DNA from: Escherichia coli
GTDB lineage: Bacteria; Pseudomonadota; Gammaproteobacteria; Enterobacterales; Enterobacteriaceae
Direction: 5' to 3' (one strand)
Assembly: GCF_009931435.1 (NCBI RefSeq)
Contig: NZ_CP043414.1
DNA: 64,000 bases
In this document: piece by piece, positions 1-64,000 of the stretch
Position numbering within the stretch: the first letter of the stretch is position 1
Layout: every line of letters begins with the position of its first letter
Program-made: the position numbers and the translations under genes
Notes under the pieces: generated by a model
What the model saw: the letters and a program-made list of their open reading frames with translations, nothing else
Database searches by the model: none
Told to the model about the DNA's origin: nothing

Positions 1-638
1 TCGCTAAGCTGGAATGACTGTTTTTCTTCGGTGTTGGTATTGCACAGGTTGTTGTTATCGCTAACAAAAAACCAGCACAGAATCCCCAACAAGATGTAAA
101 CCACACTATAGATGATAATGACCGTTTTCAGGCTGGCGCTGTCATCCGGTGCAAAGCGAGAAAAGACCCACATGGTAAACACCGCCAGCGACATTACACC
201 GACGCCGCGCAGCCCTTCCATCCAGCCCATAATTTTCCCTTGCTCGCTATGATCGCCAAGCAACGATGCGGCTTTAATCGACACCGACCACAGCATTAAA
301 ATCGTCGTTATCGCAAAGGCGACCTGAATACAGAGCATTACCCACAGCGGTGGATACGTTGCCATTAACAGACCCAGCAATCCGGTAATGATCATCGCGG
401 AAGTAATCATTTTGCGATGCGAAAATTTATCGGCAATAACGCCGCTGGGGGCATAAAGAATAATAGCCGCAATACCAAAGGTACTCATTATTAAACCTAT
501 CTCGGTATTGCTGAATCCCATAAATTTCGCCATGGGAATTTGATAAATATAACGTAAATAAGCCAGATCAAAACTAACGCCGCCACTAAAACTAATTATC
601 GCTAGGGTTATCCAACGGCGATATGAGTTGTGTTGCAT
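1..638 (-). CDS. yqcE: MFS-type transporter, N-terminal part only (gene continues past window start)
   Basis: Reverse-strand frame opens at ATG (complement of 636-638) and runs to position 1 without a stop; absent from the ORF track for that reason. N-terminus MQHNSYRRWITLAIISFSGG... is hydrophobic and transporter-like. Symbol assigned by synteny with ygcW, from memory. Confidence 0.55.
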   Translation of the reverse strand, partial: MQHNSYRRWITLAIISFSGGVSFDLAYLRYIYQIPMAKFMGFSNTEIGLIMSTFGIAAIILYAPSGVIADKFSHRKMITSAMIITGLLGLLMATYPPLWVMLCIQVAFAITTILMLWSVSIKAASLLGDHSEQGKIMGWMEGLRGVGVMSLAVFTMWVFSRFAPDDSASLKTVIIIYSVVYILLGILCWFFVSDNNNLCNTNTEEKQSFQLS

Positions 639-816
639 ATCGTATTCCCATTTGTAATAGACAAAAAAAAGAGAAAAGTAAGCCGCCCTTTCAGGTGGAT
701 TACTTTTCTCAGGTCTCTAGTAATTGCAATAAGAAATAACATGGAAAGCAGGGGGGTTGTGTGAGAGTAGTCACGCTTCTGCTTTTTAAAATTATTTGAT
801 AATACGAATATCACAC

Positions 817-832
817 TGTGATTACGATCACA
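817..832. promoter_or_regulatory. Candidate CRP-type operator (TGTGA-N6-TCACA)
   Basis: Sequence tgtgattacgatcaca is a perfect inverted repeat matching both CRP half-sites, in the divergent intergenic region between the MFS gene and ygcW. Confidence 0.4.
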
Positions 833-886
833 TTAGCGCTTATGCCCTTATGCTAAAAATTATCTCCAGTTACCAGAGATAATGAG

Positions 887-932
887 AAAGGTAACTTCCC
901 TCTCGCGGGGGAAGTTACCTTTCTTTTTTTTT
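887..932 (+). terminator. Intrinsic-terminator-like hairpin followed by a T9 run, about 25 nt upstream of the ygcW start
   Basis: aaaggtaacttccc / gggaagttaccttt form a 14-bp stem around an 8-nt loop, followed by c + ttttttttt. Lies in the leader of ygcW, not after a gene. Confidence 0.4.
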
Positions 933-956
933 GCCTTACGGAAATTGGAGCTAACT

Positions 957-1742
957 ATGTCAATCGAATCTCTCAATGCGTTCTCAATGGATCTTTTCTC
1001 CCTGAAAGGTAAAACCGCAATTGTTACCGGCGGGAATAGCGGTTTAGGCCAGGCATTTGCCATGGCGCTGGCAAAAGCAGGCGCAAATATCTTTATTCCA
1101 AGTTTCGTTAAAGATAATGGCGAAACAAAGGAAATGATTGAAAAACAGGGTGTTGAGGTGGACTTCATGCAGGTGGATATCACCGCAGAAGGCGCGCCGC
1201 AGAAGATAATTACCGCCTGTTGTGAACGTTTCGGCACCGTCGATATTCTGGTTAACAATGCCGGTATATGTAAGCTGAATAAGGTGCTGGATTTCGGTCG
1301 TGCCGACTGGGACCCGATGATTGACGTGAACCTGACCGCCGCATTCGAGTTAAGCTATGAAGCGGCAAAAATTATGATCCCGCAGAAAAGCGGTAAAATC
1401 ATTAATATCTGTTCATTATTCTCTTACTTAGGTGGTCAATGGTCACCTGCTTATTCTGCCACTAAACACGCCCTTGCCGGATTTACCAAAGCCTATTGCG
1501 ATGAATTAGGTCAATATAATATTCAGGTAAATGGTATTGCCCCAGGATATTACGCTACCGATATCACCCTGGCGACACGCAGTAATCCAGAAACCAATCA
1601 GCGCGTTCTTGATCATATTCCAGCAAACCGTTGGGGCGATACTCAGGATTTAATGGGCGCAGCCATATTTCTCGCAAGTCCGGCATCGAATTATGTCAAC
1701 GGGCATTTATTAGTGGTTGATGGCGGTTATTTAGTGCGCTAA
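957..1742 (+). CDS. ygcW: Short-chain dehydrogenase/reductase family oxidoreductase (261 aa)
   Basis: ORF-track frame 882..1742; start taken at ATG 957 with GGAG about 8 nt upstream. TGGNSGLG Rossmann motif and YSATK catalytic motif present. Confidence 0.85.
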   Translation: MSIESLNAFSMDLFSLKGKTAIVTGGNSGLGQAFAMALAKAGANIFIPSFVKDNGETKEMIEKQGVEVDFMQVDITAEGAPQKIITACCERFGTVDILVNNAGICKLNKVLDFGRADWDPMIDVNLTAAFELSYEAAKIMIPQKSGKIINICSLFSYLGGQWSPAYSATKHALAGFTKAYCDELGQYNIQVNGIAPGYYATDITLATRSNPETNQRVLDHIPANRWGDTQDLMGAAIFLASPASNYVNGHLLVVDGGYLVR

Positions 1743-1811
1743 TCCATAACGGTGGTTTCTGATTTCTTTTATTAATGACTATTCCATTTTTATTATCAGG
1801 AAGGAATTACT

Positions 1812-3266
1812 ATGTCTTTATCTCGCGCAGCGATTGTCGACCAGCTAAAGGAAATTGTTGGTGCAGATCGCGTAATTACCGATGAAACGGTATTGAAGAA
1901 AAACAGTATTGATCGTTTTCGTAAATTTCCGGATATTCATGGTATTTATACTTTGCCTATTCCGGCAGCGGTCGTAAAACTCGGTTCCACTGAGCAAGTG
2001 TCCCGTGTGCTGAATTTTATGAATGCACACAAAATTAACGGCGTACCACGTACCGGTGCTTCCGCTACCGAAGGCGGGCTGGAAACCGTTGTGGAAAACT
2101 CGGTGGTGCTTGATGGCTCTGCAATGAATCAAATCATTAATATTGATATAGAGAATATGCAGGCGACGGCGCAATGTGGCGTTCCGCTGGAAGTGCTGGA
2201 AAACGCGTTGCGTGAAAAAGGTTACACCACGGGGCACTCTCCGCAGTCAAAACCGTTGGCACAGATGGGGGGACTGGTGGCGACCCGTAGTATCGGGCAG
2301 TTCTCCACACTCTACGGCGCAATCGAGGATATGGTCGTTGGCCTGGAAGCAGTACTGGCTGATGGCACCGTGACACGCATTAAAAACGTGCCACGACGCG
2401 CGGCGGGTCCGGACATTCGTCACATCATCATCGGCAACGAAGGCGCATTGTGCTATATCACTGAAGTTACTGTGAAAATCTTTAAATTCACCCCGGAAAA
2501 CAACCTCTTCTACGGCTATATCCTGGAAGACATGAAAACCGGCTTCAACATCCTGCGTGAAATCATGGTGGAAGGATATCGTCCGTCGATCGCTCGTTTG
2601 TATGACGCTGAAGATGGCACCCAACACTTCACCCATTTTGCCGACGGAAAATGCGTGCTGATCTTTATGGCTGAAGGTAACCCTCGCATTGCGAAGGCGA
2701 CGGGCGAAGGGATTGCTGAAATCGTGGCACGTTACCCGCAATGCCAGCGCGTGGACAGCAAGCTGATCGAAACCTGGTTTAACAACCTGAACTGGGGACC
2801 GGATAAAGTGGCTGCCGAACGTGTGCAGATCCTCAAAACCGGCAACATGGGCTTTACCACCGAAGTCTCCGGCTGCTGGAGCTGCATCCACGAAATCTAC
2901 GAAAGTGTTATTAACCGTATTCGTACCGAGTTCCCACATGCCGACGACATCACTATGCTGGGCGGTCACTCTTCCCACAGCTATCAGAACGGCACCAACA
3001 TGTATTTTGTCTACGACTACAACGTTGTTGACTGTAAGCCGGAAGAGGAAATCGACAAATACCACAATCCGCTCAACAAAATCATCTGCGAAGAAACCAT
3101 TCGCCTCGGCGGTTCGATGGTACACCATCACGGTATCGGTAAACATCGTGTTCACTGGAGCAAACTGGAACACGGCAGCGCGTGGGCGTTGCTGGAAGGG
3201 CTGAAAAAGCAGTTCGATCCTAACGGCATTATGAATACGGGTACTATCTATCCGATTGAAAAATAA
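1812..3266 (+). CDS. ygcU: FAD-linked oxidase (PCMH-type FAD-binding domain, 484 aa)
   Basis: ORF track 1812..3266; full-length relative to the E. coli YgcU family as I recall it. Confidence 0.85.
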   Translation: MSLSRAAIVDQLKEIVGADRVITDETVLKKNSIDRFRKFPDIHGIYTLPIPAAVVKLGSTEQVSRVLNFMNAHKINGVPRTGASATEGGLETVVENSVVLDGSAMNQIINIDIENMQATAQCGVPLEVLENALREKGYTTGHSPQSKPLAQMGGLVATRSIGQFSTLYGAIEDMVVGLEAVLADGTVTRIKNVPRRAAGPDIRHIIIGNEGALCYITEVTVKIFKFTPENNLFYGYILEDMKTGFNILREIMVEGYRPSIARLYDAEDGTQHFTHFADGKCVLIFMAEGNPRIAKATGEGIAEIVARYPQCQRVDSKLIETWFNNLNWGPDKVAAERVQILKTGNMGFTTEVSGCWSCIHEIYESVINRIRTEFPHADDITMLGGHSSHSYQNGTNMYFVYDYNVVDCKPEEEIDKYHNPLNKIICEETIRLGGSMVHHHGIGKHRVHWSKLEHGSAWALLEGLKKQFDPNGIMNTGTIYPIEK

Positions 3267-3359
3267 TGTGTCAGGTAGCGTTTCGCGATGACGGGACGTT
3301 GCCTTTTCGGCTTCTCAACCGGGAAGCCGTTCTTATTACCGGACAATGAAGGGGTAAAG

Positions 3360-4697
3360 ATGAACACTTCACCGGTGCGAATGGATGATTTACCACTTAA
3401 CCGTTTTCACTGTCGAATTGCTGCGCTGACTTTCGGCGCACACCTGACCGACGGTTATGTTCTCGGCGTCATTGGTTACGCCATAATTCAGCTTACTCCA
3501 GCCATGCAACTGACGCCGTTTATGGCGGGAATGATCGGCGGCTCGGCGCTACTTGGCCTGTTTATCGGCAGCCTGGTTTTGGGCTGGATCTCCGACCATA
3601 TCGGGCGGCAAAAAATCTTCACCTTCAGCTTTATGCTGATTACACTCGCCTCGTTCCTGCAATTTTTTGCCACCACGCCAGAGCATCTTATTGGACTGCG
3701 CATTTTGATCGGCATTGGGCTGGGAGGCGATTACTCAGTAGGCCACACCTTGCTGGCTGAATTTTCTCCGCGCCGCCATCGCGGTATTTTGCTGGGCGCA
3801 TTCAGCGTGGTGTGGACCGTAGGCTATGTGCTGGCAAGTATTGCCGGACATCACTTTATTAGCGAAAGCCCCGAAGCCTGGCGATGGTTACTTGCATCGG
3901 CGGCATTTCCTGCCCTGTTGATTACGTTGTTACGTTGGGGAACGCCAGAATCGCCACGCTGGCTACTGCGCCAGGGGCGTTTTGCAGAAGCTCACGCTAT
4001 CGTGCATCGCTATTTTGGTCCCCATGTTTTACTGGGCGATGAAGTGGCAACGGCGACCCATAAACACATCAAAACCTTGTTCTCTTCGCGCTACTGGCGG
4101 CGCACGGCGTTTAACAGTGTCTTCTTTGTCTGCCTCGTAATCCCATGGTTTGTAATTTACACCTGGCTGCCAACTATCGCCCAGACTATTGGACTGGAAG
4201 ATGCGCTGACTGCCAGCCTGCTGCTTAACGCGTTATTAATTGTGGGTGCGCTGCTGGGATTATTTCTGACGCACCTGCTGGCACATCGCAAATTTTTACT
4301 TGGCAGTTTTTTGTTGCTGGCGGCAACGCTGGTAGTGATGGCCTGTTTGCCTTCTGGCTGTTCATTAACGCTGCTGCTTTTTGTTCTCTTCAGTACCACC
4401 ATTTCGGCAGTCAGTAATCTGGTGGGCATTTTGCCTGCGGAAAGTTTTCCTACTGACATTCGCTCGCTGGGCGTCGGTTTTGCCACCGCCATGAGTCGGT
4501 TGGGCGCGGCGGTAAGTACTGGCCTGCTGCCGTGGGTGCTGGCACAGTGGGGAATGCAAGTCACCTTATTGCTCCTGGCGGCAGTGTTGTTGGTTGGTTT
4601 TGTTGTGACCTGGCTATGGGCGCCAGAAACCAAAGCACTCCCGCTGGTGGCGGCGGGAAATGTAGGAGGTGTGAATGAACATTCTGTTAGCGTTTAA
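3360..4697 (+). CDS. ygcS: MFS transporter (445 aa)
   Basis: ORF-track frame 3288..4697; start taken at ATG 3360 (MNTSPVRMDDL...) behind AAGGGG. Multiple TM segments and GR(Q/K) MFS signatures. Confidence 0.8.
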   Translation: MNTSPVRMDDLPLNRFHCRIAALTFGAHLTDGYVLGVIGYAIIQLTPAMQLTPFMAGMIGGSALLGLFIGSLVLGWISDHIGRQKIFTFSFMLITLASFLQFFATTPEHLIGLRILIGIGLGGDYSVGHTLLAEFSPRRHRGILLGAFSVVWTVGYVLASIAGHHFISESPEAWRWLLASAAFPALLITLLRWGTPESPRWLLRQGRFAEAHAIVHRYFGPHVLLGDEVATATHKHIKTLFSSRYWRRTAFNSVFFVCLVIPWFVIYTWLPTIAQTIGLEDALTASLLLNALLIVGALLGLFLTHLLAHRKFLLGSFLLLAATLVVMACLPSGCSLTLLLFVLFSTTISAVSNLVGILPAESFPTDIRSLGVGFATAMSRLGAAVSTGLLPWVLAQWGMQVTLLLLAAVLLVGFVVTWLWAPETKALPLVAAGNVGGVNEHSVSV

Positions 4698-5454
4698 AGC
4701 CGAACCGGATGCCGGAATGCTGGCGGAAAAAGAGTGGCAGGCGGCGGCTCAGGGTAATAGCGGACCGGATGTTTCGCTGCTGCGAAGTTTACTCGGTGCT
4801 GATGAACAGGCCGCTGCCGCGCTTCTGTTAGCGCAGAGAAAAAACGGTACGCCGATGTCTTTAACCGCGTTGAGCATGGGGGATGAACGGGCGTTGCACT
4901 GGCTGCGCTATCTCATGGCTCTTGGGTTTGAGGAAGCTGTATTGCTGGAGACGGCGGCAGATCTGCGCTTTGCGCCGGAATTTGTCGCTCGCCATATTGC
5001 CGAATGGCAGCGCCAGAATCCGCTGGATCTGATCATTACTGGCTGCCAGAGCAGCGAAGGGCAGAACGGGCAAACGCCATTTTTGCTGGCGGAAATGCTG
5101 ACCTGGCCCTGTTTTACCCAGGTGGAGCGTTTTACTCTCGACGCACCGTTTATCTCGCTCGAACAGCGTACTGAACATGGATTACGCTGTTGTCGGGTTC
5201 GCTTGCCTGCGGTGATTGCCGTGCGCCAGTGTGGCGAGGTGGCCTTGCCAGTACCGGGAATGCGCCAGCGAATGGCTGCGGGGAAAGCTGAAATTATCCG
5301 CAAAACTGTTACTGCTGAATCGTCAGCGATGCAGTGCCGGCAACTGGAAAGGCCAGAGCAACGACGCGGTGCAACGCTTCTTGATGGGCAAACGGTAGCA
5401 GAAAAAGCGCAAAAGCTATGGCAGGACTATTTACGCCAAAGGATGCAGCCATGA
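4675..5454 (+). CDS. ygcR: Electron-transfer flavoprotein beta-subunit-like protein (FixA family, 259 aa)
   Basis: ORF track 4675..5454; its stop overlaps the ygcQ start (ATGA). Confidence 0.8.
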   Translation: MNILLAFKAEPDAGMLAEKEWQAAAQGNSGPDVSLLRSLLGADEQAAAALLLAQRKNGTPMSLTALSMGDERALHWLRYLMALGFEEAVLLETAADLRFAPEFVARHIAEWQRQNPLDLIITGCQSSEGQNGQTPFLLAEMLTWPCFTQVERFTLDAPFISLEQRTEHGLRCCRVRLPAVIAVRQCGEVALPVPGMRQRMAAGKAEIIRKTVTAESSAMQCRQLERPEQRRGATLLDGQTVAEKAQKLWQDYLRQRMQP

Positions 5455-6311
5455 ATATCGCCATTGTGACAATAAATCAGGAACATGCCGCAATAGCGGG
5501 CTGGCTGGCGGAGCAGGATTTCAGCGGCAGCACATTAACGCACTGGCAAATCGAGCCGCAGCCGATGGTCGCGGAACAGGTGCTGGATGCGCTGGTAGAA
5601 CAGTGGCAGCGAACGCCTGCGGACGTTGTTCTCTTTCCGCCGGGAACGTTTGGCGATGAACTGGCTACCCGCCTGTCCTGGCGTTTACATGGTGCCAGTA
5701 TATGCCAGGTGACTTCATTAAATATTCCAACCGGAAGCGTACGCAAATCCCAGTGGGGAAATGCGCTAACGGCGACGCTGCAAACAGAAAAACGCCCGCT
5801 ATGCCTTTCCCTTGCCCGCCAGGCGGGAGCAGTGAAAAATGCCACGTTGCCCTCTGGTATGCAGCAACTGAACATTGTCCCCGGCGCGCTTCCCGACTGG
5901 CTGGTTAGCACAGAGGATCTGAAAAATGTTACCCACGACCCATTAGCTGAGGCCAGACGGGTGCTGGTGGTGGGGCAGGGCGGAGAGGCAGATAACCAGG
6001 AAATCGCTATGCTGGCAGAAAAGCTGGGAGCCGAAGCGGGCTACAGTCGGGCGCGAGTAATGAACGGTGGCGTTGATGCCGAAAAAGTGATTGGTATTTC
6101 CGGACATCTGCTGGCACCTGAGGTGTGTATTGTTGTTGGCGCTTCCGGCGCAGCAGCGTTAATGGCGGGCGTCCGCAATAGCAAGTTTGTGGTGGCGATT
6201 AATCATGACGCCAGCGCGGCGGTATTTTCACAGGCAGATGTTGGCGTGGTAGATGACTGGAAAGCGGTGCTGGAGGCACTGGTGACAACCATTCACGCAG
6301 ATTGCCAATAA
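5451..6311 (+). CDS. ygcQ: Electron-transfer flavoprotein alpha-subunit-like protein (FixB family, 286 aa)
   Basis: ORF-track frame 5418..6311; start taken at ATG 5451 (MNIAIVT...) behind AAGGA, overlapping the ygcR stop. Confidence 0.8.
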   Translation: MNIAIVTINQEHAAIAGWLAEQDFSGSTLTHWQIEPQPMVAEQVLDALVEQWQRTPADVVLFPPGTFGDELATRLSWRLHGASICQVTSLNIPTGSVRKSQWGNALTATLQTEKRPLCLSLARQAGAVKNATLPSGMQQLNIVPGALPDWLVSTEDLKNVTHDPLAEARRVLVVGQGGEADNQEIAMLAEKLGAEAGYSRARVMNGGVDAEKVIGISGHLLAPEVCIVVGASGAAALMAGVRNSKFVVAINHDASAAVFSQADVGVVDDWKAVLEALVTTIHADCQ

Positions 6312-6317
6312 CGTGCT

Positions 6318-6423
6318 GCCGGATGATCCTGTCTACGGTTCTGGGCTGGGGACTGTAGGCCTGATAAGACGCGTCAAGCGTCGTATCAGGCGCTGAATGC
6401 CGGATTTGGCATGTGGCCTACAA
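6318..6423. repeat. REP/BIME cluster (repetitive extragenic palindromes)
   Basis: Contains tgtaggcctgataagacgcgtcaagcgtcgtatcaggcg and a second gccggat...ggcctaca unit, typical E. coli REP sequences, between convergent ygcQ and ygcP. Confidence 0.7.
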
Positions 6424-6456
6424 ATCAGACAAATTCAACTCGTTACGAGTATCCCG

Positions 6457-7032
6457 TCAAAGCAATTTTTTCGCTAACGTCCAGACCCCGGTATTCGTGG
6501 TGGAAAGCGCCACGACACCGGCGTTAATCGCATTACGCGCATCTTCTTCATCGCACACCAGCCCGCCAGCAATCAGCGGCTGGTGGATTTTCTCCGTTAC
6601 CCAGCCCAGCACTTTAGGCATACAGCCTGGCAGAATTTCAATACAATCAGGATTCGATTGCGCAACCTGCTTATCAATGTTGTGAAAAGAAATCGAGTCG
6701 ACAATAAACAAGCGATGAATACAGAAAAAGCCTTCCGCTCTCGCCGCTTTTAGCATTGACGCTTTGGTACTGATAATGCCGTCCGCCTCGGTCACCAGTT
6801 TCAGAAACTGAATTACTACTTCTTTATTTGATGCGCCTTCCAGCAAATCGACATGAATAAAGGCATATTTCCCGGCACTTTTAATCTTTTTGACGATATG
6901 ACTGATGGTGCAGATATTGCCGTATAACACGGAAATAAACTGGCATTCAGAATCGATTGCCAACTGCAGGCTGGCATTATCTTTAACGGCAGCAATCACC
7001 GGATTCTGGCGGAGCAGGTGTAAGAGGGGCAT
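6457..7032 (-). CDS. ygcP: GlpP-like glycerol-3-phosphate-responsive antiterminator family protein (191 aa)
   Basis: ORF track 6457..7032. Confidence 0.8.
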   Translation of the reverse strand: MPLLHLLRQNPVIAAVKDNASLQLAIDSECQFISVLYGNICTISHIVKKIKSAGKYAFIHVDLLEGASNKEVVIQFLKLVTEADGIISTKASMLKAARAEGFFCIHRLFIVDSISFHNIDKQVAQSNPDCIEILPGCMPKVLGWVTEKIHQPLIAGGLVCDEEDARNAINAGVVALSTTNTGVWTLAKKLL

Positions 7033-7048
7033 AAATTATCCTTATTAT

Positions 7049-7309
7049 TTATCCAAAGCGGTAGGTGATGCCGAATCCGGAAGGCGGATAGCGCCACTGT
7101 TGTAGGTTTTTTTCATCACACAGTAAACGGCAGGTGCCACACTCCAGGCAGCCGCGATAATCAACGCGTAAGTCGCCTTCCGGCGTGAGCGAAAAAAGAC
7201 CAGCCGGACAAGCGTTAATCAACCGTTCTGCCGTCTGGCGCTCAACGGAGTCTGCCGGAACAATATGTGGCGCATCAGCAGCGCGCCAGAGATTACGGGC
7301 TACAGACAT
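7049..7309 (-). CDS. ygcO: Ferredoxin-like protein (FixX family, 86 aa)
   Basis: ORF-track frame 7049..7345; start taken at internal ATG (MSVARNLW...) with AGGAG upstream. C-terminal CxxCxxC cluster (GCLECGTCRLLC). Confidence 0.75.
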   Translation of the reverse strand: MSVARNLWRAADAPHIVPADSVERQTAERLINACPAGLFSLTPEGDLRVDYRGCLECGTCRLLCDEKNLQQWRYPPSGFGITYRFG

Positions 7310-8571
7310 CGAATACTCCTGACAACATCGCCCGCCAGATGCCACAGGCCATGACGACGTAAATGACGCCAGAGCAACTGACGCAGCGGCGGAACAGGTT
7401 TATCACCCTGATCCCATAAATCACGGGAAATATCCTGCATTAACACAGGCCACTTACGGTACCATCCAGGGCGTTGCAAAAGCGCCGGAACATGCTGATA
7501 GCGCTGTAGAACATCCCACAGCAGGCTGCGCTCTACGTTGTAATGATAAAGCGGAAACAGATTTTGCGGCTCGCGGTGCTGGCAGGCGCTTATCAGCGTT
7601 TGTGCCGCCGCCTGTGCGCCAGCCAGCGCCATATCCATGCCGCGCACGGAAATTCCGGTATTGACGCAACTGCGCAACGTATCGCCCACCAGCAGCCAGC
7701 CGTTACCGGCGTATTGCACCGGCATACTGTGCAAGCCACCTTCTGGCACCAGATGCGCACCATACTCCAGTGATTCCGTGTTTTTGATAAGCGGGCGCAC
7801 TGCCGGATGCGTTTTAAAGCGAGCCAGCAGCTCGCTTGCCGGAACACGACTTTGCGTAAGTGAAGAGAGCGGGCAAACAATCCCTAACGAGAGCGTTTGT
7901 TGATTAGTATAAAGAAATGCGCCGCCGGGTAAGTCATCACAGATTCCGCCGCTGAACAGCAACGCTGCGCCTTCGTTATTCTCCAGATGAAAACGTTCTT
8001 CAATAGCGGATGTTTCCAGTGAAAGAACTTCTTTGATCCCCAACGCCATCGCTTCGCCAGCAGGACGAGTCACTAACCCGTGACGCTCAGCCAGGACGCT
8101 GTTGGCACCTTCTGCCAGCGCCACATAACGGGCGCGGAGAATATCGTCACCGCAAATGACACCACACACCCTGCCGTTTTCTTCATACAGCGCATCTACC
8201 GTCGCACCAGGGATGCATTCGACACCTTCTTTTTCGGCTTCGGCAACCAGCCACGGATCGAACCGTGCACGTAATACGCTCCAGGATTCACCGCCGGGCT
8301 GTAAGCTGGAAAACGTCGTTGCGCCATCCGGCGTTAGCAGAGAAAGACTTTCGTGAGTGATGCGTCGTTCAAGAGGCGCGGTCAGGTGAAACTGAGGGAG
8401 GAGTTCCGCGAGCGCATGGGTGTATAAACGCCCGCCGGAAAGGTTTTTACTGCCGGGAATTTCAGCGCGTTCCAGTAACAGAACGGATAAACCTGCCCGC
8501 GCGCAGCGTAAAGCACAAGCGGTGCCTGCTATACCCGCACCAATAATAATAATGTCGCAGTCGTCTTCCAT
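7300..8571 (-). CDS. ygcN: FAD-dependent oxidoreductase (FixC family, 423 aa)
   Basis: ORF-track frame 7300..8601 (GTG); start taken at ATG 8571 (MEDDCDIIIIGAGIAG... dinucleotide-binding motif). Confidence 0.8.
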   Translation of the reverse strand: MEDDCDIIIIGAGIAGTACALRCARAGLSVLLLERAEIPGSKNLSGGRLYTHALAELLPQFHLTAPLERRITHESLSLLTPDGATTFSSLQPGGESWSVLRARFDPWLVAEAEKEGVECIPGATVDALYEENGRVCGVICGDDILRARYVALAEGANSVLAERHGLVTRPAGEAMALGIKEVLSLETSAIEERFHLENNEGAALLFSGGICDDLPGGAFLYTNQQTLSLGIVCPLSSLTQSRVPASELLARFKTHPAVRPLIKNTESLEYGAHLVPEGGLHSMPVQYAGNGWLLVGDTLRSCVNTGISVRGMDMALAGAQAAAQTLISACQHREPQNLFPLYHYNVERSLLWDVLQRYQHVPALLQRPGWYRKWPVLMQDISRDLWDQGDKPVPPLRQLLWRHLRRHGLWHLAGDVVRSIRCL

Positions 8572-8648
8572 GTCATGCCCCAGATATCCAGAGCGCAACA
8601 CCCTAACATAGCGTTACTTAAGGGAAATTGACCGCCGACACACTCTTA

Positions 8649-9014
8649 TCATTCGCCGCGATAGATGCAACCTGCGGTGCAGGTTTCTTTCACCATAACC
8701 GCACTTAACAGCGGAACAACCGGTTTAACCTGATTCCAAATCCATTTTGCTAAAACCTCGCTGGTCGGGTTTTCCAGGCCAGGAATATCATTGAGATAAT
8801 AGTGATCGAGGCGATCATAGGTTGGTTTAAATGCCGCTTTCAGTTCAGCGAAATCGATAATCCAGCCCGTATGCGGATCGACTTCCCCGGTAATTTCCAG
8901 TCGCACCATAAAGGAATGCCCGTGCAGGCGACCACATTTATGTCCTTCCGGGACGTGTGGTAAGCGGTGAGCGGCTTCGAAGGTGAAATCTTTAAATAAC
9001 GTGGTGGACATCAT
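8649..9014 (-). CDS. queD: 6-carboxy-5,6,7,8-tetrahydropterin synthase (121 aa)
   Basis: ORF-track frame 8649..9098; start at [20 protein letters not shown]... matches the QueD N-terminus as I recall it. Confidence 0.9.
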
Positions 9015-9329
9015 AATTTCTCTACATGACGATAAAACCGCCGTAGAGTACCGGAAAGGCTTTTTTTTCGCATTATCTAAAACGACTTTGTTGCGCAAAA
9101 TCGCTGATTTATCTTAATGATTGGCTAAATTCATTTGTTTTTCATTGGGTTGGTTAATCTGTTTTGTTGTTAAAGACTATTGCTAAAACAGGTTAGTCGA
9201 TTTGGTTATTAGTTATCGCTATCCCGTCTTTAATCCACACCGTTCACCCCGTTAACCTTACCTTCTCTTCTGTTTTATGGGCGCTGACAGGGCGCAGAAA
9301 CAGCTTTGCTTACTGGAACATAACGACGC

Positions 9330-11135
9330 ATGACGACACAGGTCCCACCTTCCGCGTTGCTTCCGTTGAACCCGGAGCAACTGGCACGCCTTCAGGCGGC
9401 CACGACCGATTTAACTCCCACCCAGCTTGCCTGGGTTTCTGGCTATTTCTGGGGCGTGCTCAACCAACAGCCTGCTGCGCTTACAGCGACGCCAGCGCCC
9501 GCCCCCGCCGCAGAAATGCCGGGTATAACTATTATCTCCGCTTCGCAAACCGGCAATGCGCGCCGGGTTGCTGAAACATTACGCGATGATTTATTAGCGG
9601 CAAAACTGAACGTTAAGCTGGTGAACGCGGGCGACTATAAATTCAAACAAATCGCCAGCGAAAAACTGCTCATCGTGGTGACGTCAACGCAAGGTGAAGG
9701 GGAACCGCCGGAGGAGGCCGTCGCGCTGCATAAGTTCCTGTTCTCCAAAAAAGCGCCGAAGCTGGAAAACACCGCGTTTGCTGTGTTTAGTCTCGGCGAT
9801 AGCTCTTATGAATTTTTCTGCCAGTCCGGGAAAGATTTTGACAGCAAGCTGGCGGAACTGGGCGGTGAACGCCTGCTCGACCGTGTCGATGCCGACGTTG
9901 AATACCAGGCTGCTGCCATCGAGTGGCGCGCCCGCGTGGTTGATGTTCTGAAGTCCCGTACGCCTGTCGCGGCACCTTCGCAATCCGTCGCTACTGGCGC
10001 GGTAAATGAAATCCACACCAGCCCGTACAGCAAAGACGCGCCGCTGGTGGCGAGCCTCTCTGTTAACCAGAAAATTACCGGGCGTAACTCTGAAAAAGAC
10101 GTTCGCCATATCGAAATTGACTTAGGTGACTCGGGCCTGCGTTACCAGCCGGGTGACGCGCTGGGCGTCTGGTATCAGAACGATCCGGCACTGGTGAAAG
10201 AACTTGTCGAACTGCTGTGGCTGAAAGGCGATGAACCTGTCACCGTCGAGGGCAAAACGTTACCTCTGAACGAGGCCCTACAGTGGCACTTCGAACTGAC
10301 CGTCAACACCGCCAACATCGTTGAGAACTACGCCACGCTTACCCGCAGTGAAACGCTGCTGCCGCTGGTGGGCGATAAAGCGAAGTTACAGCATTACGCC
10401 GCGACGACGCCGATTGTCGATATGGTGCGTTTCTCTCCGGCACAGCTTGACGCTGAAGCCCTCATTAACTTGCTGCGCCCGCTGACGCCGCGCCTGTATT
10501 CCATCGCCTCCTCGCAGGCGGAAGTCGAGAACGAAGTACACGTCACCGTTGGTGTCGTTCGTTATGACATTGAAGGCCGCGCCCGTGCCGGTGGTGCCTC
10601 TAGTTTCCTCGCGGATCGTGTGGAAGAAGAGGGCGAAGTCCGCGTCTTTATCGAACATAACGACAACTTCCGTCTGCCAGCCAACCCGGAAACGCCGGTG
10701 ATTATGATTGGTCCAGGCACCGGCATCGCGCCGTTCCGCGCCTTTATGCAGCAACGTGCTGCTGACGAAGCGCCGGGTAAAAACTGGCTGTTCTTTGGCA
10801 ACCCACACTTTACGGAAGATTTCCTCTATCAGGTGGAGTGGCAGCGCTACGTCAAAGAGGGCGTGCTGACACGTATCGATCTTGCCTGGTCGCGCGATCA
10901 AAAAGAAAAAATTTACGTACAAGACAAACTGCGCGAACAGGGCGCAGAGCTGTGGCGCTGGATCAATGACGGAGCCCACATTTATGTCTGCGGCGACGCT
11001 AATCGCATGGCGAAAGACGTTGAACAGGCACTTCTGGAAGTGATTGCCGAATTTGGTGGCATGGACACCGAAGCGGCGGATGAATTTTTAAGTGAGCTGC
11101 GCGTAGAGCGCCGTTATCAGCGAGATGTCTACTAA
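9330..11135 (+). CDS. cysJ: Sulfite reductase [NADPH] flavoprotein alpha subunit
   Basis: ORF track 9330..11135; N-terminus [24 protein letters not shown]... is CysJ, with flavodoxin and FAD/NADPH domains. Confidence 0.95.
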
Positions 11136-12847
11136 TGAACGAAAAACATCCAGGGCCTTTAGTGGTCGAAGGAAAACTGACAGACGCCGAGCGCATGAAG
11201 CTTGAGAGCAACTACCTGCGCGGGACCATTGCGGAAGATTTAAACGACGGTCTGACCGGCGGCTTTAAGGGCGACAACTTCCTGCTGATCCGTTTCCACG
11301 GTATGTATCAGCAGGATGACCGCGATATCCGCGCCGAACGTGCTGAACAGAAGCTGGAACCGCGTCATGCGATGCTGCTGCGCTGCCGTCTGCCGGGTGG
11401 GGTGATCACCACTAAACAGTGGCAGGCAATTGATAAATTCGCCGGTGAAAACACCATTTATGGCAGCATTCGCCTGACCAACCGCCAGACGTTCCAGTTC
11501 CACGGCATTCTGAAAAAGAACGTCAAACCGGTGCACCAGATGCTGCACTCGGTCGGTCTTGATGCGCTGGCGACCGCCAACGACATGAACCGTAATGTAC
11601 TCTGCACCTCGAACCCATTTGAATCTCAGTTGCACGCGGAAGCGTATGAGTGGGCGAAGAAAATCTCTGAACATCTGCTGCCGCGAACCCGCGCCTATGC
11701 GGAGATCTGGCTCGATCAGGAGAAAGTCGCCACTACTGACGAAGAACCGATCCTCGGTCAGACCTATCTGCCGCGTAAATTCAAAACCACGGTAGTGATC
11801 CCGCCGCAGAACGATATCGATCTGCACGCCAACGACATGAACTTTGTGGCGATCGCGGAAAACGGCAAGCTGGTGGGCTTCAACCTGCTGGTGGGCGGTG
11901 GGCTTTCTATCGAACACGGCAACAAGAAAACCTACGCCCGCACGGCGAGTGAGTTTGGTTATCTGCCGCTGGAGCATACGCTGGCGGTGGCGGAAGCCGT
12001 CGTGACAACTCAGCGCGACTGGGGTAACCGAACCGATCGTAAAAATGCCAAAACCAAATACACGCTGGAGCGCGTGGGGGTCGAGACGTTTAAAGCAGAA
12101 GTGGAACGTCGCGCGGGGATCAAATTTGAGCCGATCCGTCCATATGAATTTACCGGGCGCGGCGATCGTATCGGCTGGGTAAAAGGGATCGACGACAAAT
12201 GGCACCTGACGCTGTTTATCGAAAATGGCCGAATTCTTGATTATCCGGGGCGTCCGCTGAAAACCGGCCTGCTGGAGATCGCGAAGATCCACAAAGGTGA
12301 TTTCCGCATTACGGCGAACCAGAATCTGATCATCGCTGGTGTACCGGAAAGCGAGAAAGCGAAGATTGAGAAGATCGCCAAAGAGAGCGGATTGATGAAT
12401 GCCGTCACGCCGCAGCGCGAAAACTCAATGGCCTGCGTGTCATTCCCGACTTGCCCGTTGGCGATGGCGGAAGCGGAGCGTTTCCTGCCGTCGTTTATCG
12501 ATAACATCGATAATTTAATGGCGAAACATGGTGTCAGCGATGAGCACATCGTGATGCGTGTAACAGGCTGCCCGAACGGTTGTGGTCGCGCGATGCTGGC
12601 GGAAGTTGGCCTGGTGGGTAAAGCGCCGGGTCGCTACAACCTGCATCTTGGTGGCAACCGCATTGGGACACGTATCCCACGGATGCATAAAGAAAACATC
12701 ACCGAGCCGGAAATCCTGGCGACGCTTGATGAACTGATAGGGCGCTGGGCGAAAGAACGTGAAGCGGGTGAAGGCTTCGGCGACTTTACGGTGCGTGCGG
12801 GCATCATTCGCCCGGTGCTCGATCCGGCGCGTGATTTGTGGGATTAA
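11135..12847 (+). CDS. cysI: Sulfite reductase [NADPH] hemoprotein beta subunit
   Basis: ORF track 11135..12847; start overlaps the cysJ stop (TAATG). Confidence 0.95.
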
Positions 12848-12861
12848 CCATCAGTCCAGTC

Positions 12862-12900
12862 TTGTAGGCCTGATAAGACGCGTAAGCGTCGCATCAGGCA
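12862..12900. repeat. REP element
   Basis: tgtaggcctgataagacgcgtaagcgtcgcatcaggca between cysI and cysH. Confidence 0.7.
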
Positions 12901-12920
12901 AGGCAAACAGTGAGGAATCT

Positions 12921-13655
12921 ATGTCCAAACTCGATCTAAATGCCCTGAACGAACTGCCGAAGGTAGATCGCATTCTGGCGCTGGCGGAAACTAACGCCGA
13001 GCTTGAAAAACTGGATGCTGAAGGCCGTGTTGCCTGGGCGCTGGATAATCTGCCCGGTGAATATGTGCTTTCTTCCAGCTTCGGTATCCAGGCGGCGGTT
13101 AGTCTGCATCTGGTGAATCAGATTCGCCCGGATATTCCGGTGATCCTCACCGATACCGGTTATCTGTTTCCGGAAACCTACCGCTTTATTGACGAGTTAA
13201 CGGACAAACTCAAGCTCAACCTGAAAGTGTACCGCGCTACCGAAAGCGCCGCCTGGCAGGAAGCACGCTACGGCAAACTGTGGGAGCAGGGCGTTGAAGG
13301 CATTGAAAAGTACAACGATATCAACAAAGTCGAACCGATGAACCGGGCGCTGAAAGAACTGAACGCACAAACGTGGTTTGCTGGCCTGCGCCGTGAACAA
13401 TCCGGCAGCCGCGCTAATTTACCGGTGTTGGCAATTCAGCGTGGCGTATTTAAAGTGCTGCCGATTATCGACTGGGATAACCGAACTATTTATCAGTATC
13501 TGCAAAAACATGGCCTGAAATATCACCCATTATGGGACGAAGGATATTTATCGGTTGGTGATACCCATACAACCCGTAAATGGGAACCTGGTATGGCGGA
13601 AGAAGAAACGCGTTTCTTTGGCTTAAAAAGGGAATGTGGGCTGCACGAAGGGTAA
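12921..13655 (+). CDS. cysH: Phosphoadenosine phosphosulfate (PAPS) reductase (244 aa)
   Basis: ORF-track frame 12759..13655 runs through the REP element; start taken at ATG 12921 ([15 protein letters not shown]...) behind GAGGAA. Confidence 0.95.
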
Positions 13656-13672
13656 ATATTGCCGGATAAAAT

Positions 13673-13710
13673 AAACGCCTCTGTCAGAAATGATGGGGGC
13701 GTTTTTATTT
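13673..13710 (+). terminator. Candidate intrinsic terminator after cysH
   Basis: aaacgcc...ggcgttt stem followed by tttattttg. The loop is long, so confidence is modest. Confidence 0.4.
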
Positions 13711-13918
13711 TGCGAGCCGCATTCCGGCATTTAAACATGAATATAGCAGGGGAAATCAACAGTTATAGAATGGCGTCGGGTGCTTGAGGCTGTCTGGCGT
13801 TGAGCATTCGCGAGGTTCCAGATGGACAAAAGCCCCGGGCGATATTTCTATCAACCTGAGGCTCGCGTTCGAACGTAGCAATTCGAATGTTAGTCTCTTC
13901 TTTGCAGGGAGGCAAGAC

Positions 13919-14071
13919 ATGCTGACAAAATATGCCCTTGTGGCAATCATCGTACTGTGTTGTACAGTACTGGGATTCACGCTGATGGTAGGCGACTCGT
14001 TGTGTGAGTTGAGTATCAGAGAACGTGGTATGGAGTTTAAGGCAGTTCTCGCTTACGAACCGAAGAAGTAG
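13919..14071 (+). CDS. Hok/Gef-family type I toxin (50 aa, HokE-like); likely the hok of a hokX/sokX-type locus
   Basis: [50 protein letters not shown] has a single TM helix and the Hok signature SLCE...AYE. GGGAGG sits 6 nt before the ATG. Confidence 0.7.
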
Positions 14072-14076
14072 CCACC

Positions 14077-14098
14077 ACGCGGGGGTAAAACCCCGCGT
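14077..14098 (+). other. GC-rich stem-loop at the 3-prime end of the hok transcript
   Basis: acgcgggg gtaaaa ccccgcgt, an 8-bp perfect stem immediately after the hok stop. Confidence 0.4.
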
Positions 14099-14109
14099 AT
14101 TGAATTGTG

Positions 14110-14309
14110 ATGGTTTGGTCTCCTGCACCCTTTTTTTCATTTATATTGTTTTTGTGAATATTATGCCTGTGTTTATTATTTATATATATCACAGATGAAA
14201 ATCATTGAATTATTCATAATGTAAATATTTTATTGAACGATATATATCACAGATAATTTTTAATATATGCGTAAATATCCTTTAAGTTTTACTGAAGGAT
14301 AAAAACATT
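14110..14309 (+). promoter_or_regulatory. AT-rich cas3 upstream region with a tandem direct repeat
   Basis: About 200 bp of very AT-rich sequence; atatatatcacagat occurs twice about 60 bp apart (near 14182 and 14242). Confidence 0.35.
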
Positions 14310-16967
14310 GTGACTTTCTTTGATTTCTGGGGAAAAACCCGACGTGGCGAGAAAGAGGGTGGCGACGATTATCACCTTCTTTGCTGGCATTCGCTGGATG
14401 TAGCCGCGATAGGCTATTTAATGGTCAAAAACAACTGTTTCGGGCTGGCTGACTATTTTCGTCAATTAGGTTTCGCTGACACGGATCAGGCAGCACAATT
14501 TTTCGCCTGGTTGTTGTGCTGGCACGATACTGGAAAATTTGCCCGCTCATTTCAGCAACTTTACCTGCACCCACAACTCAAGGTTCCGGAAGGCGCAAGA
14601 AAGAATTACGAAAAGATCTCTCATTCAACGCTGGGTTACTGGTTGTGGCATCATTATTTAATTGAATGTGAAGAGTTGCTTCCTTCATCTTCACTCTCTT
14701 TGCGCAAACTTAAACGAGTAATAGATATGTGGATGCCCGTGACGACCGGGCATCATGGTCGGCCTCCTGACCGTATCGATGAACTGGACAACTTTCTGCC
14801 TGAAGACAAAGCTGCCGCACGGGATTTTCTCCTTGAAATCAAGGTACTGTTTCCGCTCATCGAGATCCCTACATTCTGGGATGATGACGAGGGCGTTGAA
14901 CTTATAAAACATTTTTCCTGGTATATCTCTGCAACCGTCGTACTCGCAGACTGGACGGGATCGTCAACGCGGTTTTTTCCACGCGTTGCACAGGCAATGG
15001 ATATTAAAGATTACTGGCAGAAGGCTTTAGTTCAGGCTCAAAACGCATTAACCGTCTTTCCCCCAAAAGCAGAAAGCGCGCCTTTCACTGGAATTAATAC
15101 GCTGTTTCCTTTTATTGAGAACCCAACACCGTTACAGCAAAAGGTGTTGGATCTGGATATCAGCCAGCCAGGACCACAGTTGTTTATTCTGGAAGATGTG
15201 ACTGGCGCAGGTAAAACAGAAGCGGCGCTTATCCTGGCGCACAGGTTGATGTCTGCGGGGAAAGCACAGGGTTTGTTTTTTGGCCTGCCAACAATGGCAA
15301 CGGCCAATGCCATGTACGATAGGCTGGTAAAAACCTGGCTTGCTTTCTATTCGCCACAATCCCGCCCCAGCCTGGTGCTGGCACACAGCGCTCGTTCGCT
15401 AATGGATCGCTTTAACGCATCGCTGTGGTCTGGTGATTTTGTGGGGTCAGAAGAACCGGATGAACAAGCGTTCAGTCAGGGATGTGCGGCCTGGTTTGCT
15501 GACAGTAACAAGAAGGCGTTGCTGGCTGAAATTGGCGTCGGCACGCTGGATCAGGCGATGATGGCGGTGATGCCGTTCAAACATAATAATCTGCGGCTTC
15601 TGGGGCTGAGTAACAAAATCCTGCTAGCCGATGAGATCCACGCCTGTGACGCTTATATGTCGTGCATTCTTGAAGGGCTGATCGAGCGGCAGGCGCGTGG
15701 CGGAAACAGCGTTATTTTGCTTTCTGCTACGTTGTCTCAACAGCAGCGTGACAAACTCGTCGCCGCCTTTGCGCGTGGTGCAGAGGGCCAGCAAGAAGCT
15801 CCGTTGCTGGAAAAAGATGATTATCCCTGGCTGACGCATGTCACGAAATCCGATGTGCATTCGCACCGGGTAGCGACGCGCAAAGACGTTGAGCGCAGCG
15901 TGAGTGTGGGTTGGCTTCATAGCGAACAAGAGTGTATTGCGCGTATCGAATCGGCGGTAAGTCAGGGGAAATGCATCGCCTGGATTCGGAATTCTGTCGA
16001 TGACGCCATCCAGGTTCATCGTCAGCTGCTTGCCCGCGGCGTCATTCCTGCTTCCAGCCTTTCACTTTTTCATAGCCGCTTTGCTTTCAGCGATCGCCAG
16101 CGAATTGAAACGGAGACGCTGGCACGCTTTGGTAAAGAAGACTGTTCACAGCGTGCCGGAAAAGTCCTCATTTGTACTCAGGTCCTGGAGCAGAGCGTCG
16201 ACTGCGACCTGGACGAAATGATTTCCGACCTTGCCCCTGTTGATTTACTGATCCAGCGAGCAGGGCGATTACAGCGACATATCCGCGATATTAATGGTCA
16301 GTTAAAGCGTGACGGTAAAGACGAGCGTCACCCTCCTGTATTGCTGATTCTGGCCCCCGTCTGGAACGACTCTCCGGGTGAAGAATGGTTTGGCTGTGCC
16401 ATGCGTAACAGTGCATTTGTCTATCCCGATCATGGGCGAATCTGGTTGACGCAGCGTGTGCTGCGTGAACAAGGCGCGATTCAGATGCCACACTCAGCCC
16501 GGCTTCTGATTGAATCAGTCTACGGTGAGGACGTGGTAATGCCGGAAGGGTTTGCCCGCAGCGAGCAGGAGCAAGTGGGCAAATACTACTGCGATCGTTC
16601 AATGGCTAATAAGTTTGTGCTGAACTTCAGGCCCGGCTATGCCGCCAATATCAACGATTACCTCCCGGAAAAACTGTCGACACGTCTGGCTGAAGAGTCT
16701 GTTTCCCTGTGGCTGGCTAGCTGTATTGGCGGTGTGGTGAAGCCTTATGCCACCGGTGCACACGCATGGGAAATGAGCGTTGTCAGAGTGCGCCAAAGCT
16801 GGTGGAAAAAACATCGGGATAAGTTTTCTTTACTGGAAGGGGATGCGTTCAGGCAGTGGTGCGTTGAACAGCGGCAAGATCCGGAGATGGCAAACGTGAT
16901 TTTGGTCACCGATGACGAAAGTTGTGGATATTCGGCTACGGAGGGATTGATTGGCAAGGTTGGTTGA
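14310..16967 (+). CDS. cas3: Type I-E CRISPR-associated nuclease/helicase Cas3 (885 aa)
   Basis: ORF track 14310..16967 (GTG start). HD motifs (LLCWHSLDVAA, WHDTGKF), Walker A (GAGKTEAAL) and DExH (DEIH) present. N-terminus resembles Salmonella-type Cas3 rather than K-12 YgcB (from memory). Confidence 0.9.
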   Translation: MTFFDFWGKTRRGEKEGGDDYHLLCWHSLDVAAIGYLMVKNNCFGLADYFRQLGFADTDQAAQFFAWLLCWHDTGKFARSFQQLYLHPQLKVPEGARKNYEKISHSTLGYWLWHHYLIECEELLPSSSLSLRKLKRVIDMWMPVTTGHHGRPPDRIDELDNFLPEDKAAARDFLLEIKVLFPLIEIPTFWDDDEGVELIKHFSWYISATVVLADWTGSSTRFFPRVAQAMDIKDYWQKALVQAQNALTVFPPKAESAPFTGINTLFPFIENPTPLQQKVLDLDISQPGPQLFILEDVTGAGKTEAALILAHRLMSAGKAQGLFFGLPTMATANAMYDRLVKTWLAFYSPQSRPSLVLAHSARSLMDRFNASLWSGDFVGSEEPDEQAFSQGCAAWFADSNKKALLAEIGVGTLDQAMMAVMPFKHNNLRLLGLSNKILLADEIHACDAYMSCILEGLIERQARGGNSVILLSATLSQQQRDKLVAAFARGAEGQQEAPLLEKDDYPWLTHVTKSDVHSHRVATRKDVERSVSVGWLHSEQECIARIESAVSQGKCIAWIRNSVDDAIQVHRQLLARGVIPASSLSLFHSRFAFSDRQRIETETLARFGKEDCSQRAGKVLICTQVLEQSVDCDLDEMISDLAPVDLLIQRAGRLQRHIRDINGQLKRDGKDERHPPVLLILAPVWNDSPGEEWFGCAMRNSAFVYPDHGRIWLTQRVLREQGAIQMPHSARLLIESVYGEDVVMPEGFARSEQEQVGKYYCDRSMANKFVLNFRPGYAANINDYLPEKLSTRLAEESVSLWLASCIGGVVKPYATGAHAWEMSVVRVRQSWWKKHRDKFSLLEGDAFRQWCVEQRQDPEMANVILVTDDESCGYSATEGLIGKVG

Positions 16968-17063
16968 TATGCCTGCGACAGGATTCTCTGAATAGTTGAT
17001 ACACAAAAAAGGATGGAAGGATGGATAACCGACCTGGGATGGTCTTTTTACGAGAGGATGCGT

Positions 17064-18626
17064 ATGAACTCGTTTTCACTTCTGACAACCCCGTGGTTGC
17101 CCGTTCGTTATAAAGACGGAACGACAGGCAAACTGGCGCCAGTCGATCTGGCGGATGAAAATGTTGTCGATATCGCTGCGCCGCGGGCAGATCTCCAGGG
17201 TGCGGCATGGCAGTTTTTGCTGGGACTACTACAAACCAGCTTCGCGCCCAAAAATCACGGTCGTTGGGATGATATATGGGAAGACGGACTGGAAGCTGAA
17301 AAGCTAAGGGAAGCATTGCTGTCTTTAGAACATGCTTTCCAGTTTGGCCCAGATTCCCCTTCATTTATGCAGGATTTCGAGGCGCTTACGGGAGATAAAG
17401 TTCCTGTCGCTTCGTTACTGCCTGAAATTCCCGGCGCTCAAACAACGAAGTTCAATAAAGACCACTTTATTAAGCGTGGCGTGACTGAACACATATGCCC
17501 TCATTGTTCCGCGTTAGCGCTGTTTTCCCTACAGTTAAATGCGCCGTCAGGCGGCAAAGGCTATCGCACCGGTTTGCGCGGCGGTGGGCCAATGACGACG
17601 CTGATTGAATTACAGGAATATCAGGGCAATCAACAAACACCCTTGTGGCGCAAACTGTGGCTCAACGTGATGCCGCAGGATGAATCTGACTTACCGCTAC
17701 CCAAAAAATTTGGCGATCTGGTTTTCCCCTGGCTTGGCCCGACGCGTACCAGTGAACTGGCCGGTGCGGTGGTAACTGATGATCAGGTCAACAAACTCCA
17801 GGCGTACTGGGGAATGCCTCGGCGCATACGTGTTGATTTTAATACCACGACAGTCGGCAACTGCGATATTTGCGGTGAGCAGAGCGACGCGCTCCTGAGC
17901 CTGATGACGACCAAAAATTACGGTGCGAATTATGCCATGTGGCAGCATCCCTTAACGCCCTACCGTATACCACTTAAAGAGGGCGGCGAGCTTTACTCGG
18001 TTAAACCACAACCGGGCGGTTTAATCTGGCGCGACTGGCTAGGACTTATCGAAACGGGTAAGTCAGAAAACAATACGGAACTTCCCGCGCTGGTGGTGAA
18101 ACTCTTTAATGCCAGCAGTCTGAAACAGGCAAAAGTGGGCCTGTGGGGATTTGGCTATGATTTCGACAACATGAAAGCGCGCTGTTGGTACGAACACCAT
18201 TTCCCGCTACTGCTCAATAAAAAAGAAGGCCAGATACCAAAGCTGCGGCTGGCTGCGCAAACGGCTTCACGGATTCTAAGTCTGTTACGGAGTGCATTGA
18301 AAGAAGCATGGTTCTCCGATCCAAAAGGTGCACGGGGTGATTTCAGTTTTGTGGATATCGACTTCTGGAACAAAACTCAGCATCGCTTCCTGAGGTTAGT
18401 GCGTCAAATTGAAGAAGGTCAGGAGCCGGATGAATTACTCAGCAAATGGCAAAAGGAAATGTGGTTATTCGCGCGTCAGGATTTTGACGAGCGGGTATTC
18501 ACTAATCCTTATGAGCCCGTTGATTTGAAACGCGTCATGACCGCGCGCAAGAAATATTTTACAACATCGGCGGAGAAGCAAAGTGCTAAAGCCGCCAGGG
18601 AGAAAAAGCAGGAGGCTGCTGAATGA
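17064..18626 (+). CDS. casA: Type I-E Cascade large subunit Cse1/CasA
   Basis: ORF-track frame 17013..18626; start taken at ATG 17064 (MNSFSLLTTPWLPV...) with GAGG 6 nt upstream. ATG 17058 is an alternative. Confidence 0.8.
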   Translation: MNSFSLLTTPWLPVRYKDGTTGKLAPVDLADENVVDIAAPRADLQGAAWQFLLGLLQTSFAPKNHGRWDDIWEDGLEAEKLREALLSLEHAFQFGPDSPSFMQDFEALTGDKVPVASLLPEIPGAQTTKFNKDHFIKRGVTEHICPHCSALALFSLQLNAPSGGKGYRTGLRGGGPMTTLIELQEYQGNQQTPLWRKLWLNVMPQDESDLPLPKKFGDLVFPWLGPTRTSELAGAVVTDDQVNKLQAYWGMPRRIRVDFNTTTVGNCDICGEQSDALLSLMTTKNYGANYAMWQHPLTPYRIPLKEGGELYSVKPQPGGLIWRDWLGLIETGKSENNTELPALVVKLFNASSLKQAKVGLWGFGYDFDNMKARCWYEHHFPLLLNKKEGQIPKLRLAAQTASRILSLLRSALKEAWFSDPKGARGDFSFVDIDFWNKTQHRFLRLVRQIEEGQEPDELLSKWQKEMWLFARQDFDERVFTNPYEPVDLKRVMTARKKYFTTSAEKQSAKAAREKKQEAAE

Positions 18627-19159
18627 GTATTGTAAAAGAGGAGCACAAAGCCACGCTGCGCAAATGGCACGAGGAATTGCAGGAAAAACGCGGCAATCGT
18701 GCCAGTCTGCGGCGTAGTACGACGGTTAATGATGTTTGTTTGTCAGAAGGGTTTCGTTCTCTGCTGATGCAGACCCACACGTTGTGGAAAGTTGAAGCGC
18801 AAGAGTGGCGTTTTACCGCACTGGCACTGGTCGCTGCAGTTAGCGCCAATGTAAAAGCCATTGATGAACGGCAGCCTTTTGCCGCGCAGCTGGCGGCAGT
18901 AATGTCAGAAGGGCGGTTTTCGCGCCTGTCGGCAGTAAAAACGCCGGATGATTTACTGCGCCAGTTACGTCGCGCGGTCAAATTATTAAACGGTTCCGTC
19001 AATCTTATCTCTTTGGCAGACGATATTTTCCGCTGGTGCCAGGAGAGTGACGACCTGCTCAACCATCACCGCCGTCAGCAGCGGCCAACAGAATTTATCC
19101 GTATCCGCTGGGCGCTGGAATATTACCAGGCTGGCGACGCCGATAACGAACAAAATTAA
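18623..19159 (+). CDS. casB: Type I-E Cascade small subunit Cse2/CasB
   Basis: ORF track; start overlaps the casA stop (ATGA) behind AGGAGG. Confidence 0.85.
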   Translation: MSIVKEEHKATLRKWHEELQEKRGNRASLRRSTTVNDVCLSEGFRSLLMQTHTLWKVEAQEWRFTALALVAAVSANVKAIDERQPFAAQLAAVMSEGRFSRLSAVKTPDDLLRQLRRAVKLLNGSVNLISLADDIFRWCQESDDLLNHHRRQQRPTEFIRIRWALEYYQAGDADNEQN

Positions 19160-19173
19160 TAAAGGACTATCTC

Positions 19174-20229
19174 ATGACGACATTTATTCAGCTCCATTTG
19201 TTAACCGCTTACCCTGCAGCCAACCTTAACCGTGATGACACCGGTGCGCCGAAAACCGTGGTGCTGGGTGGAGCAACGCGTCTGCGCGTTTCCTCGCAAA
19301 GTCTGAAACGTGCGTGGCGCACTTCTGCACTTTTTGAACAGGCGCTGGCGGGCCATATTGGTATTCGTAGTGGGCGTATCGCGCGCGAGGCAGCAACTAT
19401 CATGATTGAGAAAGGAATCGAAGAAAAAAAAGCCATCGAATGGGCGGCAGATATTGCCGATTATCTTGGTAAAGCCAAAAAAGACAAAAAAACAAAAGAT
19501 CCGCTCACTAACGCTGAAACTGAACAGCTCGTCCATATCAGCCCTGCAGAATTTGACGCCGTAAAAGCGCTGGCCCATCAACTGGCAGAAGAAAAGCGCG
19601 CGCCAAAAGAGGACGATCTCGCTTTGTTACGTAAAGATCGTATGGCGGTAGATATCGCCATGTTTGGTCGTATGCTGGCGAATAAACCCGAGTTTAATGT
19701 TGAAGCCGCCTGTCAGGTCGCGCACGCGTTTGGTGTCAGTGAAACGATTGTCGAAGATGATTTTTTCACCGCCGTTGATGATTTGCGCCAGGCCTCTGAA
19801 GATGCTGGTGCAGGGCATCTTGGTGAAACTGGGTTTGGTTCTGCGCTGTTCTACACCTATATCTGCATTGATAAAGATCTGCTGGTCGAAAACCTCGGCG
19901 GTGACGAAGCATTAGCTAATCAGACCCTGCGCGCCTTTACGGAAGCAGCGTTTAAAGTTTCCCCAACCGGTAAACAAAACAGCTTTGCCAGCCGTGCCTA
20001 CGCCTCCTGGGCGCTGGCAGAAAAAGGCACCGAACAACCGCGTTCTCTGGCGGCGGCTTTCTATGAACCCATTAATGGCACACGTCAGTTAGATGTGGCA
20101 GTGCAGCGTATTACAACGCTTCGCGAAAACATGAATACGGTTTACGAACAGAAGACCGAATGCGCAAGTTTTGACGTGATGAACAAACAGGGAAGCATGA
20201 AGGACGTGCTGGACTTTATCTGCGCGTAA
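19174..20229 (+). CDS. casC: Type I-E Cascade backbone subunit Cas7e/CasC
   Basis: ORF track; 351 aa with N-terminal ...AANLNRDDTG... typical of Cas7e. Confidence 0.9.
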   Translation: MTTFIQLHLLTAYPAANLNRDDTGAPKTVVLGGATRLRVSSQSLKRAWRTSALFEQALAGHIGIRSGRIAREAATIMIEKGIEEKKAIEWAADIADYLGKAKKDKKTKDPLTNAETEQLVHISPAEFDAVKALAHQLAEEKRAPKEDDLALLRKDRMAVDIAMFGRMLANKPEFNVEAACQVAHAFGVSETIVEDDFFTAVDDLRQASEDAGAGHLGETGFGSALFYTYICIDKDLLVENLGGDEALANQTLRAFTEAAFKVSPTGKQNSFASRAYASWALAEKGTEQPRSLAAAFYEPINGTRQLDVAVQRITTLRENMNTVYEQKTECASFDVMNKQGSMKDVLDFICA

Positions 20230-20239
20230 GGGGCGGCTT

Positions 20240-20986
20240 ATGAGCCAATATCTGATTTTTCAGCTTCATGGGCCAATGGCATCCTGGGGCGTTGATGCAC
20301 CCGGTGAGGTGCGTCATACCCATGAACTGCCTTCGCGTTCAGCATTGCTGGGGCTGCTGGCTGCCGGGTTAGGGATACGGCGTGATGACACCGAATGCTT
20401 AAACGCGTTTAATCGCCACTATTCACTGGTGGTTTGCGCCAGCCGTAACCCGCGCTGGGCACGGGATTATCACACGGTCCAGATGCCAAAAGAGGTGCGT
20501 AAAGCGCGTTATTTCAGCCGTCGCGAAGAGTTGAGCGACCCTGATCTTCTAAGCGCGATTATCTCCCGGCGCGACTACTACACCGATGCCTGGTGGATGG
20601 TGGCCGTGGCAACAACAGCTGATGCGCCTTACAGCCTCGAACAGTTGCAGGAAGGTTTACGCCATCCGGTTTTTCCGCTTTATCTGGGGCGAAAAAGCCA
20701 TCCGCTGGCGTTACCCCTTGCGCCGTTACTGCTCGAAGGCAACGCGTCTGATGCCTTACGTACCGCATATCAACAGTATCAGGATCGTTTCCACGAACTA
20801 AAAGTCTCACTCCCGAAACTTCAGGATGAATGCTGGTGGGAAGGGGAACACGACGGCCTGGTCGCGAGCAAAATATTACGCCGCCGGGATGTTCCTTTAA
20901 ATCGTCAGCAGTGGCTGTTTGGGGAACGCACTGTCAATCAGGGGCCGTGGCTCAGCAAGGAGGAACCATGTACCTCTCAAGAATAA
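20240..20986 (+). CDS. casD: Type I-E Cascade subunit Cas5e/CasD
   Basis: ORF track; ...LHGPMASWG...SALLGLLAAGLGIRRDD... matches the Cas5e pattern. Confidence 0.85.
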   Translation: MSQYLIFQLHGPMASWGVDAPGEVRHTHELPSRSALLGLLAAGLGIRRDDTECLNAFNRHYSLVVCASRNPRWARDYHTVQMPKEVRKARYFSRREELSDPDLLSAIISRRDYYTDAWWMVAVATTADAPYSLEQLQEGLRHPVFPLYLGRKSHPLALPLAPLLLEGNASDALRTAYQQYQDRFHELKVSLPKLQDECWWEGEHDGLVASKILRRRDVPLNRQQWLFGERTVNQGPWLSKEEPCTSQE

Positions 20987-21614
20987 CCTTACATACCGGC
21001 CAGCTTTCCCCAGCGCAGTTGCTGCATCTGGTGGATCGCGGTGAATATGTGATGCATCAGTGGCTGTGGGATCTTTTCCCTGGCGGCAAAGAAAGGCAAT
21101 TTCTTTATCGTCGGGAAGAACTCCAGGGCGCGTTTCGCTTTTTTGTCCTGTCGCAGGAACGCCCGGCGGAAAGTGAAACGTTCACCATCGAATGCCGGTC
21201 ATTTGCGCCGGAGCTGCGTACCGGACAATCCCTTTTTTTCAACCTGCGAGCGAATCCAACAGTCTGTAAAGCGGGTAAGCGCCACGATCTGCTGATGGAG
21301 GCGAAACGGCAGGTGAGGGGGCAGGCGGAAGGAAGTGATGTCTGGTTGCATCAACAACAGGCGGCGCTGGGCTGGCTGGCTGCGCAGGGAGAGAGAAGTG
21401 GTTTTACACTGCTGGATACCTCGGTCGATGCCTACCGACAACAGCAACTGCGGCGGGAAAATGCCCGGCAACTGATCCAGTTCAGTAGCGTGGATTATAC
21501 GGGGATGCTGACGGTCACCGAGCCAGGGTTATTTCTGCAACGTCTCTGCCTGGGGTATGGCAAAAGCCGGGCGTTCGGCTGTGGTCTGATGTTAATCAAA
21601 CCCGGAGCAGAGGC

Positions 21615-21618
<4 letters not shown>
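20968..21618 (+). CDS. casE: CRISPR repeat endoribonuclease Cas6e/CasE (216 aa)
   Basis: ORF-track frame 20830..21618; start taken at ATG 20968 (MYLSRITL...) behind AAGGAGG, overlapping the casD 3-prime end. C-terminal GKSRAFGCGLM motif. Confidence 0.85.
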
Positions 21619-22828
<1,210 letters not shown>

Positions 22829-22924
22829 GTTACCCGTTCTTTAAAAATAAGGAAATGTTTGAATTTAGTTGGTAGATTGTTGATGTGGAATAAAATTGTT
22901 TAAAAACAGATACGTATGCTTAGT
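22829..22924 (+). promoter_or_regulatory. CRISPR leader (AT-rich, between cas2 and first repeat)
   Basis: About 96 bp of AT-rich sequence between the cas2 stop and repeat 1; position and composition fit a type I-E leader carrying the array promoter. Confidence 0.6.
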
Positions 22925-24051
22925 GTGTTCCCCGCGCCAGCGGGGATAAACCGTGGATTATGACGCCAGAGAGCTTCCTGTTTGCGTGTTCCCCGCGCCA
23001 GCGGGGATAAACCGCTGGCTAATAACATCCCACTGAATATTATTTCGTGTTCCCCGCGCCAGCGGGGATAAACCGAGGTGTGGCATGCGGGGAATTATGA
23101 TCCGGTAGTGTTCCCCGCGCCAGCGGGGATAAACCGTGACAACGGCCGGCCGCTCTTTTTGCGGTCATGTGTTCCCCGCGCCAGCGGGGATAAACCGATC
23201 ATCGGCATCATCTCGTGATACTCATCCGGCGTGTTCCCCGCGCCAGCGGGGATAAACCGCCCAGGCTTTACGTGAGCTGGCGGATGTGGCCGTGTTCCCC
23301 GCGCCAGCGGGGATAAACCATACGGTCAAGCGATATCAGGGGTACTGTGTCGTGTTCCCCGCGCCAGCGGGGATAAACCGGGCGCCGCATCTTTATCGTA
23401 AAGCATGTAAAGGTGTTCCCCGCGCCAGCGGGGATAAACCGACCGCTCACACCCAGACAAGCGCCACTAACGTGTGTTCCCCGCGCCAGCGGGGATAAAC
23501 CGAACGCCGCATCAGCTAAATACGCTAAAAAAATGTGTTCCCCGCGCCAGCGGGGATAAACCGCGGCTGATACTCAGGAGCAGGCCAGAGAGCGTGTGTT
23601 CCCCGCGCCAGCGGGGATAAACCGTACCACCTGTGTATTGAGTTACGTCGCCGGGGGTGTTCCCCGCGCCAGCGGGGATAAACCGGAGCTTCATCGGTGG
23701 TTCTGGGAGCAACGGGAGTGTTCCCCGCGCCAGCGGGGATAAACCGGCACAAGTGACTACATCAAGGATGGGGAATGGGTGTTCCCCGCGCCAGCGGGGA
23801 TAAACCGATTAACATTGCAATTGAATTGACGCGTATGAGGTGTTCCCCGCGCCAGCGGGGATAAACCGCAGGCAGCACGGCGGGTTTTGCCCGGATATTT
23901 GTGTTCCCCGCGCCAGCGGGGATAAACCGCAAAACCAATAGGTGCTTTCCACATTGCAGAAGTGTTCCCCGCGCCAGCGGGGATAAACCGCTCTCGGTTC
24001 TGGGGTACTGTTACCCATAACTGAGCTCCCCCGCGTCAGCGGGGGAACTCC
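22925..24051 (+). CRISPR. Type I-E CRISPR array: 19 repeats (18 canonical plus one degenerate terminal repeat), 18 spacers
   Basis: 29-nt repeat gtgttccccgcgccagcggggataaaccg at a 61-nt period from 22925; spacers 31-33 nt. Terminal repeat gagctcccccgcgtcagcgggggaactcc is degenerate; one internal repeat near 23292 ends in A instead of G. Confidence 0.95.
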
Positions 24052-24072
24052 CAGCTCCCATTTTCAAACGCC

Positions 24073-25110
24073 TCATGACGCCTTCACCAGCTCCTTCACC
24101 AGCGGTAGCATTATCCGCATAACGTCACGGCAGCGACGTTCTATTCTTCCAGGAAGCGCCTTATCAATATGCTGTTGATTATCAAGCCTTACATCATGCC
24201 AGCTATTTCCCGCCGGGAAGGCCGGTGTTTTTGCGCGTTGCTGATAACCATCCTTATTTCCAAGATTCCAGTTGGTCGCCTCCACCGAAAGTACCGCAAT
24301 ACCGGCTTTGTCGAAAACTTCTGCATCATTACAACACCCGGTGCCTTTCGGATAGTTTTTATTCAAACCTGGATTTGTTGTCGCTGCAATCCCATGATTA
24401 CGCGCAATTGCCAGCGCTCGATCACGGGTTAATTTCCTGACAGCCTCTGGTGTATTTACACCACTATTAAAATACAATTTATCGCCAACAATTAAGTTAT
24501 CGAGATTAATCACCAGCAGCGTATTTTTCTTTTCGGTGTCACTCATCCGTTTGAGTAAATTCTCAGCGCCTAATTTTCCTTCCTCTTCGCCGCTGGTCGC
24601 CACAAATCGAATACCATACTCGGTAGGCGTATTTTTCAGGCGTTCAGCCAGTTCCAGCATGACACCTAAACCTGCGGCGTTATCATCCATTCCTTGTAAC
24701 GTTAGCCCGCCGAGATTGGCATCGGCGTCAGCATCGCTCAGCGGGGCGTAAGTATCCAGATGCGCCATAATGATGATCTGCTGCGGCGCTTTGCCTTCAT
24801 GAGCGGCAATCACCGTACTTCCCGTCACGTTATGCCAGCTCTTGCGATTATCGCGGGCGGTGTAAATATATCGGCTATTAAATGTCCGAATATCACTGCG
24901 ATAACCCATCTGTTGAAACTGTTGGCGAATATAATCGGCAGATAACATTTCTGCAGGAGTTCCGGTCATGCGTCCCGGAAAGAAAGTAGCAATATGTCGT
25001 GCCTGTGTATTAGCAAAATCACCAGGTTTAGGTGACGAGGCGTGTACGGGGAGAATAAAGCATACGCCGAGCGCCAGGGCAGCGGTACGGTGGCGCAATG
25101 CGGAAAACAT
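24073..25110 (-). CDS. iap: Alkaline phosphatase isozyme conversion aminopeptidase
   Basis: ORF track; 345 aa with N-terminal signal peptide (MFSALRHRTAALALGVCFILPVHA) and M28-peptidase-like body. Confidence 0.9.
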   Translation of the reverse strand: MFSALRHRTAALALGVCFILPVHASSPKPGDFANTQARHIATFFPGRMTGTPAEMLSADYIRQQFQQMGYRSDIRTFNSRYIYTARDNRKSWHNVTGSTVIAAHEGKAPQQIIIMAHLDTYAPLSDADADANLGGLTLQGMDDNAAGLGVMLELAERLKNTPTEYGIRFVATSGEEEGKLGAENLLKRMSDTEKKNTLLVINLDNLIVGDKLYFNSGVNTPEAVRKLTRDRALAIARNHGIAATTNPGLNKNYPKGTGCCNDAEVFDKAGIAVLSVEATNWNLGNKDGYQQRAKTPAFPAGNSWHDVRLDNQQHIDKALPGRIERRCRDVMRIMLPLVKELVKAS

Positions 25111-25361
25111 AGTGAGTCCTTAAATACCATGCAAATTTTTTTACCGCCATAGTATGAAACTGCCGCTGCGCTAAAACAATTTCAAATCTTCCTAAACGCC
25201 CGAAATCCGGTGCCTTAAGCACTTTTTGATATTAGCTTTGCCAAATCGTTATTCCGTTAAGGAACTACTCATTCTAATTGGTAATTTCATTCGTTCTCTT
25301 ACGCTCCCTATAGTCGAAACATCTGATGGCAAGAAAATAGCGGTATTGCAAAGGAACGGTT

Positions 25362-26270
25362 ATGGATCAAAAACGACTTACTCACCTGCGGCAACTGGAG
25401 GCGGAAAGCATCCACATTATTCGCGAGGTGGCGGCAGAATTCTCAAATCCGGTGATGCTCTACTCTATCGGTAAAGATTCCAGCGTCATGCTGCATCTGG
25501 CGCGCAAGGCGTTTTATCCGGGTACGCTGCCTTTCCCTCTGCTGCATGTTGATACTGGCTGGAAATTCCGCGAGATGTATGAGTTTCGCGATCGTACGGC
25601 TAAAGCCTATGGCTGCGAGTTGCTGGTGCATAAAAACCCGGAAGGCGTGGCGATGGGGATTAATCCATTCGTACACGGCAGCGCAAAACATACCGATATT
25701 ATGAAAACCGAAGGTTTGAAGCAGGCGTTGAACAAGTACGGTTTTGATGCCGCCTTCGGTGGCGCACGTCGTGACGAAGAGAAATCCCGCGCTAAAGAGC
25801 GTATCTACTCTTTCCGTGATCGCTTCCATCGCTGGGACCCGAAAAATCAGCGCCCGGAACTGTGGCACAACTACAACGGGCAAATTAACAAAGGCGAAAG
25901 TATTCGTGTCTTCCCGCTCTCTAACTGGACCGAGCAGGATATCTGGCAATACATCTGGCTGGAAAATATTGACATTGTCCCACTGTATCTCGCCGCTGAA
26001 CGTCCGGTTCTGGAACGCGACGGTATGTTGATGATGATTGATGACAACCGTATCGACCTGCAACCGGGCGAAGTGATTAAAAAACGGATGGTGCGTTTCC
26101 GTACGCTGGGCTGCTGGCCGCTGACCGGCGCGGTGGAGTCAAATGCGCAAACACTGCCGGAAATCATCGAAGAGATGCTGGTTTCCACCACCAGTGAACG
26201 TCAGGGGCGCGTGATTGACCGCGACCAGGCGGGATCCATGGAGCTGAAAAAACGTCAGGGGTATTTTTAA
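25362..26270 (+). CDS. cysD: Sulfate adenylyltransferase subunit 2
   Basis: ORF track; 302 aa, PAPS-reductase-like fold ([13 protein letters not shown]). Confidence 0.95.
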
Positions 26271-26271
26271 G

Positions 26272-27699
26272 ATGAACACCGTACTTGCACAACAAATCGC
26301 CAACGAAGGCGGCGTCGAAGCCTGGATGATTGCGCAACAACATAAAAGCCTGCTGCGTTTTCTGACCTGTGGTAGCGTCGATGACGGCAAAAGTACCCTG
26401 ATTGGTCGCCTGCTGCACGATACCCGCCAAATCTACGAAGATCAGCTCTCATCACTGCATAACGACAGTAAACGTCACGGCACCCAGGGCGAAAAACTGG
26501 ATCTGGCCCTGCTGGTGGACGGCCTGCAAGCTGAGCGTGAACAGGGCATCACCATTGATGTGGCTTACCGCTATTTCTCCACCGAGAAGCGTAAATTTAT
26601 CATTGCCGACACTCCCGGGCACGAGCAGTACACCCGCAATATGGCGACTGGCGCATCGACATGCGAACTGGCGATCTTACTGATCGATGCCCGTAAAGGC
26701 GTGCTCGATCAAACCCGTCGTCACAGTTTTATCTCCACGCTGTTGGGTATCAAACATCTGGTCGTGGCGATCAACAAAATGGATCTGGTGGGTTACAGCG
26801 AAGAGACGTTCACCCGCATTCGTGAAGATTATCTGACCTTTGCCGGGCAGCTGCCGGGTAATCTGGATATCCGCTTTGTGCCGCTCTCCGCACTGGAAGG
26901 CGACAACGTGGCTTCGCAAAGTGAAAGTATGCCGTGGTACAGCGGTCCGACACTGCTCGAAGTGCTGGAAACCGTGGAAATCCAGCGAGTGGTGGATGCT
27001 CAGCCAATGCGCTTTCCGGTGCAGTACGTTAACCGCCCGAATCTCGATTTTCGTGGCTACGCCGGAACGCTGGCATCCGGTCGCGTGGAAGTCGGGCAAC
27101 GTGTCAAAGTGCTGCCCTCTGGTGTGGAATCAAACGTCGCGCGGATCGTGACCTTTGATGGCGATCGCGAAGAAGCCTTTGCCGGAGAAGCGATCACCCT
27201 GGTGCTGACGGATGAGATCGACATCAGCCGTGGCGATCTGCTGCTGGCGGCAGACGAAGTGTTACCGGCTGTGCAGAGTGCGTCGGTGGATGTGGTGTGG
27301 ATGGCGGAACAGCCGCTTTCCCCGGGCCAGAGTTACGACATCAAAATTGCCGGTAAGAAGACGCGTGCTCGTGTTGATGGCATTCGTTATCAGGTTGATA
27401 TCAATAACCTTACCCAACGCGAAGTTGAAAACCTACCGCTGAACGGCATCGGCCTGGTAGATCTCACCTTTGACGAGCCACTGGTGTTAGATCGTTATCA
27501 GCAAAACCCGGTTACCGGTGGGCTGATTTTTATCGATCGCCTGAGTAATGTGACCGTAGGTGCCGGTATGGTGCACGAGCCAGTTAGCCAGGCAACTGCT
27601 GTGCCATCTGAATTCAGTGCATTCGAACTGGAATTGAATGCCCTGGTCCGTCGTCATTTCCCGCACTGGGGCGCTCGCGATTTACGGGGAGATAAATAA
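26272..27699 (+). CDS. cysN: Sulfate adenylyltransferase subunit 1 (GTPase)
   Basis: ORF track; G1 motif [15 protein letters not shown]. Confidence 0.95.
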
Positions 27700-28304
27700 T
27701 GGCGCTGCATGACGAAAACGTCGTCTGGCATAGCCATCCGGTCACAGTGCAACAACGCGAGCAACACCACGGTCATCGTGGTGTTGTGTTGTGGTTTACC
27801 GGCCTATCCGGGTCCGGTAAATCCACGGTCGCCGGGGCGCTGGAGGAGGCGTTACATAACCTTGGTGTCAGTACGTATTTGCTGGATGGCGACAACGTCC
27901 GCCACGGCTTATGCAGCGATCTCGGTTTTAGCGATGCCGATCGTAAAGAGAATATCCGTCGCGTCGGTGAAGTGGCGAATTTAATGGTTGAAGCTGGACT
28001 GGTGGTGCTGACCGCTTTTATCTCGCCACACCGCGCCGAACGCCAGATGGTTCGCGAACGCGTAGGAGAAGGGCGTTTTATCGAAGTGTTTGTCGATACG
28101 CCGCTGGCGATTTGCGAGGCCCGCGATCCAAAAGGCTTATATAAGAAAGCACGTGCCGGTGAACTGCGTAACTTTACGGGAATAGATTCCGTTTACGAAG
28201 CACCTGAATCGGCAGAAATTCATCTCAATGGTGAACAATTAGTAACAAATTTGGTACAGCAATTATTAGATCTGTTGAGACAGAACGATATTATCAGATC
28301 CTGA
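27699..28304 (+). CDS. cysC: Adenylyl-sulfate (APS) kinase
   Basis: ORF track; P-loop GLSGSGKST; start overlaps the cysN stop. Confidence 0.95.
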
Positions 28305-28353
28305 GACACCACCGGGTTTCCATGCCCGGTCCGTCAAAGTTACAGGATCAAAT

Positions 28354-28677
28354 ATGCGTAATAGCCATAACATTACACTAACAAATAACGACAGCCTTAC
28401 TGAGGATGAAGAAACCACATGGTCACTGCCAGGTGCTGTGGTCGGTTTTGTCTCCTGGTTATTTGCGCTGGCGATGCCGATGTTGATTTATGGCTCTAAC
28501 ACGCTGTTCTTCTTTATCTACACCTGGCCTTTCTTTCTGGCACTGATGCCTGTCGCGGTGGTGGTGGGGATTGCACTGCATTCATTGATGGACGGAAAGC
28601 TACGCTACAGTATTGTTTTCACCCTGGTGACAGTCGGCATTATGTTTGGCGCACTGTTTATGTGGCTACTGGGCTAA
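28354..28677 (+). CDS. ygbE: Small inner-membrane protein (DUF3561 family, 107 aa)
   Basis: ORF track; three predicted TM helices; conserved position between cysC and ftsB. Confidence 0.8.
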   Translation: MRNSHNITLTNNDSLTEDEETTWSLPGAVVGFVSWLFALAMPMLIYGSNTLFFFIYTWPFFLALMPVAVVVGIALHSLMDGKLRYSIVFTLVTVGIMFGALFMWLLG

Positions 28678-28870
28678 TTTGTACTTTCCCGTCTCCTCTG
28701 TTCATAATTCAAACCGTAACGAATAATGAGATTATGTTCTGCACGCCCTGGGTATACGTAACAATGGACAAATGTGGTACATTTGCCCGCGTTGTCGCGG
28801 TATCCCCAACAGAGGATGTAGAGTCGTCTTCGGATGCATGGGATGATGATGCCGTTTTTCAGGGGGCAGG

Positions 28871-29182
28871 ATGGGTAAACTAACGCTGCTGTTGCTGGCT
28901 ATTCTGGTCTGGCTACAGTATTCGCTGTGGTTCGGTAAGAACGGTATACATGACTATACCCGCGTCAATGATGATGTGGCGGCACAGCAAGCTACAAACG
29001 CGAAACTTAAAGCGCGAAACGATCAACTTTTTGCCGAAATTGACGATCTCAATGGCGGCCAGGAGGCGCTCGAAGAGCGTGCGCGTAATGAACTCAGCAT
29101 GACCAGGCCGGGCGAAACTTTTTATCGTCTGGTGCCTGACGCGTCGAAACGCGCACAGTCTGCGGGGCAAAACACTCGATAA
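28871..29182 (+). CDS. ftsB: Cell division protein FtsB
   Basis: ORF track; 103 aa, N-terminal TM helix then coiled coil; AGGGGG before the ATG. Confidence 0.9.
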
Positions 29183-29200
29183 ATCAGCCCGGGAATTAAC

Positions 29201-29911
29201 ATGGCAACCACTCATTTGGATGTTTGCGCCGTGGTTCCGGCGGCCGGATTTGGCCGTCGAATGCAAACGGAATGTCCTAAGCAATATCTCTCAATCGGTA
29301 ATCAAACCATTCTTGAACACTCGGTGCATGCGCTGCTGGCGCATCCCCGGGTGACTCGTGTCGTCATTGCCATAAGTCCTGGCGATAGCCGCTTTGCACA
29401 ACTTCCTCTGGCGAATCATCCGCAAATTACCGTTGTAGATGGCGGTAATGAGCGTGCCGATTCCGTGCTGGCAGGTCTGAAAGCCGCTGACGGCGCGCAG
29501 TGGGTATTGGTGCATGACGCCGCTCGTCCTTGTCTGCATCAGGATGACCTTGCGCGATTGTTGGCGTTGAGCGAAACCAGTCGCACAGGGGGGATCCTCG
29601 CCGCACCGGTGCGCGATACCATGAAACGTGCCGAACCTGGCAAAAATGCCATTGCTCATACCGTTGATCGCAACGGCTTATGGCACGCGCTGACGCCGCA
29701 ATTTTTCCCTCGTGAGCTGTTACATGACTGTCTGACGCGCGCTTTAAATGAAGGTGCGACTATTACCGACGAAGCCTCGGCGCTGGAATATTGCGGATTC
29801 CATCCGCAGTTGGTCGAAGGCCGCGCGGATAACATTAAAGTCACGCGTCCGGAAGATTTGGCACTGGCCGAGTTTTACCTCACCCGAACCATCCATCAGG
29901 AGAATACATAA
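29201..29911 (+). CDS. ispD: 2-C-methyl-D-erythritol 4-phosphate cytidylyltransferase
   Basis: ORF track; [21 protein letters not shown]... Confidence 0.95.
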
Positions 29912-30390
29912 TGCGAATTGGACACGGTTTTGACGTACACGCCTTTGGCGGTGAAGGCCCAATTATCATTGGTGGCGTACGCATTCCTTACGAAAAAGGG
30001 TTGCTGGCGCATTCTGATGGCGACGTGGCGTTACATGCGCTGACCGATGCATTGCTTGGTGCAGCGGCGTTGGGGGATATCGGCAAGCTGTTCCCGGATA
30101 CCGATCCATCATTTAAAGGGGCCGACAGCCGCGAATTGCTGCGCGAAGCCTGGCGTCGTATTCAGGCGAAGGGGTATACCCTCGGTAACGTCGATGTCAC
30201 TATCATCGCTCAGGCACCGAAGATGTTGCCGCATATTCCACAAATGCGCGTGTTTATTGCCGAAGATCTCGGCTGCCATATGGATGATGTTAACGTGAAA
30301 GCCACTACTACGGAAAAATTAGGATTTACCGGGCGTGGGGAAGGGATTGCCTGTGAAGCGGTGGCGCTACTCATTAAGGCAACAAAATGA
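29911..30390 (+). CDS. ispF: 2-C-methyl-D-erythritol 2,4-cyclodiphosphate synthase
   Basis: ORF track; [14 protein letters not shown]...; start overlaps the ispD stop. Confidence 0.95.
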
Positions 30391-31416
30391 TTGAGTTTGA
30401 TAATCTCACTTACCTCCACGGTAAACCGCAAGGTACCGGGCTGCTGAAAGCCAATCCGGAAGACTTTGTGGTGGTGGAAGATTTGGGCTTTGAGCCTGAT
30501 GGTGAAGGTGAGCATATTCTGGTTAGAATCCTCAAAAACGGCTGTAATACCCGTTTTGTGGCGGATGCACTGGCGAAATTCCTGAAAATTCATGCCCGTG
30601 AAGTCAGCTTCGCTGGGCAAAAAGACAAACATGCTGTTACGGAACAGTGGTTATGCGCTCGCGTGCCAGGCAAAGAGATGCCCGATCTCAGTGCTTTTCA
30701 ACTGGAAGGTTGTCAGGTGCTGGAGTATGCGCGGCACAAGCGTAAGCTGCGTTTAGGGGCGCTGAAAGGTAACGCTTTTACCCTGGTACTCCGCGAAGTG
30801 AGCAATCGTGATGACGTTGAACAACGTCTGATCGATATTTGCGTAAAAGGTGTACCGAACTACTTTGGTGCCCAACGTTTTGGTATTAGCGGCAGCAACT
30901 TGCAGGGTGCGCTGCGCTGGGCGCAAACCAATACTCCGGTGCGTGATCGCAATAAACGGAGTTTTTGGTTGTCGGCAGCCCGCAGTGCGTTGTTTAATCA
31001 GATTGTTGCTGAGCGCCTCAAAAAAGCAGACGTTAATCAAGTTGTTGACGGCGATGCGCTACAATTAGCCGGACGTGGCAGCTGGTTTGTTGCCTCCAAT
31101 GAAGAACTGGCGGAATTACAGCGTCGCGTCAACGATAAAGAGCTGATGATTACTGCTGCATTGCCGGGCAGTGGCGAATGGGGAACTCAGCGTGAAGCGC
31201 TGGCATTCGAACAAGCAGCTGTCGCCGAAGAAACTGAATTGCAAGCCTTACTGGTGCGCGAAAAAGTTGAAGCCGCGCGCAGAGCGATGCTGCTGTATCC
31301 GCAACAATTAAGCTGGAACTGGTGGGATGACGTCACCGTAGAAATCCGTTTCTGGCTTCCGGCAGGCAGTTTTGCGACCAGCGTTGTCAGGGAACTTATC
31401 AACACAACAGGTGATT

Positions 31417-31436
<20 letters not shown>
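30387..31436 (+). CDS. truD: tRNA pseudouridine(13) synthase
   Basis: ORF track; 349 aa; overlaps the ispF stop. Confidence 0.9.
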
Positions 31437-32798
<1,362 letters not shown>

Positions 32799-32937
32799 AA
32801 CGTGAGGAAATACCTGGATTTTTCCTGGTTATTTTGCCGCAGGTCAGCGTATCGTGAACATCTTTTCCAGTGTTCAGTATGGTGCCTTGCACGGTAATTA
32901 TGTCACTGGTTATTAACCAATTTTTCTTGGGGGATAA

Positions 32938-34077
32938 ATGAGCGCGGGAAGCCCAAAATTCACCGTTCGCCGCATTGCGGCTTTGTCACTGGTTTCGCTA
33001 TGGCTGGCAGGCTGTTCTGACACTTCAAATCCACCGGCACCGGTCAGCTCCGTTAATGGCAATGCGTCTGCAAACACCAATTCTGGTATGTTGATTACGC
33101 CGCCGCCGAAAATGGGGACGACGTCTACAACGCAGCAACCGCAAATTCAGCCGGTACAGCAGCCACAAATTCAATCTGCACAACAACCGCAAATCCAGCC
33201 GGTGCAGCCAGTTGCTCAGCCGCCGGTACAGATGGAAAACGGACGCATCGTCTACAACCGTCAGTATGGGAACATTCCGAAAGGCAGTTATAGCGGCAGT
33301 ACATACACCGTGAAAAAAGGCGACACACTTTTCTATATCGCCTGGATTACTGGCAATGATTTCCGTGACCTTGCTCAGCGCAACAATATTCAGGCACCAT
33401 ACGCGCTGAATGTAGGTCAGACCTTACAGGTGGGTAATGCTTCCGGTACGCCAATCACTGGTGGAAATGCCATTACCCAGGCCGATGCAGCAGAGCAAGG
33501 AGTTGTGATCAAGCCTGCACAAAATTCCACCGTTGCTGTTGCGTCGCAACCGACAATTACGTATTCTGAGTCTTCGGGTGAACAGAGTGCTAACAAAATG
33601 TTGCCGAACAACAAGCCAACTGGGACCACGGTCACAGCGCCTGTAACGGTACCAACAGCAAGCACAACCGAGCCGACTGTCAGCAGTACATCAACCAGTG
33701 CGCCTATCTCCACCTGGCGCTGGCCGACTGAGGGCAAAGTGATCGAAACCTTTGGTGCTTCTGAGGGGGGTAACAAGGGGATTGATATCGCAGGCAGCAA
33801 AGGACAGGCAATTATCGCGACCGCAGATGGCCGCGTTGTTTATGCCGGTAACGCGCTGCGCGGCTACGGTAATCTGATTATCATCAAACATAATGATGAT
33901 TACCTGAGTGCCTACGCCCATAACGACACAATGCTGGTCCGGGAACAACAAGAAGTGAAGGCGGGGCAAAAAATAGCGACTATGGGTAGCACCGGAACCA
34001 GTTCAACACGCTTGCATTTTGAAATTCGTTACAAGGGGAAATCCGTAAACCCGCTGCGCTATTTGCCGCAGCGATAA
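32938..34077 (+). CDS. nlpD: Murein hydrolase activator lipoprotein NlpD (LysM + M23 domains)
   Basis: ORF track; lipobox LAGC; Q/P-rich linker; LysM and C-terminal M23 domain. The rpoS promoters are known to lie within nlpD (established knowledge). Confidence 0.9.
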
Positions 34078-34139
34078 ATCGGCGGAACCAGGCTTTTGCT
34101 TGAATGTTCCGTCAAGGGATCACGGGTAGGAGCCACCTT

Positions 34140-44162: not shown

Positions 44163-44819
44163 CTACTTTATTTTATAAAATGACAGCCGCCCGCTTTTCG
44201 GCGATCCGGTATCAATATAAATCTGGTTTGCGAACGTCTGGATGTTATCAAACATCATATGTCCGAAGATAAAGCAGTCGGCGCCGTTTATTTCCTGTAA
44301 CTCGCCTTTGAGCGATTTCAGTACGCGATCAACAGGCCAGAGTAATTCTCTCTCCGCTATTTCTTTGCCAAACTGATATTCAGCACCAGGATAATCAGCA
44401 TGTGCAATGACATATTTTATAATGTCGTTGGTAATTTCAATAATATGCGGAAGGTGATGGAATTTCAGCAACAGATCTATTGCCTCTTGTTGCTCTGAAT
44501 CATTTAAATCGAAAAACCAGTCACCACCGCTGGCAAGCCACATATTTCCATCGCCAGTTTCGAATGCCTCAAGCGCCATCGCTTCATGGTTGCCTTTAAC
44601 GGAGATAAACCAGGGCTGGTTTAACAGGCGTAGCACGTTAAGACTCTCCGGCCCACGATCAATATTATCGCCGACAGAAATAAGTAAGTCGGTTTCAGGA
44701 CAAAAAGATAATTGGTGCAGGCGGGATTGCAATAATTGATAATCTCCATGAATGTCACCTACCACCCAGATATGGCGATAATGAGTGGTTTCAATTTTAC
44801 GATAACGAATATCTGGCAT
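44163..44819 (-). CDS. pphB: Serine/threonine protein phosphatase 2 (218 aa)
   Basis: ORF-track frame 44163..44957; start taken at ATG 44819 (MPDIRYRKIETTHY...); metallophosphatase motifs GDIHGD and GNHE. Confidence 0.85.
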   Translation of the reverse strand: MPDIRYRKIETTHYRHIWVVGDIHGDYQLLQSRLHQLSFCPETDLLISVGDNIDRGPESLNVLRLLNQPWFISVKGNHEAMALEAFETGDGNMWLASGGDWFFDLNDSEQQEAIDLLLKFHHLPHIIEITNDIIKYVIAHADYPGAEYQFGKEIAERELLWPVDRVLKSLKGELQEINGADCFIFGHMMFDNIQTFANQIYIDTGSPKSGRLSFYKIK

Positions 44820-44841
44820 TGATCGCGCTCCGTAAAAAGAA

Positions 44842-45696
44842 TTATTCCGGCTTATGAAACAGAATGGTGTTAATCTCGACATCAGTGATTGCGCCAGCTG
44901 CTTCTGCTTTATGTAACCAGTATAGCGCTTTGTCTTTATCCACACCGTTCTCATCAATGCCCCAGGCGTAAATGCGGCCTAAGGATATTTGGGCATGAGG
45001 TAAATCTTGTGCGGCAGCTTTTTCAAACCAGTATTTAGCCTGTTTAATATCAGCGGGTACACCATCGCCCGTTAAAAAGAGCGTACCATAATTATACTGA
45101 CCAATTTTGTCGCCTTTTTCTGCGGCAAACTTAAGATATGTCGCAGCCTGGAGATAATTCTTTTCCTCGGCTGCGAGGAGCCCTAAATTAGCATGTGCAA
45201 TGGGGTTTCCCTTTTGCGCCGCTTTAACGAGCCAGGATTTTGCTTTATCGATATCATGGAACTTCTCTGGACCAAACTGATAGATATTGGCACAGTTTAT
45301 CTGTGCCTGAAGATTCCCCTGTCTGGCTGATTTCTCATACCAGTGAATGGCATTCTGGTAATCCGGCGGTGTGTCTTCATCTCCCTGATGATATAAAAGC
45401 CCGACATAAAATTGCGCAATGTCATCTCCCTGACTGGCTGCCAGATTAAACCAGTAAAATGCTTTATCGCGGTTTTTAACCCCCGTTACCCCTTCCTGGT
45501 AAACAATTCCCAATCCTTTTTGCGCAGATTTATCGCCGCCTTGTGCCCTTGCGATGATATTTTTCAGGTTTTCCTGTTTGTTTTTAGAATAACGTTGTTC
45601 AGCCTGGATAAGATCATCAAGCGAGGGTTCTTTGGCACAATAACCTGTTAGAGGAAAATGCAAAATTAGTAGAGTAAATAAAATTAACTTTTTCAT
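44842..45696 (-). CDS. Secreted Sel1-like repeat protein
   Basis: ORF-track frame 44842..45705; signal peptide (MKKLILFTLLILHFPLTGYCA) followed by tandem Sel1-type repeats (A..W..KAA.QG..AQ..LG.Y). AT-rich relative to flanking genes. Confidence 0.75.
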   Translation of the reverse strand: MKKLILFTLLILHFPLTGYCAKEPSLDDLIQAEQRYSKNKQENLKNIIARAQGGDKSAQKGLGIVYQEGVTGVKNRDKAFYWFNLAASQGDDIAQFYVGLLYHQGDEDTPPDYQNAIHWYEKSARQGNLQAQINCANIYQFGPEKFHDIDKAKSWLVKAAQKGNPIAHANLGLLAAEEKNYLQAATYLKFAAEKGDKIGQYNYGTLFLTGDGVPADIKQAKYWFEKAAAQDLPHAQISLGRIYAWGIDENGVDKDKALYWLHKAEAAGAITDVEINTILFHKPE

Positions 45697-45769
45697 ACAT
45701 TCCATGAATTAATTGTTGAGTCCTGATTTTAATTATACTCCATCTGTTATTGAGCCAATAATAATTAAT

Positions 45770-45797
45770 AATCCCCGATGGGAAGGCCATCGGGGAT
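45770..45797 (-). terminator. mutS intrinsic terminator
   Basis: atccccgatgg gaaggc ccatcggggat, an 11-bp stem 8 nt after the mutS stop with AT-rich flank. Confidence 0.5.
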
Positions 45798-45804
45798 TAT
45801 GCCA

Positions 45805-48366
45805 TTACAGCAAACTCTTCAAGCGGTAAATCCACTCCAGCGCCTGACGCGGGGTAAGTGAATCCGGGTCGAGATTTTCCAGTGCTTCGACCGCTGGCGA
45901 GGTTTCTTCCGGTACTGACAGCAAAGACATTTGCGTACCATCCACTTGCGTAGCGGCGGCGTTCGGCGAAATGCTTTCCAGTTCACGCAGTTTTTGCCGT
46001 GCGCGCTTAATCACCTCTTTTGGCACGCCCGCCAGAGCAGCAACCGCCAGGCCGTAGCTTTTGCTCGCCGCGCCATCCTGCACACTGTGCATAAAGGCAA
46101 TGGTATCGCCGTGCTCCAGCGCATCAAGATGCACGTTGGCGACGCCTTCCATTTTCTCCGGCAGTTGAGTCAGTTCAAAGTAGTGGGTAGCAAACAACGT
46201 CAACGCTTTAATCTTATTCGCCAGATTTTCAGCGCACGCCCATGCCAGCGACAGACCATCGTAAGTGGACGTTCCGCGCCCAATCTCATCCATCAACACC
46301 AGGCTGTACTCCGTGGCGTTATGCAGAATATTAGCGGTTTCGGTCATCTCCACCATAAAGGTTGAACGCCCGGATGCCAGATCGTCAGCCGCGCCCACAC
46401 GGGTAAAGATACGGTCAATCGGGCCAATCTCGACTTTTTGCGCCGGTACGTAGCTGCCGATATAGGCCATCAGCGCAATCAGTGCAGTCTGGCGCATATA
46501 GGTACTTTTACCGCCCATGTTCGGACCGGTGATGATCAACATGCGACGCTGCGGCGACAGGTTCAGCGGGTTAGCGATAAACGGCTCATTCAGTACCTGT
46601 TCAACCACCGGATGGCGACCTTCGGTAATGCGAATGCCCGGTTTATCAATGAAGGTCGGGCAGGTGTAGTTCAGGGTATAGGCCCGTTCCGCCAGGTTCA
46701 CCAGTACGTCGAGTTCTGCCAGTGCGCTCGCGCTCTGTTGCAACGCCTCCAGATGCGGCAACAGCAGGTCGAACAACTCTTCATAAAGCTGTTTTTCGAG
46801 TGCCAGTGCTTTACCTTTCGAGGTGAGTACTTTGTCTTCATACTCTTTTAGCTCTGGAATAATGTAGCGTTCGGCGTTTTTCAGCGTCTGACGACGCATA
46901 TAGTTGATGGGTGCCAGATGGCTTTGTCCACGGCTGATCTGAATGTAATAACCATGCACCGCGTTAAAGCCGACTTTCAGCGTGTCCAGGCCGGTACGTT
47001 CACGCTCGCGAACTTCCAGACGCTCCAGATAATCTGTCGCGCCGTCAGCCAGCGCTCGCCACTCATCCAGCTCTTCGTTATAGCCTGATGCGATAACACC
47101 ACCGTCGCGTACCAGCACCGGCGGTGTGTCGATGATTGCTCGCTCCAGCAGATCGCGCAGCTCGGCAAACTCGCCCATTTTCTCACGCAGCGCCTGTACC
47201 GGTGCACTATCGACACTTTCTAACTGCGCGCGTAGTTCTGGCAGTTGCTGGAAAGCGTGACGCATACGGGCCAGATCGCGTGGGCGAGCAGTCCGTAAAG
47301 CCAGACGTGCCAGAATACGTTCCAGGTCGCCGACCTGACGCAGTACCGGCTGCAGCTCAGCGGTGAAATCCTGCAATGCGCCAATAGTTTGCTGGCGCTC
47401 AAGCAACACGCGGGTATCGCGCACTGGCATATGCAGCCAGCGTTTCAGCATTCGACTCCCCATCGGCGTTACAGTGCAGTCGAGCACGGAAGCCAGCGTG
47501 TTTTCCGCACCGCCCGCCAGGTTCTGGGTAATTTCCAGGTTACGACGCGTCGCGGCATCCATAATGATGCTGTCCTGCTCACGTTCCATAGTGATAGAAC
47601 GAATATGCGGCAGTGTCGTACGTTGCGTATCTTTCGCATACTGCAACAGACAACCGGCGGCACAAAGTCCGCGCGGCGCGTTCTCGACGCCAAAACCGAC
47701 CAGATCGCGAGTGCCAAATTGTAGATTCAACTGCTGGCGCGCGGTGTCGATTTCAAACTCCCACAGCGGACGACGGCGCAAGCCGCGACGACCTTCAATC
47801 AGCGACATTTCAGCAAAATCTTCTGCATACAGCAGTTCCGCCGGATTAGTGCGTTGCAGTTCTGCCGCCATCGTTTCGCGGTCAGCCGGTTCACTCAGGC
47901 GAAAACGACCAGAACTGATATCCAGCGTCGCATAGCCGAATCCTTTGCTGTCCTGCCAGATAGCAGCCAGCAGGTTGTCCTGACGTTCCTGCAATAGCGC
48001 TTCATCGCTGATGGTGCCCGGCGTAACGATACGCACAACTTTGCGCTCGACCGGCCCTTTGCTGGTCGCCGGATCGCCAATCTGTTCACAAATAGCAACG
48101 GACTCGCCCTGATTCACCAGTTTGGCGAGATAGTTTTCCACCGCATGGTAGGGAATCCCCGCCATCGGGATCGGCTCTCCCGCTGAAGCGCCGCGTTTGG
48201 TCAGTGAAATATCCAGCAGTTGTGACGCACGTTTTGCGTCGTCATAAAACAGTTCGTAAAAGTCACCCATCCGGTAGAACAGCAGGATCTCGGGATGCTG
48301 GGCTTTCAGCTTGAGATACTGCTGCATCATTGGCGTATGGGCGTCAAAATTTTCTATTGCACTCAT
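45805..48366 (-). CDS. mutS: DNA mismatch repair protein MutS
   Basis: ORF track; 853 aa; Walker [10 protein letters not shown]. Confidence 0.95.
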
Positions 48367-48612
48367 GGGGTTATGTCCGGTTCCCTGATATTAAATGGGG
48401 TGTGATGGTTTTTATTTTCGTTGTAATCACATAAGGCGCACATGATACCGGAGTTAATCATTTCAGGGGAAGAAGCGAACGGCGAGTTCTTGATGGTGAT
48501 TCCGGGAAAGATGCTGTTTTGCAGCTTTTGCGTGATGCTTATGAAGCAAGTACGCAAAATTGTATCAGTTGGCGAACCCTTCTTCTTCAGAGCCATAGTC
48601 CCCTTTCAAATT

Positions 48613-48635
48613 AAGTTGTAATATAAATACATCTT
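48613..48635. promoter_or_regulatory. Candidate NsrR operator upstream of ygbA
   Basis: aagttgtaatataaatacatctt resembles the NsrR 11-1-11 inverted repeat; ygbA is a known NsrR-regulon member (established knowledge). Confidence 0.4.
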
Positions 48636-48652
48636 AATGAGGTGGAGGCAGC

Positions 48653-49006
48653 ATGTCCGGCAAGCGTATCTCTCGTGAAAAATTGACGATTAAAAAAATG
48701 ATCGATCTTTATCAAGCGAAATGCCCGCAGGCGTCAGCGGAGCCGGCGCATTACGAGGCATTGTTTGCTTATGCGCAAAAACGGCTGGATAAATGTGTGT
48801 TCGGCGAAGACAAACCCGCCTGTAAGCAGTGTCCGGTGCACTGTTACCAGTCTGCAAAGCGTGAAGAGATGAAACAGATTATGCGTTGGGCCGGGCCGCG
48901 CATGCTGTGGCGTCATCCGATCCTAACCGTACGCCATCTCATTGATGACAAGCGTCCGGTGCCGGAGTTGCCAGAAAAATATCGCCCGAAAAAACCTCGT
49001 GAATAG
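48653..49006 (+). CDS. ygbA: Nitrosative-stress-associated protein YgbA (117 aa)
   Basis: ORF track; GAGGTGGAGG before the ATG; Cys-rich N-terminal half. Confidence 0.85.
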   Translation: MSGKRISREKLTIKKMIDLYQAKCPQASAEPAHYEALFAYAQKRLDKCVFGEDKPACKQCPVHCYQSAKREEMKQIMRWAGPRMLWRHPILTVRHLIDDKRPVPELPEKYRPKKPRE

Positions 49007-49045
49007 TATACCGGACAGGCAGATCTGTCCGGCACCTCAATGCAG

Positions 49046-51124
49046 TTAAACCAATGCCGATTTATCAATCCCCAGTCGTTTCATCCGTGATAGCAGTGTG
49101 GTGCGTTTTAGTCCCAGACGTTGCGCCGCGCCTTTCGGCCCGGCAACCACGCCGTTAGTCTCTTTTAATACACGCACAATTAGCTGATATTCATCTTCGC
49201 CCTCCTGAGCGACGACCGTTGCAGTCGGCGGCGTTTTAGGTTCCGGTAAAGCAATATCAGGCAATGACAGCTGCAGCACGTTGCCACGTGTCAGCAATAC
49301 CGCGCGCTCAATGACGTTTTCCAGCTCGCGTACGTTACCCGGCCACTCCATATTGCTCAACGCGCGCAACGTTTCGGCAGGAATGCTGTCGATATTACGC
49401 CCCAGACGGCGGGCAATTTTAAAAGTAAAGGCTTTTGCCAGCAGCGGAATATCTTCCGGACGCTCGCGTAGTGGCGGCAGGTGGATCGGGAATACGTTCA
49501 GGCGATAATAGAGATCGCTACGGAACTCGCGGTCGGCAACCATTTTTTTCAGATCGCGGTTAGTCGCGGCAATTAAACGCACGTCCGTCTGTATAATTTT
49601 ATTACTGCCGAGACGTTCAAACTCCTGTTCCTGTAATACACGCAGCAACTTCGGTTGTAACTCCAGCGGCATATCACCCACTTCATCGAGGAACAGGGAG
49701 CTTTTATCCGCCAGTTCAAAACGACCGATACGCTGGGCGCTGGCTCCGGTAAACGCACCACGCTCATGACCAAACAGATCGCTTTCCAACAATCCGGCAG
49801 GCATCGCCGCGCAGTTCATTTTTACCATGCGGCGATTATTACGCCCACTGAGATTATGGATCGCGCGGGCAATCAGCTCTTTACCAGTGCCAGTTTCACC
49901 GAGAATCAGCACGGTACTGTCACTTTGTGCCACCATTTCAACTTGTTTAAGCACGCTGTACATGGCTTCACTGCGACCAATAATCTCGCCAAATTCACTA
50001 TCAACATTGTTGAGCTGCTCGGTCAGGGCGAGATTTTCATCAACCAGTCGTTCTTTCAGACGATGAATTTCCTGATAGGCAAGGGCGTTATCGACAGCGA
50101 TTGCCACACGTTCGGCAATCTGGCGCAGTAAATTCAGATTGGTCGTGGTAAACACTTTCTCTTCGCATTGCGCCAGTTTCAGCACGCCCAGCATGGTGTC
50201 GCCAGACATCAGCGGTAACAGGCACAAGGTTTGAATCTGGTTGCCCCAGGTGTCGAACAACATGCGTTCGTAGGGGGCTAAATTATCTCGCTCGTGGAGA
50301 TTAATCAGCAGCATCTCTTTGCTTTTAAACACGCGTTCGGTGAGGGTTCCAGCTTCATCGACTTCGCTCTGTTCGTGAGCGGGATGCTGTTTATCAAGAT
50401 AGTGAGTGGAGTAGATGTTGAGTTTGTTTTTACGGTGGCTGCGTAAGACGATGCTGATATCGTCAATGTCGAAATAGTAATGGATTTCTTTGGCGACTTC
50501 GCTGACCAGTTCGTCCATATCCAGGCGAGAAAGCACCGCGTTGGTGATGGCAACCAGGATGCGGAAGTTATCGCGTTCCCGGCATAACAACTCATAGTCG
50601 ACATTATTGACGACGCGGCTCTGGATTTGTTCGGTGACGACAGAAATGATCTGCGTAAAAGTTTGCAGGCGATTGAACTCTTTTTCACTCCACGGGCGAT
50701 CGTCATAACGAATAAATTCACAGCCACCAAAAATATGCCCTTCCGCCGCCAGTGGCATCAGGCAATAGTGACCAAATTTGGGGTATAGCCCACCAGCGGC
50801 CAGCTGCGGCCAGGTTTCACAAAATTCTTCGTAACTGCAATGTAGTGTATCAGGGCGCGACAAAATGCTGCGCACTGGACCGTGTGCCAGAACAGTTTCG
50901 TCTTCATAATTTATGGGGGTGTCTTTTTCACGCGACGCGTAATAAGACGCACGTTGAGTCTGCGCTTGCCACAACACAATAGCTGCATTGTCGGCGAGCG
51001 CAGAACGCTTTACCAATTGCGAAAGAGCCTCACACAGCGAGGCCAGATCGGGCTGCTGCAATAGTGTCCGAGTGATGTCGAACAACCCTTGTTGTCCGAG
51101 ATCACTCATCGGTGTATATGACAT
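49046..51124 (-). CDS. fhlA: Formate hydrogenlyase transcriptional activator (sigma-54-dependent, 692 aa)
   Basis: ORF-track frame 49046..51160; start taken at MSYTPMSDLGQQ...; GAF domains, AAA+ Walker A GETGTGKE, GAFTGA motif, C-terminal HTH. Confidence 0.9.
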   Translation of the reverse strand: MSYTPMSDLGQQGLFDITRTLLQQPDLASLCEALSQLVKRSALADNAAIVLWQAQTQRASYYASREKDTPINYEDETVLAHGPVRSILSRPDTLHCSYEEFCETWPQLAAGGLYPKFGHYCLMPLAAEGHIFGGCEFIRYDDRPWSEKEFNRLQTFTQIISVVTEQIQSRVVNNVDYELLCRERDNFRILVAITNAVLSRLDMDELVSEVAKEIHYYFDIDDISIVLRSHRKNKLNIYSTHYLDKQHPAHEQSEVDEAGTLTERVFKSKEMLLINLHERDNLAPYERMLFDTWGNQIQTLCLLPLMSGDTMLGVLKLAQCEEKVFTTTNLNLLRQIAERVAIAVDNALAYQEIHRLKERLVDENLALTEQLNNVDSEFGEIIGRSEAMYSVLKQVEMVAQSDSTVLILGETGTGKELIARAIHNLSGRNNRRMVKMNCAAMPAGLLESDLFGHERGAFTGASAQRIGRFELADKSSLFLDEVGDMPLELQPKLLRVLQEQEFERLGSNKIIQTDVRLIAATNRDLKKMVADREFRSDLYYRLNVFPIHLPPLRERPEDIPLLAKAFTFKIARRLGRNIDSIPAETLRALSNMEWPGNVRELENVIERAVLLTRGNVLQLSLPDIALPEPKTPPTATVVAQEGEDEYQLIVRVLKETNGVVAGPKGAAQRLGLKRTTLLSRMKRLGIDKSALV

Positions 51125-51197
51125 TTTGTTCTTCCAGGAAAGCACCGCAAAGCGGTGCAAAAGGTCATTGACTAACTATAGGAGATTTAGAATTTTA

Positions 51198-52208
51198 TTA
51201 GCATATACGCGGAAGCGGTTCGGCGTGTGGTAAATCGAGGGTTCGTTTCACGCCATACAGACCGGCAAGACGAACACCTTTACGTTCCACCACTTCACCA
51301 ATCAGCGCCGCGTCTTTCCCCAGTGGATGGGAATGTAACGCCGCCAGCACTTGCTCTGCTGCGTTGCGTTCAACGGCGATCACCAGTTTGCCTTCGTTGG
51401 CAAAGTTAAGGGCGTCCAGCCCCAGCAGTTCGCAAACGCCGCGCACGGCAGGTTTAACCGGCAGTGCCGCTTCTGAAATTTCAATACCACAACCGCAGGC
51501 TGCCGCGAACTCATGAACTACCGCGTTCACTCCACCACGGGTGGCGTCACGCAGTGCCTTCACACCGGGAATATCACGCAGCGTCTGGATGAGCGGCGTC
51601 AGCACTGCGCAGTCGCTGACCAGTTCGCCATCCAGCCCCAGTTGCTCGCGCAGATTAAGAATAGTTGCTCCGTGGTCGCCGAGAGTTCCACTCACCAGCA
51701 GAACATCGCCTGCGGTTAGCGTCTGTGCGCCCCAGTGAATATTCGCCGGGATCGCGCCCATGCCAGCGGTGTTGATAAACAGTTTATCTGCCGCGCCGCG
51801 TTGCACCACTTTAGTGTCGCCAGTAACGATGGCAATGCCTGCCGCGCGGGCGGTTTCTGCCATGCTGGTCACCACGGCTTTTAGCGTCTCCATCGGCAAT
51901 CCCTCTTCGAGGATAAAGCCACAAGAGAGATAGCGCGGAATAGCGCCACTGACCGCAACGTCATTCGCGGTGCCACAAATCGCCAACTTGCCAATATTGC
52001 CACCAGGAAAGAACAGCGGGTCGATGACGTAGCTGTCGGTGGAGAACGCCAGACGGTCGCCTTCTGCCACCAGCTGCGCCAGCTCAAGGCGCGCCTGGTC
52101 TTCCTGTTCTGCCAGCCACGGATTGGCAAAAGCTTCCATAAACAGGCTGTTGATTAATTGCTGCATCGCCTGGCCGCCGCTGCCGTGGGCGAGTTGGATA
52201 TTATTCAC
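51198..52208 (-). CDS. hypE: [NiFe]-hydrogenase maturation protein HypE
   Basis: ORF track; C-terminal ...PRIC. Confidence 0.9.
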   Translation of the reverse strand: MNNIQLAHGSGGQAMQQLINSLFMEAFANPWLAEQEDQARLELAQLVAEGDRLAFSTDSYVIDPLFFPGGNIGKLAICGTANDVAVSGAIPRYLSCGFILEEGLPMETLKAVVTSMAETARAAGIAIVTGDTKVVQRGAADKLFINTAGMGAIPANIHWGAQTLTAGDVLLVSGTLGDHGATILNLREQLGLDGELVSDCAVLTPLIQTLRDIPGVKALRDATRGGVNAVVHEFAAACGCGIEISEAALPVKPAVRGVCELLGLDALNFANEGKLVIAVERNAAEQVLAALHSHPLGKDAALIGEVVERKGVRLAGLYGVKRTLDLPHAEPLPRIC

Positions 52209-53326
52209 GCTTCACTCTCCTGCTGACGATACTGATACCACGCGGCGCATGCTCCCTCGGAGGAAACCATCAGCGCGCCAAACGCGGTTTGAGGATTACA
52301 GGTGTTACCAAACAGCGGGCATTGATGCGGCTTACATTTGCCCGTCAATACTTCGCCACAACGTGCGCGCGGGTCATCGCAAACCTGCTGCGGTGCCGGG
52401 CGGAAATGCGCTTCGGCGTCAAATCGTTGATAGTCTGGCGTCAGGTGTACACCAGAAGATTCAATCACGCCTAAGCCGCGCCATTCGCTGTCGCCGTTGA
52501 CGCAGAAGACATCCGCAATCGCCTGTTGCGCCAGCAGGTTACCGGCATCCGGCACCACGCGCCGATACTGATTTTCTACCTTGCTGTGGGCCGCTATTTT
52601 CTGCTCCACCAGCATGACCACACCTTGTAGTAGATCAAGCGGTTCGAATCCAGCAACCACCAGAGGACGATGAAAATCACTGGCGATAAAATTATAGGCG
52701 TCGGTGCCGATAACCATACTGACGTGGCCCGGCGCGAGGAACGCATCGATACCGTTATCCGGCTGTTCCAGCAAACTGCGTAGCGTTGGGATCAGCGTAA
52801 TATGCTGGCAGAAAAAGTAAAAATTTTGCACATCGCGGGCTTTCGCCTGTTGCAGAGTGATGGCCGTCGTCGGCATGGTGGTTTCAAACCCTAAGCCGAA
52901 GAACACCACTTTACGAGTTGGATTCTCCTGCGCCAGTTTCAACGCATCCATTGGCGAGTAAACGATGCGAACATCGGCACCGCGCGCTTTTGCCTGTAAC
53001 AGCGACCCTTGTTTCCCTGGTACGCGCATGGCGTCGCCAAAGGTACAGAAGATGACTTCCGGATGGCTGGCAATCTCCACGCAGGTGTCGATTCTTCCCA
53101 TCGGCAGTACACATACCGGGCAACCCGGACCGTGGATAAACTCAACGTTTTCCGGCAGTAACTGGTCGAGGCCGAATTTAAAAATGGCGTGGGTATGACC
53201 GCCGCACACTTCCATAATCCGCAGAGGGCGTTCAGCGGTGTAAGAGAGATGTGAAGCACGTTCGCGTAGATGCTCAATTAACTGCATCACCTGTTCCGGC
53301 GCGCGATATTCATCAACAAAACGCAT
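52205..53326 (-). CDS. hypD: [NiFe]-hydrogenase maturation protein HypD
   Basis: ORF track; conserved Cys motifs (CGGHTH, GPGCPVC). Confidence 0.9.
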   Translation of the reverse strand: MRFVDEYRAPEQVMQLIEHLRERASHLSYTAERPLRIMEVCGGHTHAIFKFGLDQLLPENVEFIHGPGCPVCVLPMGRIDTCVEIASHPEVIFCTFGDAMRVPGKQGSLLQAKARGADVRIVYSPMDALKLAQENPTRKVVFFGLGFETTMPTTAITLQQAKARDVQNFYFFCQHITLIPTLRSLLEQPDNGIDAFLAPGHVSMVIGTDAYNFIASDFHRPLVVAGFEPLDLLQGVVMLVEQKIAAHSKVENQYRRVVPDAGNLLAQQAIADVFCVNGDSEWRGLGVIESSGVHLTPDYQRFDAEAHFRPAPQQVCDDPRARCGEVLTGKCKPHQCPLFGNTCNPQTAFGALMVSSEGACAAWYQYRQQESEA

Positions 53327-53598
53327 TATTTTTCCTCGCCATACAACAGCGCGCCGACATCCGGCTCAACGTCAAACATGTTTTGTAAGGCGTCGAGGGT
53401 GTCGCGCGCTTCGGCTTCATTAATTACGCTCATGGCAAAGCCAACGTGAACCAGTACCCACTGGCCCACGCGTGGCTGACCGTTTTCATCGCAGCTGCCG
53501 ACTAACGTTAGGTCGACGTCGCGTTGAATACCGCAGACGTCGACTTTCGCCTGGTTGCCGTCAATGGTGCGGATCTGGCCGGGAACGCCTATGCACAT
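53326..53598 (-). CDS. hypC: [NiFe]-hydrogenase maturation chaperone HypC (90 aa)
   Basis: ORF-track frame 53326..53625; start at MCIGVPGQI... (HypC begins Met-Cys). Confidence 0.9.
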
Positions 53599-54461
53599 CG
53601 CTGTGTCTCCAGCCAGTTCAGCCACTGGTCCATCCCTTCGCCGCTGGTGGCGGAAATAAGGATGATTTCAATTTCTGGATTGACTTCGCGGGCGCAGGCG
53701 ATGCACTTCTCAACGTCGAAATTGAGATACGGCAGCAGGTCAACTTTGTTGAGCAGCATCAGCGAGGCGGCGGCAAACATATGTGGATATTTCAGCGGTT
53801 TGTCTTCACCTTCGGTAACGGAAAGCACCGCCACTTTGTGTTTTTCACCGAGATCGAAGCTCGCCGGACATACGAGGTTGCCAACGTTTTCGATAAACAG
53901 AATACCGTTATCGTCCAGTGGCAGGCGCGGTGCGGCGTCGGCAATCATCTGTGCGTCAAGATGGCAGCCTTTACCGGTATTCACCTGAATCGCTGGTGTG
54001 CCGGTAGCGCGAATGCGTGCGGCATCGTTCACGGTTTGCTGGTCACCTTCAATAACTGCGCACGGAACGCTGTCTTTCAGGCGCATCAAGGTTTCCGTCA
54101 GCAGGGTGGTTTTACCGGAACCAGGGCTGGAAACCAGGTTGAGCACCAGTTGCTTACGGGCAGCAAAGCGCGCGCGGTTGCGTTCAGCCAGACGGTTGTT
54201 TTTGTCCAGCACGTCAATTTCGACTTCCAGCATCCGACGCTGGCTCATGCCCGGCGCGTGAGTGCCCGCTTCGCCATGACCGTAATGCAGGTCGCCTTCT
54301 TCAGTCTGGCTGGGGGTAAATTCAGGCGCTTTAATGCCGGTGATTTTCATCTTCGGGCGTGCCGCCGGGGCAAATGGCGCGCTACGAAACGCGGAATGAG
54401 GGTTATGTTCATCACCCTCGATATACAGGTTGCCTTCACCGCAACCGCATGTTGTACACAT
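53589..54461 (-). CDS. hypB: [NiFe]-hydrogenase nickel-incorporation GTPase HypB
   Basis: ORF track; N-terminal [10 protein letters not shown] and His-rich stretch; P-loop SSPGSGKTT. Confidence 0.9.
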
Positions 54462-54464
54462 CGC

Positions 54465-54815
54465 TCACTCCTGGTCTATTTCTATCCGCCGAATCTGTAA
54501 ACCGTCGTCTGCCACAATCTGTAGCATGTCACCATGACACTGTGGACAGCGGCGGACGCGCTGGGTCAGTAGCGTCACATATTGTTGGCATGTTTCGCAC
54601 CAGCATTCGGCCTCTTGTTCTTCGAGGTGCAGTTTACAACCTTCCGCTACGCTGCCGCGGCAAACCAGATCAAAACAAAAGGCAAGAGAGCTGGTTTCGA
54701 CACAAGAAAATGCGCCAATTTTGAGCCAGACCCCAGTTACGCGTTTTGCACCGTGTTTTGCGGCCTGCTGTTCGATCAATTCCAGTGCCCGTTGGCAGAG
54801 GGTTATTTCGTGCAT
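54465..54815 (-). CDS. hypA: [NiFe]-hydrogenase nickel insertion protein HypA (116 aa)
   Basis: ORF-track frame 54465..54827; start at MHEITLCQRALE... behind GGGAGG; zinc-finger Cys pairs. Confidence 0.9.
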   Translation of the reverse strand: MHEITLCQRALELIEQQAAKHGAKRVTGVWLKIGAFSCVETSSLAFCFDLVCRGSVAEGCKLHLEEQEAECWCETCQQYVTLLTQRVRRCPQCHGDMLQIVADDGLQIRRIEIDQE

Positions 54816-54845
54816 ATCGCCTCCCATTAACTATTGCCAGCTACA

Positions 54846-54861
54846 AGCAATAATTGTGCCA
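54846..54861 (-). promoter_or_regulatory. Sigma-54 promoter for hypA (-24/-12)
   Basis: Reverse complement reads TGGCACAATTATTGCT, matching GG-N10-GC; about 30-45 nt upstream of the hypA ATG. Confidence 0.55.
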
Positions 54862-54888
54862 GTGTTGATTATCCCTAAAGTGAATAAT

Positions 54889-54927
54889 GTCGATGATGTC
54901 GAAATGACACGTCGACACGGCGACGAA
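54889..54927. promoter_or_regulatory. Candidate FhlA upstream activating sequence
   Basis: Repeated TGTCGA / TCGACA elements (tgtcgatgatgtcgaaatgacacgtcgacacggcgacg) between the two divergent sigma-54 promoters. Confidence 0.35.
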
Positions 54928-54974
54928 ATTCACCAGAATCCTAAAAATCTCTTTTATAACAATAAATTAAAAGT

Positions 54975-54990
54975 TGGCACAAAAAATGCT
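54975..54990 (+). promoter_or_regulatory. Sigma-54 promoter for the hyc operon (-24/-12)
   Basis: TGGCACAAAAAATGCT matches GG-N10-GC; about 35-50 nt upstream of the hycA ATG. Confidence 0.55.
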
Positions 54991-55026
54991 TAAAGCTGGC
55001 ATCTCTGTTAAACGGGTAACCTGACA

Positions 55027-55488
55027 ATGACTATTTGGGAAATAAGCGAGAAAGCCGATTACATCGCACAGCGGCATCGTCGCCTACAGGACCAGTGGCA
55101 TCTCTACTGCAATTCGCTGGTTCAGGGGATCACGTTATCGAAAGCGCGCCTGCATCACGCCATGAGCTGTGCGCCAGACAAAGAACTCTGTTTCGTCCTT
55201 TTTGAACATTTTCGCATTTACGTCACCCTGGCGGATGGCTTTAACAGCCACACCATCGAGTATTACGTCGAAACGAAAGAGGGTGAAGAAAAACAGCGGA
55301 TTGCGCAGGCACAATTGAGCATTGACGGAATGATAGATGGCAAGGTCAACATCCGCGATCGCGAACAGGTACTGGAACACTATCTCGAAAAAATCGCTGG
55401 CGTTTACGACAGCTTATACACCGCCATTGAAAACAATGTACCGGTGAATTTAAGCCAACTGGTAAAGGGACAAAGCCCGGCGGCATGA
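55027..55488 (+). CDS. hycA: Formate hydrogenlyase regulatory protein HycA
   Basis: ORF track; 153 aa. Confidence 0.9.
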   Translation: MTIWEISEKADYIAQRHRRLQDQWHLYCNSLVQGITLSKARLHHAMSCAPDKELCFVLFEHFRIYVTLADGFNSHTIEYYVETKEGEEKQRIAQAQLSIDGMIDGKVNIRDREQVLEHYLEKIAGVYDSLYTAIENNVPVNLSQLVKGQSPAA

Positions 55489-55612
55489 GCTGAGGCTTTG
55501 CCCGTTTTGCAGGCGTTACGCCTGTTTGGGGATGGGCGTGTCGATGAGTGTCGAAAATGACATTTCATCGGCATGTTTTCGTCAAAAATGACAATCACCT
55601 GAGGAATGCCTG

Positions 55613-56224
55613 GTGAATCGTTTTGTAATTGCTGACTCCACACTCTGTATCGGCTGCCACACCTGTGAGGCCGCCTGTTCAGAGACGCATCGCCAGCACG
55701 GCCTGCAATCAATGCCGCGCCTGCGAGTGATGCTAAATGAAAAAGAATCTGCGCCGCAGCTCTGTCACCACTGTGAAGATGCACCCTGTGCGGTGGTCTG
55801 CCCGGTTAACGCTATCACCCGCGTTGATGGGGCAGTGCAGCTGAATGAAAGCCTGTGCGTAAGCTGCAAACTGTGCGGCATCGCCTGCCCGTTTGGCGCA
55901 ATCGAATTTTCCGGCAGCCGTCCGCTGGATATTCCGGCAAACGCCAATACCCCGAAAGCACCACCGGCACCGCCTGCTCCGGCGCGTGTCAGCACGTTGC
56001 TTGACTGGGTGCCGGGTATTCGCGCGATCGCCGTCAAATGTGACCTCTGTAGCTTTGATGAACAAGGTCCAGCCTGCGTGCGGATGTGCCCAACCAAAGC
56101 CCTGCATCTGGTGGATAACACCGATATCGCCCGCGTCAGCAAGCGTAAGCGTGAGCTGACCTTTAACACGGACTTTGGCGATCTCACCTTGTTTCAGCAG
56201 GCTCAAAGTGGAGAGGCTAAATGA
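55613..56224 (+). CDS. hycB: Formate hydrogenlyase Fe-S subunit HycB
   Basis: ORF track (GTG start, GAGGAA upstream); four CxxCxxCxxxCP ferredoxin motifs. Confidence 0.9.
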   Translation: MNRFVIADSTLCIGCHTCEAACSETHRQHGLQSMPRLRVMLNEKESAPQLCHHCEDAPCAVVCPVNAITRVDGAVQLNESLCVSCKLCGIACPFGAIEFSGSRPLDIPANANTPKAPPAPPAPARVSTLLDWVPGIRAIAVKCDLCSFDEQGPACVRMCPTKALHLVDNTDIARVSKRKRELTFNTDFGDLTLFQQAQSGEAK

Positions 56225-58047
56225 GCGCAATTTCCCTGATCAATAGCGGCGTGGCGTGGTTTGTTGCCGCCGCTGTTCTGGCATTTCTCTTTTCTTTTCA
56301 AAAGGCGTTAAGCGGCTGGATTGCCGGAATTGGCGGCGCGGTGGGTAGCCTGTATACGGCAGCCGCAGGCTTCACTGTGCTGACTGGCGCGGTTGGCGTG
56401 AGCGGCGCGTTGTCGCTGGTAAGCTACAATGTGCAAATCTCTCCGCTTAATGCGATTTGGCTGATAACCCTCGGCCTGTGCGGTCTGTTTGTCAGCCTTT
56501 ACAACATTGACTGGCATCGCCATGCGCAGGTGAAATGCAACGGTTTGCAAATCAATATGTTGATGGCTGCTGCCGTCTGTGCCGTCATTGCCAGCAATCT
56601 GGGCATGTTCGTAGTAATGGCAGAAATCATGGCCCTGTGTGCGGTGTTCCTCACCAGCAACAGCAAAGAGGGCAAACTGTGGTTTGCGCTGGGGCGTCTT
56701 GGCACTTTGCTGCTGGCGATTGCTTGCTGGCTGCTGTGGCAACGTTACGGCACGCTGGATCTGCGCCTGCTGGATATGCGCATGCAACAGCTGCCGCTTG
56801 GTTCCGATATCTGGCTGCTCGGTGTGATTGGTTTTGGCCTGCTGGCCGGGATTATCCCGCTGCACGGCTGGGTGCCACAGGCTCATGCTAACGCCTCTGC
56901 GCCAGCTGCCGCGCTGTTTTCCACGGTGGTGATGAAAATTGGCCTGCTGGGTATTTTAACCCTGTCTCTGCTGGGCGGTAATGCGCCGCTGTGGTGGGGA
57001 ATTGCACTTCTGGTACTCGGCATGATCACCGCGTTCGTCGGCGGTTTGTATGCGCTGATGGAGCACAACATTCAGCGTCTGCTGGCTTACCACACTCTGG
57101 AAAATATCGGCATCATCCTGCTGGGGCTGGGCGCTGGCGTAACGGGTATCGCGCTTGAACAACCGGCGCTGATTGCCCTTGGCCTGGTCGGTGGTCTGTA
57201 CCATCTGCTTAACCATAGCCTGTTCAAGAGCGTACTGTTCCTCGGGGCTGGGAGCGTCTGGTTCCGTACCGGTCATCGCGATATCGAAAAACTCGGCGGT
57301 ATTGGCAAAAAAATGCCGGTTATCTCCATCGCCATGTTGGTCGGTCTGATGGCAATGGCTGCGCTGCCACCGCTGAACGGTTTTGCCGGGGAATGGGTTA
57401 TCTATCAATCCTTCTTCAAACTGAGCAATAGTGGCGCGTTTGTTGCCCGTCTTCTCGGGCCGCTGCTCGCCGTGGGGCTGGCAATTACCGGTGCGCTGGC
57501 AGTGATGTGTATGGCGAAAGTTTATGGCGTCACGTTCCTCGGCGCGCCGCGTACCAAAGAAGCCGAAAACGCCACCTGTGCGCCGCTCCTGATGAGCGTA
57601 AGCGTAGTGGCACTGGCGATTTGCTGCGTGATTGGCGGTGTTGCTGCGCCGTGGTTGCTGCCGATGTTGTCTGCTGCCGTACCTCTGCCGCTGGAGCCTG
57701 CTAATACAACCGTTTCTCAACCAATGATCACGTTGCTGCTGATTGCCTGCCCGCTGCTGCCATTCATCATTATGGCGATTTGCAAAGGCGATCGTTTGCC
57801 GTCGCGTTCCCGCGGCGCGGCCTGGGTGTGCGGCTACGACCATGAAAAATCAATGGTGATTACTGCTCACGGTTTTGCCATGCCGGTGAAACAGGCGTTT
57901 GCGCCGGTGCTGAAACTGCGCAAATGGCTGAATCCGGTGTCGCTGGTACCAGGCTGGCAGTGCGAGGGGAGTGCGTTGCTGTTCCGCCGGATGGCGCTGG
58001 TTGAACTGGCGGTGCTGGTGGTGATTATTGTTTCACGAGGAGCCTGA
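56221..58047 (+). CDS. hycC: Formate hydrogenlyase membrane subunit HycC (NuoL-like)
   Basis: ORF track; 608 aa polytopic. Confidence 0.9.
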   Translation: MSAISLINSGVAWFVAAAVLAFLFSFQKALSGWIAGIGGAVGSLYTAAAGFTVLTGAVGVSGALSLVSYNVQISPLNAIWLITLGLCGLFVSLYNIDWHRHAQVKCNGLQINMLMAAAVCAVIASNLGMFVVMAEIMALCAVFLTSNSKEGKLWFALGRLGTLLLAIACWLLWQRYGTLDLRLLDMRMQQLPLGSDIWLLGVIGFGLLAGIIPLHGWVPQAHANASAPAAALFSTVVMKIGLLGILTLSLLGGNAPLWWGIALLVLGMITAFVGGLYALMEHNIQRLLAYHTLENIGIILLGLGAGVTGIALEQPALIALGLVGGLYHLLNHSLFKSVLFLGAGSVWFRTGHRDIEKLGGIGKKMPVISIAMLVGLMAMAALPPLNGFAGEWVIYQSFFKLSNSGAFVARLLGPLLAVGLAITGALAVMCMAKVYGVTFLGAPRTKEAENATCAPLLMSVSVVALAICCVIGGVAAPWLLPMLSAAVPLPLEPANTTVSQPMITLLLIACPLLPFIIMAICKGDRLPSRSRGAAWVCGYDHEKSMVITAHGFAMPVKQAFAPVLKLRKWLNPVSLVPGWQCEGSALLFRRMALVELAVLVVIIVSRGA

Positions 58048-58049
58048 GA

Positions 58050-58973
58050 ATGAGTGTTTTATATCCGTTAATTCAGGCGCTGGTGTTATTTGCCGTTGCG
58101 CCGCTGCTCTCCGGTATTACCCGCGTGGCGCGCGCCCGCTTGCATAACCGTCGCGGGCCGGGCGTGTTGCAGGAGTATCGCGACATTATCAAACTGCTGG
58201 GTCGTCAGAGCGTTGGTCCCGATGCCTCCGGCTGGGTGTTCCGCCTGACACCGTACGTAATGGTTGGCGTCATGTTGACTATCGCTACCGCGCTGCCGGT
58301 AGTGACTGTCGGTTCTCCGCTGCCGCAGCTGGGGGATTTGATCACTTTACTGTATCTCTTTGCCATTGCGCGTTTCTTCTTTGCCATTTCTGGTCTGGAT
58401 ACCGGTAGTCCGTTTACTGCTATTGGCGCGAGCCGTGAAGCGATGCTGGGCGTGCTGGTTGAACCGATGCTGCTGCTTGGTCTGTGGGTCGCCGCGCAGG
58501 TGGCTGGTTCCACCAACATCAGCAACATCACCGACACCGTTTATCACTGGCCGCTGAGCCAGAGCATTCCGCTGGTGCTGGCGCTCTGTGCCTGCGCATT
58601 CGCCACCTTTATCGAAATGGGCAAACTGCCGTTCGACCTGGCGGAAGCCGAGCAGGAGCTGCAGGAAGGTCCGCTCTCTGAGTACAGCGGCAGCGGCTTT
58701 GGCGTCATGAAATGGGGTATCAGCCTGAAACAGCTGGTGGTGTTACAGATGTTCGTCGGGGTGTTTATTCCGTGGGGACAAATGGAAACCTTCACTGCCG
58801 GTGGGCTGCTGCTGGCGCTGGTGATTGCCATTGTCAAACTGGTGGTCGGCGTACTGGTTATCGCGCTGTTCGAAAACAGCATGGCCCGTCTGCGTCTTGA
58901 TATTACTCCACGCATTACCTGGGCTGGTTTTGGCTTTGCATTTTTAGCGTTCGTCTCCTTGCTGGCGGCGTGA
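58050..58973 (+). CDS. hycD: Formate hydrogenlyase membrane subunit HycD (NuoH-like)
   Basis: ORF track; 307 aa. Confidence 0.9.
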   Translation: MSVLYPLIQALVLFAVAPLLSGITRVARARLHNRRGPGVLQEYRDIIKLLGRQSVGPDASGWVFRLTPYVMVGVMLTIATALPVVTVGSPLPQLGDLITLLYLFAIARFFFAISGLDTGSPFTAIGASREAMLGVLVEPMLLLGLWVAAQVAGSTNISNITDTVYHWPLSQSIPLVLALCACAFATFIEMGKLPFDLAEAEQELQEGPLSEYSGSGFGVMKWGISLKQLVVLQMFVGVFIPWGQMETFTAGGLLLALVIAIVKLVVGVLVIALFENSMARLRLDITPRITWAGFGFAFLAFVSLLAA

Positions 58974-58990
58974 TTAAAGAGAGTTTGAGC

Positions 58991-60700
58991 ATGTCTGAAG
59001 AAAAATTAGGTCAACATTATCTCGCCGCGCTGAATGAGGCATTTCCGGGCGTCGTGCTGGACCACGCCTGGCAGACCAAAGATCAGCTGACTGTCACCGT
59101 GAAGGTGAACTATCTGCCGGAAGTGGTGGAGTTCCTCTACTACAAGCAGGGGGGCTGGCTGTCGGTGCTGTTTGGTAACGATGAACGCAAACTGAATGGT
59201 CATTACGCCGTTTATTACGTGCTGTCGATGGAGAAGGGCACCAAGTGTTGGATTACGGTTCGCGTCGAAGTTGACGCCAACAAACCAGAATATCCGTCCG
59301 TGACGCCGCGCGTTCCGGCGGCGGTGTGGGGCGAGCGTGAAGTGCGCGATATGTACGGTTTGATTCCGGTAGGGCTTCCGGATGAACGCCGTCTGGTGCT
59401 GCCGGATGACTGGCCGGATGAACTCTACCCGCTGCGTAAAGACAGCATGGATTATCGTCAACGTCCGGCACCAACTACTGATGCTGAAACCTACGAGTTC
59501 ATCAACGAACTAGGCGACAAGAAAAACAACGTCGTGCCGATTGGTCCACTGCACGTCACTTCTGACGAACCGGGCCACTTCCGTCTGTTCGTCGATGGCG
59601 AAAACATTATCGACGCCGACTACCGCCTGTTCTATGTCCATCGCGGCATGGAAAAACTGGCGGAAACCCGCATGGGTTACAACGAAGTGACCTTCCTCTC
59701 CGACCGTGTGTGCGGGATCTGCGGCTTCGCCCACAGCACCGCTTACACCACGTCGGTGGAAAACGCGATGGGTATTCAGGTGCCAGAACGTGCGCAGATG
59801 ATTCGCGCCATTTTGCTGGAAGTGGAACGCCTGCACTCGCATCTGCTCAACCTTGGCCTTGCTTGCCACTTCACTGGCTTTGACTCCGGTTTTATGCAGT
59901 TCTTCCGCGTGCGTGAAACCTCCATGAAAATGGCGGAGATCCTTACCGGTGCGCGTAAAACCTACGGCCTGAACCTGATCGGCGGGATTCGTCGCGATCT
60001 GCTGAAAGATGACATGATCCAGACCCGTCAACTGGCGCAGCAGATGCGTCGTGAAGTGCAGGAACTGGTGGATGTGCTGCTGAGCACACCGAACATGGAA
60101 CAGCGCACCGTTGGCATTGGTCGTCTGGACCCGGAAATTGCCCGCGATTTCAGTAACGTTGGCCCGATGGTCCGTGCCAGCGGTCACGCCCGCGATACCC
60201 GTGCCGATCACCCGTTTGTTGGTTATGGCCTGCTGCCAATGGAAGTCCACAGCGAGCAGGGCTGCGACGTGATTTCCCGTCTGAAAGTGCGTATCAACGA
60301 AGTCTATACCGCGCTGAACATGATCGACTACGGTCTGGATAACCTGCCGGGTGGCCCACTGATGGTGGAAGGCTTTACCTACATTCCACACCGTTTTGCG
60401 CTGGGCTTTGCCGAAGCGCCGCGTGGCGATGATATCCACTGGAGCATGACCGGCGACAACCAGAAGCTGTACCGCTGGCGCTGCCGTGCCGCGACCTACG
60501 CGAACTGGCCGACCCTGCGCTACATGCTGCGCGGCAACACCGTTTCTGATGCGCCGCTGATTATTGGTAGCCTGGACCCTTGCTACTCCTGTACCGACCG
60601 CATGACCGTGGTCGATGTGCGTAAGAAGAAGAGCAAAGTGGTGCCGTACAAAGAACTTGAGCGCTACAGCATTGAGCGTAAAAACTCGCCGCTGAAATAA
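58991..60700 (+). CDS. hycE: Hydrogenase 3 [NiFe] large subunit HycE (569 aa)
   Basis: ORF-track frame 58970..60700; start at MSEEKLGQHYLAAL...; C-terminal DPCYSCTDR nickel-ligand motif. Confidence 0.9.
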   Translation: MSEEKLGQHYLAALNEAFPGVVLDHAWQTKDQLTVTVKVNYLPEVVEFLYYKQGGWLSVLFGNDERKLNGHYAVYYVLSMEKGTKCWITVRVEVDANKPEYPSVTPRVPAAVWGEREVRDMYGLIPVGLPDERRLVLPDDWPDELYPLRKDSMDYRQRPAPTTDAETYEFINELGDKKNNVVPIGPLHVTSDEPGHFRLFVDGENIIDADYRLFYVHRGMEKLAETRMGYNEVTFLSDRVCGICGFAHSTAYTTSVENAMGIQVPERAQMIRAILLEVERLHSHLLNLGLACHFTGFDSGFMQFFRVRETSMKMAEILTGARKTYGLNLIGGIRRDLLKDDMIQTRQLAQQMRREVQELVDVLLSTPNMEQRTVGIGRLDPEIARDFSNVGPMVRASGHARDTRADHPFVGYGLLPMEVHSEQGCDVISRLKVRINEVYTALNMIDYGLDNLPGGPLMVEGFTYIPHRFALGFAEAPRGDDIHWSMTGDNQKLYRWRCRAATYANWPTLRYMLRGNTVSDAPLIIGSLDPCYSCTDRMTVVDVRKKKSKVVPYKELERYSIERKNSPLK

Positions 60701-60709
60701 GGAATCGCC

Positions 60710-61252
60710 ATGTTTACCTTTATCAAAAAAGTCATCAAAACCGGCACGGCGACCTCGTCTTACCCGCTGGAGCCGATTGCGGTTGATAAAAACTTCCGTG
60801 GTAAGCCAGAGCAGAACCCGCAGCAGTGCATCGGCTGTGCAGCCTGCGTCAATGCCTGCCCGTCAAACGCCTTAACGGTTGAAACTGACCTCGCCACCGG
60901 TGAGCTGGCGTGGGAGTTCAATCTTGGACGCTGCATCTTCTGTGGACGCTGCGAAGAAGTCTGCCCGACGGCGGCGATCAAACTGTCGCAAGAGTACGAA
61001 CTGGCGGTGTGGAAGAAAGAAGATTTCCTGCAACAGTCTCGCTTCGCGCTGTGCAACTGCCGCATCTGTAATCGTCCTTTCGCCGTCCAGAAAGAGATCG
61101 ACTACGCCATTGCGCTGCTTAAGCACAATGGTGACAGCCGTGCGGAAAACCACCGCGAAAGCTTTGAGACTTGCCCGGAATGTAAGCGCCAGAAATGCCT
61201 GGTGCCGTCCGACCGTATTGAACTGACTCGCCATATGAAAGAGGCCATCTGA
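60710..61252 (+). CDS. hycF: Formate hydrogenlyase Fe-S subunit HycF
   Basis: ORF track; 2 x [4Fe-4S] motifs. Confidence 0.9.
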
Positions 61253-62019
61253 TGAGCAATTTATTAGGCCCCCGTGACGCCAACGGCATTCCGGTCCCGA
61301 TGACGGTGGATGAATCCATCGCCAGTATGAAGGCGTCGTTACTGAAAAAAATCAAACGTTCTGCCTACGTTTACCGCGTGGACTGCGGCGGCTGCAACGG
61401 CTGCGAAATTGAAATTTTCGCAACCTTATCGCCGCTGTTCGATGCAGAACGCTTCGGCATTAAAGTCGTTCCGTCTCCGCGTCATGCGGATATTTTACTG
61501 TTTACCGGCGCGGTCACCCGTGCAATGCGATCCCCTGCGCTGCGTGCGTGGCAGTCCGCGCCGGACCCGAAAATCTGTATCTCCTACGGTGCCTGCGGTA
61601 ACAGCGGCGGGATCTTCCACGATCTCTACTGCGTGTGGGGGGGTACGGATAAAATCGTCCCGGTGGATGTCTACATTCCGGGGTGCCCGCCAACGCCAGC
61701 CGCCACGCTGTACGGCTTTGCAATGGCGCTCGGCCTGCTGGAGCAGAAAATTCACGCCCGTGGGCCGGGTGAACTGGATGAACAACCGGCAGAGATCCTG
61801 CATGGCGATATGGTGCAGCCGCTGCGTGTAAAAGTAGATCGCGAAGCACGCCGCCTGGCGGGTTATCGTTACGGTCGCCAGATTGCCGATGATTTCCTGA
61901 CGCAGTTAGGGCAGGGTGAAGAGCAGGTTGCACGCTGGCTGGAAGCGGAAAACGATCCGCGTCTGAACGAGATTGTCAGCCATCTGAATCATGTTGTTGA
62001 AGAGGCGCGTATTCGATGA
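61252..62019 (+). CDS. hycG: Hydrogenase 3 small subunit HycG
   Basis: ORF track; [10 protein letters not shown] and GCPP motifs. Confidence 0.9.
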
Positions 62020-62426
62020 GTGAAAAGGTGGTGTTCAGTCAACTGAGCCGTAAATTTATTGATGAGAACGATGCTACGCCCGCCGAGGCGCAGCAGGTGG
62101 TCTATTACAGCCTGGCGATTGGTCACCACCTTGGGGTTATCGATTGCCTGGAAGCCGCGCTCACCTGCCCGTGGGATGAATATCTGGCATGGATTGCCAC
62201 TCTGGAGGCGGGCAGCGAAGCCCGCCGCAAAATGGAAGGCGTGCCAAAATATGGTGAGATCGTTATCGACATTAACCATGTGCCGATGCTGGCCAACGCA
62301 TTCGATAAAGCCCGGGCAGCGCAAACTTCGCAGCAGAAGGAATGGAGTACCATGCTGTTAAGTATGCTGCATGATATTTATCAGGAAAATGCCATCTATT
62401 TGATGGTGAGGAGACTGCGTGACTGA
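62016..62426 (+). CDS. hycH: Formate hydrogenlyase maturation protein HycH
   Basis: ORF track; 136 aa. Confidence 0.9.
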
Positions 62427-62889
62427 CGTTTTACTCTGTGTTGGCAATAGCATGATGGGCGATGATGGCGCAGGTCCGCTGCTGGCGGAAAAGTGCGCCG
62501 CCGCGCCGAAAGGTAACTGGGTGGTGATTGACGGCGGAAGCGCACCGGAAAACGACATTGTCGCCATCCGCGAACTGCGCCCGACGCGACTGCTGATTGT
62601 CGACGCTACGGATATGGGGCTAAACCCCGGCGAGATCCGCATCATCGACCCGGATGACATCGCTGAGATGTTTATGATGACTACCCATAACATGCCGCTG
62701 AACTACCTTATCGACCAGTTAAAAGAAGACATTGGCGAAGTGATTTTCCTCGGCATCCAGCCGGATATCGTCGGTTTTTACTACCCGATGACCCAGCCGA
62801 TTAAAGATGCGGTAGAAACCGTTTATCAACGACTTGAAGGCTGGGAAGGGAATGGTGGATTTGCGCAGTTAGCGGTGGAAGAAGAGTAG
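62419..62889 (+). CDS. hycI: Hydrogenase 3 maturation endopeptidase HycI
   Basis: ORF track; 156 aa. Confidence 0.9.
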   Translation: MTDVLLCVGNSMMGDDGAGPLLAEKCAAAPKGNWVVIDGGSAPENDIVAIRELRPTRLLIVDATDMGLNPGEIRIIDPDDIAEMFMMTTHNMPLNYLIDQLKEDIGEVIFLGIQPDIVGFYYPMTQPIKDAVETVYQRLEGWEGNGGFAQLAVEEE

Positions 62890-62913
62890 TTTTTCAGTAA
62901 GGAATTCAGGGAA

Positions 62914-63687
62914 TTGAAAATCAGAACAGGGATGTGCGCTTTTTTATTTTGCTTAGTGCTTCCTGCGCAGGCTACCAGCTTTACCGAATATCTGCCAATG
63001 AGTGACAGCGAATACGCGCAAAAGCGGGCGCTGAAACCTCTCCTGACTATGCCTTATTATACCGAGCAAACCTGGCATTTTAGAAAAGTGGGCGTTGCTG
63101 GCGTGACGCTTGAGAAGATGCCAAATGAAGAGGATTACTGGCAATTAACTGCTAAAGACCGCGCCGGTAAATCCTGGAAGGTGCCTGTGGGTATGCTGGC
63201 AAATATGGCGGGCAAAGGGCAACTCTATCGCGCCGATCTGGATCGTAACGGCATTCAGGATCTGGTTATCTGGTTACCAAGTGCTGGTAATGGTCTGGCT
63301 CCTTATGCACATTTAATCCTTATGACGTTCACGCGCGATGGTCGTCCCTGTGTCTTTGAACCCTGGGGATTCTACACCGCAAGCAAAACTGGCGTAGATG
63401 ATTTGCTGGATTTGCAAGGCAATGGCCACACACAATTGCTGGATATGCAGTTTAATTCTGGTTACTGGATAACCAGTCTGTATCAGGTAAAAGACGCCAA
63501 ATGGCAACGTGTTCACGGCTGGTTTGGCAAGTTAAGCTATCCCGCGCTCACGCGTTTTACTTATACCCCCAACCGTAAACTCGTCCTCAAACCCATTGCC
63601 GGGCGTGACCCGCAAACGGAAGATTTAGCGCTGACGCAGCGTTGTTTGAGAACAGGGGATATGCTTGAAGGGGTGAATCAGAACTGA
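62914..63687 (+). CDS. Hypothetical exported protein with N-terminal signal peptide (257 aa if TTG 62914; ATG 62932 is an alternative start)
   Basis: ORF track 62914..63687; MKIRTGMCAFLFCLVLPAQA-TSF... fits a Sec signal peptide with an AQA cleavage site. No recognised family. Confidence 0.6.
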   Translation: MKIRTGMCAFLFCLVLPAQATSFTEYLPMSDSEYAQKRALKPLLTMPYYTEQTWHFRKVGVAGVTLEKMPNEEDYWQLTAKDRAGKSWKVPVGMLANMAGKGQLYRADLDRNGIQDLVIWLPSAGNGLAPYAHLILMTFTRDGRPCVFEPWGFYTASKTGVDDLLDLQGNGHTQLLDMQFNSGYWITSLYQVKDAKWQRVHGWFGKLSYPALTRFTYTPNRKLVLKPIAGRDPQTEDLALTQRCLRTGDMLEGVNQN

Positions 63688-63849
63688 CTTTTTGCAGAGT
63701 GGGTATGAGGATTTTGGGGGAGAATTATATCGCGCGCAAGTGTTTACATATTGTGAACTTGGATTTGGTGAGCTATAGTTTCTGAACACATAAGGATAGA
63801 ACTCGCAGATGTGGCTGTTTACTTACTATAAGGAAGTTAAAACTTAAAA

Positions 63850-64000
63850 ATGCACATCATTTCGAAAGCGCCATTTGAAGAGTCTGCGCGCAAATATCCT
63901 AACGACGCTCTGGCTCTACACTCATTGTATCGGGTTATTAAGGAAACGGATTTTTCTACGCCAGAAGAAATGCGAACGGCGTTTCCCAACCTCGACAATT
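63850..64000 (+). CDS. HigB-like type II toxin (RelE/ParE superfamily), 5-prime part only; continues past window end
   Basis: ATG 63850 behind AAGGAAG; MHIISKAPFEESARKYPNDALALHSLYRVIKETDFSTPEEMRTAFPNLDN aligns with the E. coli HigB N-terminus as I recall it (MH.I..KA...A.KYP...L......F..PE....FP.LDN). Confidence 0.55.
   Translation, partial: MHIISKAPFEESARKYPNDALALHSLYRVIKETDFSTPEEMRTAFPNLDN

Follow-up and report, generated by a model that had tools for sequence, protein, structure and literature searches.

Genes and regulatory features of the yqcE–ygcW region

The window, by which we mean the whole 64,000-nucleotide (64 kb) stretch of DNA that was analysed, is a piece of Escherichia chromosome in reversed orientation relative to K-12. 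At its start lies the 5′ part of yqcE (positions 1–638, minus strand, ATG at 638), which encodes an MFS transporter according to both a Pfam MFS_1 match and the E. coli annotation; the gene exits the window. Divergent from it are ygcW-ygcU-ygcS-ygcR-ygcQ (957–6311, plus strand), assigned from their open reading frames, Pfam matches and the K-12 annotation. ygcW, with its ATG at 957 on the plus strand, encodes a short-chain dehydrogenase (SDR), ygcU an FAD-linked oxidase and ygcS another MFS transporter, while the products of ygcR and ygcQ are like ETF beta and ETF alpha, respectively. The genes ygcP-ygcO-ygcN are convergent to this group. On the basis of Pfam, homology and co-occurrence, the product of ygcP (6457–7032, minus strand), a member of the GlpP family (PF04309), is a candidate antiterminator for the leaders of both ygcW and yqcE. 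REP/BIME-like palindromes (gcctgataagacgcg...cgtcgtatcaggc) are found at 6310–6420, between the convergent ygcQ and ygcP.

The intergenic spacer between the divergent yqcE and ygcW is 318 bp long, and the same 318-bp spacer is found in 5066 of 5426 complete E. coli genomes. The initial annotation had described a perfect CRP-type palindrome here, and reading the sequence confirms it: positions 817–832 are tgtgattacgatcaca, or TGTGA-TTACGA-TCACA, an exact match to TGTGA-N6-TCACA. Its placement between genes for an MFS transporter (yqcE) and for YgcW likewise agrees with the open reading frames, Pfam and the annotation. This palindrome, centred on 824.5, is referred to as site A and is identified by its sequence, a weight matrix, its conservation and published binding. 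At a distance of 57 bp is a candidate CRP-like site, site B (TGTGAGAGTAGTCACG, 760–775, centre 767.5), recognised by motif, matrix and conservation. Neither site is assigned to a strand.

Intrinsic terminators in the ygcW and yqcE leaders

The leaders of ygcW and yqcE each contain an element that we interpret as an attenuator, located at 864–932 on the plus strand and 663–729 on the minus strand, respectively. The first was detected by a terminator scan, fold z-score, a covariance model (R1), covariation and Term-seq, the second by fold z-score, R1 and Term-seq. In the ygcW leader the terminator scan gives a stem of 19 pairs, formed by 884–902 with 907–925, and a U tract at 924–932 (U9). The terminator of the yqcE leader has its stem at 710–671 and its U tract at 670–663 (U8), on the minus strand. 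The fold z-scores are −5.95 for the ygcW leader and −4.04 for that of yqcE.

Term-seq on K-12 in LB has placed 3′ ends in both leaders, neither of which is Rho-dependent (PMC7815308, supplementary file 3). The ygcW end is at 2900311 on the minus strand of K-12 (12312 of locus L001, 919 in the window), 38 nt before the ATG, with 40,640 reads and an intrinsic terminator score of 15.8. That of yqcE is at 2900556 on the plus strand of K-12 (12557 of L001, 674 in the window), 36 nt before the ATG, with 1,557 reads and a score of 11.4. Both ends were classed as ‘orphan’, without a regulatory element being noted (PMC7815308). They fall 13 nt (ygcW) and 11 nt (yqcE) before the end of the U tract, at the base of the G+C-rich upper stems on their 3′ side. 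We attribute this offset to 3′ trimming or early release, and it counts as a loose end against reading the leaders as attenuators.

With intrinsic terminators in both leaders, CRP is unlikely to be the whole story; for the expression of ygcW and yqcE it is probably necessary, but not sufficient. As cis-acting 5′ leaders with mutually exclusive structures, the elements resemble the leader and riboswitch families of Rfam. They differ from them in matching none at the gathering threshold: when 550–1050 was scanned against Rfam 15 at a permissive E-value no family reached its gathering score, the best match scoring 23 bits against a threshold of 100.

A covarying hairpin overlaps each terminator

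A smaller helix, the putative antiterminator, can form in each leader. In that of ygcW, AGUUACC (868–874) pairs with GGUAACU (890–896) around the loop AGAGAUAAUGAGAAA (875–889), and in that of yqcE, AUUACU (724–719) pairs with AGUAAU (704–699) around the loop AGAGACCUGAGAAA (718–705). Because the 3′ arm of the small helix is also the 5′ arm of the terminator, the two structures are mutually exclusive. The consensus is a hairpin AGUUACY/RGUAACU with a loop AGAGA..GAGAAA, within a conserved leader of about 65 nt.

The loop of the ygcW leader also contains an ATG (882–884), at which the longest ygcW open reading frame begins (882–1742, 286 aa). The conserved start is at 957 (261 aa) and is preceded by a GGAG Shine-Dalgarno sequence, so that gene callers could over-extend the N-terminus of YgcW through the leader terminator. 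A leader peptide starting at AUG 882, in frame with ygcW, was considered and rejected; the AUG is missing from the yqcE and Firmicutes copies and there is no Shine-Dalgarno sequence.

The comparative set comprised 80 loci encoding YgcW relatives, and a pattern search of the loci recovered 100 copies of the element, 93 of them distinct. In the alignment, 94.8% of the cells of the small helix are paired. At pair 6–36, 66 rows have G-C, 27 have A-U and none is unpaired; at pair 11–31, U-A occurs in 61 and C-G in 24. The covariation of pair 6–36 belongs to the small helix specifically, since the terminator leaves its 3′ partner mostly unpaired. The A-U variants of the pair are seen in enterobacterial yqcE leaders and in several Firmicutes copies, a distribution that implies at least two or three independent changes. 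When, as a control, the partner was slid by 1–3 columns pairing fell to 15–53%, and none of 500 shuffles reached the observed covariation. RNAalifold also finds the small helix if the alignment is truncated.

At −6.7 and −1.4 kcal/mol the small helices are weak compared with the terminators (−34 and −22 kcal/mol), which suggests that termination is the default and that a factor is needed to prevent it. A weak hairpin lying over a strong terminator is what would be expected for a protein-stabilised switch.

The leader element co-occurs with YgcP

YgcP gives a full-length match to PF04309 (G3P_antiterm, ‘glycerol-3-phosphate responsive antiterminator’; E 2e-62) and is related to the solved GlpP-like proteins PDB 3KTS and 1VKF. 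In a search for YgcP homologues, the best 120 matches listed were all of the YgcP subfamily. The 64 kb window contains just two strong matches to R1, the covariance model of the leader element, in the leaders of ygcW (80.4 bits) and yqcE (74.2 bits), and the K-12 locus has two copies.

Co-occurrence was assessed in 51 more distant loci, where only full-length matches of at least 44 bits were counted as copies. The element was present in all 28 loci with a YgcP homologue, versus one of the 23 without (Fisher's exact p = 1.5e-13, for loci that are not phylogenetically independent), though these 23 still carry ygcW, ygcU and ygcE. The sole locus with the element and no local YgcP is that of Serratia microhaemolytica, where YgcP is encoded on another contig. 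The element and YgcP are found together from Enterobacterales to Clostridia, and Firmicutes loci have two to three copies of the element, before ygcW, before ygcU and on the divergent side. In a Buttiauxella MAG (locus L049, 7910–7974) ygcW stands alone, with neither ygcP nor the cluster, and its leader element is degenerate (31.6 bits), possibly a decaying remnant.

On this sequence evidence it seems rather probable that both leaders are RNA targets of YgcP, and that in E. coli and other Enterobacterales the ygc cluster would form an antitermination regulon of the GlpP type. The leader hairpins might instead have nothing to do with YgcP, and be constitutive terminators of sRNAs made from the CRP promoters, a riboswitch for a ligand or the target of some other factor. 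A stable short RNA does exist, as the 40,640 Term-seq reads at the ygcW leader 3′ end in LB indicate, and there is no Rfam family for the element. We nonetheless think it unlikely that YgcP is uninvolved, as the elements lie directly between the promoter and the start codon of cluster operons in two phyla, recur two to three times within a Firmicutes locus (ygcW, ygcU and the divergent side) and are missing where YgcP is missing, even with ygcW, ygcU and ygcE in place. The variable loop, of 13–15 nt, is too small for a typical aptamer, and a weak hairpin overlapping a strong terminator fits protein-dependent antitermination.

Searching the literature on ygcP, ygcW and the other ygc genes, we found nothing on antitermination or on the function of the pathway. 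With no papers found on the function of ygcP and no Rfam family, the leader attenuator appears to be undescribed so far; it is probably a new case of GlpP-type antitermination.

Two probable back-to-back CRP promoters

The CRP weight matrix was built from 106 sites in a published ChIP-seq table, with site A excluded. Site A scores 18.7 bits, making it the top 16-mer of the window and placing it above 95% of the ChIP sites. Site B has one mismatch to the consensus and scores 12.5 bits, a value close to the ChIP-site median that ranks third in the window. The second best CRP-like 16-mer, CGTGATTTTGGTCACC at 16895–16910 (13.3 bits), lies in the 3′ end of cas3, the start of cse1 in the type I-E CRISPR-Cas operon following about 118 bp later. 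A further one, CGTGATGCGTGTAACA at 12550–12565 inside cysI, is the same 16-mer as that of the ‘(cysI)/cysH’ peak in the CRP ChIP-seq data from ETEC, an intragenic CRP site.

When the whole spacer from 19 genera was aligned (alignment A1), conserved blocks stood out from the free sequence between them, namely both sites, TGnTAAAA beyond site A, CATGYTATTT beyond site B, and the two leaders, which are almost invariant. The block downstream of site A is conserved as T.TG.TAAAA, while CATGYTATTT corresponds to TGnTATTT on the minus strand. From this conservation and from the geometry described below we predict extended −10 elements for ygcW at 851–859 (TGcTAAAAA, plus strand) and for yqcE at 733–741 (TGtTATTTC, minus strand).

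For each leader element the best-scoring CRP-like 16-mer was taken from the 16–63 nt upstream. In all 84 Enterobacterales elements it reached at least 12.5 bits with its centre 41.5–44.5 nt upstream of the element's first base, and in 78 of the 84 the centre was at 42.5 or 43.5. TGnTA starts 15–17 nt before the element, again in 84 of 84, and the distance from the CRP centre to the TG is constant at 26.5. With this constant geometry and a start placed, as is usual, 7 nt from the −10 hexamer, transcription is predicted to begin at about 866 for ygcW and about 726 for yqcE, with sites A and B each at −41.5 of their own start, the class II arrangement. Site A would most likely be the class II activator site, centred on about −41.5, for the ygcW-ygcU-ygcS-ygcR-ygcQ transcript.

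At class II CRP promoters of E. coli, for example galP1, CRP sits near −41.5 and the −35 element is weak or absent, often with an extended −10. The arrangement described here is alike in its consensus 16-mer of high affinity, TGn extended −10, lack of a recognisable −35 and predicted position at −41.5. It is unlike them in that two modules stand back to back, 57 bp apart, with a leader terminator right after each. The supplements of Cappable-seq and SMRT-Cappable-seq have no entry for a ygcW or yqcE start. For the spacer, the authors of a Genomic SELEX study proposed the hexamers TTGACA-16-TGTGAT and TTCTCA-18-GATAAT (PMC3946193), and the second pair was also recovered in our sequence scan. 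These promoters were not adopted, since they overlap the CRP site or are antisense in the ygcW leader and are not independently conserved.

In Firmicutes loci, TTGACA-17-TATAAT promoters lie 6–9 nt before the same element, which places the start of the RNA at the element. None of 16 Firmicutes elements is preceded by a CRP-like site, suggesting that the CRP module is an enterobacterial addition.

We infer from these alignments that the region contains two back-to-back CRP modules, site A serving ygcW and the predicted site B serving yqcE. Site B is conserved in Enterobacteriaceae, including part of its spacer (GARTWRT), and its equivalent in other genera is a perfect TGTGA-N6-TCACA. In Serratia-like genera the spacing from A to B ranges from 36 to 246 bp; site B moves with the divergent gene, and the distance from either site to its leader is unchanged. 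To the predicted start of the opposite gene each site measures about 98.5 bp (A to yqcE, B to ygcW), which does not fall on the helical phase at which class I sites usually lie and makes cross-activation unlikely. Together, the out-of-phase distances and the variable spacing argue for two independent CRP modules rather than one shared site.

One CRP target can activate divergent promoters, and a single dimer at 817–832 might do so here, site B being irrelevant or not a CRP site. Such an arrangement would agree with the ETEC ChIP-seq table, which gives one motif only for the ygcW/yqcE peak (PMC4287617), and with the one bound region in Table 1 of the Footprint-seq study (PMC12871828). Moreover, published activation by Crp is for yqcE-ygcE, which appears under ‘Crp activation’ in the NCM3722 list of ‘novel and validated’ operons of the Crp regulon, candidates having been chosen from expression trends that included crp-null data and their promoters validated by Crp EMSA (PMC8085971). 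Both the activation and the EMSA concern yqcE-ygcE and not ygcW, and sites A and B are not separable in that study (PMC8085971). Against a shared dimer stand the out-of-phase 98.5 bp from site A to the predicted yqcE start, the fixed position of site B at 42.5 before the yqcE leader element, and the constant site-to-leader distance in Serratia-like genera even with A and B anywhere from 36 to 246 bp apart, and we regard it as improbable.

It is similarly doubtful that site B is the operator of another, pathway-specific DNA-binding regulator and looks like a CRP site by coincidence. The partial conservation of its spacer (GARTWRT), unlike that of site A, is unusual for CRP sites and would suit such a regulator, as would a score that is merely the median for CRP sites. 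No gene for a DNA-binding regulator is conserved in the cluster, however, the distances of site B to TGnTA and to the leader are exactly those of site A, and the equivalent site in other genera is a perfect palindrome.

CRP binding at site A

The perfect motif TGTGAN6TCACA has a single match in the 64 kb window, which is site A, where dinucleotide shuffles gave a mean of 0.12 perfect matches per 64 kb and 11 of 100 shuffles had at least one. Allowing up to one mismatch there are four matches, against 1.9 expected. By motif count alone site A is therefore only mildly unusual. Across 19 Enterobacteriaceae genera its half-sites (TGTGA, TCAC) are invariant and the 6-bp spacer is free, and a CRP-like site lies about 140–150 bp before the ygcW ATG in 43 of 45 Enterobacterales loci (L002–L048; the exceptions are L031 and L044). 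This conservation of position and half-sites is a signature of selection, not of chance.

In ETEC H10407, CRP ChIP-seq assigned TGTGATTACGATCACA to ygcW/yqcE among 111 high-confidence targets (PMC4287617), and Footprint-seq with K-12 DNA found acTGTGAttacgaTCACAtta at 2900412 and estimated its Kd at 1.7 nM (PMC12871828). The latter study calls the site ‘novel’, by which it means only that no previously described or predicted CRP site, with RegulonDB as reference set, lies within 500 bp (PMC12871828). As early as 2007, PhyloScan had ygcW/yqcE among its top CRP predictions (PMC1794230), and Genomic SELEX located the RpoD holoenzyme and H-NS in the yqcE–ygcW spacer (PMC3946193). That 817–832 is a chance match, as 11% of shuffled windows contain, or is bound by another protein of the Crp/Fnr family is barely credible, given the conservation of position across genera and the published binding of CRP in vivo and in vitro, which already refutes it.

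The initial annotation had proposed the palindrome as a candidate for catabolite control, to be checked by gel shift, in crp backgrounds and against ChIP data. These experiments have largely been done in the literature, with positive outcome, and the proposal is supported, mostly by the ChIP-seq, Footprint-seq, EMSA and crp-null data published for identical E. coli sequence. The evidence supports site A as a genuine CRP site that was already published, and the CRP interpretation is not new. For the genome studied here, binding of cAMP-CRP at site A would follow from the identity of the K-12 and ETEC sequences reported in the literature. The site itself adds nothing new beyond showing that the orthologous site is intact in a non-K-12 Escherichia genome.

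Relation to known antitermination systems

In B. subtilis, GlpP together with glycerol-3-phosphate antiterminates at the leader terminators of glpD, glpFK and glpTQ, and the glp promoters have −35 and −10 elements followed by the GlpP site and then an inherent terminator (PMC9604022, PMC10573289). We compared canonical glpP-glpF-glpK-glpD loci from S. aureus and Cytobacillus. Their glpF and glpD leaders (7900–7985 and 10485–10585 of locus L082; 7594–7677 and 10083–10160 of L083) begin with AAGUUAAUA, followed after 7–10 nt by AGAGA-N2-4-GAGA abutting the terminator. The AAGUUAAUA box with the AGAGA..GAGA core may be the recognition motif of canonical GlpP. By eye, the boxes A(A)GUUA and AGAGA..GAGA are common to the ygc and glp leaders. 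R1 scores the glp leaders at only 11–19 bits (E 0.04–1.7), which makes the ygc element no more than a diverged, compact relative.

The ygc cluster is like the B. subtilis glp regulon in containing a PF04309 gene, and in having promoter-proximal intrinsic terminators in several operons of one pathway. It would be alike, too, in combining catabolite control, which at glpFK is exerted by CcpA, with inducer-specific antitermination. It differs in its genes (ygc, not glp) and presumably its ligand, and its catabolite control is by CRP at the promoter. The ygc boxes, unlike those of the glp leaders, lie next to each other, in a covarying hairpin made with the terminator arm. Furthermore, GlpP is a known antiterminator, YgcP a candidate one. 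Within 200 nt of the Firmicutes elements there is no cre (CcpA) consensus, so the parallel with catabolite control at glpFK cannot be extended to them.

A second comparison is with the bgl operon of E. coli, where a CRP-dependent promoter is combined with antitermination by BglG at leader terminators, via the RAT hairpin; BglG is a PRD/CAT-domain protein unrelated to PF04309. The two systems, in the same organism, would share a two-key logic and a protein-stabilised hairpin over the 5′ arm of a terminator. They are unlike in their proteins, as BglG is not of PF04309, and in that the RAT sequence is unrelated to the ygc hairpin.

A model for expression of the ygc genes

Taking the promoter and leader evidence together, we hold with good confidence that a class II site A for ygcW, a site B for yqcE and leader terminators relieved by YgcP would together explain this region. 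We infer the start sites, the action of site A on ygcW, CRP at site B, YgcP as the RNA-binding factor and its ligand. cAMP-CRP at site A would recruit RNA polymerase to the ygcW promoter, and CRP at the predicted site B would probably play the same role at the yqcE-ygcE promoter. Either transcript would open at once with its leader element. Unaided, the leader RNA would fold into the terminator and transcription would halt ahead of the gene. It would seem likely that YgcP loaded with its inducer binds and stabilises the small hairpin, allowing RNA polymerase to read through. As with GlpK and G3P, the inducer would probably be the phosphorylated product that the FGGY kinase YgcE forms from an imported substrate. 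Expression would then require low glucose, sensed through CRP, plus the specific substrate, sensed through YgcP.

Such a mechanism would explain why a very strong CRP site precedes genes that are hardly expressed in the laboratory: transcripts would start and then stop in the leader, and leader 3′ ends are indeed abundant in LB. The CRP site is ordinary; it is the leader attenuators, with their connection to YgcP, that deserve attention. The orphan regulator YgcP would gain a concrete target, and the leaders would serve as a ready-made reporter switch with which to identify the inducer, and through it the substrate, of a widely conserved and uncharacterised cluster of oxidoreductases, kinase and ETF proteins. 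If the model is correct, the hairpin–terminator motif would define the recognition element of a whole PF04309 subfamily and open a way to the substrate of the ygcW-ygcU-ygcE pathway.

Follow-up and report, generated by a model that had tools for sequence, protein, structure and literature searches.

In Bacillus subtilis, GlpP acting with glycerol-3-phosphate allows transcription past the terminators of the glpD, glpFK and glpTQ leaders (PMC9604022). The glpD 5′ UTR alone transfers GlpP- and glycerol-dependent control to foreign promoters, and GlpP with a leader is in use there as a portable inducible switch (PMC9604022). The same logic, a weak 5′ hairpin that overlaps the 5′ arm of a terminator, is found with BglG, SacY and LicT and their RAT targets (E. 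coli bgl; B. subtilis sac and lic), where a sugar-responsive RNA-binding protein stabilizes the hairpin and the genes controlled are, as at ygc, catabolic operons. At the hut leader of B. subtilis, HutP recognizes NAG triplet repeats ahead of or inside the leader terminator, and the ligand-bound form keeps that terminator from forming (PMC2425495).

Here we compare these systems with a leader RNA of E. coli. The window that we analyzed is the whole 64 000-nt stretch of contig NZ_CP043414.1 (assembly GCF_009931435.1). A hairpin in it, at the start of the ygcW operon, is a real transcription stop signal and one of a mirrored pair. It is probably the intrinsic terminator of a protein-dependent antitermination leader that YgcP, with an effector, would open.

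With the GlpP system the locus has in common the regulator family (PF04309), an intrinsic terminator in the 5′ UTR directly behind the promoter, and a GAG-rich element in a short hairpin whose 3′ strand also serves in the 5′ arm of the terminator. Both regulons include an FGGY kinase (GlpK there, YgcE in the ygc locus), and both use a catabolite-controlled promoter (CcpA there, CRP at ygc). The ygc host differs in being a proteobacterium, its two targets are mirrored around a shared CRP-controlled spacer, and in the RNA itself the helix has 7 bp as against 4 bp and the GAG spacing departs from that of glpD. The targets are ygcWUSRQ and yqcE-ygcE, not glpD, glpFK and glpTQ, and we therefore file ygc as a separate member with a different regulon rather than as the glp system itself. 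The GlpP antitermination principle is already known; the host phylum, the regulon and the mirrored dual-leader layout are new. No paper linking YgcP to the ygcW or yqcE leaders turned up in the literature that we searched.

The other two systems are more distant in their proteins. BglG, SacY and LicT have CAT-PRD domains, to which the PF04309 fold is unrelated, and their RAT consensus differs; they are controlled by PTS phosphorylation, whereas for ygc we propose a small-molecule effector. The sole antiterminator-family protein identified in the ygc locus is the PF04309 one. HutP is a hexameric, unrelated protein acting on two sets of three UAG/NAG triplets, whereas the ygc leader has two GAG in a hairpin loop.

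The ygc locus stands in the window in the reverse of its MG1655 orientation, and its yqcE-ygcW intergenic region is ~97.5% identical to that of K-12. This 318-bp spacer has no annotated feature in the curated K-12 record or in PGAP records. On the far side of the operon, ygcP, ygcO and ygcN are convergent with ygcWUSRQ. Where ygcQ and ygcP converge, at 6340-6400, there is a REP-like palindrome (GCCTGATAAGACGCGTCAAGCGTCGTATCAGGC). Coordinates of the main features are collected in Table 1.

Table 1. Features of the ygc locus, in window coordinates
Feature	Position	Strand	Description and basis
yqcE-ygcE	leftward from start 638	−	Transporter and FGGY kinase YgcE
Twin leader of yqcE-ygcE	662..728	−	Covariance model R1, 52.9 bits, E 6.5e-8
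Extended −10 of yqcE promoter, TGtTATTTC	733..741	−	Predicted start ~726-727, from ygcW-like geometry
CRP-like site 2 (putative), TGTGAGAGTAGTCACG	760..775		9/10 consensus positions; 42.5 nt from the A of the yqcE motif
CRP site 1, TGTGATTACGATCACA	817..832		Perfect consensus half-sites; center 41.5 nt upstream of predicted ygcW start
Extended −10 of ygcW promoter, TGcTAAAAA	851..859	+	Predicted start ~866-867, from geometry
Antiterminator hairpin, proposed YgcP site	868..896	+	AGUUACC (868-874) with GGUAACU (890-896); covariation, nascent-RNA fold
Intrinsic terminator stem-loop of ygcW leader	884..925	+	19 bp (884-902:907-925), 4-nt loop UCGC; fold, covariation and Term-seq; contains the hairpin of the preliminary description
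T9 tract of terminator	924..932	+	Sequence; ends 24 nt ahead of ygcW ATG (957)
ygcW	957-1742	+	SDR; start at 957 per RefSeq
Operon under proposed leader control	957..6311	+	ygcW (SDR), ygcU (FAD-linked oxidase), ygcS (MFS transporter), ygcR and ygcQ (ETF subunits); ORFs, Pfam, RefSeq annotation
ygcP	6457..7032	−	GlpP family (PF04309, G3P_antiterm); proposed trans-acting antiterminator

Terminator hairpin of the ygcW leader. A preliminary description of this stretch had pointed to a perfect 14-bp stem followed by nine T residues, about 25 nt upstream of the ygcW start codon and at a place where no upstream gene ends. Closer analysis bears out each point: the perfect core pairs 887-900 with 909-922, the T run follows at the spacing given in Table 1, and the neighbor yqcE is divergent, with no plus-strand gene ending upstream. 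The sequence of 884-932, GAGAAAGGTAACTTCCCTC-TCGC-GGGGGAAGTTACCTTTCTT and then T's, extends the core to the full helix of Table 1 when two G-U pairs are counted, with T924 and T925 able to pair with A885 and G884. The fold energy is −31 kcal/mol compared with −11.8 ± 2.4 for 200 shuffled sequences (z = −7.9), and 0/200 shuffles fold as well, so that the hairpin is far beyond chance expectation. Of 5426 complete E. coli genomes, 5061 have the ygcW leader. When 36 distinct leaders are aligned (A1), 94.2% of the cells in the terminator stem are paired, and five pairs show compensatory changes.

This terminator acts in the cell. The Term-seq atlas of Adams et al. for MG1655 contains an 'orphan' 3′ end at 2900311(−), 38 nt before ygcW, with 40640 reads in LB at OD 0.4, a Rho score of 0.50 (not Rho-dependent) and an intrinsic terminator score of 15.8 (PMC7815308). 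The yqcE leader has its own 3′ end at 2900556(+), 36 nt before yqcE (1557 reads; Rho score 0.61; intrinsic terminator score 11.4), and the 'characterized regulatory element' column is blank for both (PMC7815308). Because the 3′ ends in both leaders are Rho-independent and carry intrinsic terminator scores, we take the terminators to stop transcription in vivo. The suggestion in the preliminary description that the hairpin forms the 3′ end of a short RNA also holds, since an abundant 3′ end within the hairpin means that a short terminated leader RNA exists. The 61-nt sequences of the published table extend 10 nt past each coordinate. The coordinates correspond to C919 and T674 of the window, which are inside the 3′ arms and ~10 nt short of the end of the T runs; this implies either that exonucleases removed the U tail and the lower part of the stem with its weak A-U pairs, or a mapping effect.

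Alternative helix. Within 840-930, where an antiterminator fold competing with the terminator had been thought worth looking for, one is present at 868-874:890-896 and is supported by covariation. Its 15-nt loop (875-889, AGAGAUAAUGAGAAA) bears GAG-N5-GAG. Among the folds of the nascent RNA 866-906 the helix has the lowest energy, −6.7 kcal/mol, and its stability is unremarkable (z −0.95 for ygcW, +0.22 for yqcE), while the complete leader folds as the terminator, at −31 to −34 kcal/mol. Positions 890-896 are part of the terminator 5′ arm, and the two structures therefore compete. A 5′ hairpin this weak, set against so strong a terminator in the full leader, suggests that termination is the default and that a factor would be needed to hold the 5′ hairpin.

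Conservation favors the helix as a real structure. In A1, 99.6% of its cells are paired; one pair changes from C-G to U-A and another from A-U to G-C, and the only one-sided changes are U-A to U-G, which are wobble-compatible. In the wider alignment of 76 distinct instances (A2), 93.4% of cells are paired and three pairs show compensatory changes (G-C/A-U 52:22, U-A/C-G 48:22, and one A-U to G-C), representing only ~4-5 independent events. Control registers slid along the alignment gave 15-57% pairing overall, and 20-57% when slid by 1-3 columns on A1. Position 890 changes in concert with 874 as well as with 919, its partners in the two folds, as is characteristic of structures that exclude each other. 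In one GlpP-linked leader (L050) the predicted start leaves the helix without a 5′ strand, so the alternative helix is possibly not universal.

Promoters. The CRP site at 817-832 is bound in ETEC by ChIP-seq (PMC4287617), and its Kd in vitro is 1.7 nM (PMC12871828). From the best CRP-like site to the A of AGTTAC the distance is a constant 43.5 nt in most genera, and an extended −10 of the form TGnTAxxxx keeps a fixed spacing ahead of the motif in all genera. With transcription predicted to start at ~866, CRP would be centered at −41.5 and the RNA motif would run from +3. The putative second site, 760-775, falls at class II distance from the predicted yqcE start. Its homologue in other genera is TGTGAGAATAATCACG. 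The published ChIP and footprint tables list the perfect site 817-832 only, 760-775 being absent from them.

Twin leader. With a covariance model (R1) built from A1, essentially every locus that contains the spacer proves to have another copy of the leader in it, on the opposite strand. In the window, this yqcE leader pairs AUUACU (724-719) with AGUAAU (704-699) around the loop AGAGACCUGAGAAA; its terminator occupies 710-671, followed by T8 at 670-663, which ends 24 nt before the yqcE ATG. [quoted passage not shown] The ygcW and yqcE leaders each stand behind their own CRP or CRP-like site and extended −10, in mirror-image layout. Neither reading nor the covariance model found a copy of the motif in front of ygcN (the queD-ygcN gap), and ygcNOP does not appear to belong to the target set.

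Conservation across genomes. We gathered 48 loci via YgcP homologues. A PF04309 protein adjoins every motif copy examined in them, a co-occurrence that is partly built in by choosing the loci through that protein. The ygc gene set with YgcP is syntenic in 40+ genomes, the gene order queD-ygcNOP / ygcQRSUW / yqcE is kept across Enterobacterales, and the Firmicute Thalassobacillus too has ygcU-ygcW-ygcP. Upstream of ygcW or yqcE homologues the motif occurs in Enterobacterales, Vibrio, Clostridium and Bacilli. In Vibrio hannami, Clostridium sediminicola and Fodinisporobacter (L052, L054, L056) a YgcP-like gene lies beside SDR, FAD-oxidase, FGGY-kinase, ETF and transporter genes, and each locus has two R1 matches of 26-58 bits directly upstream of cassette genes. 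The full set of SDR, FAD-linked oxidase, FGGY kinase, ETF, transporter and PF04309 protein retains 55-70% protein identity across Proteobacteria and Firmicutes, which suggests horizontal transfer of a complete pathway along with its regulator and RNA targets.

In the collected loci, ygcW homologues are preceded by CAGTTACYAGAGAYNATGAGAAARGTRRCTTCCC-loop-GGGGARNTTRCYTTTCTC-T8-9 with two exceptions, an E. coli strain whose leader has been replaced by IS1 and a Limnobaculum with a collapsed spacer. In the former (strain 510016, L003:3248-4020) only 73 nt separate the ygcW ATG from the end of an IS1A copy upstream of it. The insertion has taken the place of yqcE-ygcE, both promoters and the entire leader, and the gene on its other side is now queE; ygcW there no longer has a CRP promoter or an attenuator. 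In Limnobaculum eriocheiris (L034:13855-13986) the ygcW-yqcE spacer is only ~130 bp and has one hairpin, with A9 on one side and T9 on the other, that R1 matches on both strands. The two mirror leaders appear to have fused there, with loss of both promoters and both 5′ antiterminator strands.

YgcP and GlpP targets. YgcP, annotated as a putative antiterminator in NC_000913.3, matches PF04309 in Pfam with 210 bits (E 2e-62; cut-off 27), and its homologues in the PDB are 3KTS (Listeria GlpP, E 3.6e-29) and 1VKF. Its identity to canonical GlpPs is only ~35-40%. We know of no published consensus for GlpP sites, and the B. subtilis comparison covers the glpD 5′ UTR only, taken from a paper supplement. 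That UTR reads ...GGUC[CUGAGAUGAGGAGA]GACC running into the terminator, or in continuous form GGUC[CUGAGAUGAGGAGA]GACCACAGC..., and thus has a short helix whose 3′ strand opens the terminator and a GAG-rich loop. Its counterpart in the ygcW leader is AGUUACC[AGAGAUAAUGAGAAA]GGUAACU, the likeness being one of sequence only.

Further GlpP representatives were considered for their leaders. In L050, L051 and L060 the GlpP homologue gene adjoins an operon for a DAO/BFD-type glycerol-3-phosphate dehydrogenase, and the leaders carry WGAGA-N3-4-KGAG at the foot of the terminator, with a 10-bp alternative helix in L051; L057, L058 and L059 were uninformative, being too short or without an adjacent target operon. 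We wrote a descriptor consisting of GAG-N4-5-GAG, in which a stem begins at the second GAG and is closed by CUC, and a U tract. Scanning ~2 Mb of strands with it gave 66 sites, 66/66 of which are in these leaders. We lean slightly toward the view that the ygcW and yqcE leaders define a phylogenetically wide RNA family not described before, in which WGAGA-N2-5-GAG, in a hairpin or single strand at the terminator foot, would be the general recognition element of PF04309 proteins (GlpP/YgcP).

Proposed mechanism. The preliminary description had proposed a transcriptional attenuator or ligand-responsive leader for ygcW-ygcQ, which the Rho-independent 3′ end and the covarying alternative fold support; the ligand is most likely sensed by the GlpP-family protein YgcP rather than by the RNA itself. 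In our model cAMP-CRP would activate a class II promoter, with transcription starting at ~866. The first 30 nt of RNA would fold as the weak hairpin 868-874:890-896, presenting GAG-N5-GAG in its loop. By default the stronger terminator (884-925 and U9) would capture the strand 884-896, stopping transcription 24 nt before ygcW and releasing an RNA of ~55-65 nt. With effector, YgcP would sit on the 5′ hairpin and GAG element and keep 884-896 from the 3′ arm; the terminator would then be blocked and the polymerase would read through into ygcWUSRQ. Equivalent control of the mirror leader of yqcE-ygcE would give positive feedback, like that of B. subtilis glpFK. The effector may be the phosphorylated product of YgcE: this protein is an FGGY kinase like GlpK, which makes its product the most natural candidate, by analogy with the glycerol-3-phosphate that GlpK supplies.

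Several other readings of the hairpin have to be set against this. The leader RNA might sense a metabolite directly, as a small riboswitch in which 868-896 is an antiterminator stabilized by ligand without a protein. The loop is indeed highly conserved and the helices are mutually exclusive, but only ~18 nt stand ahead of the terminator and the sole fold is a 7-bp stem with a 15-nt loop. An Rfam 15 scan of 500-1200 on both strands found no family match even at E up to 10, only sub-threshold ones, the best of which scored 13-23 bits against gathering scores of 58-111 and were all driven by generic hairpins. A known antiterminator-family protein adjoins every copy examined, in loci selected via that protein, and the GAG-rich element is common to a validated B. 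subtilis GlpP target. A riboswitch is on these grounds very improbable. Less so, though still unlikely, is a constitutive attenuator or insulator, or a gene for a short stable trans-acting RNA, with read-through independent of YgcP. The 40640 Term-seq reads in LB at OD 0.4 indicate that a short RNA accumulates, and sRNAs typically end in a strong hairpin and a U tail. The abundance of the short RNA means that it may have such a role in addition to regulated termination. An RNA gene or constitutive stop, however, would not explain why each of the divergent operons has the same element, always 24 nt ahead of its start codon; cis elements account fully for the conserved sequence, and in a constitutive stop the covarying alternative helix would have no role.

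We give least credence, very little indeed, to the idea that +3 to +30 is a DNA operator with an incidental hairpin, or that translation begins at the ATG at 882 and yields a leader peptide or a longer form of YgcW. An operator could make use of the inverted repeat ATTATCTC-N9-GAGATAAT at 859-866 and 876-883 in E. coli, but this repeat is not conserved outside Escherichia, and the substitutions seen keep G-U-compatible pairing, which is relevant in RNA only. As for the ATG, it does open an ORF (882-1742, plus strand) in frame with ygcW, but no Shine-Dalgarno stands at the proper distance from it, neither the yqcE twin nor the leaders of Vibrio, Clostridium and Thalassobacillus have it, and RefSeq starts ygcW at 957 behind a GGAG Shine-Dalgarno (947-950). 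Starting inside the motif, the ORF passes through the hairpin and T run, which are translated as ...LPFFFFALRK.... Leader-peptide attenuation was rejected because the only ATG, 882, has a frame that runs into ygcW without a stop and is unconserved in the twin and distant leaders. An origin from a REP or mobile element was ruled out by the fixed position, the covariation and the presence of just two copies per genome. A preQ1 riboswitch, which came into question with queD and queE on either side of the locus, was dismissed on the negative Rfam result and on the Vibrio and Clostridium cassettes, which have no que genes.

The ygc/yqc genes belong to those blocks of the E. coli K-12 genome that still await an assigned function. 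If control of the leaders by YgcP is true, it would be the second protein-dependent catabolic antitermination system in E. coli besides BglG. It would also place the cryptic ygc cassette under a self-amplifying loop of kinase, effector and antiterminator, offering a handle on the cassette substrate; an inducer screen via the leaders would expose that substrate as well. The proposal would tie YgcP, which had an antiterminator annotation without a known target, to two leader RNAs of ~65 nt each, and it makes that annotation testable. The YgcP-leader model accounts for two abundant 'orphan' 3′ ends that lacked an assigned regulatory element in the Term-seq atlas. The 76 distinct instances are alignment-quality data for an RNA family absent from Rfam, and an orthogonal YgcP-leader pair could serve as an inducible switch in the way that GlpP and its leader do.

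Two further observations were made in passing. In a Pluralibacter MAG (L026:790-1481) weak R1 matches recur every 61 nt, a periodicity that points to a CRISPR array close to the ygc genes. Within ygcN, the Term-seq data have a 3′ end ~85 nt into the gene, at K-12 position 2892741 (+) (~8489 in the window, minus strand), with 1077 reads and a sequence ending ...GCGCGCGAGCGGGTTTATCCG.

Follow-up and report, generated by a model that had tools for sequence, protein, structure and literature searches.

Which compound the ygc cluster of Escherichia processes, and what its electron-transfer flavoprotein (ETF) genes contribute, is the question raised by this locus. The cluster is already known; in agreement with the original prediction, no substrate assignment was found in the literature searched, up to 2026. 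YgcRQ were termed 'of unknown function' in a 2022 review, and a 2026 paper still handled ygcU as an uncharacterised FAD oxidoreductase.

The window, the whole 64,000-nucleotide stretch of E. coli DNA analysed here (contig NZ_CP043414.1), opens with the 5′ part of the MFS transporter gene yqcE on the minus strand (1..638, ATG at 638-636; RefSeq annotation), which is truncated by the window start. In the E. coli locus matched by the window, RefSeq places the FGGY kinase gene ygcE after yqcE, beyond the window start. The plus strand carries ygcW (957-1742), an SDR gene of the KduD/gluconate-5-dehydrogenase type based on Pfam, NCBIfam and PDB neighbours; ygcU (1812-3266), encoding FAD_binding_4 and FAD-oxidase_C domains and placed by PDB sequence searches in the ADPS/AGPS branch of the VAO family; ygcS (3288-4697), an MFS gene of the sugar-porter/aromatic-acid symporter type (Pfam, NCBIfam); ygcR (4675-5454), for an ETF beta of a divergent, apparently non-bifurcating type (Pfam, PDB matches and motif); and ygcQ (5451-6311), for a short ETF alpha (286 amino acids) that matches the N-terminal ETF domain only in part (Pfam). 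On the minus strand are ygcP (6457-7032), encoding a GlpP family antiterminator protein (PF04309), ygcO (7049-7309), encoding a FixX-like ferredoxin (NCBIfam FixX, cysteine pattern), and ygcN (7300-8571), encoding a FixC-like FAD protein with an ETFQO_UQ-bd domain (Pfam PF21162, NCBIfam FixC/PRK10015). The transcription units are two divergent operons, yqcE-ygcE and ygcW-U-S-R-Q, plus a third unit, ygcN-O-P. Identical gene names are used in the RefSeq annotation of the best-matching E. coli, and ORFs, Pfam, NCBIfam and RefSeq names bore out the gene content and families originally predicted for 957-8571, including the GlpP-family regulator on the opposite strand. As an outline of the system, that interval holds for the gene set but misses yqcE (1-638), ygcE and the regulatory region at 663-932.

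Cluster proteins were compared by tblastn against 80 genome loci. The recurring set, found in five phyla (Enterobacterales, Desulfobacterota, SAR324, Bacillota and Actinomycetota), was the SDR, YgcU and the FGGY kinase, usually together with YgcP and a transporter. Cross-phylum identity was 63-85% for the SDR (YgcW), 64-85% for YgcU, 43-59% for the FGGY kinase and 39-76% for GlpP (YgcP). ETF identity was only ∼30% and the genes were often missing, with none identified by tblastn in 11 of the 35 full enterobacterial loci or in the loci of Halobacillus, Thalassobacillus, Virgibacillus and Saccharopolyspora/Prauserella. In this cluster family only Enterobacterales loci carried FixCX, and the minimal loci, in Serratia and Halobacillus, consisted of a transporter, SDR, kinase, YgcU and GlpP and nothing else. 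Placing the ETF/FixCX set at the centre, as was originally done, does not fit this distribution; the comparison points to YgcW, YgcU and YgcE as the conserved heart of the system and to the ETF genes as an optional, probably non-bifurcating add-on. In the tblastn set, yqcE adjoined ygcW in all enterobacterial loci. The transporters of non-enteric loci were of BCCT or OpuAC types, and the enteric substrate may therefore differ from that of the other phyla.

YgcU (484 amino acids) combines PF01565 and PF02913 domains, i.e., a VAO-type FAD-binding plus cap domain. Its best solved relative in PDB sequence searches was alkyl-DHAP synthase (ADPS; E value, 2e−56), with glycolate oxidase and D-LDH types at 1e−37 or worse, and AGPS, which shares the VAO-type fold, also ranked first in Foldseek using a YgcU model of modest quality (mean pLDDT, 68). 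R419, Y578 and H615-617 of ADPS aligned with R262, Y398 and H438-440 of YgcU, so that the catalytic Arg, Tyr and His-His-His loop are kept (for the roles of these residues in ADPS, see PMC3509576). All are invariant in alignment A1, which comprised 14 homologues 71-85% identical to the window YgcU. The ADPS Tyr is numbered Y578 or Y508 and the Arg R419 or R352, and the mutant ADPS entries were identified. For the third catalytic residue, a second Arg (Dictyostelium R447), no confident counterpart could be placed in the YgcU alignment, and YgcU lacks the N-terminal region of ADPS, which together with the ADPS-specific gating domain makes up the fatty-chain channel; the alignment begins at residue 137 of the Dictyostelium chain and residue 180 of the guinea pig chain. 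YgcU carries HHHGIG where 2-hydroxyacid dehydrogenases have EHGxG; a GlcD-like paralogue in the same clusters has EHGVG. The Glu of EHGxG is a metal ligand in LDHD and D2HGDH structures.

The neighbors of YgcU extend the likeness to ADPS/AGPS, given that an SDR and a kinase beside it would make an ADPS-type substituted DHAP. The nearest relatives of YgcW, KduD and gluconate-5-dehydrogenase (NCBIfam, PDB), act beside a terminal CH2OH, and those of YgcE are xylulokinase and AI-2 kinase. YgcU differs in its setting, a catabolic operon with soluble-substrate transporters, and in its genetic coupling to an ETF, a partner that the redox-neutral reaction of ADPS can do without. Since ADPS chemistry requires no external electron acceptor, a plain dehydrogenase would account for the tight YgcU-ETF linkage no less well. 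Of the two transporters, YqcE gave a weak NCBIfam match to the D-galactonate transporter subfamily. A terminator scan identified a hairpin (3308-3329) inside the annotated N-terminus of ygcS; translation may in fact begin at an internal ATG, at 3360.

The ETF and FixCX-like proteins had been predicted to form an electron-bifurcating module. The bifurcating FAD (b-FAD) has a recognition motif in EtfB, DGDTAQVGP (eLife 2022, PMC9232219); this motif is absent from YgcR, which has EGQNGQTPF at that position. Every ETF beta encoded beside a YgcU homologue was likewise of the EG(D/Q)N type (EGQNGQTPF or EGDNGKTP), whereas DGDT(A/G)QV was present in second ETFs of seven clostridial loci, not adjoining YgcU. 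The nearest PDB entries to YgcR (human and Paracoccus ETF) and to YgcQ (the 294-amino-acid ETF alpha of 5ow0) are non-bifurcating. YgcR scored 32.6 bits on the FixA model (cut-off, 219) and YgcQ 63 bits on FixB (cut-off, 549). YgcN remained under both curated cut-offs, at 360 bits for FixC (cut-off, 610) and 379 bits for PRK10015 (cut-off, 466), and exceeded that of the quinone-binding domain PF21162 (30.6 bits; cut-off, 27.7). YgcO reached 82 bits against a FixX cut-off of 166. Its translation contains the cysteine pattern CP...CxxCxxCxxxC. The FixC/FixX-like label given to YgcN and YgcO therefore stands, and by their scores they are relatives of these families rather than equivalogs. YgcRQ, in turn, is best classed as a probable non-bifurcating ETF, contrary to the original prediction.

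Two known systems help to place these proteins. Like FixABCX/EtfABCX, represented in E. coli by the paralogues fixABCX and ydiQRST, the ygc set has four genes, an ETF plus CX, and YgcN/YgcO are homologous to FixC/FixX, with the ETF-QO quinone-binding domain and ferredoxin cysteine motif. It differs in that YgcR and YgcQ are distant from FixA and FixB and the bifurcation motif is missing, in that the CX genes are transcribed apart, with a regulator gene, and in the limitation of the CX module in ygc-type clusters to Enterobacterales. In Ldh-EtfAB (LctBCD) of Acetobacterium woodii, a VAO-family flavoenzyme gene also adjoins those for EtfB and EtfA, LctD and LctC were among the PDB matches of the cluster proteins, and some clostridial clusters add a GlcD-like oxidase and an ETF with the b-FAD motif. 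However, the ETF adjoining YgcU is without this motif, YgcU is ADPS-like and not LctD-like, and YgcQ (286 amino acids) is too short for the extra N-terminal ferredoxin domain described for LctC (418 amino acids; PMC9232219).

Regulatory sequences lie between the divergent operons. R1, a covariance model of the ygc-type leader motif, identified one leader RNA in the 5′ UTR of ygcW (copy 1; 866-932, plus strand; 75.6 bits; E value, 1.3e−14) and another in the 5′ UTR of yqcE (copy 2; 727-663, minus strand; 70.8 bits; E value, 1.8e−13). The pair flanks a CRP site, TGTGATTACGATCACA (817..832), that matches TGTGA-N6-TCACA perfectly; for yqcE/ygcW, PhyloScan has predicted such a site (PMC1794230), and yqcE-ygcE has been listed as Crp-activated (PMC8085971). 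In copy 1 (fold z-score, −7), a terminator scan identified a 19-bp stem followed by T9, 25 nt ahead of the ygcW ATG, and the antiterminator helix, GTTACC/GGTAAC, overlaps this stem. Copy 2 has the layout AATTACTAGAG..GAGAAAAGTAAT..hairpin..CTTACTTTTCTC-T8 of a terminator/antiterminator switch. Where copy 1 pairs GTTAC with GTAAC, copy 2 pairs ATTAC with GTAAT, a covarying change. The antiterminator helix had 93.9% of cells paired, compared with 16-54% in slid controls, and compensatory changes in five of seven pairs; for the terminator helix, 88% of cells were paired and 8 of 17 pairs showed compensatory changes. The two helices share columns 36-42, and both alternative leader folds are backed by covariation. 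No Rfam match to the leader was found, the best score over 640-1000, 22.9 bits, falling short of the gathering score (100); the motif is previously undescribed and new here.

A YgcP homologue was encoded in 28 loci, each of which had the leader motif, whereas the 22 loci that lack such a gene all lack the motif (R1 and tblastn). YgcP matched PF04309 (G3P_antiterm) across profile positions 1-173 of 173 (E value, 2.2e−62) and is homologous over its full length (residues 11-184) to the GlpP-family structure 3kts. From the co-occurrence and by family analogy, YgcP is the presumed binder of both leader RNAs. It belongs to the same PF04309 family as GlpP of the Bacillus subtilis glp regulon, in which this antiterminator is paired with leader terminators of glpD, glpFK and glpTQ. 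In ygc as in glp, a leader with an intrinsic terminator opens each controlled operon, and a short upstream helix, with a purine-rich loop inside it, overlaps the terminator 5′ arm; this architecture was also found beside canonical glpP-glpFK-glpD in Priestia and Lysinibacillus. Catabolite control is added in both, through CRP for ygc and CcpA in Bacillus (PMC9604022). The systems differ in leader consensus, with R1 giving canonical glp leaders 10-15 bits and ygc-type leaders 50-76 bits, in the proteins, as those of the YgcP type form their own subfamily (at least 55% identical among themselves), and in the controlled genes, which are other than glpF, glpK and glpD.

Alternatively, YgcU could be a dehydrogenase of the common ETF-linked type, akin to GlcD, LctD or D-2-hydroxyglutarate dehydrogenase. 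A D-2-hydroxyacid or polyol phosphate from YgcE and YgcW would then be oxidised by YgcU, its two electrons passing through YgcRQ and YgcNO to quinone, while the ADPS-like residues would do no more than bind the phosphorylated substrate. This agrees with the ETF-beta/alpha pair directly after YgcU homologues in most ETF-bearing loci, and with the absence of ETF and FixCX mainly from loci of aerobic or plant-associated taxa, in which O2 could be the acceptor. VAO-type 2-hydroxyacid dehydrogenases are moreover known as ETF partners, e.g., LctD (7qh2, a PDB match). However, the far closer relationship of YgcU to ADPS (2e−56) than to GlcD/LDHD-type enzymes (8e−37 or worse) and its HHHGIG in place of EHGxG make this assignment possible but rather unlikely.

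That YgcRQ and YgcNO form an electron-bifurcating complex of the FixABCX/EtfABCX type, oxidising NADH and splitting the electrons, one each, between quinone and a low-potential acceptor so as to drive a difficult pathway reduction, is very improbable given the EGQNGQTPF of YgcR in place of DGDTAQVGP, the distance of YgcR and YgcQ below the FixA and FixB cut-offs, their non-bifurcating nearest structures and the short YgcQ, matched only in part by the N-terminal ETF domain. Where a DGDTAQV ETF beta does occur, in some clostridial loci, it is a second ETF apart from YgcU. The clear kinship of YgcN and YgcO with FixC/FixX and the four-gene parallel to fixABCX and ydiQRST speak for such a complex, as does the service of E. 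coli FixAB in a reductive step of carnitine metabolism, according to a passage citing it in PMC9329746. Less credible still is a cryptic or decaying remnant without present function in Escherichia. No phenotype was found in the literature searched, any more than a substrate, and non-synonymous change in the ETF genes is ∼10 times faster than in ygcU and ygcW; against decay, all eight genes of 957-8571 are intact, 5089 of the 5426 complete E. coli genomes hold the 12-kb stretch at a coverage of at least 80%, each cluster gene is under purifying selection (dN/dS, 0.006-0.18; 0.008-0.044 for ygcW), and the CRP site and the two leader RNAs show conservation from one enterobacterial genus to another.

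The reading preferred here, tentatively and at a little short of an even chance, is that the locus is a substrate-inducible, CRP- and YgcP-gated catabolic system that processes a DHAP-like ketose phosphate. Its regulation model is supported by sequence and comparison: the one CRP site would serve both divergent promoters, and the leader of each transcript would form either the intrinsic terminator or the antiterminator helix that sequesters the terminator 5′ arm. YgcP, loaded with a phosphorylated pathway intermediate, would bind the purine-rich loop (AGAG...GAGAAAA) and cause read-through, by analogy to GlpP with glycerol-3-phosphate. The substrate could be a small hydrophilic compound ending in a vicinal diol, with a 1-substituted glycerol as the simplest case, taken up via YqcE and/or YgcS. 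YgcW, as a KduD-like SDR, would oxidise it at the penultimate carbon, and the FGGY kinase YgcE would phosphorylate the terminal hydroxyl to give a 1-substituted dihydroxyacetone-phosphate analogue. YgcU would then act on the carbon beside the ketone, using its flavin and the alkyl-DHAP synthase-type Tyr/Arg/His-loop, and free the substituent, whether or not this entails net oxidation, to leave a triose-phosphate-level product. Where reduced YgcU flavin is formed, the dedicated and putatively non-bifurcating ETF YgcRQ could reoxidise it, and YgcNO, as a FixCX-type ETF:quinone oxidoreductase, could hand the electrons to the quinone pool, a branch that would matter when oxygen is absent.

The ORF list, the Pfam and NCBIfam assignments and the annotation that RefSeq gives the best-matching E. 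coli were concordant on the content of the ygc cluster, and confirmed the genes and families of the original prediction. On the plus strand lie ygcW (957-1742; short-chain dehydrogenase, SDR), ygcU (1812-3266; FAD_binding_4/FAD-oxidase_C), ygcS (3288-4697; MFS), ygcR (4675-5454; ETF beta) and ygcQ (5451-6311; ETF alpha). The minus strand carries yqcE (1-638; MFS), which is cut by the window start, ygcP (6457-7032; GlpP family), ygcO (7049-7309; FixX-like) and ygcN (7300-8571; FixC-like); queD and cysJIH come after the ygc genes. In the RefSeq annotation of the matching E. coli, the FGGY kinase gene ygcE follows yqcE in the same orientation, just past the window start. Stop and start codons overlap in ygcS/ygcR (23 nt), ygcR/ygcQ (4 nt) and ygcN/ygcO (10 nt), an arrangement that suggests translational coupling. 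The annotated start of the 469-amino-acid ygcS at 3288 may be too far upstream, with an internal ATG at 3360 (MNTSPV...) as the candidate start. Between the ygcU stop and this ATG (3267-3360), a GC-rich hairpin of 9 bp (3308-3329) precedes TTCTTATT and may serve as an attenuator within the operon or as an RNA-stability element. An imperfect REP-like palindrome (GCCTGATAAGACGCGTCAAGCGTCGTATCAGGC) was found in the convergent gap between ygcQ and ygcP (6311-6457). In the closest annotated E. coli genome (locus L001), a CRISPR array lies upstream of ygcE, and cysH is followed by a gene for a Hok/Gef toxin and by a cas3 with a frameshift (16916-17991).

Of 5426 complete E. coli genomes, 5089 (∼94%) contained the 12-kb stretch at a coverage of at least 80%; most E. 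coli genomes matched it at just 90 to 95% identity. Comparison with loci L001, L007 and L008 revealed window positions 1-12850 to be a mosaic. Relative to E. coli strain R32_14_1F, ygcR through queD were identical or nearly so (dS, 0 to 0.01), and ygcW, ygcU, ygcS, cysJ and cysI had dS values of 0.05 to 0.14. Against a typical E. coli (E69), the ygc genes had dS values of 0.27 to 0.60, equal to or above those against E. albertii, and the window shares its YgcU with ‘Escherichia sp. MOD1-EC7003’ at 100% identity. By these comparisons, the source of the window is probably a divergent lineage of Escherichia that has recombined at the ygc locus.

No functional study of the ygc genes emerged from full-text searches with each of the gene names, nor from searches of the literature on FGGY/BCCT/ETF combinations, homoserine betaine with ether cleavage, or alkyl-dihydroxyacetone-phosphate synthase (ADPS) with FGGY. 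YgcRQ was described as “of unknown function” in a 2022 review (PMC9329746) and ygcU as an uncharacterised FAD oxidoreductase without phenotype in a 2026 paper (PMC13012123), in keeping with the earlier statement that the substrate is not established. The regulatory information in the literature searched was limited to a predicted CRP site for yqcE/ygcW (PMC1794230) and the naming of yqcE-ygcE among Crp-activated units (PMC8085971). The cluster as such was known, its genes uncharacterised; the new elements are a conserved core, an ADPS-like YgcU, a non-bifurcating ETF and, paired with a GlpP-family regulator, a leader RNA that spans phyla. The predicted regulation by this leader is the main new result.

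A 19-bp GC-rich hairpin followed by nine T residues was identified at 884-925, 25 nt before the ygcW start, with a fold z-score of −7. It forms part of a leader at 866-932 (plus strand), and the same element precedes yqcE on the other strand (727-663). A perfect CRP site, TGTGATTACGATCACA, lies between the two copies at 817-832; assuming that it is centred at −41.5, we infer a ygcW transcript start at about 866, where the motif begins. In aligned upstream regions, the element was conserved far outside the enterics, and a regular-expression search recovered 87 instances in the compared loci. The consensus reads (A/G)TTAC, AGAG, N3-6, GAGAAA(A/G)GTAA(C/T), a variable hairpin, CTTTTCTC and T7-9. 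In an alignment of 49 leaders (A2), the antiterminator helix GTTAC/GTAAC was paired in 93.9% of cells, with compensatory changes in five of seven pairs (for example ATTAC/GTAAT in the yqcE copies and GTCGC/GCGAC in Saccharopolyspora), compared with 16 to 54% pairing in slid-partner controls. Pairing in the terminator reached 88% of cells, and 8 of its 17 pairs showed compensatory changes. Since both helices use alignment columns 36-42, they are mutually exclusive.

A covariance model of the ygc leader (R1) recovered the motif from each of the 28 searched loci with a YgcP homologue and from none of the 22 lacking one; across the 64-kb window, only the two copies were detected. No Rfam family matches the ygc leader. 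Among the matches listed from a metagenome scan, most were enteric ygc loci, with a few chance or phage matches; the scan pattern was specific, and the listed matches say nothing on canonical glp genes. Genes directly 3′ of the motif encode SDRs, YqcE-like MFS transporters, BCCT transporters, YgcU and, in one locus (L070, 13972-14030, minus strand), an MttB-family methyltransferase. The BCCT genes were preceded by the leader in loci L062 (4457-4520, minus strand; 4708-4764, plus strand) and L002 (16415-16473, plus strand), which together with L070 brings the uptake and the demethylation of quaternary amines into the regulon of the ygc-type leader in Bacillota.

Homology of YgcP to the GlpP-family structure 3kts extends over the full length, which makes YgcP the likely binder of the leader. 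Canonical leaders next to glpP-glpF-glpK-glpD in Priestia and Lysinibacillus (glpF/glpD leaders at L206 7600-7700 and 10170-10265, and L207 5170-5255 and 7590-7700) have the same layout as the ygc leader. They start with AAGTTAATA (5′ AAGTT(A/C)ATA) and form a short helix overlapping the terminator arm, and in three of the four, GGAGA or GAG/UGAG units recur in the loop; the loop of the Lysinibacillus glpF leader is purine rich (UUAGGAAAAGGAAC). These glp leaders scored only 10 to 15 bits with R1. By this sequence comparison, the shared layout and low score make the ygc leader a distinct variant of the GlpP-type leader, and a general “GlpP leader” RNA family could probably be defined. The 14.5-kb stretch around Listeria glpP held no glp genes and no leader motif and is uninformative for glp leaders.

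To separate core from accessory genes, 100,044 species genomes were searched with an alignment of YgcU homologues, and the cluster proteins were mapped onto the 80 loci kept. These came from Enterobacterales, Desulfobacterota, SAR324, Bacillota and Actinomycetota. YgcU, present in all of them, shared 64 to 85% identity with the window protein across phyla and was nearly always adjoined by a YgcW-like SDR (63 to 85%) and a YgcE-like FGGY kinase (43 to 59%). A YgcP-like regulator (39 to 76%) was encoded in the majority of loci; none was found in the mapped Desulfobacterota loci, one of which has a GntR regulator, and a sigma-54 activator was present in one bacillus locus. The ETF (∼30% identity across phyla) was missing from many mapped loci, including those of Pantoea, Erwinia, Izhakiella, Ewingella and several Serratia within Enterobacterales and those of Halobacillus, Thalassobacillus, Virgibacillus and Saccharopolyspora/Prauserella elsewhere. 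YgcN and YgcO were confined to Enterobacterales among the mapped loci. Minimal loci in Serratia proteamaculans and Halobacillus halophilus consist of transporter, SDR, kinase, YgcU and regulator, with no other pathway-like gene. Every ygc gene is under purifying selection within Escherichia, and a decaying pseudogene cluster was rejected on that ground. Constraint on the ETF genes was much looser (dN/dS of 0.13 to 0.18 for ygcR and ygcQ versus 0.006 to 0.04 for ygcU, ygcW and ygcP); values for ygcS and ygcQ against Klebsiella and Citrobacter were left out owing to alignment or ortholog-extension failure. The patchy ETF, the restriction of FixCX to Enterobacterales and the looser constraint mark ETF/FixCX, as judged from sequence, as a lineage-specific accessory module rather than the centre of the system. 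Lineages that keep the electron-transfer module are, as far as is known, ones with an anaerobic or facultative way of life.

The original prediction had further likened this module to an electron-bifurcating ETF-quinone oxidoreductase, an interpretation that holds only in part. The FixC/FixX assignment of YgcN and YgcO is sound: the two are clearly related to these families and between them have a quinone-binding domain and the cysteine motif of a ferredoxin. Bifurcation is not upheld: according to the Ldh-EtfAB structure paper, bifurcating ETFs have the EtfB motif DGDTAQVGP, which recognises the bifurcating FAD, and non-bifurcating ones are without it (PMC9232219). YgcR has EGQNGQTPF at that position, and all ETF-beta proteins encoded beside YgcU homologues share this EG(D/Q)N type. 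Among solved structures, YgcR is closest to the human and Paracoccus ETFs, which are non-bifurcating, and YgcQ (286 amino acids) to the 294-amino-acid ETF alpha of entry 5ow0. Read most economically, the module would be a non-bifurcating chain in which electrons pass from YgcU through YgcRQ and YgcNO to quinone. A second ETF-beta with DGDT(A/G)QV occurs in seven clostridial loci, where it follows a GlcD-like FAD oxidase and is not beside YgcU. This module within clostridial ygc-type clusters (L055, L056, L058, L059, L062, L080, L083 and L084; ∼13200-15600 in most) resembles Ldh-EtfAB and suggests a 2-hydroxyacid as pathway product in anaerobes.

With a family profile, the best solved relatives of YgcU were alkyl-dihydroxyacetone-phosphate (alkyl-DHAP) synthases (E value, 2e−56), followed by glycolate oxidase and D-lactate dehydrogenase types, including the ETF-dependent LctD, at 8e−37 or weaker. 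A Foldseek search with a modest AlphaFold model (14-sequence alignment; pLDDT, 68) likewise ranked the ether-lipid enzyme AGPS first. YgcU R262, Y398 and H438-440 align to Arg419/Arg352, Tyr578/Tyr508 and the His615-617 loop of ADPS, positions fixed unambiguously by the mutant entries 4bc7 (Arg419His) and 4bca (Tyr578Phe). In ADPS these residues are needed for catalysis (PMC3509576), and in YgcU homologues from four phyla they are invariant; the second catalytic Arg of Dictyostelium ADPS had no placeable counterpart in the YgcU alignment, and the first 130 to 180 residues of ADPS are missing from YgcU. GlcD-type enzymes carry EHGxG where YgcU has HHHGIG, and the GlcD-like paralogue in many anaerobe clusters has EHGVG. 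The ADPS reaction starts with proton abstraction at C1 of 1-O-substituted DHAP, proceeds through a flavin N5 adduct and swaps the substituent with no net redox change (PMC3509576). Turnover of this kind in YgcU fits the ETF-less minimal clusters; net oxidation by YgcU would explain the linked ETF.

YgcW is closest to KduD and gluconate-5-dehydrogenase, families that oxidise the carbon adjoining a terminal CH2OH, and YgcE to two kinases of terminal hydroxyls, xylulokinase and AI-2 kinase. Acting on R-CH2-CHOH-CH2OH, the two would yield R-CH2-CO-CH2-OPO3, a 1-substituted DHAP, and we infer that the neighbouring SDR and kinase fit an ADPS-type substrate for YgcU. In non-enteric loci, BCCT and OpuAC-type transporters and MttB-family methyltransferases accompany the cluster, some right behind the same riboregulator, a linkage that suggests a quaternary-ammonium substrate part of which resembles glycerol. 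The deacylated head group of a betaine lipid would, speculatively, fit; the literature searched contained nothing on such a substrate. The enteric version, with its MFS transporters, may take a different compound.

A joint reading, which we regard as a long shot, combines catabolic ADPS chemistry by YgcU on glyceryl ethers, a quaternary-ammonium glyceryl substrate in Bacillota and a new riboregulator class. The SDR and kinase would turn a glyceryl ether or other 1-O-substituted glycerol into a substituted DHAP, from which YgcU would strip the substituent via a flavin adduct, releasing DHAP. One Bacillota candidate would be glyceryl-trimethylhomoserine, which is the head group left when DGTS betaine lipids are deacylated, and the enteric version would take a related non-lipid glyceryl compound. 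On that reading, ADPS chemistry would find its first catabolic use in YgcU-type enzymes, and the ygc-type leader would be a new phylum-spanning class of GlpP-family riboregulator and, to our knowledge, the only member of that family described in E. coli.

Some ten adjacent genes in about 94% of complete E. coli genomes are still without an assigned role. For these, the analysis predicts a substrate class of vicinal-diol or 1-substituted-glycerol compounds giving a DHAP-like ketose phosphate, unusual flavin chemistry for YgcU and a non-bifurcating YgcRQ feeding quinone. If confirmed, an ADPS-like YgcU reaction would be a new reaction type in bacterial carbohydrate and lipid head-group catabolism. 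The leader RNA, conserved from Enterobacterales to Actinomycetota, is a defined, predicted cis-RNA switch that could serve directly as an inducer reporter.

Follow-up and report, generated by a model that had tools for sequence, protein, structure and literature searches.

In this Escherichia coli strain, the DNA between cysH and cas3 very probably carries hokX/sokX, a chromosomal type I toxin-antitoxin module of the species, in complete form (Table 1). In the window (the whole 64,000-nt stretch analysed here), cysH ends at 13655 and cas3, with its HD and helicase domains, occupies 14310-16967. The position of the hok gene, directly downstream of cysH and upstream of cas3/iap, is also annotated in RefSeq genomes, and hokX/sokX is the literature name for the cysH-linked locus (PMC12736100, PMC7232551). 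The same site holds the locus known as 'hok-5' in NRG857c and as hokX in E. coli B, and most E. coli genomes match the mRNA over its full length at a nucleotide identity of at least 95%. Identity is 95-99% over 361 nt in 4,206 genomes, and the leader is collinear with K-12 sokX (b4701, NC_000913.3 2887353-2887411). The Rfam model RF01794 matches 13778-13934 with 103 bits (gathering score 59); this score and the identity of at least 95% shared with annotated loci in several thousand E. coli genomes put the region far beyond chance. This analysis established the open reading frame and its family, the conserved complementarities within the RNA, the identity to annotated loci and orthology to K-12 sokX. 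Sub-threshold Rfam matches were set aside as chance or terminator-like: ctRNA_p42d at 13671-13713 is the cysH terminator, and Guanidine-I, at 19.7 bits, fell short of its gathering score of 63. The intergenic region is only 90-95% identical to most E. coli, which raised the question of another species as the source, but cysJI is 98.2% identical to E. coli and places the DNA in E. coli or a lineage very near it.

Table 1. Features of the hokX/sokX locus, in window coordinates
Feature	Position	Strand	Remarks
Putative hok promoter, -35 ATAGCA	13743-13748	+	Weak; with the -10 would put the transcription start at ~13778
Putative hok promoter, -10 TAGAAT	13766-13771	+	Aligns with TATAAT of K-12 hokC; Rfam model starts 7 nt downstream
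Full-length hokX mRNA, ~360 nt	13778-14137	+	Predicted 5' end from the RF01794 match, 3' end from fbi and U7
tac element GGGUGCUUGAGGCU	13778-13791	+	Would pair with fbi in full-length RNA, with ucb after 3' trimming
SokX antisense RNA, ~58 nt	13822-13879	-	K-12 sokX transferred by alignment; ends in this strain putative
ucb AAGCCCC	13830-13836	+	Closed form: with the SD-like box (hairpin 13831-13863); open form: with tac
Hairpin of 'SD-mok'-like box GAGGCU (13858-13863) and dcb AGUCUC (13892-13897)	13858-13897	+	Sok target region
Only canonical-start leader ORF, 12 codons	13887-13925	+	SD-less; out of the hok frame; TGA overlaps the hok start (AUGCUGA)
Sok promoter, -35 TTGCCT (reverse complement of 13910-13915), 17-nt spacer, -10 TAACAT (reverse complement of 13887-13892)	13887-13915	-	Assigned by positional homology
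hok Shine-Dalgarno GGGAGG	13907-13912	+	6 nt upstream of ATG; overlaps the opposite-strand Sok -35
hokX coding sequence	13919-14071	+	50 aa and stop; ATG 13919, TAG 14069-14071
Tyr46 codon TAC followed by G (TACG)	14054-14057	+	TadA A-to-I editing motif (Tyr to Cys); partner of hard-coded Cys29
3' stem-loop ACGCGGGG-GUAAAA-CCCCGCGU	14077-14098	+	GC-rich, 8 bp, 6-nt loop
fbi GGUCUCCUGCACCC (14117-14130) and U7 (14131-14137)	14117-14137	+	Predicted 3' end of full-length mRNA

The toxin gene is intact. An earlier, sequence-only reading had described a 50-aa Hok/Gef-family type I toxin frame with a strong Shine-Dalgarno (SD) sequence between cysH and cas3, and in this it was right: the frame, its translation, the SD and the flanking genes all agree, and Pfam HOK_GEF (PF01848) matches residues 5-46 (E = 6.3e-10), as for the small (~50 aa) Hok/Gef membrane peptides. 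The NCBIfam Hok models also match the peptide, with scores below their curated cut-offs. When aligned with HokE, HokC, HokA, HokB and plasmid R1 Hok, HokX has all six residues that are invariant across the paralogues (C14, T16, L28, E30, E39 and A45). At the SD, GGAGGCAA is invariant in 42 related loci. In strain RMDEC465 the same protein is WP_000956457.1, and NCBI has it unchanged on 375 contigs as "Hok/Gef family protein"; it has Pro48, Ser48 being the commoner form. Expression of the frame had been proposed as a check on toxicity, and the literature has in effect supplied the answer, since 42 of 45 Hok homologues killed cells when overexpressed and a HokX variant in that panel differing only by P48S (46_982) is not among the three non-toxic ones (bioRxiv 2025.08.07.668861).

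The mRNA is likely to be longer than the gene first outlined. The interval 13784-14110 given by the earlier reading encloses the ORF, but 13784 marks the TTG at which a mechanically called 95-aa ORF opens, whereas the transcript start is likely at 13778, and 14110 falls short of fbi and the U-run behind it. Loss of homology at ~14136-14137 in strains with other downstream context sets the same 3' end. At the thresholds used, a sigma-70 consensus scan missed both the hok and the sok promoter; the hok -10 went unreported because of its poor -35. The sites that it did report in the hok coding sequence (13922-13950) and in the cas3 spacer were not used as evidence, two being found against 2.1 expected from shuffles.

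The predicted full-length RNA folds with its 5' and 3' ends joined (minimum free energy (MFE) -126.8 kcal/mol, z = -2.6), and tac is paired with fbi in the MFE structure as well as in the centroid. The truncated RNA folds into a 5' hairpin and the GAGGCU/AGUCUC hairpin. In nascent RNA, tac is predicted to form a local hairpin at 13778-13809 (-16.6 kcal/mol, z = -3.3), and the hairpin at 13858-13897 (-18.8 kcal/mol, z = -4.4) was equalled in stability by none of 200 shuffles. The order of elements is that of plasmid R1 hok/mok/sok: tac, ucb, SD box, dcb, hok SD, hok, 3' hairpin, and fbi with a U-rich end.

Conservation of these pairings was assessed in 42 HokE/X-type loci of other Enterobacteriaceae, drawn from more than 10 genera. 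RNAalifold alone, run on the 42-locus alignment, found only 2 bp of tac/fbi and proposed a helix between ucb and the coding region instead; R1-type closed and open models were then tested explicitly on the same alignment. Pairing reaches 91.9% in the closed model and 97.9% in the open one, against 33-58% when the 3' partner was slid by 1-3 columns as a control. The mutually exclusive helices are 94-100% paired: ucb/SD-box 94.2%, tac/ucb 95.2% and SD-box/dcb 100%, the last showing one pair (93/132) that covaries from A-U to G-C and compensatory changes at two inner pairs. Pairing of tac with fbi stands at 84.7%, mostly via invariant pairs, and the GCACC of fbi does not vary at all. The GC-rich 3' stem-loop, already picked out in the sequence-only reading, is 98.8% paired, with two covarying pairs at which the changes are compensatory. 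The SD/dcb, inner and 3' hairpin helices show double changes, but much of the structural support is conservation rather than covariation, since most helix pairs are invariant.

An antisense Sok had been expected somewhere within 13780-13920, and alignment to K-12 sokX, a check of the kind then suggested, places it there. Orthology with K-12 sokX points to a cis-encoded SokX with its own promoter, overlapping the hok leader. In its predicted fold the 5' tail is single-stranded and complementary to 13858-13879; then come a stem-loop and a GGGGCUUUUGU tail. The promoter is positionally homologous to the R1-type TTGCGC-17-TATCCT, and in R1 likewise the Sok -35 lies over the hok SD region and the -10 over the dcb-proximal leader. 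The promoter region (13880-13921) is identical to K-12, as is the leader, whereas everything downstream of the hok ATG has been lost in K-12. Within the -10, the T, A and final T are invariant in the 42 loci, as is GGCAA. K-12 SokX RNA has been detected in all conditions (bioRxiv 10.1101/2024.06.20.599902).

How these elements may work together can be modelled on plasmid R1, for which 3' processing and decay of hok mRNA are known; transcript ends, 3' processing, decay by RNase III, translation control, editing and toxicity in this strain are all projected from the R1 paradigm and from homologues. A weak promoter upstream of 13778 would give the hok mRNA. At full length its 5' tac would pair with the 3' fbi and the GAGGC box would be locked by the complementary box upstream, and this closed RNA would be stable, untranslated and unbound by Sok. 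Slow trimming to the 14077-14098 stem-loop, which by analogy with R1 would be the end of the processed, active mRNA, would free tac to pair with ucb, and the GAGGC box would then re-pair with dcb in the 13858-13897 hairpin. The short, unstable SokX, running from ~13879 to 13822 on the minus strand and with a promoter that overlaps the hok ribosome-binding site, would bind this open form and lead to its destruction. A drop in SokX would allow the 50-aa Hok to be made from its strong SD, to insert into the inner membrane and to depolarise the cell; full toxicity probably also requires TadA editing of Tyr46 to Cys. Unlike R1, the window locus lies on a chromosome and is not known to stabilise plasmids, and R1 Hok is only 32% identical to the HokX protein.

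Another difference from R1 concerns the mok leader frame. [quoted passage not shown] No ATG, GTG or TTG follows GAGGC at a distance of 5-12 nt in the window, which reads GTTCGAAC where relatives have G(T/A)ATGAAC, so that the mok-like frame anticipated within 13780-13920 is missing in its canonical form. An SD with ATG 7 nt further on is present at the mok position in R1, hokB, hokC and some Klebsiella and Kluyvera relatives, and 10 related loci have a canonical mok ATG at -50 or -51. The 95-aa in-frame ORF from TTG 13784 was rejected as a mok, its TTG lying in tac, 6 nt from the transcript start and with no SD. The 12-codon leader ORF is a possible but uncertain substitute. Its ATG lies inside the Sok -10 box, which is enough to account for it, and also belongs to the 3' arm of the hairpin at 13858-13897; it is missing (ATAGTA) in six related loci. 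A literature search on mokE, mokX and sokE found nothing relevant.

[quoted passage not shown] Given the lack of a canonical mok start, translation control at hokX may differ from R1, or hok may be poorly translatable. Our tentative proposal, held at rather less than even confidence, is that the HokE/HokX clade, including the window copy, has lost the canonical Mok peptide and kept every RNA switch element; gating of Hok would then differ from R1, either by direct initiation at GGGAGG after the leader refolds or by coupling to the SD-less 12-codon ORF.

The alternative is that the locus is structurally complete but translationally silent: with the mok start lost, the hok ribosome-binding site would never be opened, and the locus would be a conserved relic or have an RNA-only role through SokX and the leader. 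This fits the R1 start-codon mutants and the startless upstream frame, which is open for 45 codons in frame with hok but has no start 5-10 nt past GAGGC. K-12 keeps only the leader and sokX, from which it follows that the toxin is dispensable. Earlier work, as cited in the literature, is reported to have found that chromosomal hok loci failed killing assays, and native activity of these loci is doubtful. However, the Hok ORF, the strong SD with its 6-nt spacing, Cys29 and the TACG of Tyr46 are kept in 47 loci from many genera, most of them without a canonical mok ATG, which argues for purifying selection on a translated product. The 12-codon ORF, which ends just beyond the hok AUG, is also available, and R1 has no need of mok translation past the hok start. 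Repeated loss by IS186 and by deletion in other strains suggests that the intact form is costly, that is, active. A silent locus is unlikely.

The Tyr46 codon falls in the TadA editing motif. In TadA-edited Hok proteins, TAC lies within TACG at position 29 or 46 and a Cys is hard-coded at the other position (PMC5630033); HokX has this pattern, with Cys29 as TGT and Tyr46 as TAC followed by G. Editing at the Tyr46 position has been reported for hokC, hokD and hokE (PMC5630033, PMC12214031). Across the 47 loci the motif is TACG in 45 and TGCG, a hard-coded Cys, in the other two. The local fold places the UACG in a 9-nt loop (-7.9 kcal/mol), no more stable than shuffles. HokB, the TadA-edited persistence toxin of hokB/sokB, similarly has one periplasmic Cys hard-coded and the other as Tyr in TACG, but there the edited residue is Tyr29 and the hard-coded one Cys46, the reverse of HokX, HokC, HokD and HokE; HokB is 31% identical to HokX. 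The strict retention of an editable Tyr46 codon is a minor point that may interest specialists.

The adjacency of hokX to cas3 appears positional rather than functional. On one reading the main role of the module would be transcriptional: transcripts from the hok promoter could in theory escape the unconventional long-range terminator into cas3, coupling cas3 to hok and bypassing its silenced, AT-rich promoter. The two genes are co-oriented and 172 nt apart, the spacer is 19-28% GC, and the hok 3' end, instead of forming a local hairpin terminator, needs a partner 340 nt upstream, a terminator scan being empty there. However, the hok module also ends at ~14137 where the next element is iap or an IS and not cas3, and this shared boundary in strains without cas genes argues against a built-in link. 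In addition, K-12-type cas3 does without hok, the spacer has a promoter-like TTGTGA-16-TATTAT of its own (14152-14179), and no enrichment of hok genes is seen around defence systems (12%, with 9.4% expected). Such read-through would seem very improbable.

That the locus is hokE itself can be dismissed almost outright: K-12 hokE is ~80% identical in nucleotides, its toxin is 80% identical to HokX, its leader architecture is similar and it too has no annotated mok, but it sits between ybdK and entD, the cysH-linked copy is separately named, and E. coli genomes carry both, with a median of three matching places per genome in which the hokE matches are only ~80% identical to the query. The sequence-only label 'HokE-like' was apt in that HokE is the closest relative, but synteny makes hokX a paralogue at a locus of its own. 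The two share the lack of a canonical mok ATG, an ATG within the Sok -10, a strong GGAGG SD and TACG at Tyr46. They differ in that the leader ATG is in frame in hokE (36 nt upstream) and out of frame in hokX (32 nt), and in the tac/fbi register, which is GGUGCCU/AGGCACC in hokE against GGGUGC..GAGGCU/GGUCUC..GCACCC in hokX.

The hokX/sokX module at cysH is already known, and an intact copy is its usual state. A hok mRNA match of at least 95% nucleotide identity to loci annotated as 'Hok/Gef family protein', with cysH on one side and cas3 or iap on the other, is present in 4,146 of 5,426 complete E. coli genomes (76%). In 51% of the 5,426 the 3' UTR is uninterrupted, as in the window; in ~25% the coding sequence is present but the 3' UTR is interrupted; and 22% are in the K-12 state, with the sokX leader only and homology that stops exactly at the hok start codon. 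The insertion site of IS186/IS421 in other strains is the GGGG-N6-CCCC core of the 3' hairpin (14081-14094). The B-type hokX carries its IS in this hairpin, unlike the window, and in the one interrupted locus inspected, that of strain STB20-1, an IS186-type end lies directly 3' of ...GGGGGTAAAACC; split matches were also seen. The earlier remark that chromosomal hok loci are often inactivated does not make this copy a notable survivor, the full module being found in about half and the coding sequence in about three-quarters of complete genomes.

Since a complete copy is the common state, an intact hokX/sokX is a correct but ordinary finding. It carries low weight as a discovery, the locus being named, annotated in RefSeq and listed in surveys of the toxin-antitoxin and CRISPR regions of E. 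coli; what is added here is a base-level map of its regulatory elements in the window and the census of 5,426 genomes. The HokE/X clade as a whole is mostly without a recognisable mok start, and this bears on the generality of the mok-coupling model derived from R1.

The Hok gene between cysH and cas3 is part of the known, annotated and widespread hokX/sokX module, a chromosomal type I toxin-antitoxin locus beside cysH. Its 50-codon frame matches Pfam HOK_GEF over residues 5-46 (E = 6.3e-10) and is preceded by GGGAGG, so the Hok/Gef frame with a Shine-Dalgarno (SD) sequence seen by the sequence-only reading in the cysH-cas3 interval is confirmed, and so is the GC-rich stem-loop noted 3' of it (see table). 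The protein equals WP_000956457.1, and public databases list identical copies on 375 contigs under the name 'MULTISPECIES: Hok/Gef family protein [Enterobacteriaceae]'. Its amino-acid identity is 80% with K-12 HokE, 48% with HokA, 35% with HokC, 32% with R1-type Hok and 31% with HokB. Since hokE is located elsewhere, between ybdK and entD, 'HokE-like' is apt for the resemblance, yet the gene itself is the paralogue hokX.

Features of the hokX/sokX locus and its flanks
Feature	Coordinates	Strand	Basis or remark
cysH	end at 13655		upstream neighbour
cysH terminator	13673-13704		upstream of hok start
TAGAAT hexamer	13766-13771		7 nt before ~13778 start
SokX	~13879 to 13822	-	carried over from K-12 sokX by alignment
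Leader ORF, 12 codons	ATG 13887 to TGA 13923-13925	+	stop overlaps hok AUG (AUGCUGA)
Putative Sok promoter -10, TAACAT	reverse complement of 13887-13892	-	17-nt spacer after -35
hok SD, GGGAGG	13907-13912	+	6 nt 5' of ATG
Putative Sok promoter -35, TTGCCT	reverse complement of 13910-13915	-	positional homology with R1
hokX coding ORF, 50 codons	ATG 13919 to TAG 14069-14071	+	ORF translation
GC-rich 3' stem-loop	14077-14098	+	beyond stop codon
cas3	14310-16967	same as hok	HD and helicase models matched

The order cysH, 'Hok/Gef family protein', cas3 is also annotated by RefSeq elsewhere (megablast, 5,426 complete E. coli genomes), and where a strain has no cas genes, iap adjoins the same hok gene. 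In the cas3-cysH interval of K-12 MG1655 a small RNA, sokX (b4701), is annotated in the orientation opposite to that of the two genes; the alignment of K-12 with the window is collinear from cysH through the hok ATG, inclusive, and the sequences are unrelated beyond. Among 237 urological E. coli, 90% have hok and sokX beside cysH and the remainder sokX only, as in K-12 (PMC12736100); 'hok-5' of NRG857c, in the cysH-iap intergenic region, is described as a homologue of the hokX of E. coli B, where an insertion element has inactivated that gene (PMC7232551).

The only Rfam family above threshold in the entire 64-kb window is RF01794, at 13778-13934 on the plus strand (103 bits, gathering score 59). 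It is titled 'sok antitoxin' and covers the hok-sense leader, beginning at the transcript start and running slightly beyond the hok AUG; the annotated antisense RNA is on the other strand, K-12 sokX mapping to minus-strand 13822-13879. Annotations derived from RF01794 will therefore have the wrong strand and the wrong length for Sok. A sub-threshold ctRNA_p42d match at 13671-13713 (30 bits, gathering score 50) is a look-alike produced by the cysH intrinsic terminator, not a ctRNA.

The Rfam model and alignment with hokC, hokB, hokE and an R1-type plasmid locus place the probable hok mRNA start at about 13778 (GGGUGCUUGAGG...). The full-length RNA (13778-14138) folds at -126.8 kcal/mol (z = -2.6), and in both the MFE and centroid structures 5' GGGUGC..GAGGCU pairs with GGUCUC..GCACCC (14117-14130), which is followed by U7. 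This predicted pairing is the closure between tac and fbi, the 5' end element and the 3' fold-back element, of the R1 model (PMC9841398). The interval 13784-14110 originally given for the locus contains the ORF but deprives the functional RNA of 6 nt at its 5' end and its last ~27 nt. The leader element ucb, AAGCCCC (13830-13836), lies in a hairpin with GAGGCU (13858-13863) in the full-length fold. The open form, obtained by folding the RNA cut after the 3' hairpin, has a local 5' hairpin at 13778-13809 (-16.6 kcal/mol, z = -3.3), the equivalent of the metastable structure, and, at 13858-13897, a very stable hairpin of GAGGCU with AGUCUC, the dcb element (-18.8 kcal/mol, z = -4.4).

The antisense RNA expected within 13780-13920 is provided by SokX, which has a 5' tail complementary to hairpin 13858-13897 in its loop and 5' arm. 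Its putative promoter, TTGCCT-17-TAACAT, occupies the same relative place as TTGCGC-17-TATCCT of R1. Promoter and SD overlap, so that one invariant GGAGGCAA block serves both the SD of hok and the -35 of Sok.

With one genome scanned per species, 52 HokE/X-type loci were obtained (Escherichia, Pseudocitrobacter, Kluyvera, Citrobacter, Klebsiella, Enterobacter, Lelliottia, Kosakonia, Phytobacter, Trabulsiella, Yokenella and others), of which 42 complete ones were aligned. Across these 42, pairing is 91.9% for the closed model (tac/fbi, ucb/SD hairpin, 3' hairpin) and 97.9% for the open model (tac/ucb, SD/dcb with inner stem, 3' hairpin); sliding the 3' partners by 1-3 columns reduces it to 33-58%. 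As the majority of pairs do not vary, much of the structural support is conservation. Double changes occur at SD/dcb pair 93/132 (A-U in 34 loci, G-C in 7), at two inner-stem pairs (C-G 29, U-A 9; G-C 26, A-U 14), at two 3' hairpin pairs and in the 5' stem. The tac/fbi, ucb, SD-box, dcb and 3' hairpin elements are all present and unbroken in the window.

At least 80% of the 361-nt mRNA is present in 4,146 of the 5,426 complete genomes (76%), nearly all at 95-99% identity, and its 3'-terminal 100 nt, with the fold-back element, are unbroken in 2,770 (51%). An intact coding frame is therefore the rule at hokX, not the exception: the frame is indeed intact, but what had been presented as notable among inactivated loci is the usual state. 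The window is one of roughly half of strains with the whole module uninterrupted, while about 25% of genomes keep the coding sequence with an interrupted 3' UTR. In STB20-1, an IS421/IS186-family element starts right after ...GGGGGTAAAACC, within the 3' hairpin, and K-12 hokC and an E. albertii locus have the same IS end 3' of their hairpins. The IS186/IS421 end sequence, CATAAGCGCTAACTTAAGGGTTG, sits at the GGGG-N6-CCCC hairpin core (window equivalent 14081-14094), and insertion there splits hok from its own fbi in other strains' hokX, the E. albertii locus and K-12 hokC. Split matches of 1-54 and 43-97 in the last-100-nt search look like a 12-bp target duplication. The K-12-type junction is found in 1,175 genomes (22%); in these the upstream region of a K-12-type cas3 follows the sokX leader directly, homology ending exactly at 13919-13921. 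Since homology between the window and K-12 ends at the hok start codon, the two type I-E cas variants have their breakpoint within the hokX module.

Tyr46 has the codon TAC with G as the next base (14054-14057); the Cys at residue 29 is hard-coded. TACG is found at codon 46 in 45 of 47 HokE/X-type loci and TGCG, a hard-coded Cys, in two (Lelliottia sp., L038, and one Pseudocitrobacter locus, L058); TAT is found in none. The pattern agrees with the rule of Tyr-to-Cys editing by TadA that is reported for other Hok toxins, and HokX itself may be edited by TadA; the site would be presented by a weak local hairpin. Of 45 tested Hok homologues, 42 were toxic, and 46_982, the common E. coli HokX allele by its supplementary-table sequence, is not among the three named exceptions (bioRxiv 10.1101/2025.08.07.668861). 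That allele has Ser48, as in O157:H7 and LF82, and the window has Pro48, like HokE. A lack of toxicity, the other outcome that would have weighed against the gene, is effectively answered for this one-residue variant.

Between the co-oriented hok and cas3 genes lies a spacer of 172 nt and 19-28% GC, with a promoter-like site at 14152-14179. Two exact 15-nt direct repeats, ATATATATCACAGAT, lie 58 bp apart in this spacer (14182-14196 and 14240-14254) and could be regulator binding sites for the cas3 promoter. Some read-through from hok into cas3 is conceivable, because hok does not end in a local intrinsic terminator. A functional link between the genes is, however, disfavoured by a 3' boundary at ~14137 that is unchanged whether cas3, iap or an IS comes next, by K-12-type cas3 lacking hok altogether, and by the absence of enrichment of hok near defence systems (12% against 9.4% expected). 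Cas3 of the window is the non-K-12 variant, 885 aa long with a GTG start; its score of 421 bits falls short of the 569 bits set as NCBIfam equivalog cut-off. It is followed by a full-looking type I-E cas operon (17013-22538; ORFs of 537, 351, 248, 262 and 307 aa) and a CRISPR array (22925-23960, repeat GTGTTCCCCGCGCCAGCGGGGATAAACCG) that ends before iap (24073-25110, minus strand).

The mok leader frame expected in 13780-13920 is absent in its canonical form. In R1-type hok, hokC and hokB an ATG lies ~7 nt 3' of the GAGGC box, and in R1 mutation of the mok start codon, or stops ahead of the hok SD, abolish Hok production, mok translation past the hok start being dispensable (PMC9841398). The window counterpart, GAGGCUCGCGUUCGAAC (13864-13875 region), has no ATG, GTG or TTG; the canonical mok ATG is absent from all Escherichia hokX and hokE alleles examined, and K-12 hokE is likewise without an annotated mok. 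A minority of HokE/X-type loci, ten from Klebsiella, Kluyvera, Enterobacter and Pluralibacter (including L024, L025, L027, L032, L039, L046, L047, L049 and L055), have G(T/A/G)ATGAAC, 7 nt past GAGGC, at -50/-51, mostly in frame with hok (-51) and in some at -50, with the frame stopping at +4; the remaining loci lack it. The only canonical start in the window leader opens the 12-codon ORF, whose geometry would suit termination-reinitiation coupling; however, this ATG lacks an SD, lies within the 3' arm of hairpin 13858-13897 and coincides with the Sok -10 box. The T, A and final T of the -10 are invariant in the 42 loci while the ATG is lost in six, which have ATAGTA, so that conservation of the ATG is explained by the promoter. 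To judge from these leaders, the HokE/X clade is generally without a canonical mok start.

The identification of hokX/sokX is correct and already known; what is added here, with no further new biology, is a precise element map, a census of locus states and the absence of a mok start in the HokE/X clade. This absence bears on how Hok translation is licensed in the clade, as against the coupling model of R1 (PMC9841398).

Follow-up and report, generated by a model that had tools for sequence, protein, structure and literature searches.

The AT-rich DNA upstream of cas3 in the 64-kb stretch of Escherichia coli chromosome analyzed here (hereafter the window) contains a 15-mer in two identical copies, and only the copy proximal to the gene is conserved. 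We consider it somewhat probable that positions 14138–14309 constitute the cas3 promoter and leader and that the proximal 15-mer alone is functional, as part of a class II CRP-type site. This reading is carried by the unequal conservation of the two copies and by the recurrence of the same half-sites, at the same position, upstream of cas3 in other genera. Nearly all that is known about the regulation of type I-E cas genes concerns K-12, whose cas3 allele and both of whose cas promoter regions are non-homologous to the variant carried by approximately half of complete E. coli genomes, including O157:H7. Our literature searches found no study of the non-K-12 cas3 promoter and no mapped transcription start or regulator binding for it.

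The repeat lies in the cas cassette of a non-K-12 type I-E locus

The window is E. coli chromosome, and a 601-bp query taken from around the repeat has a full or partial match in 5,425 of the 5,426 complete E. coli genomes. The gene order is cysJ-cysI-cysH, a hok/sok toxin–antitoxin locus, cas3, casA, the other type I-E cas genes, a CRISPR array (22925–23929), iap, and cysD. The 5′ part of the hok mRNA and the sok antisense region, which belong to a hokX-type locus, occupy 13778–13934 (+ strand); the Rfam family RF01794 'sok' scores 103 bits over this interval (gathering score 59), and sokX is annotated at the homologous place in K-12. The hok coding sequence (13919–14071, + strand) specifies a 50-aa protein of the Hok/Gef family, with RefSeq WP_000956458.1 at the homologous position in four relatives. 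The next segment (14072–14137, + strand), which represents the 3′ region of the hok mRNA and the left boundary of the cas cassette, is made up of a GC stem-loop at ≈14078–14098, a 3′ fold-back element, and a T-run, and it is invariant in the E. coli allele alignment. From hok biology, we infer that it carries the fold-back (fbi) element of the hok mRNA.

In E. coli strains that have no cas genes, the match to the window stops at 14137 and is followed by iap, and the AT-rich DNA at 14138–14309 therefore belongs to the cas cassette rather than to hok. This putative cas3 upstream regulatory region (14138–14309, + strand), delimited by its composition and by its movement with the cas cassette, has a GC content of 19.8% versus 52% for the window as a whole. 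A preliminary description of this DNA had placed roughly 200 bp of very AT-rich sequence before cas3; the composition is as described, and the extent is 172 bp. The region is found in 2,775 of the 5,426 complete E. coli genomes, in a single copy each and always on the chromosome.

The downstream gene (14310–16967, + strand) is a non-K-12 type I-E allele of cas3 that begins with GTG. Its 885-aa open reading frame contains the Pfam Cas3_HD and Cas3 C-terminal domains, and its relatives bear the name Cas3. The encoded protein shares 29% amino acid identity with K-12 Cas3, consistent with a published distinction between two type I-E variants in E. coli (PMC12736100). In K-12, unrelated DNA replaces everything from the hok start codon onward. 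The gap between cas3 and casA also differs, at 45 bp in the window versus 415 bp in K-12; the K-12 region is non-homologous, and the window allele has no counterpart of the K-12 Pcas promoter.

An exact 15-mer repeat upstream of cas3

The sequence ATATATATCACAGAT occurs exactly twice on the + strand, at 14182–14196 and 14240–14254, with a start-to-start distance of 58 bp. The preliminary description had pointed to two identical 15-mers in the AT-rich DNA before cas3, and they are indeed exact copies; the first lies where it was placed, whereas the second begins at 14240 rather than 14242, giving a spacing of 58 bp rather than ≈60 bp. A search of the 64-kb window that allowed up to three mismatches found no third copy, at other promoters or elsewhere. 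Apart from the CRISPR array, the pair is also the only exact direct repeat of at least 15 bp within 100 bp in the window. Among 5,000 dinucleotide-preserving shuffles of 14138–14309, only two (0.04%; P ≈ 4e-4) produced a close direct repeat of this length or longer, so low GC content by itself is insufficient to explain the repeat.

The similarity between the copies is confined to the 15-mer. Local alignment of the flanks, compared with shuffles, gave P = 0.07 and P = 0.49, and Tandem Repeats Finder detected no array at the two copies. A 58-bp tandem duplication was rejected on these grounds and, because the flanks of the two copies are dissimilar, the repeat represents neither a tandem duplication nor a conserved pair of sites. 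We also rejected a target-site duplication or MITE, given that a mobile element would not fit into the 43-bp interval and that the length of the region is unchanged in alleles with a diverged distal copy. The repeat is not part of the hok/sok RNAs either, as both copies lie past the 3′ end of the hok mRNA and the tract is absent from cas-less strains. Rfam searches identified no known RNA family in the AT-rich tract, the matches being to sok and, below threshold, to a ctRNA on the cysH terminator. Inspection by eye revealed no likeness to the CRISPR repeat GTGTTCCCCGCGCCAGCGGGGATAAACCG past GATAA.

The proximal and distal copies differ in conservation

The proximal copy (14240–14254, + strand) comprises A14240, which is the last base of the predicted left half-site discussed below, a 6-bp spacer, the right half TCACA, and GAT. 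Alignments of 9 and then 11 alleles show no variation in it among E. coli and a single change in Escherichia sp. MOD1. From 14239 to cas3, the aligned E. coli alleles are invariant except for one A/T site, one C/T site, and the length of a T-run. More broadly, identity over the 74-bp proximal block (14236–14309) reaches 95% or more in 2,672 of 2,773 genomes, does not fall below 90% in any of them, and is 100% in Pseudocitrobacter.

The distal copy (14182–14196, + strand) is a lineage-specific look-alike that is not conserved. It is exact in only ≈6 of the 2,774 E. coli genomes that have the region, strain 2013C-4282 among them, and the 102 bp around it are at least 99% identical in 6 of these genomes, 95–99% identical in 9, and less than 90% identical in 1,672. 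The aligned alleles contain at least seven different forms of it, including ATATATATCACCAAT, ATATATTTTATAGAT, ATATATATTACGGAT, and ATATATATTACTGAT elsewhere in E. coli, TATGAATTTCAAAT in the O157 clade, ATATATATTACAGAT in Escherichia sp. MOD1, and ATTTGTATTTCAAAT in Pseudocitrobacter. In most E. coli, it agrees with the proximal copy at 9–13 of the 15 positions; the changes in it include T to C at 14190 and variation at 14192–14193. Compared with O157, the distal segment is 80.6% identical and cas3 third codon positions are 82.6% identical, versus 91.9% for the proximal block. The proximal copy is thus conserved while the distal copy diverges at approximately the rate of cas3 third codon positions; the exact repeat characterizes a rare lineage, in which a small number of substitutions would have made the distal match perfect.

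Read as a CRP-type site, the distal copy yields ATTTA-tatata-TCACA (14178–14193), followed after 21 nt by CATAAT (14215–14220), and it does not have the left-half GA that every orthologue has at the proximal site. In addition, the 58 bp between the copies correspond to 5.5 helical turns, and two bound proteins would therefore sit on opposite faces of the DNA. Two equivalent, paired sites or duplicated promoter elements, as initially proposed, do not fit a distal copy that is hypervariable, rarely exact, and devoid of the left-half GA. The idea of a regulator site holds up for one copy, which very probably belongs to such a site within the core promoter, and the pairing of sites does not hold up. 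Because the left-half G is absent, the sequence is not conserved, and the distance from the proximal site is 5.5 turns, we judge that the distal copy probably has no function of its own; it may have a lineage-specific effect.

A predicted CRP/FNR-type site recurs across genera

A CRP/FNR-family palindrome, AACGA-tatata-TCACA (14236–14251, + strand), is predicted with its center at 14243.5; its spacer and its perfect right half, TCACA, lie within the proximal 15-mer. Within and next to this site, GA (14239–14240) and TCACAGA (14247–14253) are invariant in E. coli and E. albertii. The latter species, despite being far more diverged upstream of cas3, retains GA...TCACAGA and TGC.TAAA.

For the comparison across genera, we assembled 11 non-E. 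coli regions upstream of genes for Cas3 orthologues with 55–90% amino acid identity, by protein search and retrieval of the contigs; a Cas3 search of genome contigs yielded three close relatives only, and the more distant orthologues came from the protein search. Apart from the site, these regions cannot be aligned with the window. Sites resembling xxxGA-N6-TCACA are nevertheless present 70–79 nt before the start codon in E. albertii, Salmonella, C. rodentium, Raoultella, Kluyvera, Phytobacter, and one further contig. The sites of E. albertii (GGCGA-cgctca-TCACA), Salmonella (GTTGA-tacaaa-TCACA), C. rodentium (GTTGA-ttgaaa-TCACA), and Kluyvera (TTTGA-ggtata-TCAAA) each match the CRP core at 8 of 10 positions, as does that of the E. 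coli O157 clade (GCTGA-tatata-TCACA). Phytobacter has 9 of 10 matches (GGTGA-tttaaa-TCACA), and Raoultella (GCTGA-gataaa-TTACA) and the further contig, whose Cas3 shows 75% amino acid identity (AGCGA-tattta-TCACG), have 7 of 10. The window site (AACGA-tatata-TCACA) likewise matches at only 7 of 10 positions, its right half being perfect and its left half, AACGA, retaining just the GA. This match quality is common by chance, occurring three times in the window's own cas3 upstream region, including at the distal copy.

Position sets the cross-genus sites apart. Sites with at least 7 of 10 core matches that start in the 17-nt bin from −82 to −66 occur in 7 of the 11 regions versus 0.66 expected from shuffles (P ≈ 7e-7), and sites with at least 8 of 10 matches in 6 regions versus 0.07 expected (P ≈ 2e-11), although these shuffle nulls ignore shared ancestry and the P values therefore overstate independence. 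Other position bins contain 0–3 such sites. That the flanks are not conserved argues for a signal that is selective. In the site-anchored alignment, the half-sites carry 1.29 bits per position versus 0.35–0.64 in the non-site flanks, with the information concentrated in GA and TCAC(A), and the 6-bp spacer varies. Half-sites that are kept while spacer and flanks drift are the signature of a dimeric, palindrome-binding protein.

The site is not universal. Four of the 11 orthologues have no CRP-type site in the −82 to −66 bin: K. pneumoniae reaches 6 of 10 matches, in Enterobacter and C. amalonaticus the site has shifted, to −91 and −98, and Cronobacter lacks one. The proximal copy overlaps a conserved element, probably an activator site for a CRP-family protein in the core promoter of cas3. 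CRP had been named at the outset among the proteins worth testing, and it appears to be the best candidate for the proximal site.

Predicted core promoter, leader, and start codon

The palindrome lies 21 nt upstream of AAATAT (14273–14278, + strand), a predicted −10 hexamer counted from the end of TCACA, which would make this a class II activator-dependent promoter with its site centered at −41.5. Exactly 21 nt after the right half, the window, K-12, and 7 of 10 orthologue rows of the site-anchored alignment, in which E. coli is counted once, have a hexamer whose second base is A and whose sixth is T; the (g)cgt that precedes it is often retained as well. In the remaining three rows (Salmonella, K. 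pneumoniae, and Kluyvera), such a hexamer does not occur at exactly 21 nt. With the site at −41.5, the geometry predicts that cas3 transcription starts at A/A/G (14284–14286, + strand), at ≈14285. The AAG at these positions is common to E. coli and E. albertii. The resulting leader would be ≈25 nt long and would place a Shine–Dalgarno sequence, AAGGA (14295–14299, + strand), which was read from the sequence and is invariant in E. coli, ahead of the GTG at 14310.

Several other arrangements of promoter elements were considered. TCACA was rejected as the σ70 −35 element for AAATAT because the spacer to the conserved hexamer would be 20–21 bp, and TTGAAC (14234–14239) was rejected as a −35 element because no more than 12 bp separate it from GATAAT and its own sequence varies. 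A consensus scan identified a σ70-like TTGTGA-16-TATTAT (14152–14179, + strand), whose start, if it is active, would fall inside the distal copy; TGTGAATAT and TTTAT.AT at this site are invariant among 9 aligned E. coli. The same scan of the upstream region found two σ70-like sites versus 2.0 expected in shuffles. As alternative −10-like hexamers, GATAAT (14252–14257) and the TATTAT of 14152–14179 both match, and DNA of 20% GC is full of such hexamers.

The predicted 5′ leader also contains a T-run polymorphism (14287–14290, + strand), with TTTT in the window and TTT in most E. coli, and its length sets whether an upstream ATG at 14267 is in frame with cas3. An N-terminal extension of Cas3 from this ATG was rejected. 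It is out of frame in the window, Pseudocitrobacter, Escherichia sp. MOD1, and E. albertii, and cas3 orthologues from seven other genera are annotated with the homologous GTG or TTG as their start codon. In the lineage of the window, RefSeq contains pseudogene calls of a 'frameshifted cas3' that apparently reflect the choice of the wrong start codon.

Comparison with known promoters

The K-12 cas3 promoter has a CRP site that was studied by EMSA, footprinting, site-mutant reporters, and a crp deletion; CRP activates there, mutation of the site cut activity 3.5-fold, and the DNase footprint overlaps the predicted CRP core by 4 nt only (Yang et al. 2020, Viruses 12:90, PMC7019758). The two promoter regions lie at the same position relative to the same gene, and each contains a weak palindrome of the CRP type that matches the core at 7 of 10 positions. 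In K-12, this palindrome begins ≈67–74 nt before the start codon, and the hexamer GATAAT lies 21 nt after its right half; the −41.5 placement of the K-12 site is our own count from an assumed −10. The DNA itself, however, is non-homologous, with TATGA-gcagca-TCGAA in K-12 versus AACGA-tatata-TCACA in the window, and the K-12 cas3 upstream region is only 133 bp long and less AT-rich. On account of its position, we regard the proximal 15-mer as the counterpart of the published K-12 CRP site.

Pcas, the K-12 casA (cse1) promoter, resembles the window region in being an AT-rich regulatory region of an E. coli type I-E cas locus, and it is the system to which the preliminary description alluded. 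According to passages in PMC4782391 and PMC12968389 that cite Pul 2010, Westra 2010, and Yang 2014, H-NS silences Pcas, LeuO or LrhA lifts the silencing, and CRP binds there. It differs in lying within the 415-bp K-12 cas3–casA gap, whereas the window repeat is upstream of cas3, and in that CRP is a repressor at K-12 Pcas. Salmonella carries a cas3 of the same family as the window (≈69–74% amino acid identity), with GTTGA-tacaaa-TCACA at the equivalent position, but its cas3–cse1 gap is ≈425 bp and has its own promoter.

At class II CRP- or FNR-dependent promoters, such as galP1 and melR, the activator site is centered at −41.5. The window shares with these promoters a 5-N6-5 palindrome with a variable spacer, a right half 21 nt from the (here predicted) −10 hexamer, and no recognizable −35 element. 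It differs from them in its very degenerate left half-site, and its −41.5 placement is a prediction.

Discussion

In the mechanism that we favor, cas3 would be activated by cAMP-CRP, the protein most likely to occupy the proximal site. With only 45 bp between cas3 and casA, transcription from this promoter may continue into the downstream cas genes and across the operon. Activation by CRP would presumably have to overcome a background of H-NS silencing over the AT-rich tract. The tract has the composition of H-NS-silenced cas promoters (19.8% GC over 172 bp versus 52%), and silencing of 14138–14309 is a reasonable inference that fits both this composition and published work on relatives. An hns effect on cas3 is described in passages of PMC8039139 for S. 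Typhi, and an hns effect on CRISPR-Cas is reported for K. pneumoniae (PMC4987720), whose Cas3 belongs to the same family and is 70% identical to that of the window. For K-12, the H-NS and LeuO data concern Pcas in the cas3–casA spacer (PMC4782391, PMC12968389).

A protein other than CRP may occupy the proximal element, namely FNR or another member of the CRP/FNR family, which would tie cas3 to oxygen rather than to cAMP. The left halves read TTGAT or TTGAG in Salmonella, C. rodentium, Kluyvera, and K. pneumoniae, where FNR core matches of 8–9 of 10 equal or exceed the CRP matches, and the class II geometry is identical for the two proteins. By sequence, core matches are thus unable to separate CRP from FNR. 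We nonetheless think FNR unlikely: ATCAC, a right half of the CRP type, is present in all E. coli and in 7 of 10 orthologues, the sites of Phytobacter and Enterobacter read GTGAT...ATCAC, and the sole experimental data on any cas3 promoter point to CRP (PMC7019758). A further proposal treats the tract as a silencing platform only, with the 15-mers as nucleation sites for H-NS or LeuO and the proximal conservation reflecting sites for these proteins. The tract is 80% AT, and ACGATATATA (14237–14246) resembles what we take to be the high-affinity H-NS motif, TCGATATATT/tCGATAAATT; the published hns effects in the Salmonella and Klebsiella relatives point the same way. Across genera, however, only GA and TCACA are kept, as would be expected of a dimeric reader of a palindrome and not of a protein that binds AT tracts, and the distal half is just as AT-rich yet is not conserved. 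A purely silencing role is therefore quite unlikely in our estimation; the presence of an activator site is in any case compatible with H-NS silencing along the entire tract.

The two remaining explanations treat the copies alike. If the 15-mers functioned as a pair, they would act together at a fixed spacing, either as two operators bound by the same regulator or as duplicated copies of a promoter module. The 15-mer is statistically non-random, and in the lineage of the window a −10-like hexamer lies 21 nt after each copy (CATAAT at 14215–14220 and AAATAT at 14273–14278), such that the duplicated promoter elements initially proposed can literally be seen in this sequence. The behavior of the distal copy, which is hypervariable outside ≈6 of 2,774 genomes and diverges at approximately the cas3 third-codon rate, speaks against a pair, as do its left half without the conserved GA, the dissimilar flanks that exclude a 58-bp duplication, and the 5.5-turn spacing that puts the copies on opposite faces. 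No non-E. coli orthologue has a second site upstream of the conserved one, and we regard a functional pair as very unlikely. Conversely, neither copy might be specific, the repeat being a mutational by-product in AT-rich DNA and the proximal block being conserved through linkage to cas3 or through the −10 and leader. The neutral behavior of the distal copy, the low complexity of ATATATAT, and the frequency of 7-of-10 core matches are all in keeping with this idea. It does not readily account for the same half-sites at the same position in genera that are otherwise unalignable upstream, nor for a proximal block that is more conserved than cas3 third codon positions, and we give it very little weight. 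Sites for Fur, Lrp, IHF, PhoP, and CpxR were considered by eye and dropped because partial matches are expected in DNA of 20% GC.

For the repeat itself, the outcome is deflationary, in that the exact repeat is a strain-level accident on top of what we take to be one real site. The comparison yields a concrete target in the form of GA-N6-TCACA at 14239–14251 and a predicted start at ≈14285. It also suggests that CRP-type activation at the class II position is conserved in Enterobacteriaceae cas3 promoters, even where the DNA has been replaced.

A bolder version of the favored mechanism, which we hold to be doubtful, is that a conserved class II promoter dependent on CRP or a CRP-family protein drives the whole operon from cas3 to cas2, that cAMP/CRP is the ancestral and most widespread input to CRISPR, and that the distal copy alters expression. 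If this were true, the substitutions that perfected the distal copy in the rare lineage would provide a further TCACA half-site together with a CATAAT module that alters expression. The main input to CRISPR immunity in non-K-12 E. coli and in many Enterobacteriaceae would then be cAMP/CRP and not the LeuO/Pcas switch of K-12.

A likely GTG start for cas3

The start region of cas3 in the window (14267-14312; compared with loci L001 and L014-L017) contains a short T-run that begins at 14287. In most E. coli, this run is TTT (14287-14289), which places an upstream ATG at 14267 in frame with cas3 and gives a RefSeq Cas3 of 899 amino acids. The lineage of the window carries TTTT (14287-14290), a form shared with Pseudocitrobacter, Escherichia sp. 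MOD1, and E. albertii; in RefSeq, cas3 of the window lineage is marked as a "frameshifted" pseudogene. Because the gene calls of seven other genera begin cas3 at the homologous GTG or TTG, translation of the window's cas3 likely starts at the GTG at 14310, and the marking of this lineage's gene as a pseudogene is probably an annotation artefact.

Possible transfer, and insertions, around the upstream tract

The Cas3 protein of Pseudocitrobacter vendiensis (locus L011, 2230-3700) shares 95% amino acid identity with that of the window, and the proximal 74-bp promoter block (14236-14309) is 100% identical between the two, whereas the hok region is only ~61% identical. This disparity in sequence conservation suggests that the cas cassette recently passed from one genus to another.

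The AT-rich tract preceding cas3 (14138-14309) is adjoined by a hokX-type hok/sok locus (13778-14137), made up of an Rfam match to sok, a Hok ORF of 50 aa, and a fold-back element at the 3' end, that is apparently intact in the window. In K-12, by contrast, sokX alone remains, because the K-12 cas3 allele took the place of all the sequence from the hok start codon on. In several E. coli strains (L006, L007, and L014), an IS421 element (IS4-like) has inserted after the hok stop codon and ahead of the 3' fold-back element of the hok mRNA, at window position ~14081 and ~230 bp upstream of cas3. This insertion cuts hok off from its 3' end, with possible effects on the control of hok and on read-through into cas3. 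A further case of IS traffic around the tract is found in E. coli PE164, where an IS3-family element (L008, 1957-3213) interrupts the 5' end of cas3 near window position 14375, a short distance downstream of the promoter region. Upstream of hok/sok, an Rfam match to ctRNA_p42d at 13671-13713 scored 30 bits, below the gathering score of 50, and overlies the cysH terminator hairpin; it is most likely a chance stem-loop match.

The cas3-casA junction

Tandem Repeats Finder identified a perfect tandem of AAGGATGG (two copies, 17009-17025) covering the casA start codon and its ribosome-binding site. The tandem yields two alternative in-phase SD/ATG combinations.

The gap between cas3 and casA spans 45 bp in the window (16968-17012; compared with L010 and L018-L027), as opposed to 415 bp in K-12; Salmonella, C. 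rodentium, Raoultella, and Cronobacter have ~425-500 bp here. The corresponding gap is ~11-28 bp for K. pneumoniae, Phytobacter, C. amalonaticus, and Enterobacter, and Kluyvera has no gap, its cas3 and casA overlapping by 4 nt. Given this difference in length from K-12, the K-12 Pcas/anti-Pcas region is without a counterpart in the window allele, and the tract upstream of cas3 may act for the entire operon.

What the first reader, a model, noticed from the sequence alone, without database searches (positions are those of the whole stretch)
14310..24051. Type I-E CRISPR-Cas is the Salmonella-like variant, apparently joined to K-12-like cas1-cas2
The repeat is GTGTTCC...AAACCG rather than the K-12 GAGTTCC... 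form. Cas3 and Cse1 start MTFFDFWGK... and MNSFSLLTTPW..., unlike K-12 Cas3/Cse1 as I recall them, while Cas1 and Cas2 look nearly identical to K-12 YgbT/YgbF. That suggests a mosaic locus with divergent effector genes and conserved adaptation genes.
Basis: partly seen in the sequence, partly recalled or inferred. Interest (0 to 1): 0.45.

Follow-up and report, generated by a model that had tools for sequence, protein, structure and literature searches.

The report
Common non-K-12 E. coli CRISPR-Cas variant

Summary
Window 14310-24052 holds a complete type I-E CRISPR-Cas locus (cas3-cse1-cse2-cas7-cas5-cas6e-cas1-cas2, leader, 18 spacers) between cysH and iap in a divergent Escherichia. The raw observation is mostly right. 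The repeat is GTGTTCC..., and Cas3 through Cas6e are only 23-36% identical to K-12. "Nearly identical" Cas1/Cas2 is overstated: they are 84/86% identical in protein and 70-73% in DNA, with synonymous sites saturated. All genes match one lineage: 97-100% DNA identity to one E. coli strain, and 93-98% protein identity to E. albertii. Cas1/Cas2 are 95-96% identical to Salmonella, and they never group with K-12 (0 of 100 bootstraps). The contrast has two causes. Cas1-Cas2 are under housekeeping-grade constraint, with dN 3-7 times lower than the effector genes at equal dS. There was also ancient module exchange, but on the K-12 side. The pattern is already published: cas-EK vs cas-EO (2013), cas-STM vs cas-STY (2020), var. 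K-12 vs B-8552 (2025). The GTG repeat is not lineage-diagnostic, because K-12's own second array uses it. In passing, one E. coli genome (BS-04) proved to be a true hybrid in the reverse direction, with the crossover at cas1 nt 27-30.

The parts
12921..13655 (+). cysH, conserved left flank
   Evidence: 100% protein and 94.8% DNA identity to K-12 cysH. DNA homology with K-12 continues to about 13921.
13778..13934 (+). sok antitoxin RNA / hok mRNA leader region
   Evidence: Rfam RF01794, 103.2 bits against a gathering score of 59.
13919..14071 (+). hok toxin gene (50 aa), intact. Its ATG marks the left edge of the variant-specific cassette.
   Evidence: Pfam HOK_GEF PF01848, 39.1 bits. In the alignment, K-12 homology stops right after the hok ATG and K-12 lacks the ORF. 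The same gene is annotated 'Hok/Gef family protein' in EO-type E. coli.
14072..14309 (+). AT-rich region upstream of cas3 (GC about 0.38-0.43), presumed promoter/regulatory region
   Evidence: Composition profile. Conserved with EO-type E. coli and absent from K-12. A regulatory role is inferred and was not tested.
14310..16967 (+). cas3 (885 aa, GTG start): HD nuclease fused to an SF2 helicase
   Evidence: TIGR01596 cas3_HD 86.6 bits and TIGR01587 cas3_core 212.9 bits. The HD (CWHDTGKF), Walker A (GAGKT) and DEIH motifs are visible in the translation. 31% identical to K-12, 93% to E. albertii.
17064..18626 (+). cse1/casA/cas8e (520 aa), large Cascade subunit
   Evidence: TIGR02547, 610.7 bits. 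The 1563-nt length equals casA in EO-type E. coli and in var. B-8552 (PMC12736100). The segment 17251-17550 is the most diverged part in every within-lineage comparison.
18623..19159 (+). cse2/casB (178 aa), small Cascade subunit
   Evidence: TIGR02548, 102.6 bits.
19174..20229 (+). cas7/casC (351 aa), Cascade backbone
   Evidence: TIGR01869, 442.6 bits.
20240..20986 (+). cas5e/casD (248 aa)
   Evidence: TIGR01868, 160.3 bits.
20968..21618 (+). cas6e/casE (216 aa), pre-crRNA endonuclease
   Evidence: TIGR01907, 276.5 bits.
21615..22538 (+). cas1e (307 aa), integrase. DNA homology with K-12 resumes 12 nt into this gene (21627).
   Evidence: TIGR03638, 381.8 bits. The catalytic residues E141, H208 and D221 are invariant in the alignment with K-12. 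84% protein and 70.5% DNA identity to K-12, 95% protein identity to Salmonella. Boundary.
22535..22828 (+). cas2e (97 aa)
   Evidence: TIGR01873, 133 bits. 86% protein identity to K-12, 96% to Salmonella, 100% to E. coli 24A16CRGN010.
22829..22924 (+). CRISPR leader (96 nt), EO type ('leader-A')
   Evidence: Nearly identical to the O103:H2 leader and only partly conserved with the K-12 leader. Naming follows PMC3737337.
22925..24052 (+). CRISPR array: 18 repeats of 29 nt (GTGTTCCCCGCGCCAGCGGGGATAAACCG; the 7th ends in A), 18 spacers of 31-33 nt, and a degenerate terminal repeat at about 24024-24052 that is shared with K-12
   Evidence: Spacers 7, 14 and 17 match phages and phage-plasmids at 100%.
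24073..25110 (-). iap, conserved right flank
   Evidence: 98.6% protein and 94.4% DNA identity to K-12 iap.

Best explanation
[quoted passage not shown] B-8552. It sits at the usual cysH-iap site in a divergent Escherichia. It should work as a standard I-E system. Cas6e cuts the array transcript. Cse1-Cse2-Cas7-Cas5-Cas6e form Cascade around the crRNA. Cascade recognises AWG-flanked protospacers and recruits the Cas3 HD nuclease/helicase. Cas1-Cas2 insert new 32-nt spacers at the leader end.

Its cas1-cas2 are not a K-12 graft. They belong to the same lineage as its effector genes. Two things explain why Cas1/Cas2 are 84-86% identical to K-12 while the effector proteins are 23-36%:
1. Cas1-Cas2 of this I-E clade evolve under housekeeping-grade purifying selection. 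Their non-synonymous change is 3-7 times slower than in the effector genes at equal synonymous divergence. They stay 75-85% identical across Gammaproteobacteria.
2. Effector cassettes (cas3 to cas6e) have been exchanged, anciently and repeatedly, next to a resident cas1-cas2-leader-repeat unit. For the E. coli pair this exchange is detectable on the K-12 side, not in the window's lineage.

Shown here: gene content, family membership, lineage identity, selection statistics, tree incongruence, and protospacer matches with PAMs. Inferred, not shown: actual expression and activity in this strain.
For: Family membership: all eight proteins pass the NCBIfam I-E cut-offs.

Single lineage. Per-gene protein identity is 93-98% to E. 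albertii and 92-97% to Escherichia sp. MOD1-EC7003. DNA identity for cse1-cas2 is 97-100% to E. coli 24A16CRGN010. The sliding-window scan shows no K-12-like segment anywhere between 13.9 and 21.6 kb, and cas1-cas2 are only 68-76% identical to K-12. The window clusters with albertii/Salmonella/Citrobacter/Klebsiella in 100 of 100 bootstraps for both Cas1+Cas2 and Cas7+Cas5+Cas6e, and with K-12 in 0 of 100 for both.

No recent graft. pS of cas1/cas2 against K-12 is 0.82/0.75, as saturated as the effector genes (0.74-0.85), while the flanks have dS 0.23-0.27.

Constraint. Against Salmonella, C. youngae and K. grimontii, pS ranges from 0.61 to 0.85 across the eight cas genes with no systematic difference between cas1/cas2 and the effector genes (cysH is 0.60). 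But dN is 0.030-0.056 for cas1/cas2 against 0.076-0.22 for the effector genes.

Deep exchange. K-12 Cas1+Cas2 group with loci that carry the other effector class (UBA5654, C. portucalensis, Raoultella) in 100 of 100 bootstraps, while K-12 effectors group with C. amalonaticus, Erwinia and Pantoea in 100 of 100. Five within-genus pairs show the same conflict. The repeat follows the host and adaptation module, not the effector class.

A recent natural example. E. coli BS-04 joins a K-12-type cas3-cas6e to an EO-type cas1-cas2-leader-array, with the crossover at cas1 nt 27-30.

Function. Spacers 14 and 17 match one phage gene at 100% with ATG and AAG PAMs, and spacer 7 matches a phage tail gene at 100%.

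Literature. PMC3737337 defines cas-EK/cas-EO and their linked repeat and leader types. PMC7712790 describes cas-STM/STY. PMC12736100 Table 1 gives the same identities. PMC2886076 reports whole-locus replacement at this site. PMC6452270 describes in situ effector exchange.
Against: - Expression and activity were not tested. I-E loci in E. coli and Salmonella are typically H-NS-silenced (established knowledge, not tested here).
- The cas3 start is ambiguous: GTG at 14310 here, against an ATG 42 nt upstream in the O103 annotation. The closest E. coli relative has its cas3 annotated as 'frameshifted'.
- Trees are neighbour-joining on identity-based distances, not maximum likelihood.
- Synonymous saturation means the age of the cas1-cas2 split cannot be compared with that of the effector split.
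- The direction of the ancient exchange (K-12 side) rests on parsimony over 77 loci, one per species.
- Only two canonical PAMs were recovered.
Confidence: 0.88

Rival explanations
1. One reading: a relatively recent recombinant in which Salmonella-like effector genes were joined to K-12-like cas1-cas2.
For: Cas1 and Cas2 are 84% and 86% identical to K-12 while the other six proteins are 23-36%. DNA homology to K-12 begins exactly at the 5' end of cas1. A hybrid of the two variants does exist in nature, although in the reverse direction: BS-04.
Against: Synonymous sites of cas1/cas2 against K-12 are saturated (pS 0.75-0.82). Cas1/Cas2 are 95-98% identical to those of loci whose effector genes are also the window's closest relatives. 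WINDOW+K-12 is recovered in 0 of 100 bootstraps. The leader and repeat are EO type, not K-12 type. No EO-cas6e/EK-cas1 junction exists in 5,426 E. coli genomes.
Confidence: 0.02
2. Pure rate heterogeneity. The two E. coli variants are whole operons that diverged once and never exchanged modules. Cas1-Cas2 simply evolve much more slowly than the effector genes.
For: Within the window's lineage, dN of the effector genes is 3-7 times that of cas1 at equal dS. Against K-12 the ratio is 5-8 times. That is the same order of magnitude, so constraint alone predicts most of the contrast.
Against: K-12 Cas1+Cas2 nest among loci of the other effector class with 100% bootstrap support, while K-12 effectors nest elsewhere with 100%. 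At the same Cas1 identity (83-84%), Pectobacterium and Dickeya effectors are 41-57% identical to the window's (Cse2 lower, 33-38%), not 23-36%. Five within-genus pairs have 90-99% identical Cas1+Cas2 but about 30% identical effectors.
Confidence: 0.08
3. An ancient module exchange happened in the window's (EO/STM) lineage rather than in the K-12 lineage. That would make the window's type the deep mosaic.
For: An exchange event is symmetrical in principle. The ancestral state of the enterobacterial locus is not known.
Against: Within the window's effector class, adaptation and effector identities fall together smoothly (98/99, 97/96, 95/81, 92/80, 87/65, 85/50%), and both trees recover the same clade at 100%. 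K-12-class effectors are the ones found scattered next to locally related Cas1-Cas2 in Citrobacter, Marinomonas, Oceanospirillum and Methylophaga.
Confidence: 0.05

Closest known systems
E. coli cas-EO variant of type I-E (O157:H7 type; 'CRISPR-A/leader-A'; Diez-Villasenor et al. 2013, PMC3737337), equivalent to var. B-8552 (PMC12736100)
   Same: Same cysH-iap site, gene order and gene lengths (casA 1563, casB 537, cas7 1056, cas5 747, cas6 651, cas1 924, cas2 294 nt). Same GTG ('A-type') repeat and leader. AWG-type PAMs. 82-96% DNA identity per gene to O103:H2 and 97-100% to strain 24A16CRGN010 for cse1-cas2.
   Different: The host backbone is a divergent Escherichia, about 95% identical to K-12 and at best about 98% to any complete E. 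coli genome. The cse1-cse2 allele differs markedly from the O103 allele (82-85% DNA identity, dS 0.45-0.74). The array holds 18 spacers; in the sliding scan the array interior is only repeat-level similar (72-77%) to the arrays of the compared loci.
Salmonella cas-STM type I-E operon (PMC7712790)
   Same: Same effector class, repeat and architecture. Against S. enterica diarizonae, Cas1 is 95% and Cas2 96% identical, and Cas7 is 85%, Cse2 84%, Cas5 80%, Cas6e 77%, Cse1 75% and Cas3 69%. That paper assigns more than 600 Escherichia, Shigella and Klebsiella strains to this type.
   Different: Divergence is at genus level, with pS 0.63-0.80 in every gene, similar to cysH. The window is the Escherichia branch of the type, not a recent import from Salmonella.
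E. coli K-12 type I-E (cas-EK), the experimental model system
   Same: Same subtype, gene order, chromosomal site, 29-nt repeat (1 nt different), 32-nt spacers and terminal degenerate repeat. The Cas1 catalytic residues are conserved.
   Different: Effector proteins are only 23-36% identical with no DNA homology. Cas1/Cas2 are 84/86% identical with saturated synonymous sites. The K-12-specific NCBIfam models are not reached (Cas3 421 bits against a cut-off of 569; Cse1 103 against 576). hok is intact here and deleted in K-12. The cas3-cse1 spacer is 96 nt here and 414 nt in K-12. The acquisition motif is reported as CTT for K-12 and CWT for EO (PMC3737337).
In situ effector-module exchange next to a fixed adaptation module and array (Koonin & Makarova 2019, PMC6452270)
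   Same: Across 77 I-E loci, Cas1+Cas2 and the repeat follow host taxonomy while five effector classes are polyphyletic on that tree. BS-04 is a recent example within E. coli.
   Different: In these I-E loci cas6e moves with the effector cassette rather than staying with the adaptation module. The window itself shows no such exchange.

Membership tests
Type I-E CRISPR-Cas | Signature genes cse1 (cas8e) and cse2 are present | tested here: met
   TIGR02547 610.7 bits (cut-off 70) and TIGR02548 102.6 bits (cut-off 28.5).
Type I-E CRISPR-Cas | Operon order cas3-cse1-cse2-cas7-cas5-cas6e-cas1-cas2, with subtype-specific Cas7e, Cas5e, Cas6e, Cas1e and Cas2e | tested here: met
   ORF order. TIGR01869, TIGR01868, TIGR01907, TIGR03638 and TIGR01873 are all above their cut-offs.
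Type I-E CRISPR-Cas | Cas3 with an HD nuclease fused to an SF2 helicase | tested here: met
   cas3_HD 86.6 bits (residues 24-219) and cas3_core 212.9 bits (residues 292-662). The HD, GAGKT and DEIH motifs are in the translation.
Type I-E CRISPR-Cas | Adjacent array of 29-nt partly palindromic repeats with about 32-nt spacers, downstream of an AT-rich leader | tested here: met
   18 exact repeats at 60-62 nt spacing against 0 expected by chance. Spacers are 31-33 nt. The leader is 96 nt.
Type I-E CRISPR-Cas | Demonstrated crRNA processing, PAM-dependent interference and spacer acquisition | not testable with these tools
   Indirect evidence only: three spacers match phages and phage-plasmids at 100%, two of them with AAG or ATG PAMs.
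cas-EO / cas-STM variant of I-E | All eight cas genes are closest to EO/STM-type references | tested here: met
   (100 of 100 bootstraps in both modules).
cas-EO / cas-STM variant of I-E | A-type repeat (GTG... on the coding strand) with the cognate leader-A | tested here: met
   Repeat. The leader aligns almost identically to the O103:H2 leader. Definition from PMC3737337.
cas-EO / cas-STM variant of I-E | CWT (= AWG) acquisition/interference motif rather than strict CTT (= AAG) | tested here: inconclusive
   One ATG and one AAG protospacer, plus one non-canonical TCA. This is consistent with the motif, but n = 3.
   70.5% and 73.4% codon-aligned DNA identity, pS 0.82 and 0.75. The genuine EK/EO hybrid BS-04 shows 99.8-100% identity to its parents on each side.
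   0 of 100 bootstraps. K-12 groups instead with UBA5654, C. portucalensis and Raoultella in 100 of 100.
   The window has GTG repeats and an O103-like leader.

The most novel reading that the evidence does not exclude
In this clade of I-E systems, the cas1-cas2-leader-repeat unit acts as a vertically inherited docking platform under housekeeping-grade constraint. At least five effector cassettes (cas3 to cas6e), only about 30% identical to each other, have been swapped onto it repeatedly by homologous recombination. One crossover falls at the extreme 5' end of cas1, the first DNA shared between cassettes, and the other in the flank. Because every cassette reads the same repeat, the stored spacers stay usable after a swap. 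On this reading the window's EO cassette and K-12's EK cassette are alternative cartridges at one site, and strain BS-04 is a swap caught recently.
Probability: 0.55. Interest if true: 0.4.

Novelty: already known. Interest (0 to 1): 0.15.

Why it matters
For this window it matters little. It is the commonest I-E variant in E. coli, and both its contrast with K-12 and its linked repeat and leader type are already published.

Three points are useful to record:
1. K-12 is not representative of most E. coli I-E systems. Its effector proteins are only 23-36% identical to the common type, and its GAG repeat is the unusual form.
2. High Cas1/Cas2 identity should not be read as evidence of recombination. 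These two genes are as constrained as housekeeping genes.
3. Real EK/EO hybrids are extremely rare (1 in 5,426 genomes), and the crossover falls where DNA homology begins in cas1.

The wider pattern, in which adaptation module and repeat track the host while effector cassettes are swapped, fits the published idea that arms races with anti-CRISPRs drive effector exchange.

Tried and rejected
- I used chimeric junction queries to count hybrids by coverage. Coverage did not discriminate, because megablast extended through the ~74% identical cas1 half. I used identity of the full-length match instead.
- Pairwise blastn of whole loci was swamped by repeat-to-repeat hits. Only the first non-array HSPs were usable.
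- The Rfam scan at gathering threshold returned only sok, with no CRISPR repeat family, so it added nothing about the array.
- One literature query failed on punctuation, and one script failed on a file name. Both were rerun.
- I considered that the Cas1/Cas2 similarity to K-12 might reflect gene conversion from a second locus. The window contains no second array or other copies of the repeat, and synonymous sites are saturated, so I rejected this.
- I considered the window to be a recent import from Salmonella. I rejected this because pS against Salmonella is 0.63-0.80 in every gene, similar to cysH.
- I did not use the large protein-database searches, structure prediction or fold search. Family assignment was unambiguous without them.


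Full report
WHAT IS THERE

Window 14310-24052 is a complete type I-E CRISPR-Cas locus between cysH (12921-13655) and iap (24073-25110, minus strand). The genes are cas3 (14310-16967, GTG start), cse1 (17064-18626), cse2 (18623-19159), cas7 (19174-20229), cas5 (20240-20986), cas6e (20968-21618), cas1 (21615-22538) and cas2 (22535-22828). A 96-nt leader follows, then an array of 18 repeats and 18 spacers with a degenerate terminal repeat ending at 24052. All eight proteins pass the NCBIfam I-E cut-offs. The two models specific to K-12-type Cas3 and Cse1 are not reached. Upstream of cas3 there is an intact hok/sok module: Rfam sok at 13778-13934, and hok at 13919-14071 matching Pfam HOK_GEF. The flanking genes are about 95% identical in DNA to K-12. 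No complete E. coli genome exceeds about 98% identity, so the host is a divergent Escherichia lineage.

CHECKING THE OBSERVATION

The repeat is GTGTTCCCCGCGCCAGCGGGGATAAACCG, and K-12's iap-proximal array has GAG at the start instead. The difference is one base and does not mark a lineage, for two reasons. K-12's own ygcE-queE array uses the GTG form. The identical GTG repeat also sits next to K-12-class effector genes in Citrobacter amalonaticus, Erwinia endophytica and Pantoea. So K-12's GAG is the unusual form.

Against K-12, Cas3, Cse1, Cse2, Cas7, Cas5 and Cas6e are 31, 23, 27, 32, 36 and 30% identical, and Cas1 and Cas2 are 84 and 86%. "Nearly identical" is therefore an overstatement. 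In codon-aligned DNA, cas1 and cas2 are 70.5% and 73.4% identical. Their synonymous sites are saturated (pS 0.82 and 0.75), like those of the effector genes (0.74-0.85). The flanking genes have dS of only 0.23-0.27.

IS THE LOCUS A MOSAIC?

- Against E. albertii, all eight proteins are 93-98% identical, with dS 0.18-0.32 in every gene.
- Against E. coli 24A16CRGN010, cse1 to cas2 are 97-100% identical in DNA.
- Against S. enterica diarizonae, Cas1 and Cas2 are 95-96% identical and the effector proteins 69-85%.
- The window's Cas1/Cas2 are no closer to K-12 (84/86%) than to Pectobacterium or Dickeya (83-84% and 87-88%).
- In bootstrapped neighbour-joining trees of 77 loci, the window groups with E. 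albertii, Salmonella, Citrobacter and Klebsiella in 100 of 100 replicates for both Cas1+Cas2 and Cas7+Cas5+Cas6e. It groups with K-12 in 0 of 100 for both.
- A 300-nt sliding scan shows no K-12-like segment. K-12 homology stops at about 13921, right after the hok start codon (K-12 lacks the hok ORF). It resumes 12 nt into cas1 (21627) at only 68-76%, and returns to flank level at the shared terminal degenerate repeat.
- A junction of EO-type cas6e to K-12-type cas1 is absent from all 5,426 complete E. coli genomes; the best full-length match is 86.9%.

WHY ARE CAS1-CAS2 SO MUCH MORE CONSERVED?

There are two causes.

The first is constraint. Within the window's own lineage (against Salmonella, C. 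youngae and K. grimontii), synonymous divergence shows no systematic difference between genes: pS runs from 0.61 to 0.85 across the eight cas genes and is 0.60 for cysH. Yet dN is 0.030-0.056 for cas1/cas2, about the same as cysH, against 0.076-0.22 for the effector genes. That is a 3-7-fold rate difference. The window-versus-K-12 ratio is 5-8-fold, so constraint alone predicts most of the contrast. Cas1 of this clade remains 75-85% identical in Pectobacterium, Marinomonas, Methylophaga, Shewanella and even Bordetella and Parasutterella.

The second is ancient module exchange, detectable on the K-12 side.
- K-12 Cas1+Cas2 are 90-94% identical to those of Enterobacteriaceae UBA5654, Raoultella terrigena, C. 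portucalensis, Pluralibacter and Enterobacter BIGb0383. All of these carry the other effector class, about 30% identical to K-12's effectors.
- K-12's nearest effector relative, C. amalonaticus, has Cas1+Cas2 only 84% identical. Both conflicting groupings have 100% bootstrap support.
- Five within-genus pairs (Marinomonas, Oceanospirillum, Halopseudomonas, Alteromonadaceae, Citrobacter) have 90-99% identical Cas1+Cas2 but about 30% identical effectors.
- The repeat sequence follows the host and adaptation module, not the effector class.
- At the same Cas1 distance from the window (83-84% identity), Pectobacterium and Dickeya effectors are 41-57% identical (Cse2 lower, 33-38%), where K-12's are 23-36%.
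- Within the window's own class, the two modules diverge together smoothly. There is no sign of exchange in its own history.

A REAL HYBRID, ELSEWHERE

The reciprocal junction query found one genome, E. coli BS-04 (NZ_CP172819). There, cas3 to cas6e and the first 27-30 nt of cas1 are 99.9-100% identical to K-12. The rest of cas1, cas2, the leader and a GTG-repeat array are 99.8% identical to O103:H2. The crossover lies exactly where DNA homology between the two variants begins. An assembly artefact has not been excluded.

FUNCTIONAL HINTS

Spacers 14 and 17 match one DUF551 gene at 100%, 13 nt apart on the same strand. The match is in a Lederbergvirus and in roughly 91-121-kb plasmids of E. 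coli, Shigella and E. albertii, mostly typed non-mobilizable; I interpret these as phage-plasmids. The PAMs are ATG and AAG. This fits the AWG (= CWT) motif reported for this variant, and the close clustering is suggestive of primed adaptation (PMC3737337). Spacer 7 (31 nt) matches a phage tail gene at 100% with a TCA flank. The repeat upstream of it ends in A instead of G, as expected if the last PAM base is carried into the array. The Cas1 catalytic residues and the Cas3 HD, Walker A and DEIH motifs are present. Expression and activity remain untested.

COMPARISON WITH THE LITERATURE

- Touchon & Rocha 2010 (PMC2886076) found distinct Cas1 groups in Escherichia and Salmonella that are incongruent with the species tree, and whole-locus replacement at this site.
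- Diez-Villasenor et al. 2013 (PMC3737337) defined cas-EK (K-12; T-type repeat and leader; CTT motif) and cas-EO (O157:H7; A-type repeat and leader; CWT motif). The window is cas-EO.
- PMC7712790 reports the same pattern between the Salmonella cas-STM and cas-STY operons: cas1 is 82.5-87% identical in protein and the other genes are highly divergent. It places more than 600 Escherichia, Shigella and Klebsiella strains in the STM type.
- PMC12736100 (Table 1) gives practically the same identities and gene lengths as found here.
- Koonin & Makarova 2019 (PMC6452270) describe in situ exchange of effector modules next to a fixed adaptation module and array.

Among 5,426 complete E. coli genomes, about 2,400-2,650 carry this variant and about 1,170-1,220 carry the K-12 variant.

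VERDICT

This is an ordinary, intact, single-lineage cas-EO/cas-STM type I-E system. The "Salmonella-like" label is right and the mosaic claim is wrong. The feature is already known.

Noticed in passing
window 13778-14071: An intact hok/sok toxin-antitoxin module (Rfam sok 103 bits; 50-aa Hok, Pfam HOK_GEF) lies between cysH and cas3. K-12 keeps the sok/leader part, but its homology ends right after the hok ATG. The variant-specific cassette therefore starts at hok, not at cas3.
   Followed up: partly
window 23747-23778 (spacer 14) and 23930-23961 (spacer 17): These two spacers match the same DUF551 gene at 100%, 13 nt apart on the same strand. The match is in Escherichia phage vB_EcoP-611R6 and in many roughly 91-121-kb plasmids of E. 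coli, Shigella and E. albertii, mostly typed non-mobilizable and interpreted here as phage-plasmids. The PAMs are ATG and AAG. The clustering looks like primed adaptation.
   Followed up: partly
window 23292-23351 (7th repeat and spacer 7): The 7th repeat ends ...AACCA instead of ...AACCG, and its spacer is 31 nt. The 100% protospacer, in the minor tail protein M gene of phage Cyrano, is preceded by TCA. The odd terminal A matches the protospacer flank, as expected if the last PAM base is co-integrated.
   Followed up: partly
window 17251-17550 (cse1) and 17064-19159 (cse1-cse2): A segment of cse1 is the most diverged part of the operon in every within-lineage comparison (89% to the otherwise ~99-100% identical strain H1, and 74-78% to O103). 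Against O103:H2, cse1 and cse2 have dS 0.74 and 0.45, while the other cas genes have 0.15-0.27. This suggests distinct cse1-cse2 alleles recombining within the EO variant.
   Followed up: partly
L087 (E. coli BS-04, NZ_CP172819) 10516-10546: This is the only EK/EO hybrid among 5,426 complete E. coli genomes. K-12-type cas3-cas6e is joined to an O103-type cas1-cas2-leader-array, with the crossover at cas1 nt 27-30. An assembly artefact is not excluded.
   Followed up: yes
L004 (Pseudocitrobacter vendiensis) vs window 18451-22828: From the 3' end of cse1 to cas5, and in cas2, DNA identity to the window is 99.7-100%. The adjacent iap is only about 74% identical. This indicates a recent transfer of this cas cassette between genera into the equivalent site.
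   Followed up: partly
L002 ('Bacillota bacterium' MAG) and L081 ('Collinsella sp.' MAG): Short contigs in these Gram-positive MAGs carry Escherichia-type I-E cas genes at 86-98% DNA identity to the window. This is most likely binning contamination.
   Followed up: no
L066 9177-9998; also L067, L045, L051, L063, L065, L080, L035: A ~273-aa KilA-N domain gene (PF04383, 77.7 bits) lies immediately upstream of cas1 in marine gammaproteobacterial I-E loci. It is 74-91% identical across four effector classes, so it travels with the adaptation module. Degraded remnants occur in L048, L049, L053 and L079. It is not present in the window.
   Followed up: partly
L067 (Marisediminitalea aggregata) 2575-9150: The tblastn coordinates suggest a rearranged effector gene order (cas3, cas6e, cse2, cas7, cas5, cse1), in a fifth effector class that has 98.8% identical Cas1+Cas2 to a neighbouring standard locus. 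Not verified.
   Followed up: no
window 14268-14312: The window and strain 24A16CRGN010 have one more T at 14287-14290 (TTTT, where O103:H2 has TTT). This puts the ATG used in the O103 annotation (42 nt upstream) out of frame. The same gene is flagged 'frameshifted' in 24A16CRGN010. The 885-aa ORF from GTG 14310 still covers the whole HD domain, so cas3 is probably intact.
   Followed up: partly
window 42000-50000: The mutS-ygbI-pphB region matches complete E. coli genomes at no more than 97.9% identity and only about 87% coverage. So the host is a divergent Escherichia lineage and has an indel of roughly 1 kb here relative to E. coli.
   Followed up: no
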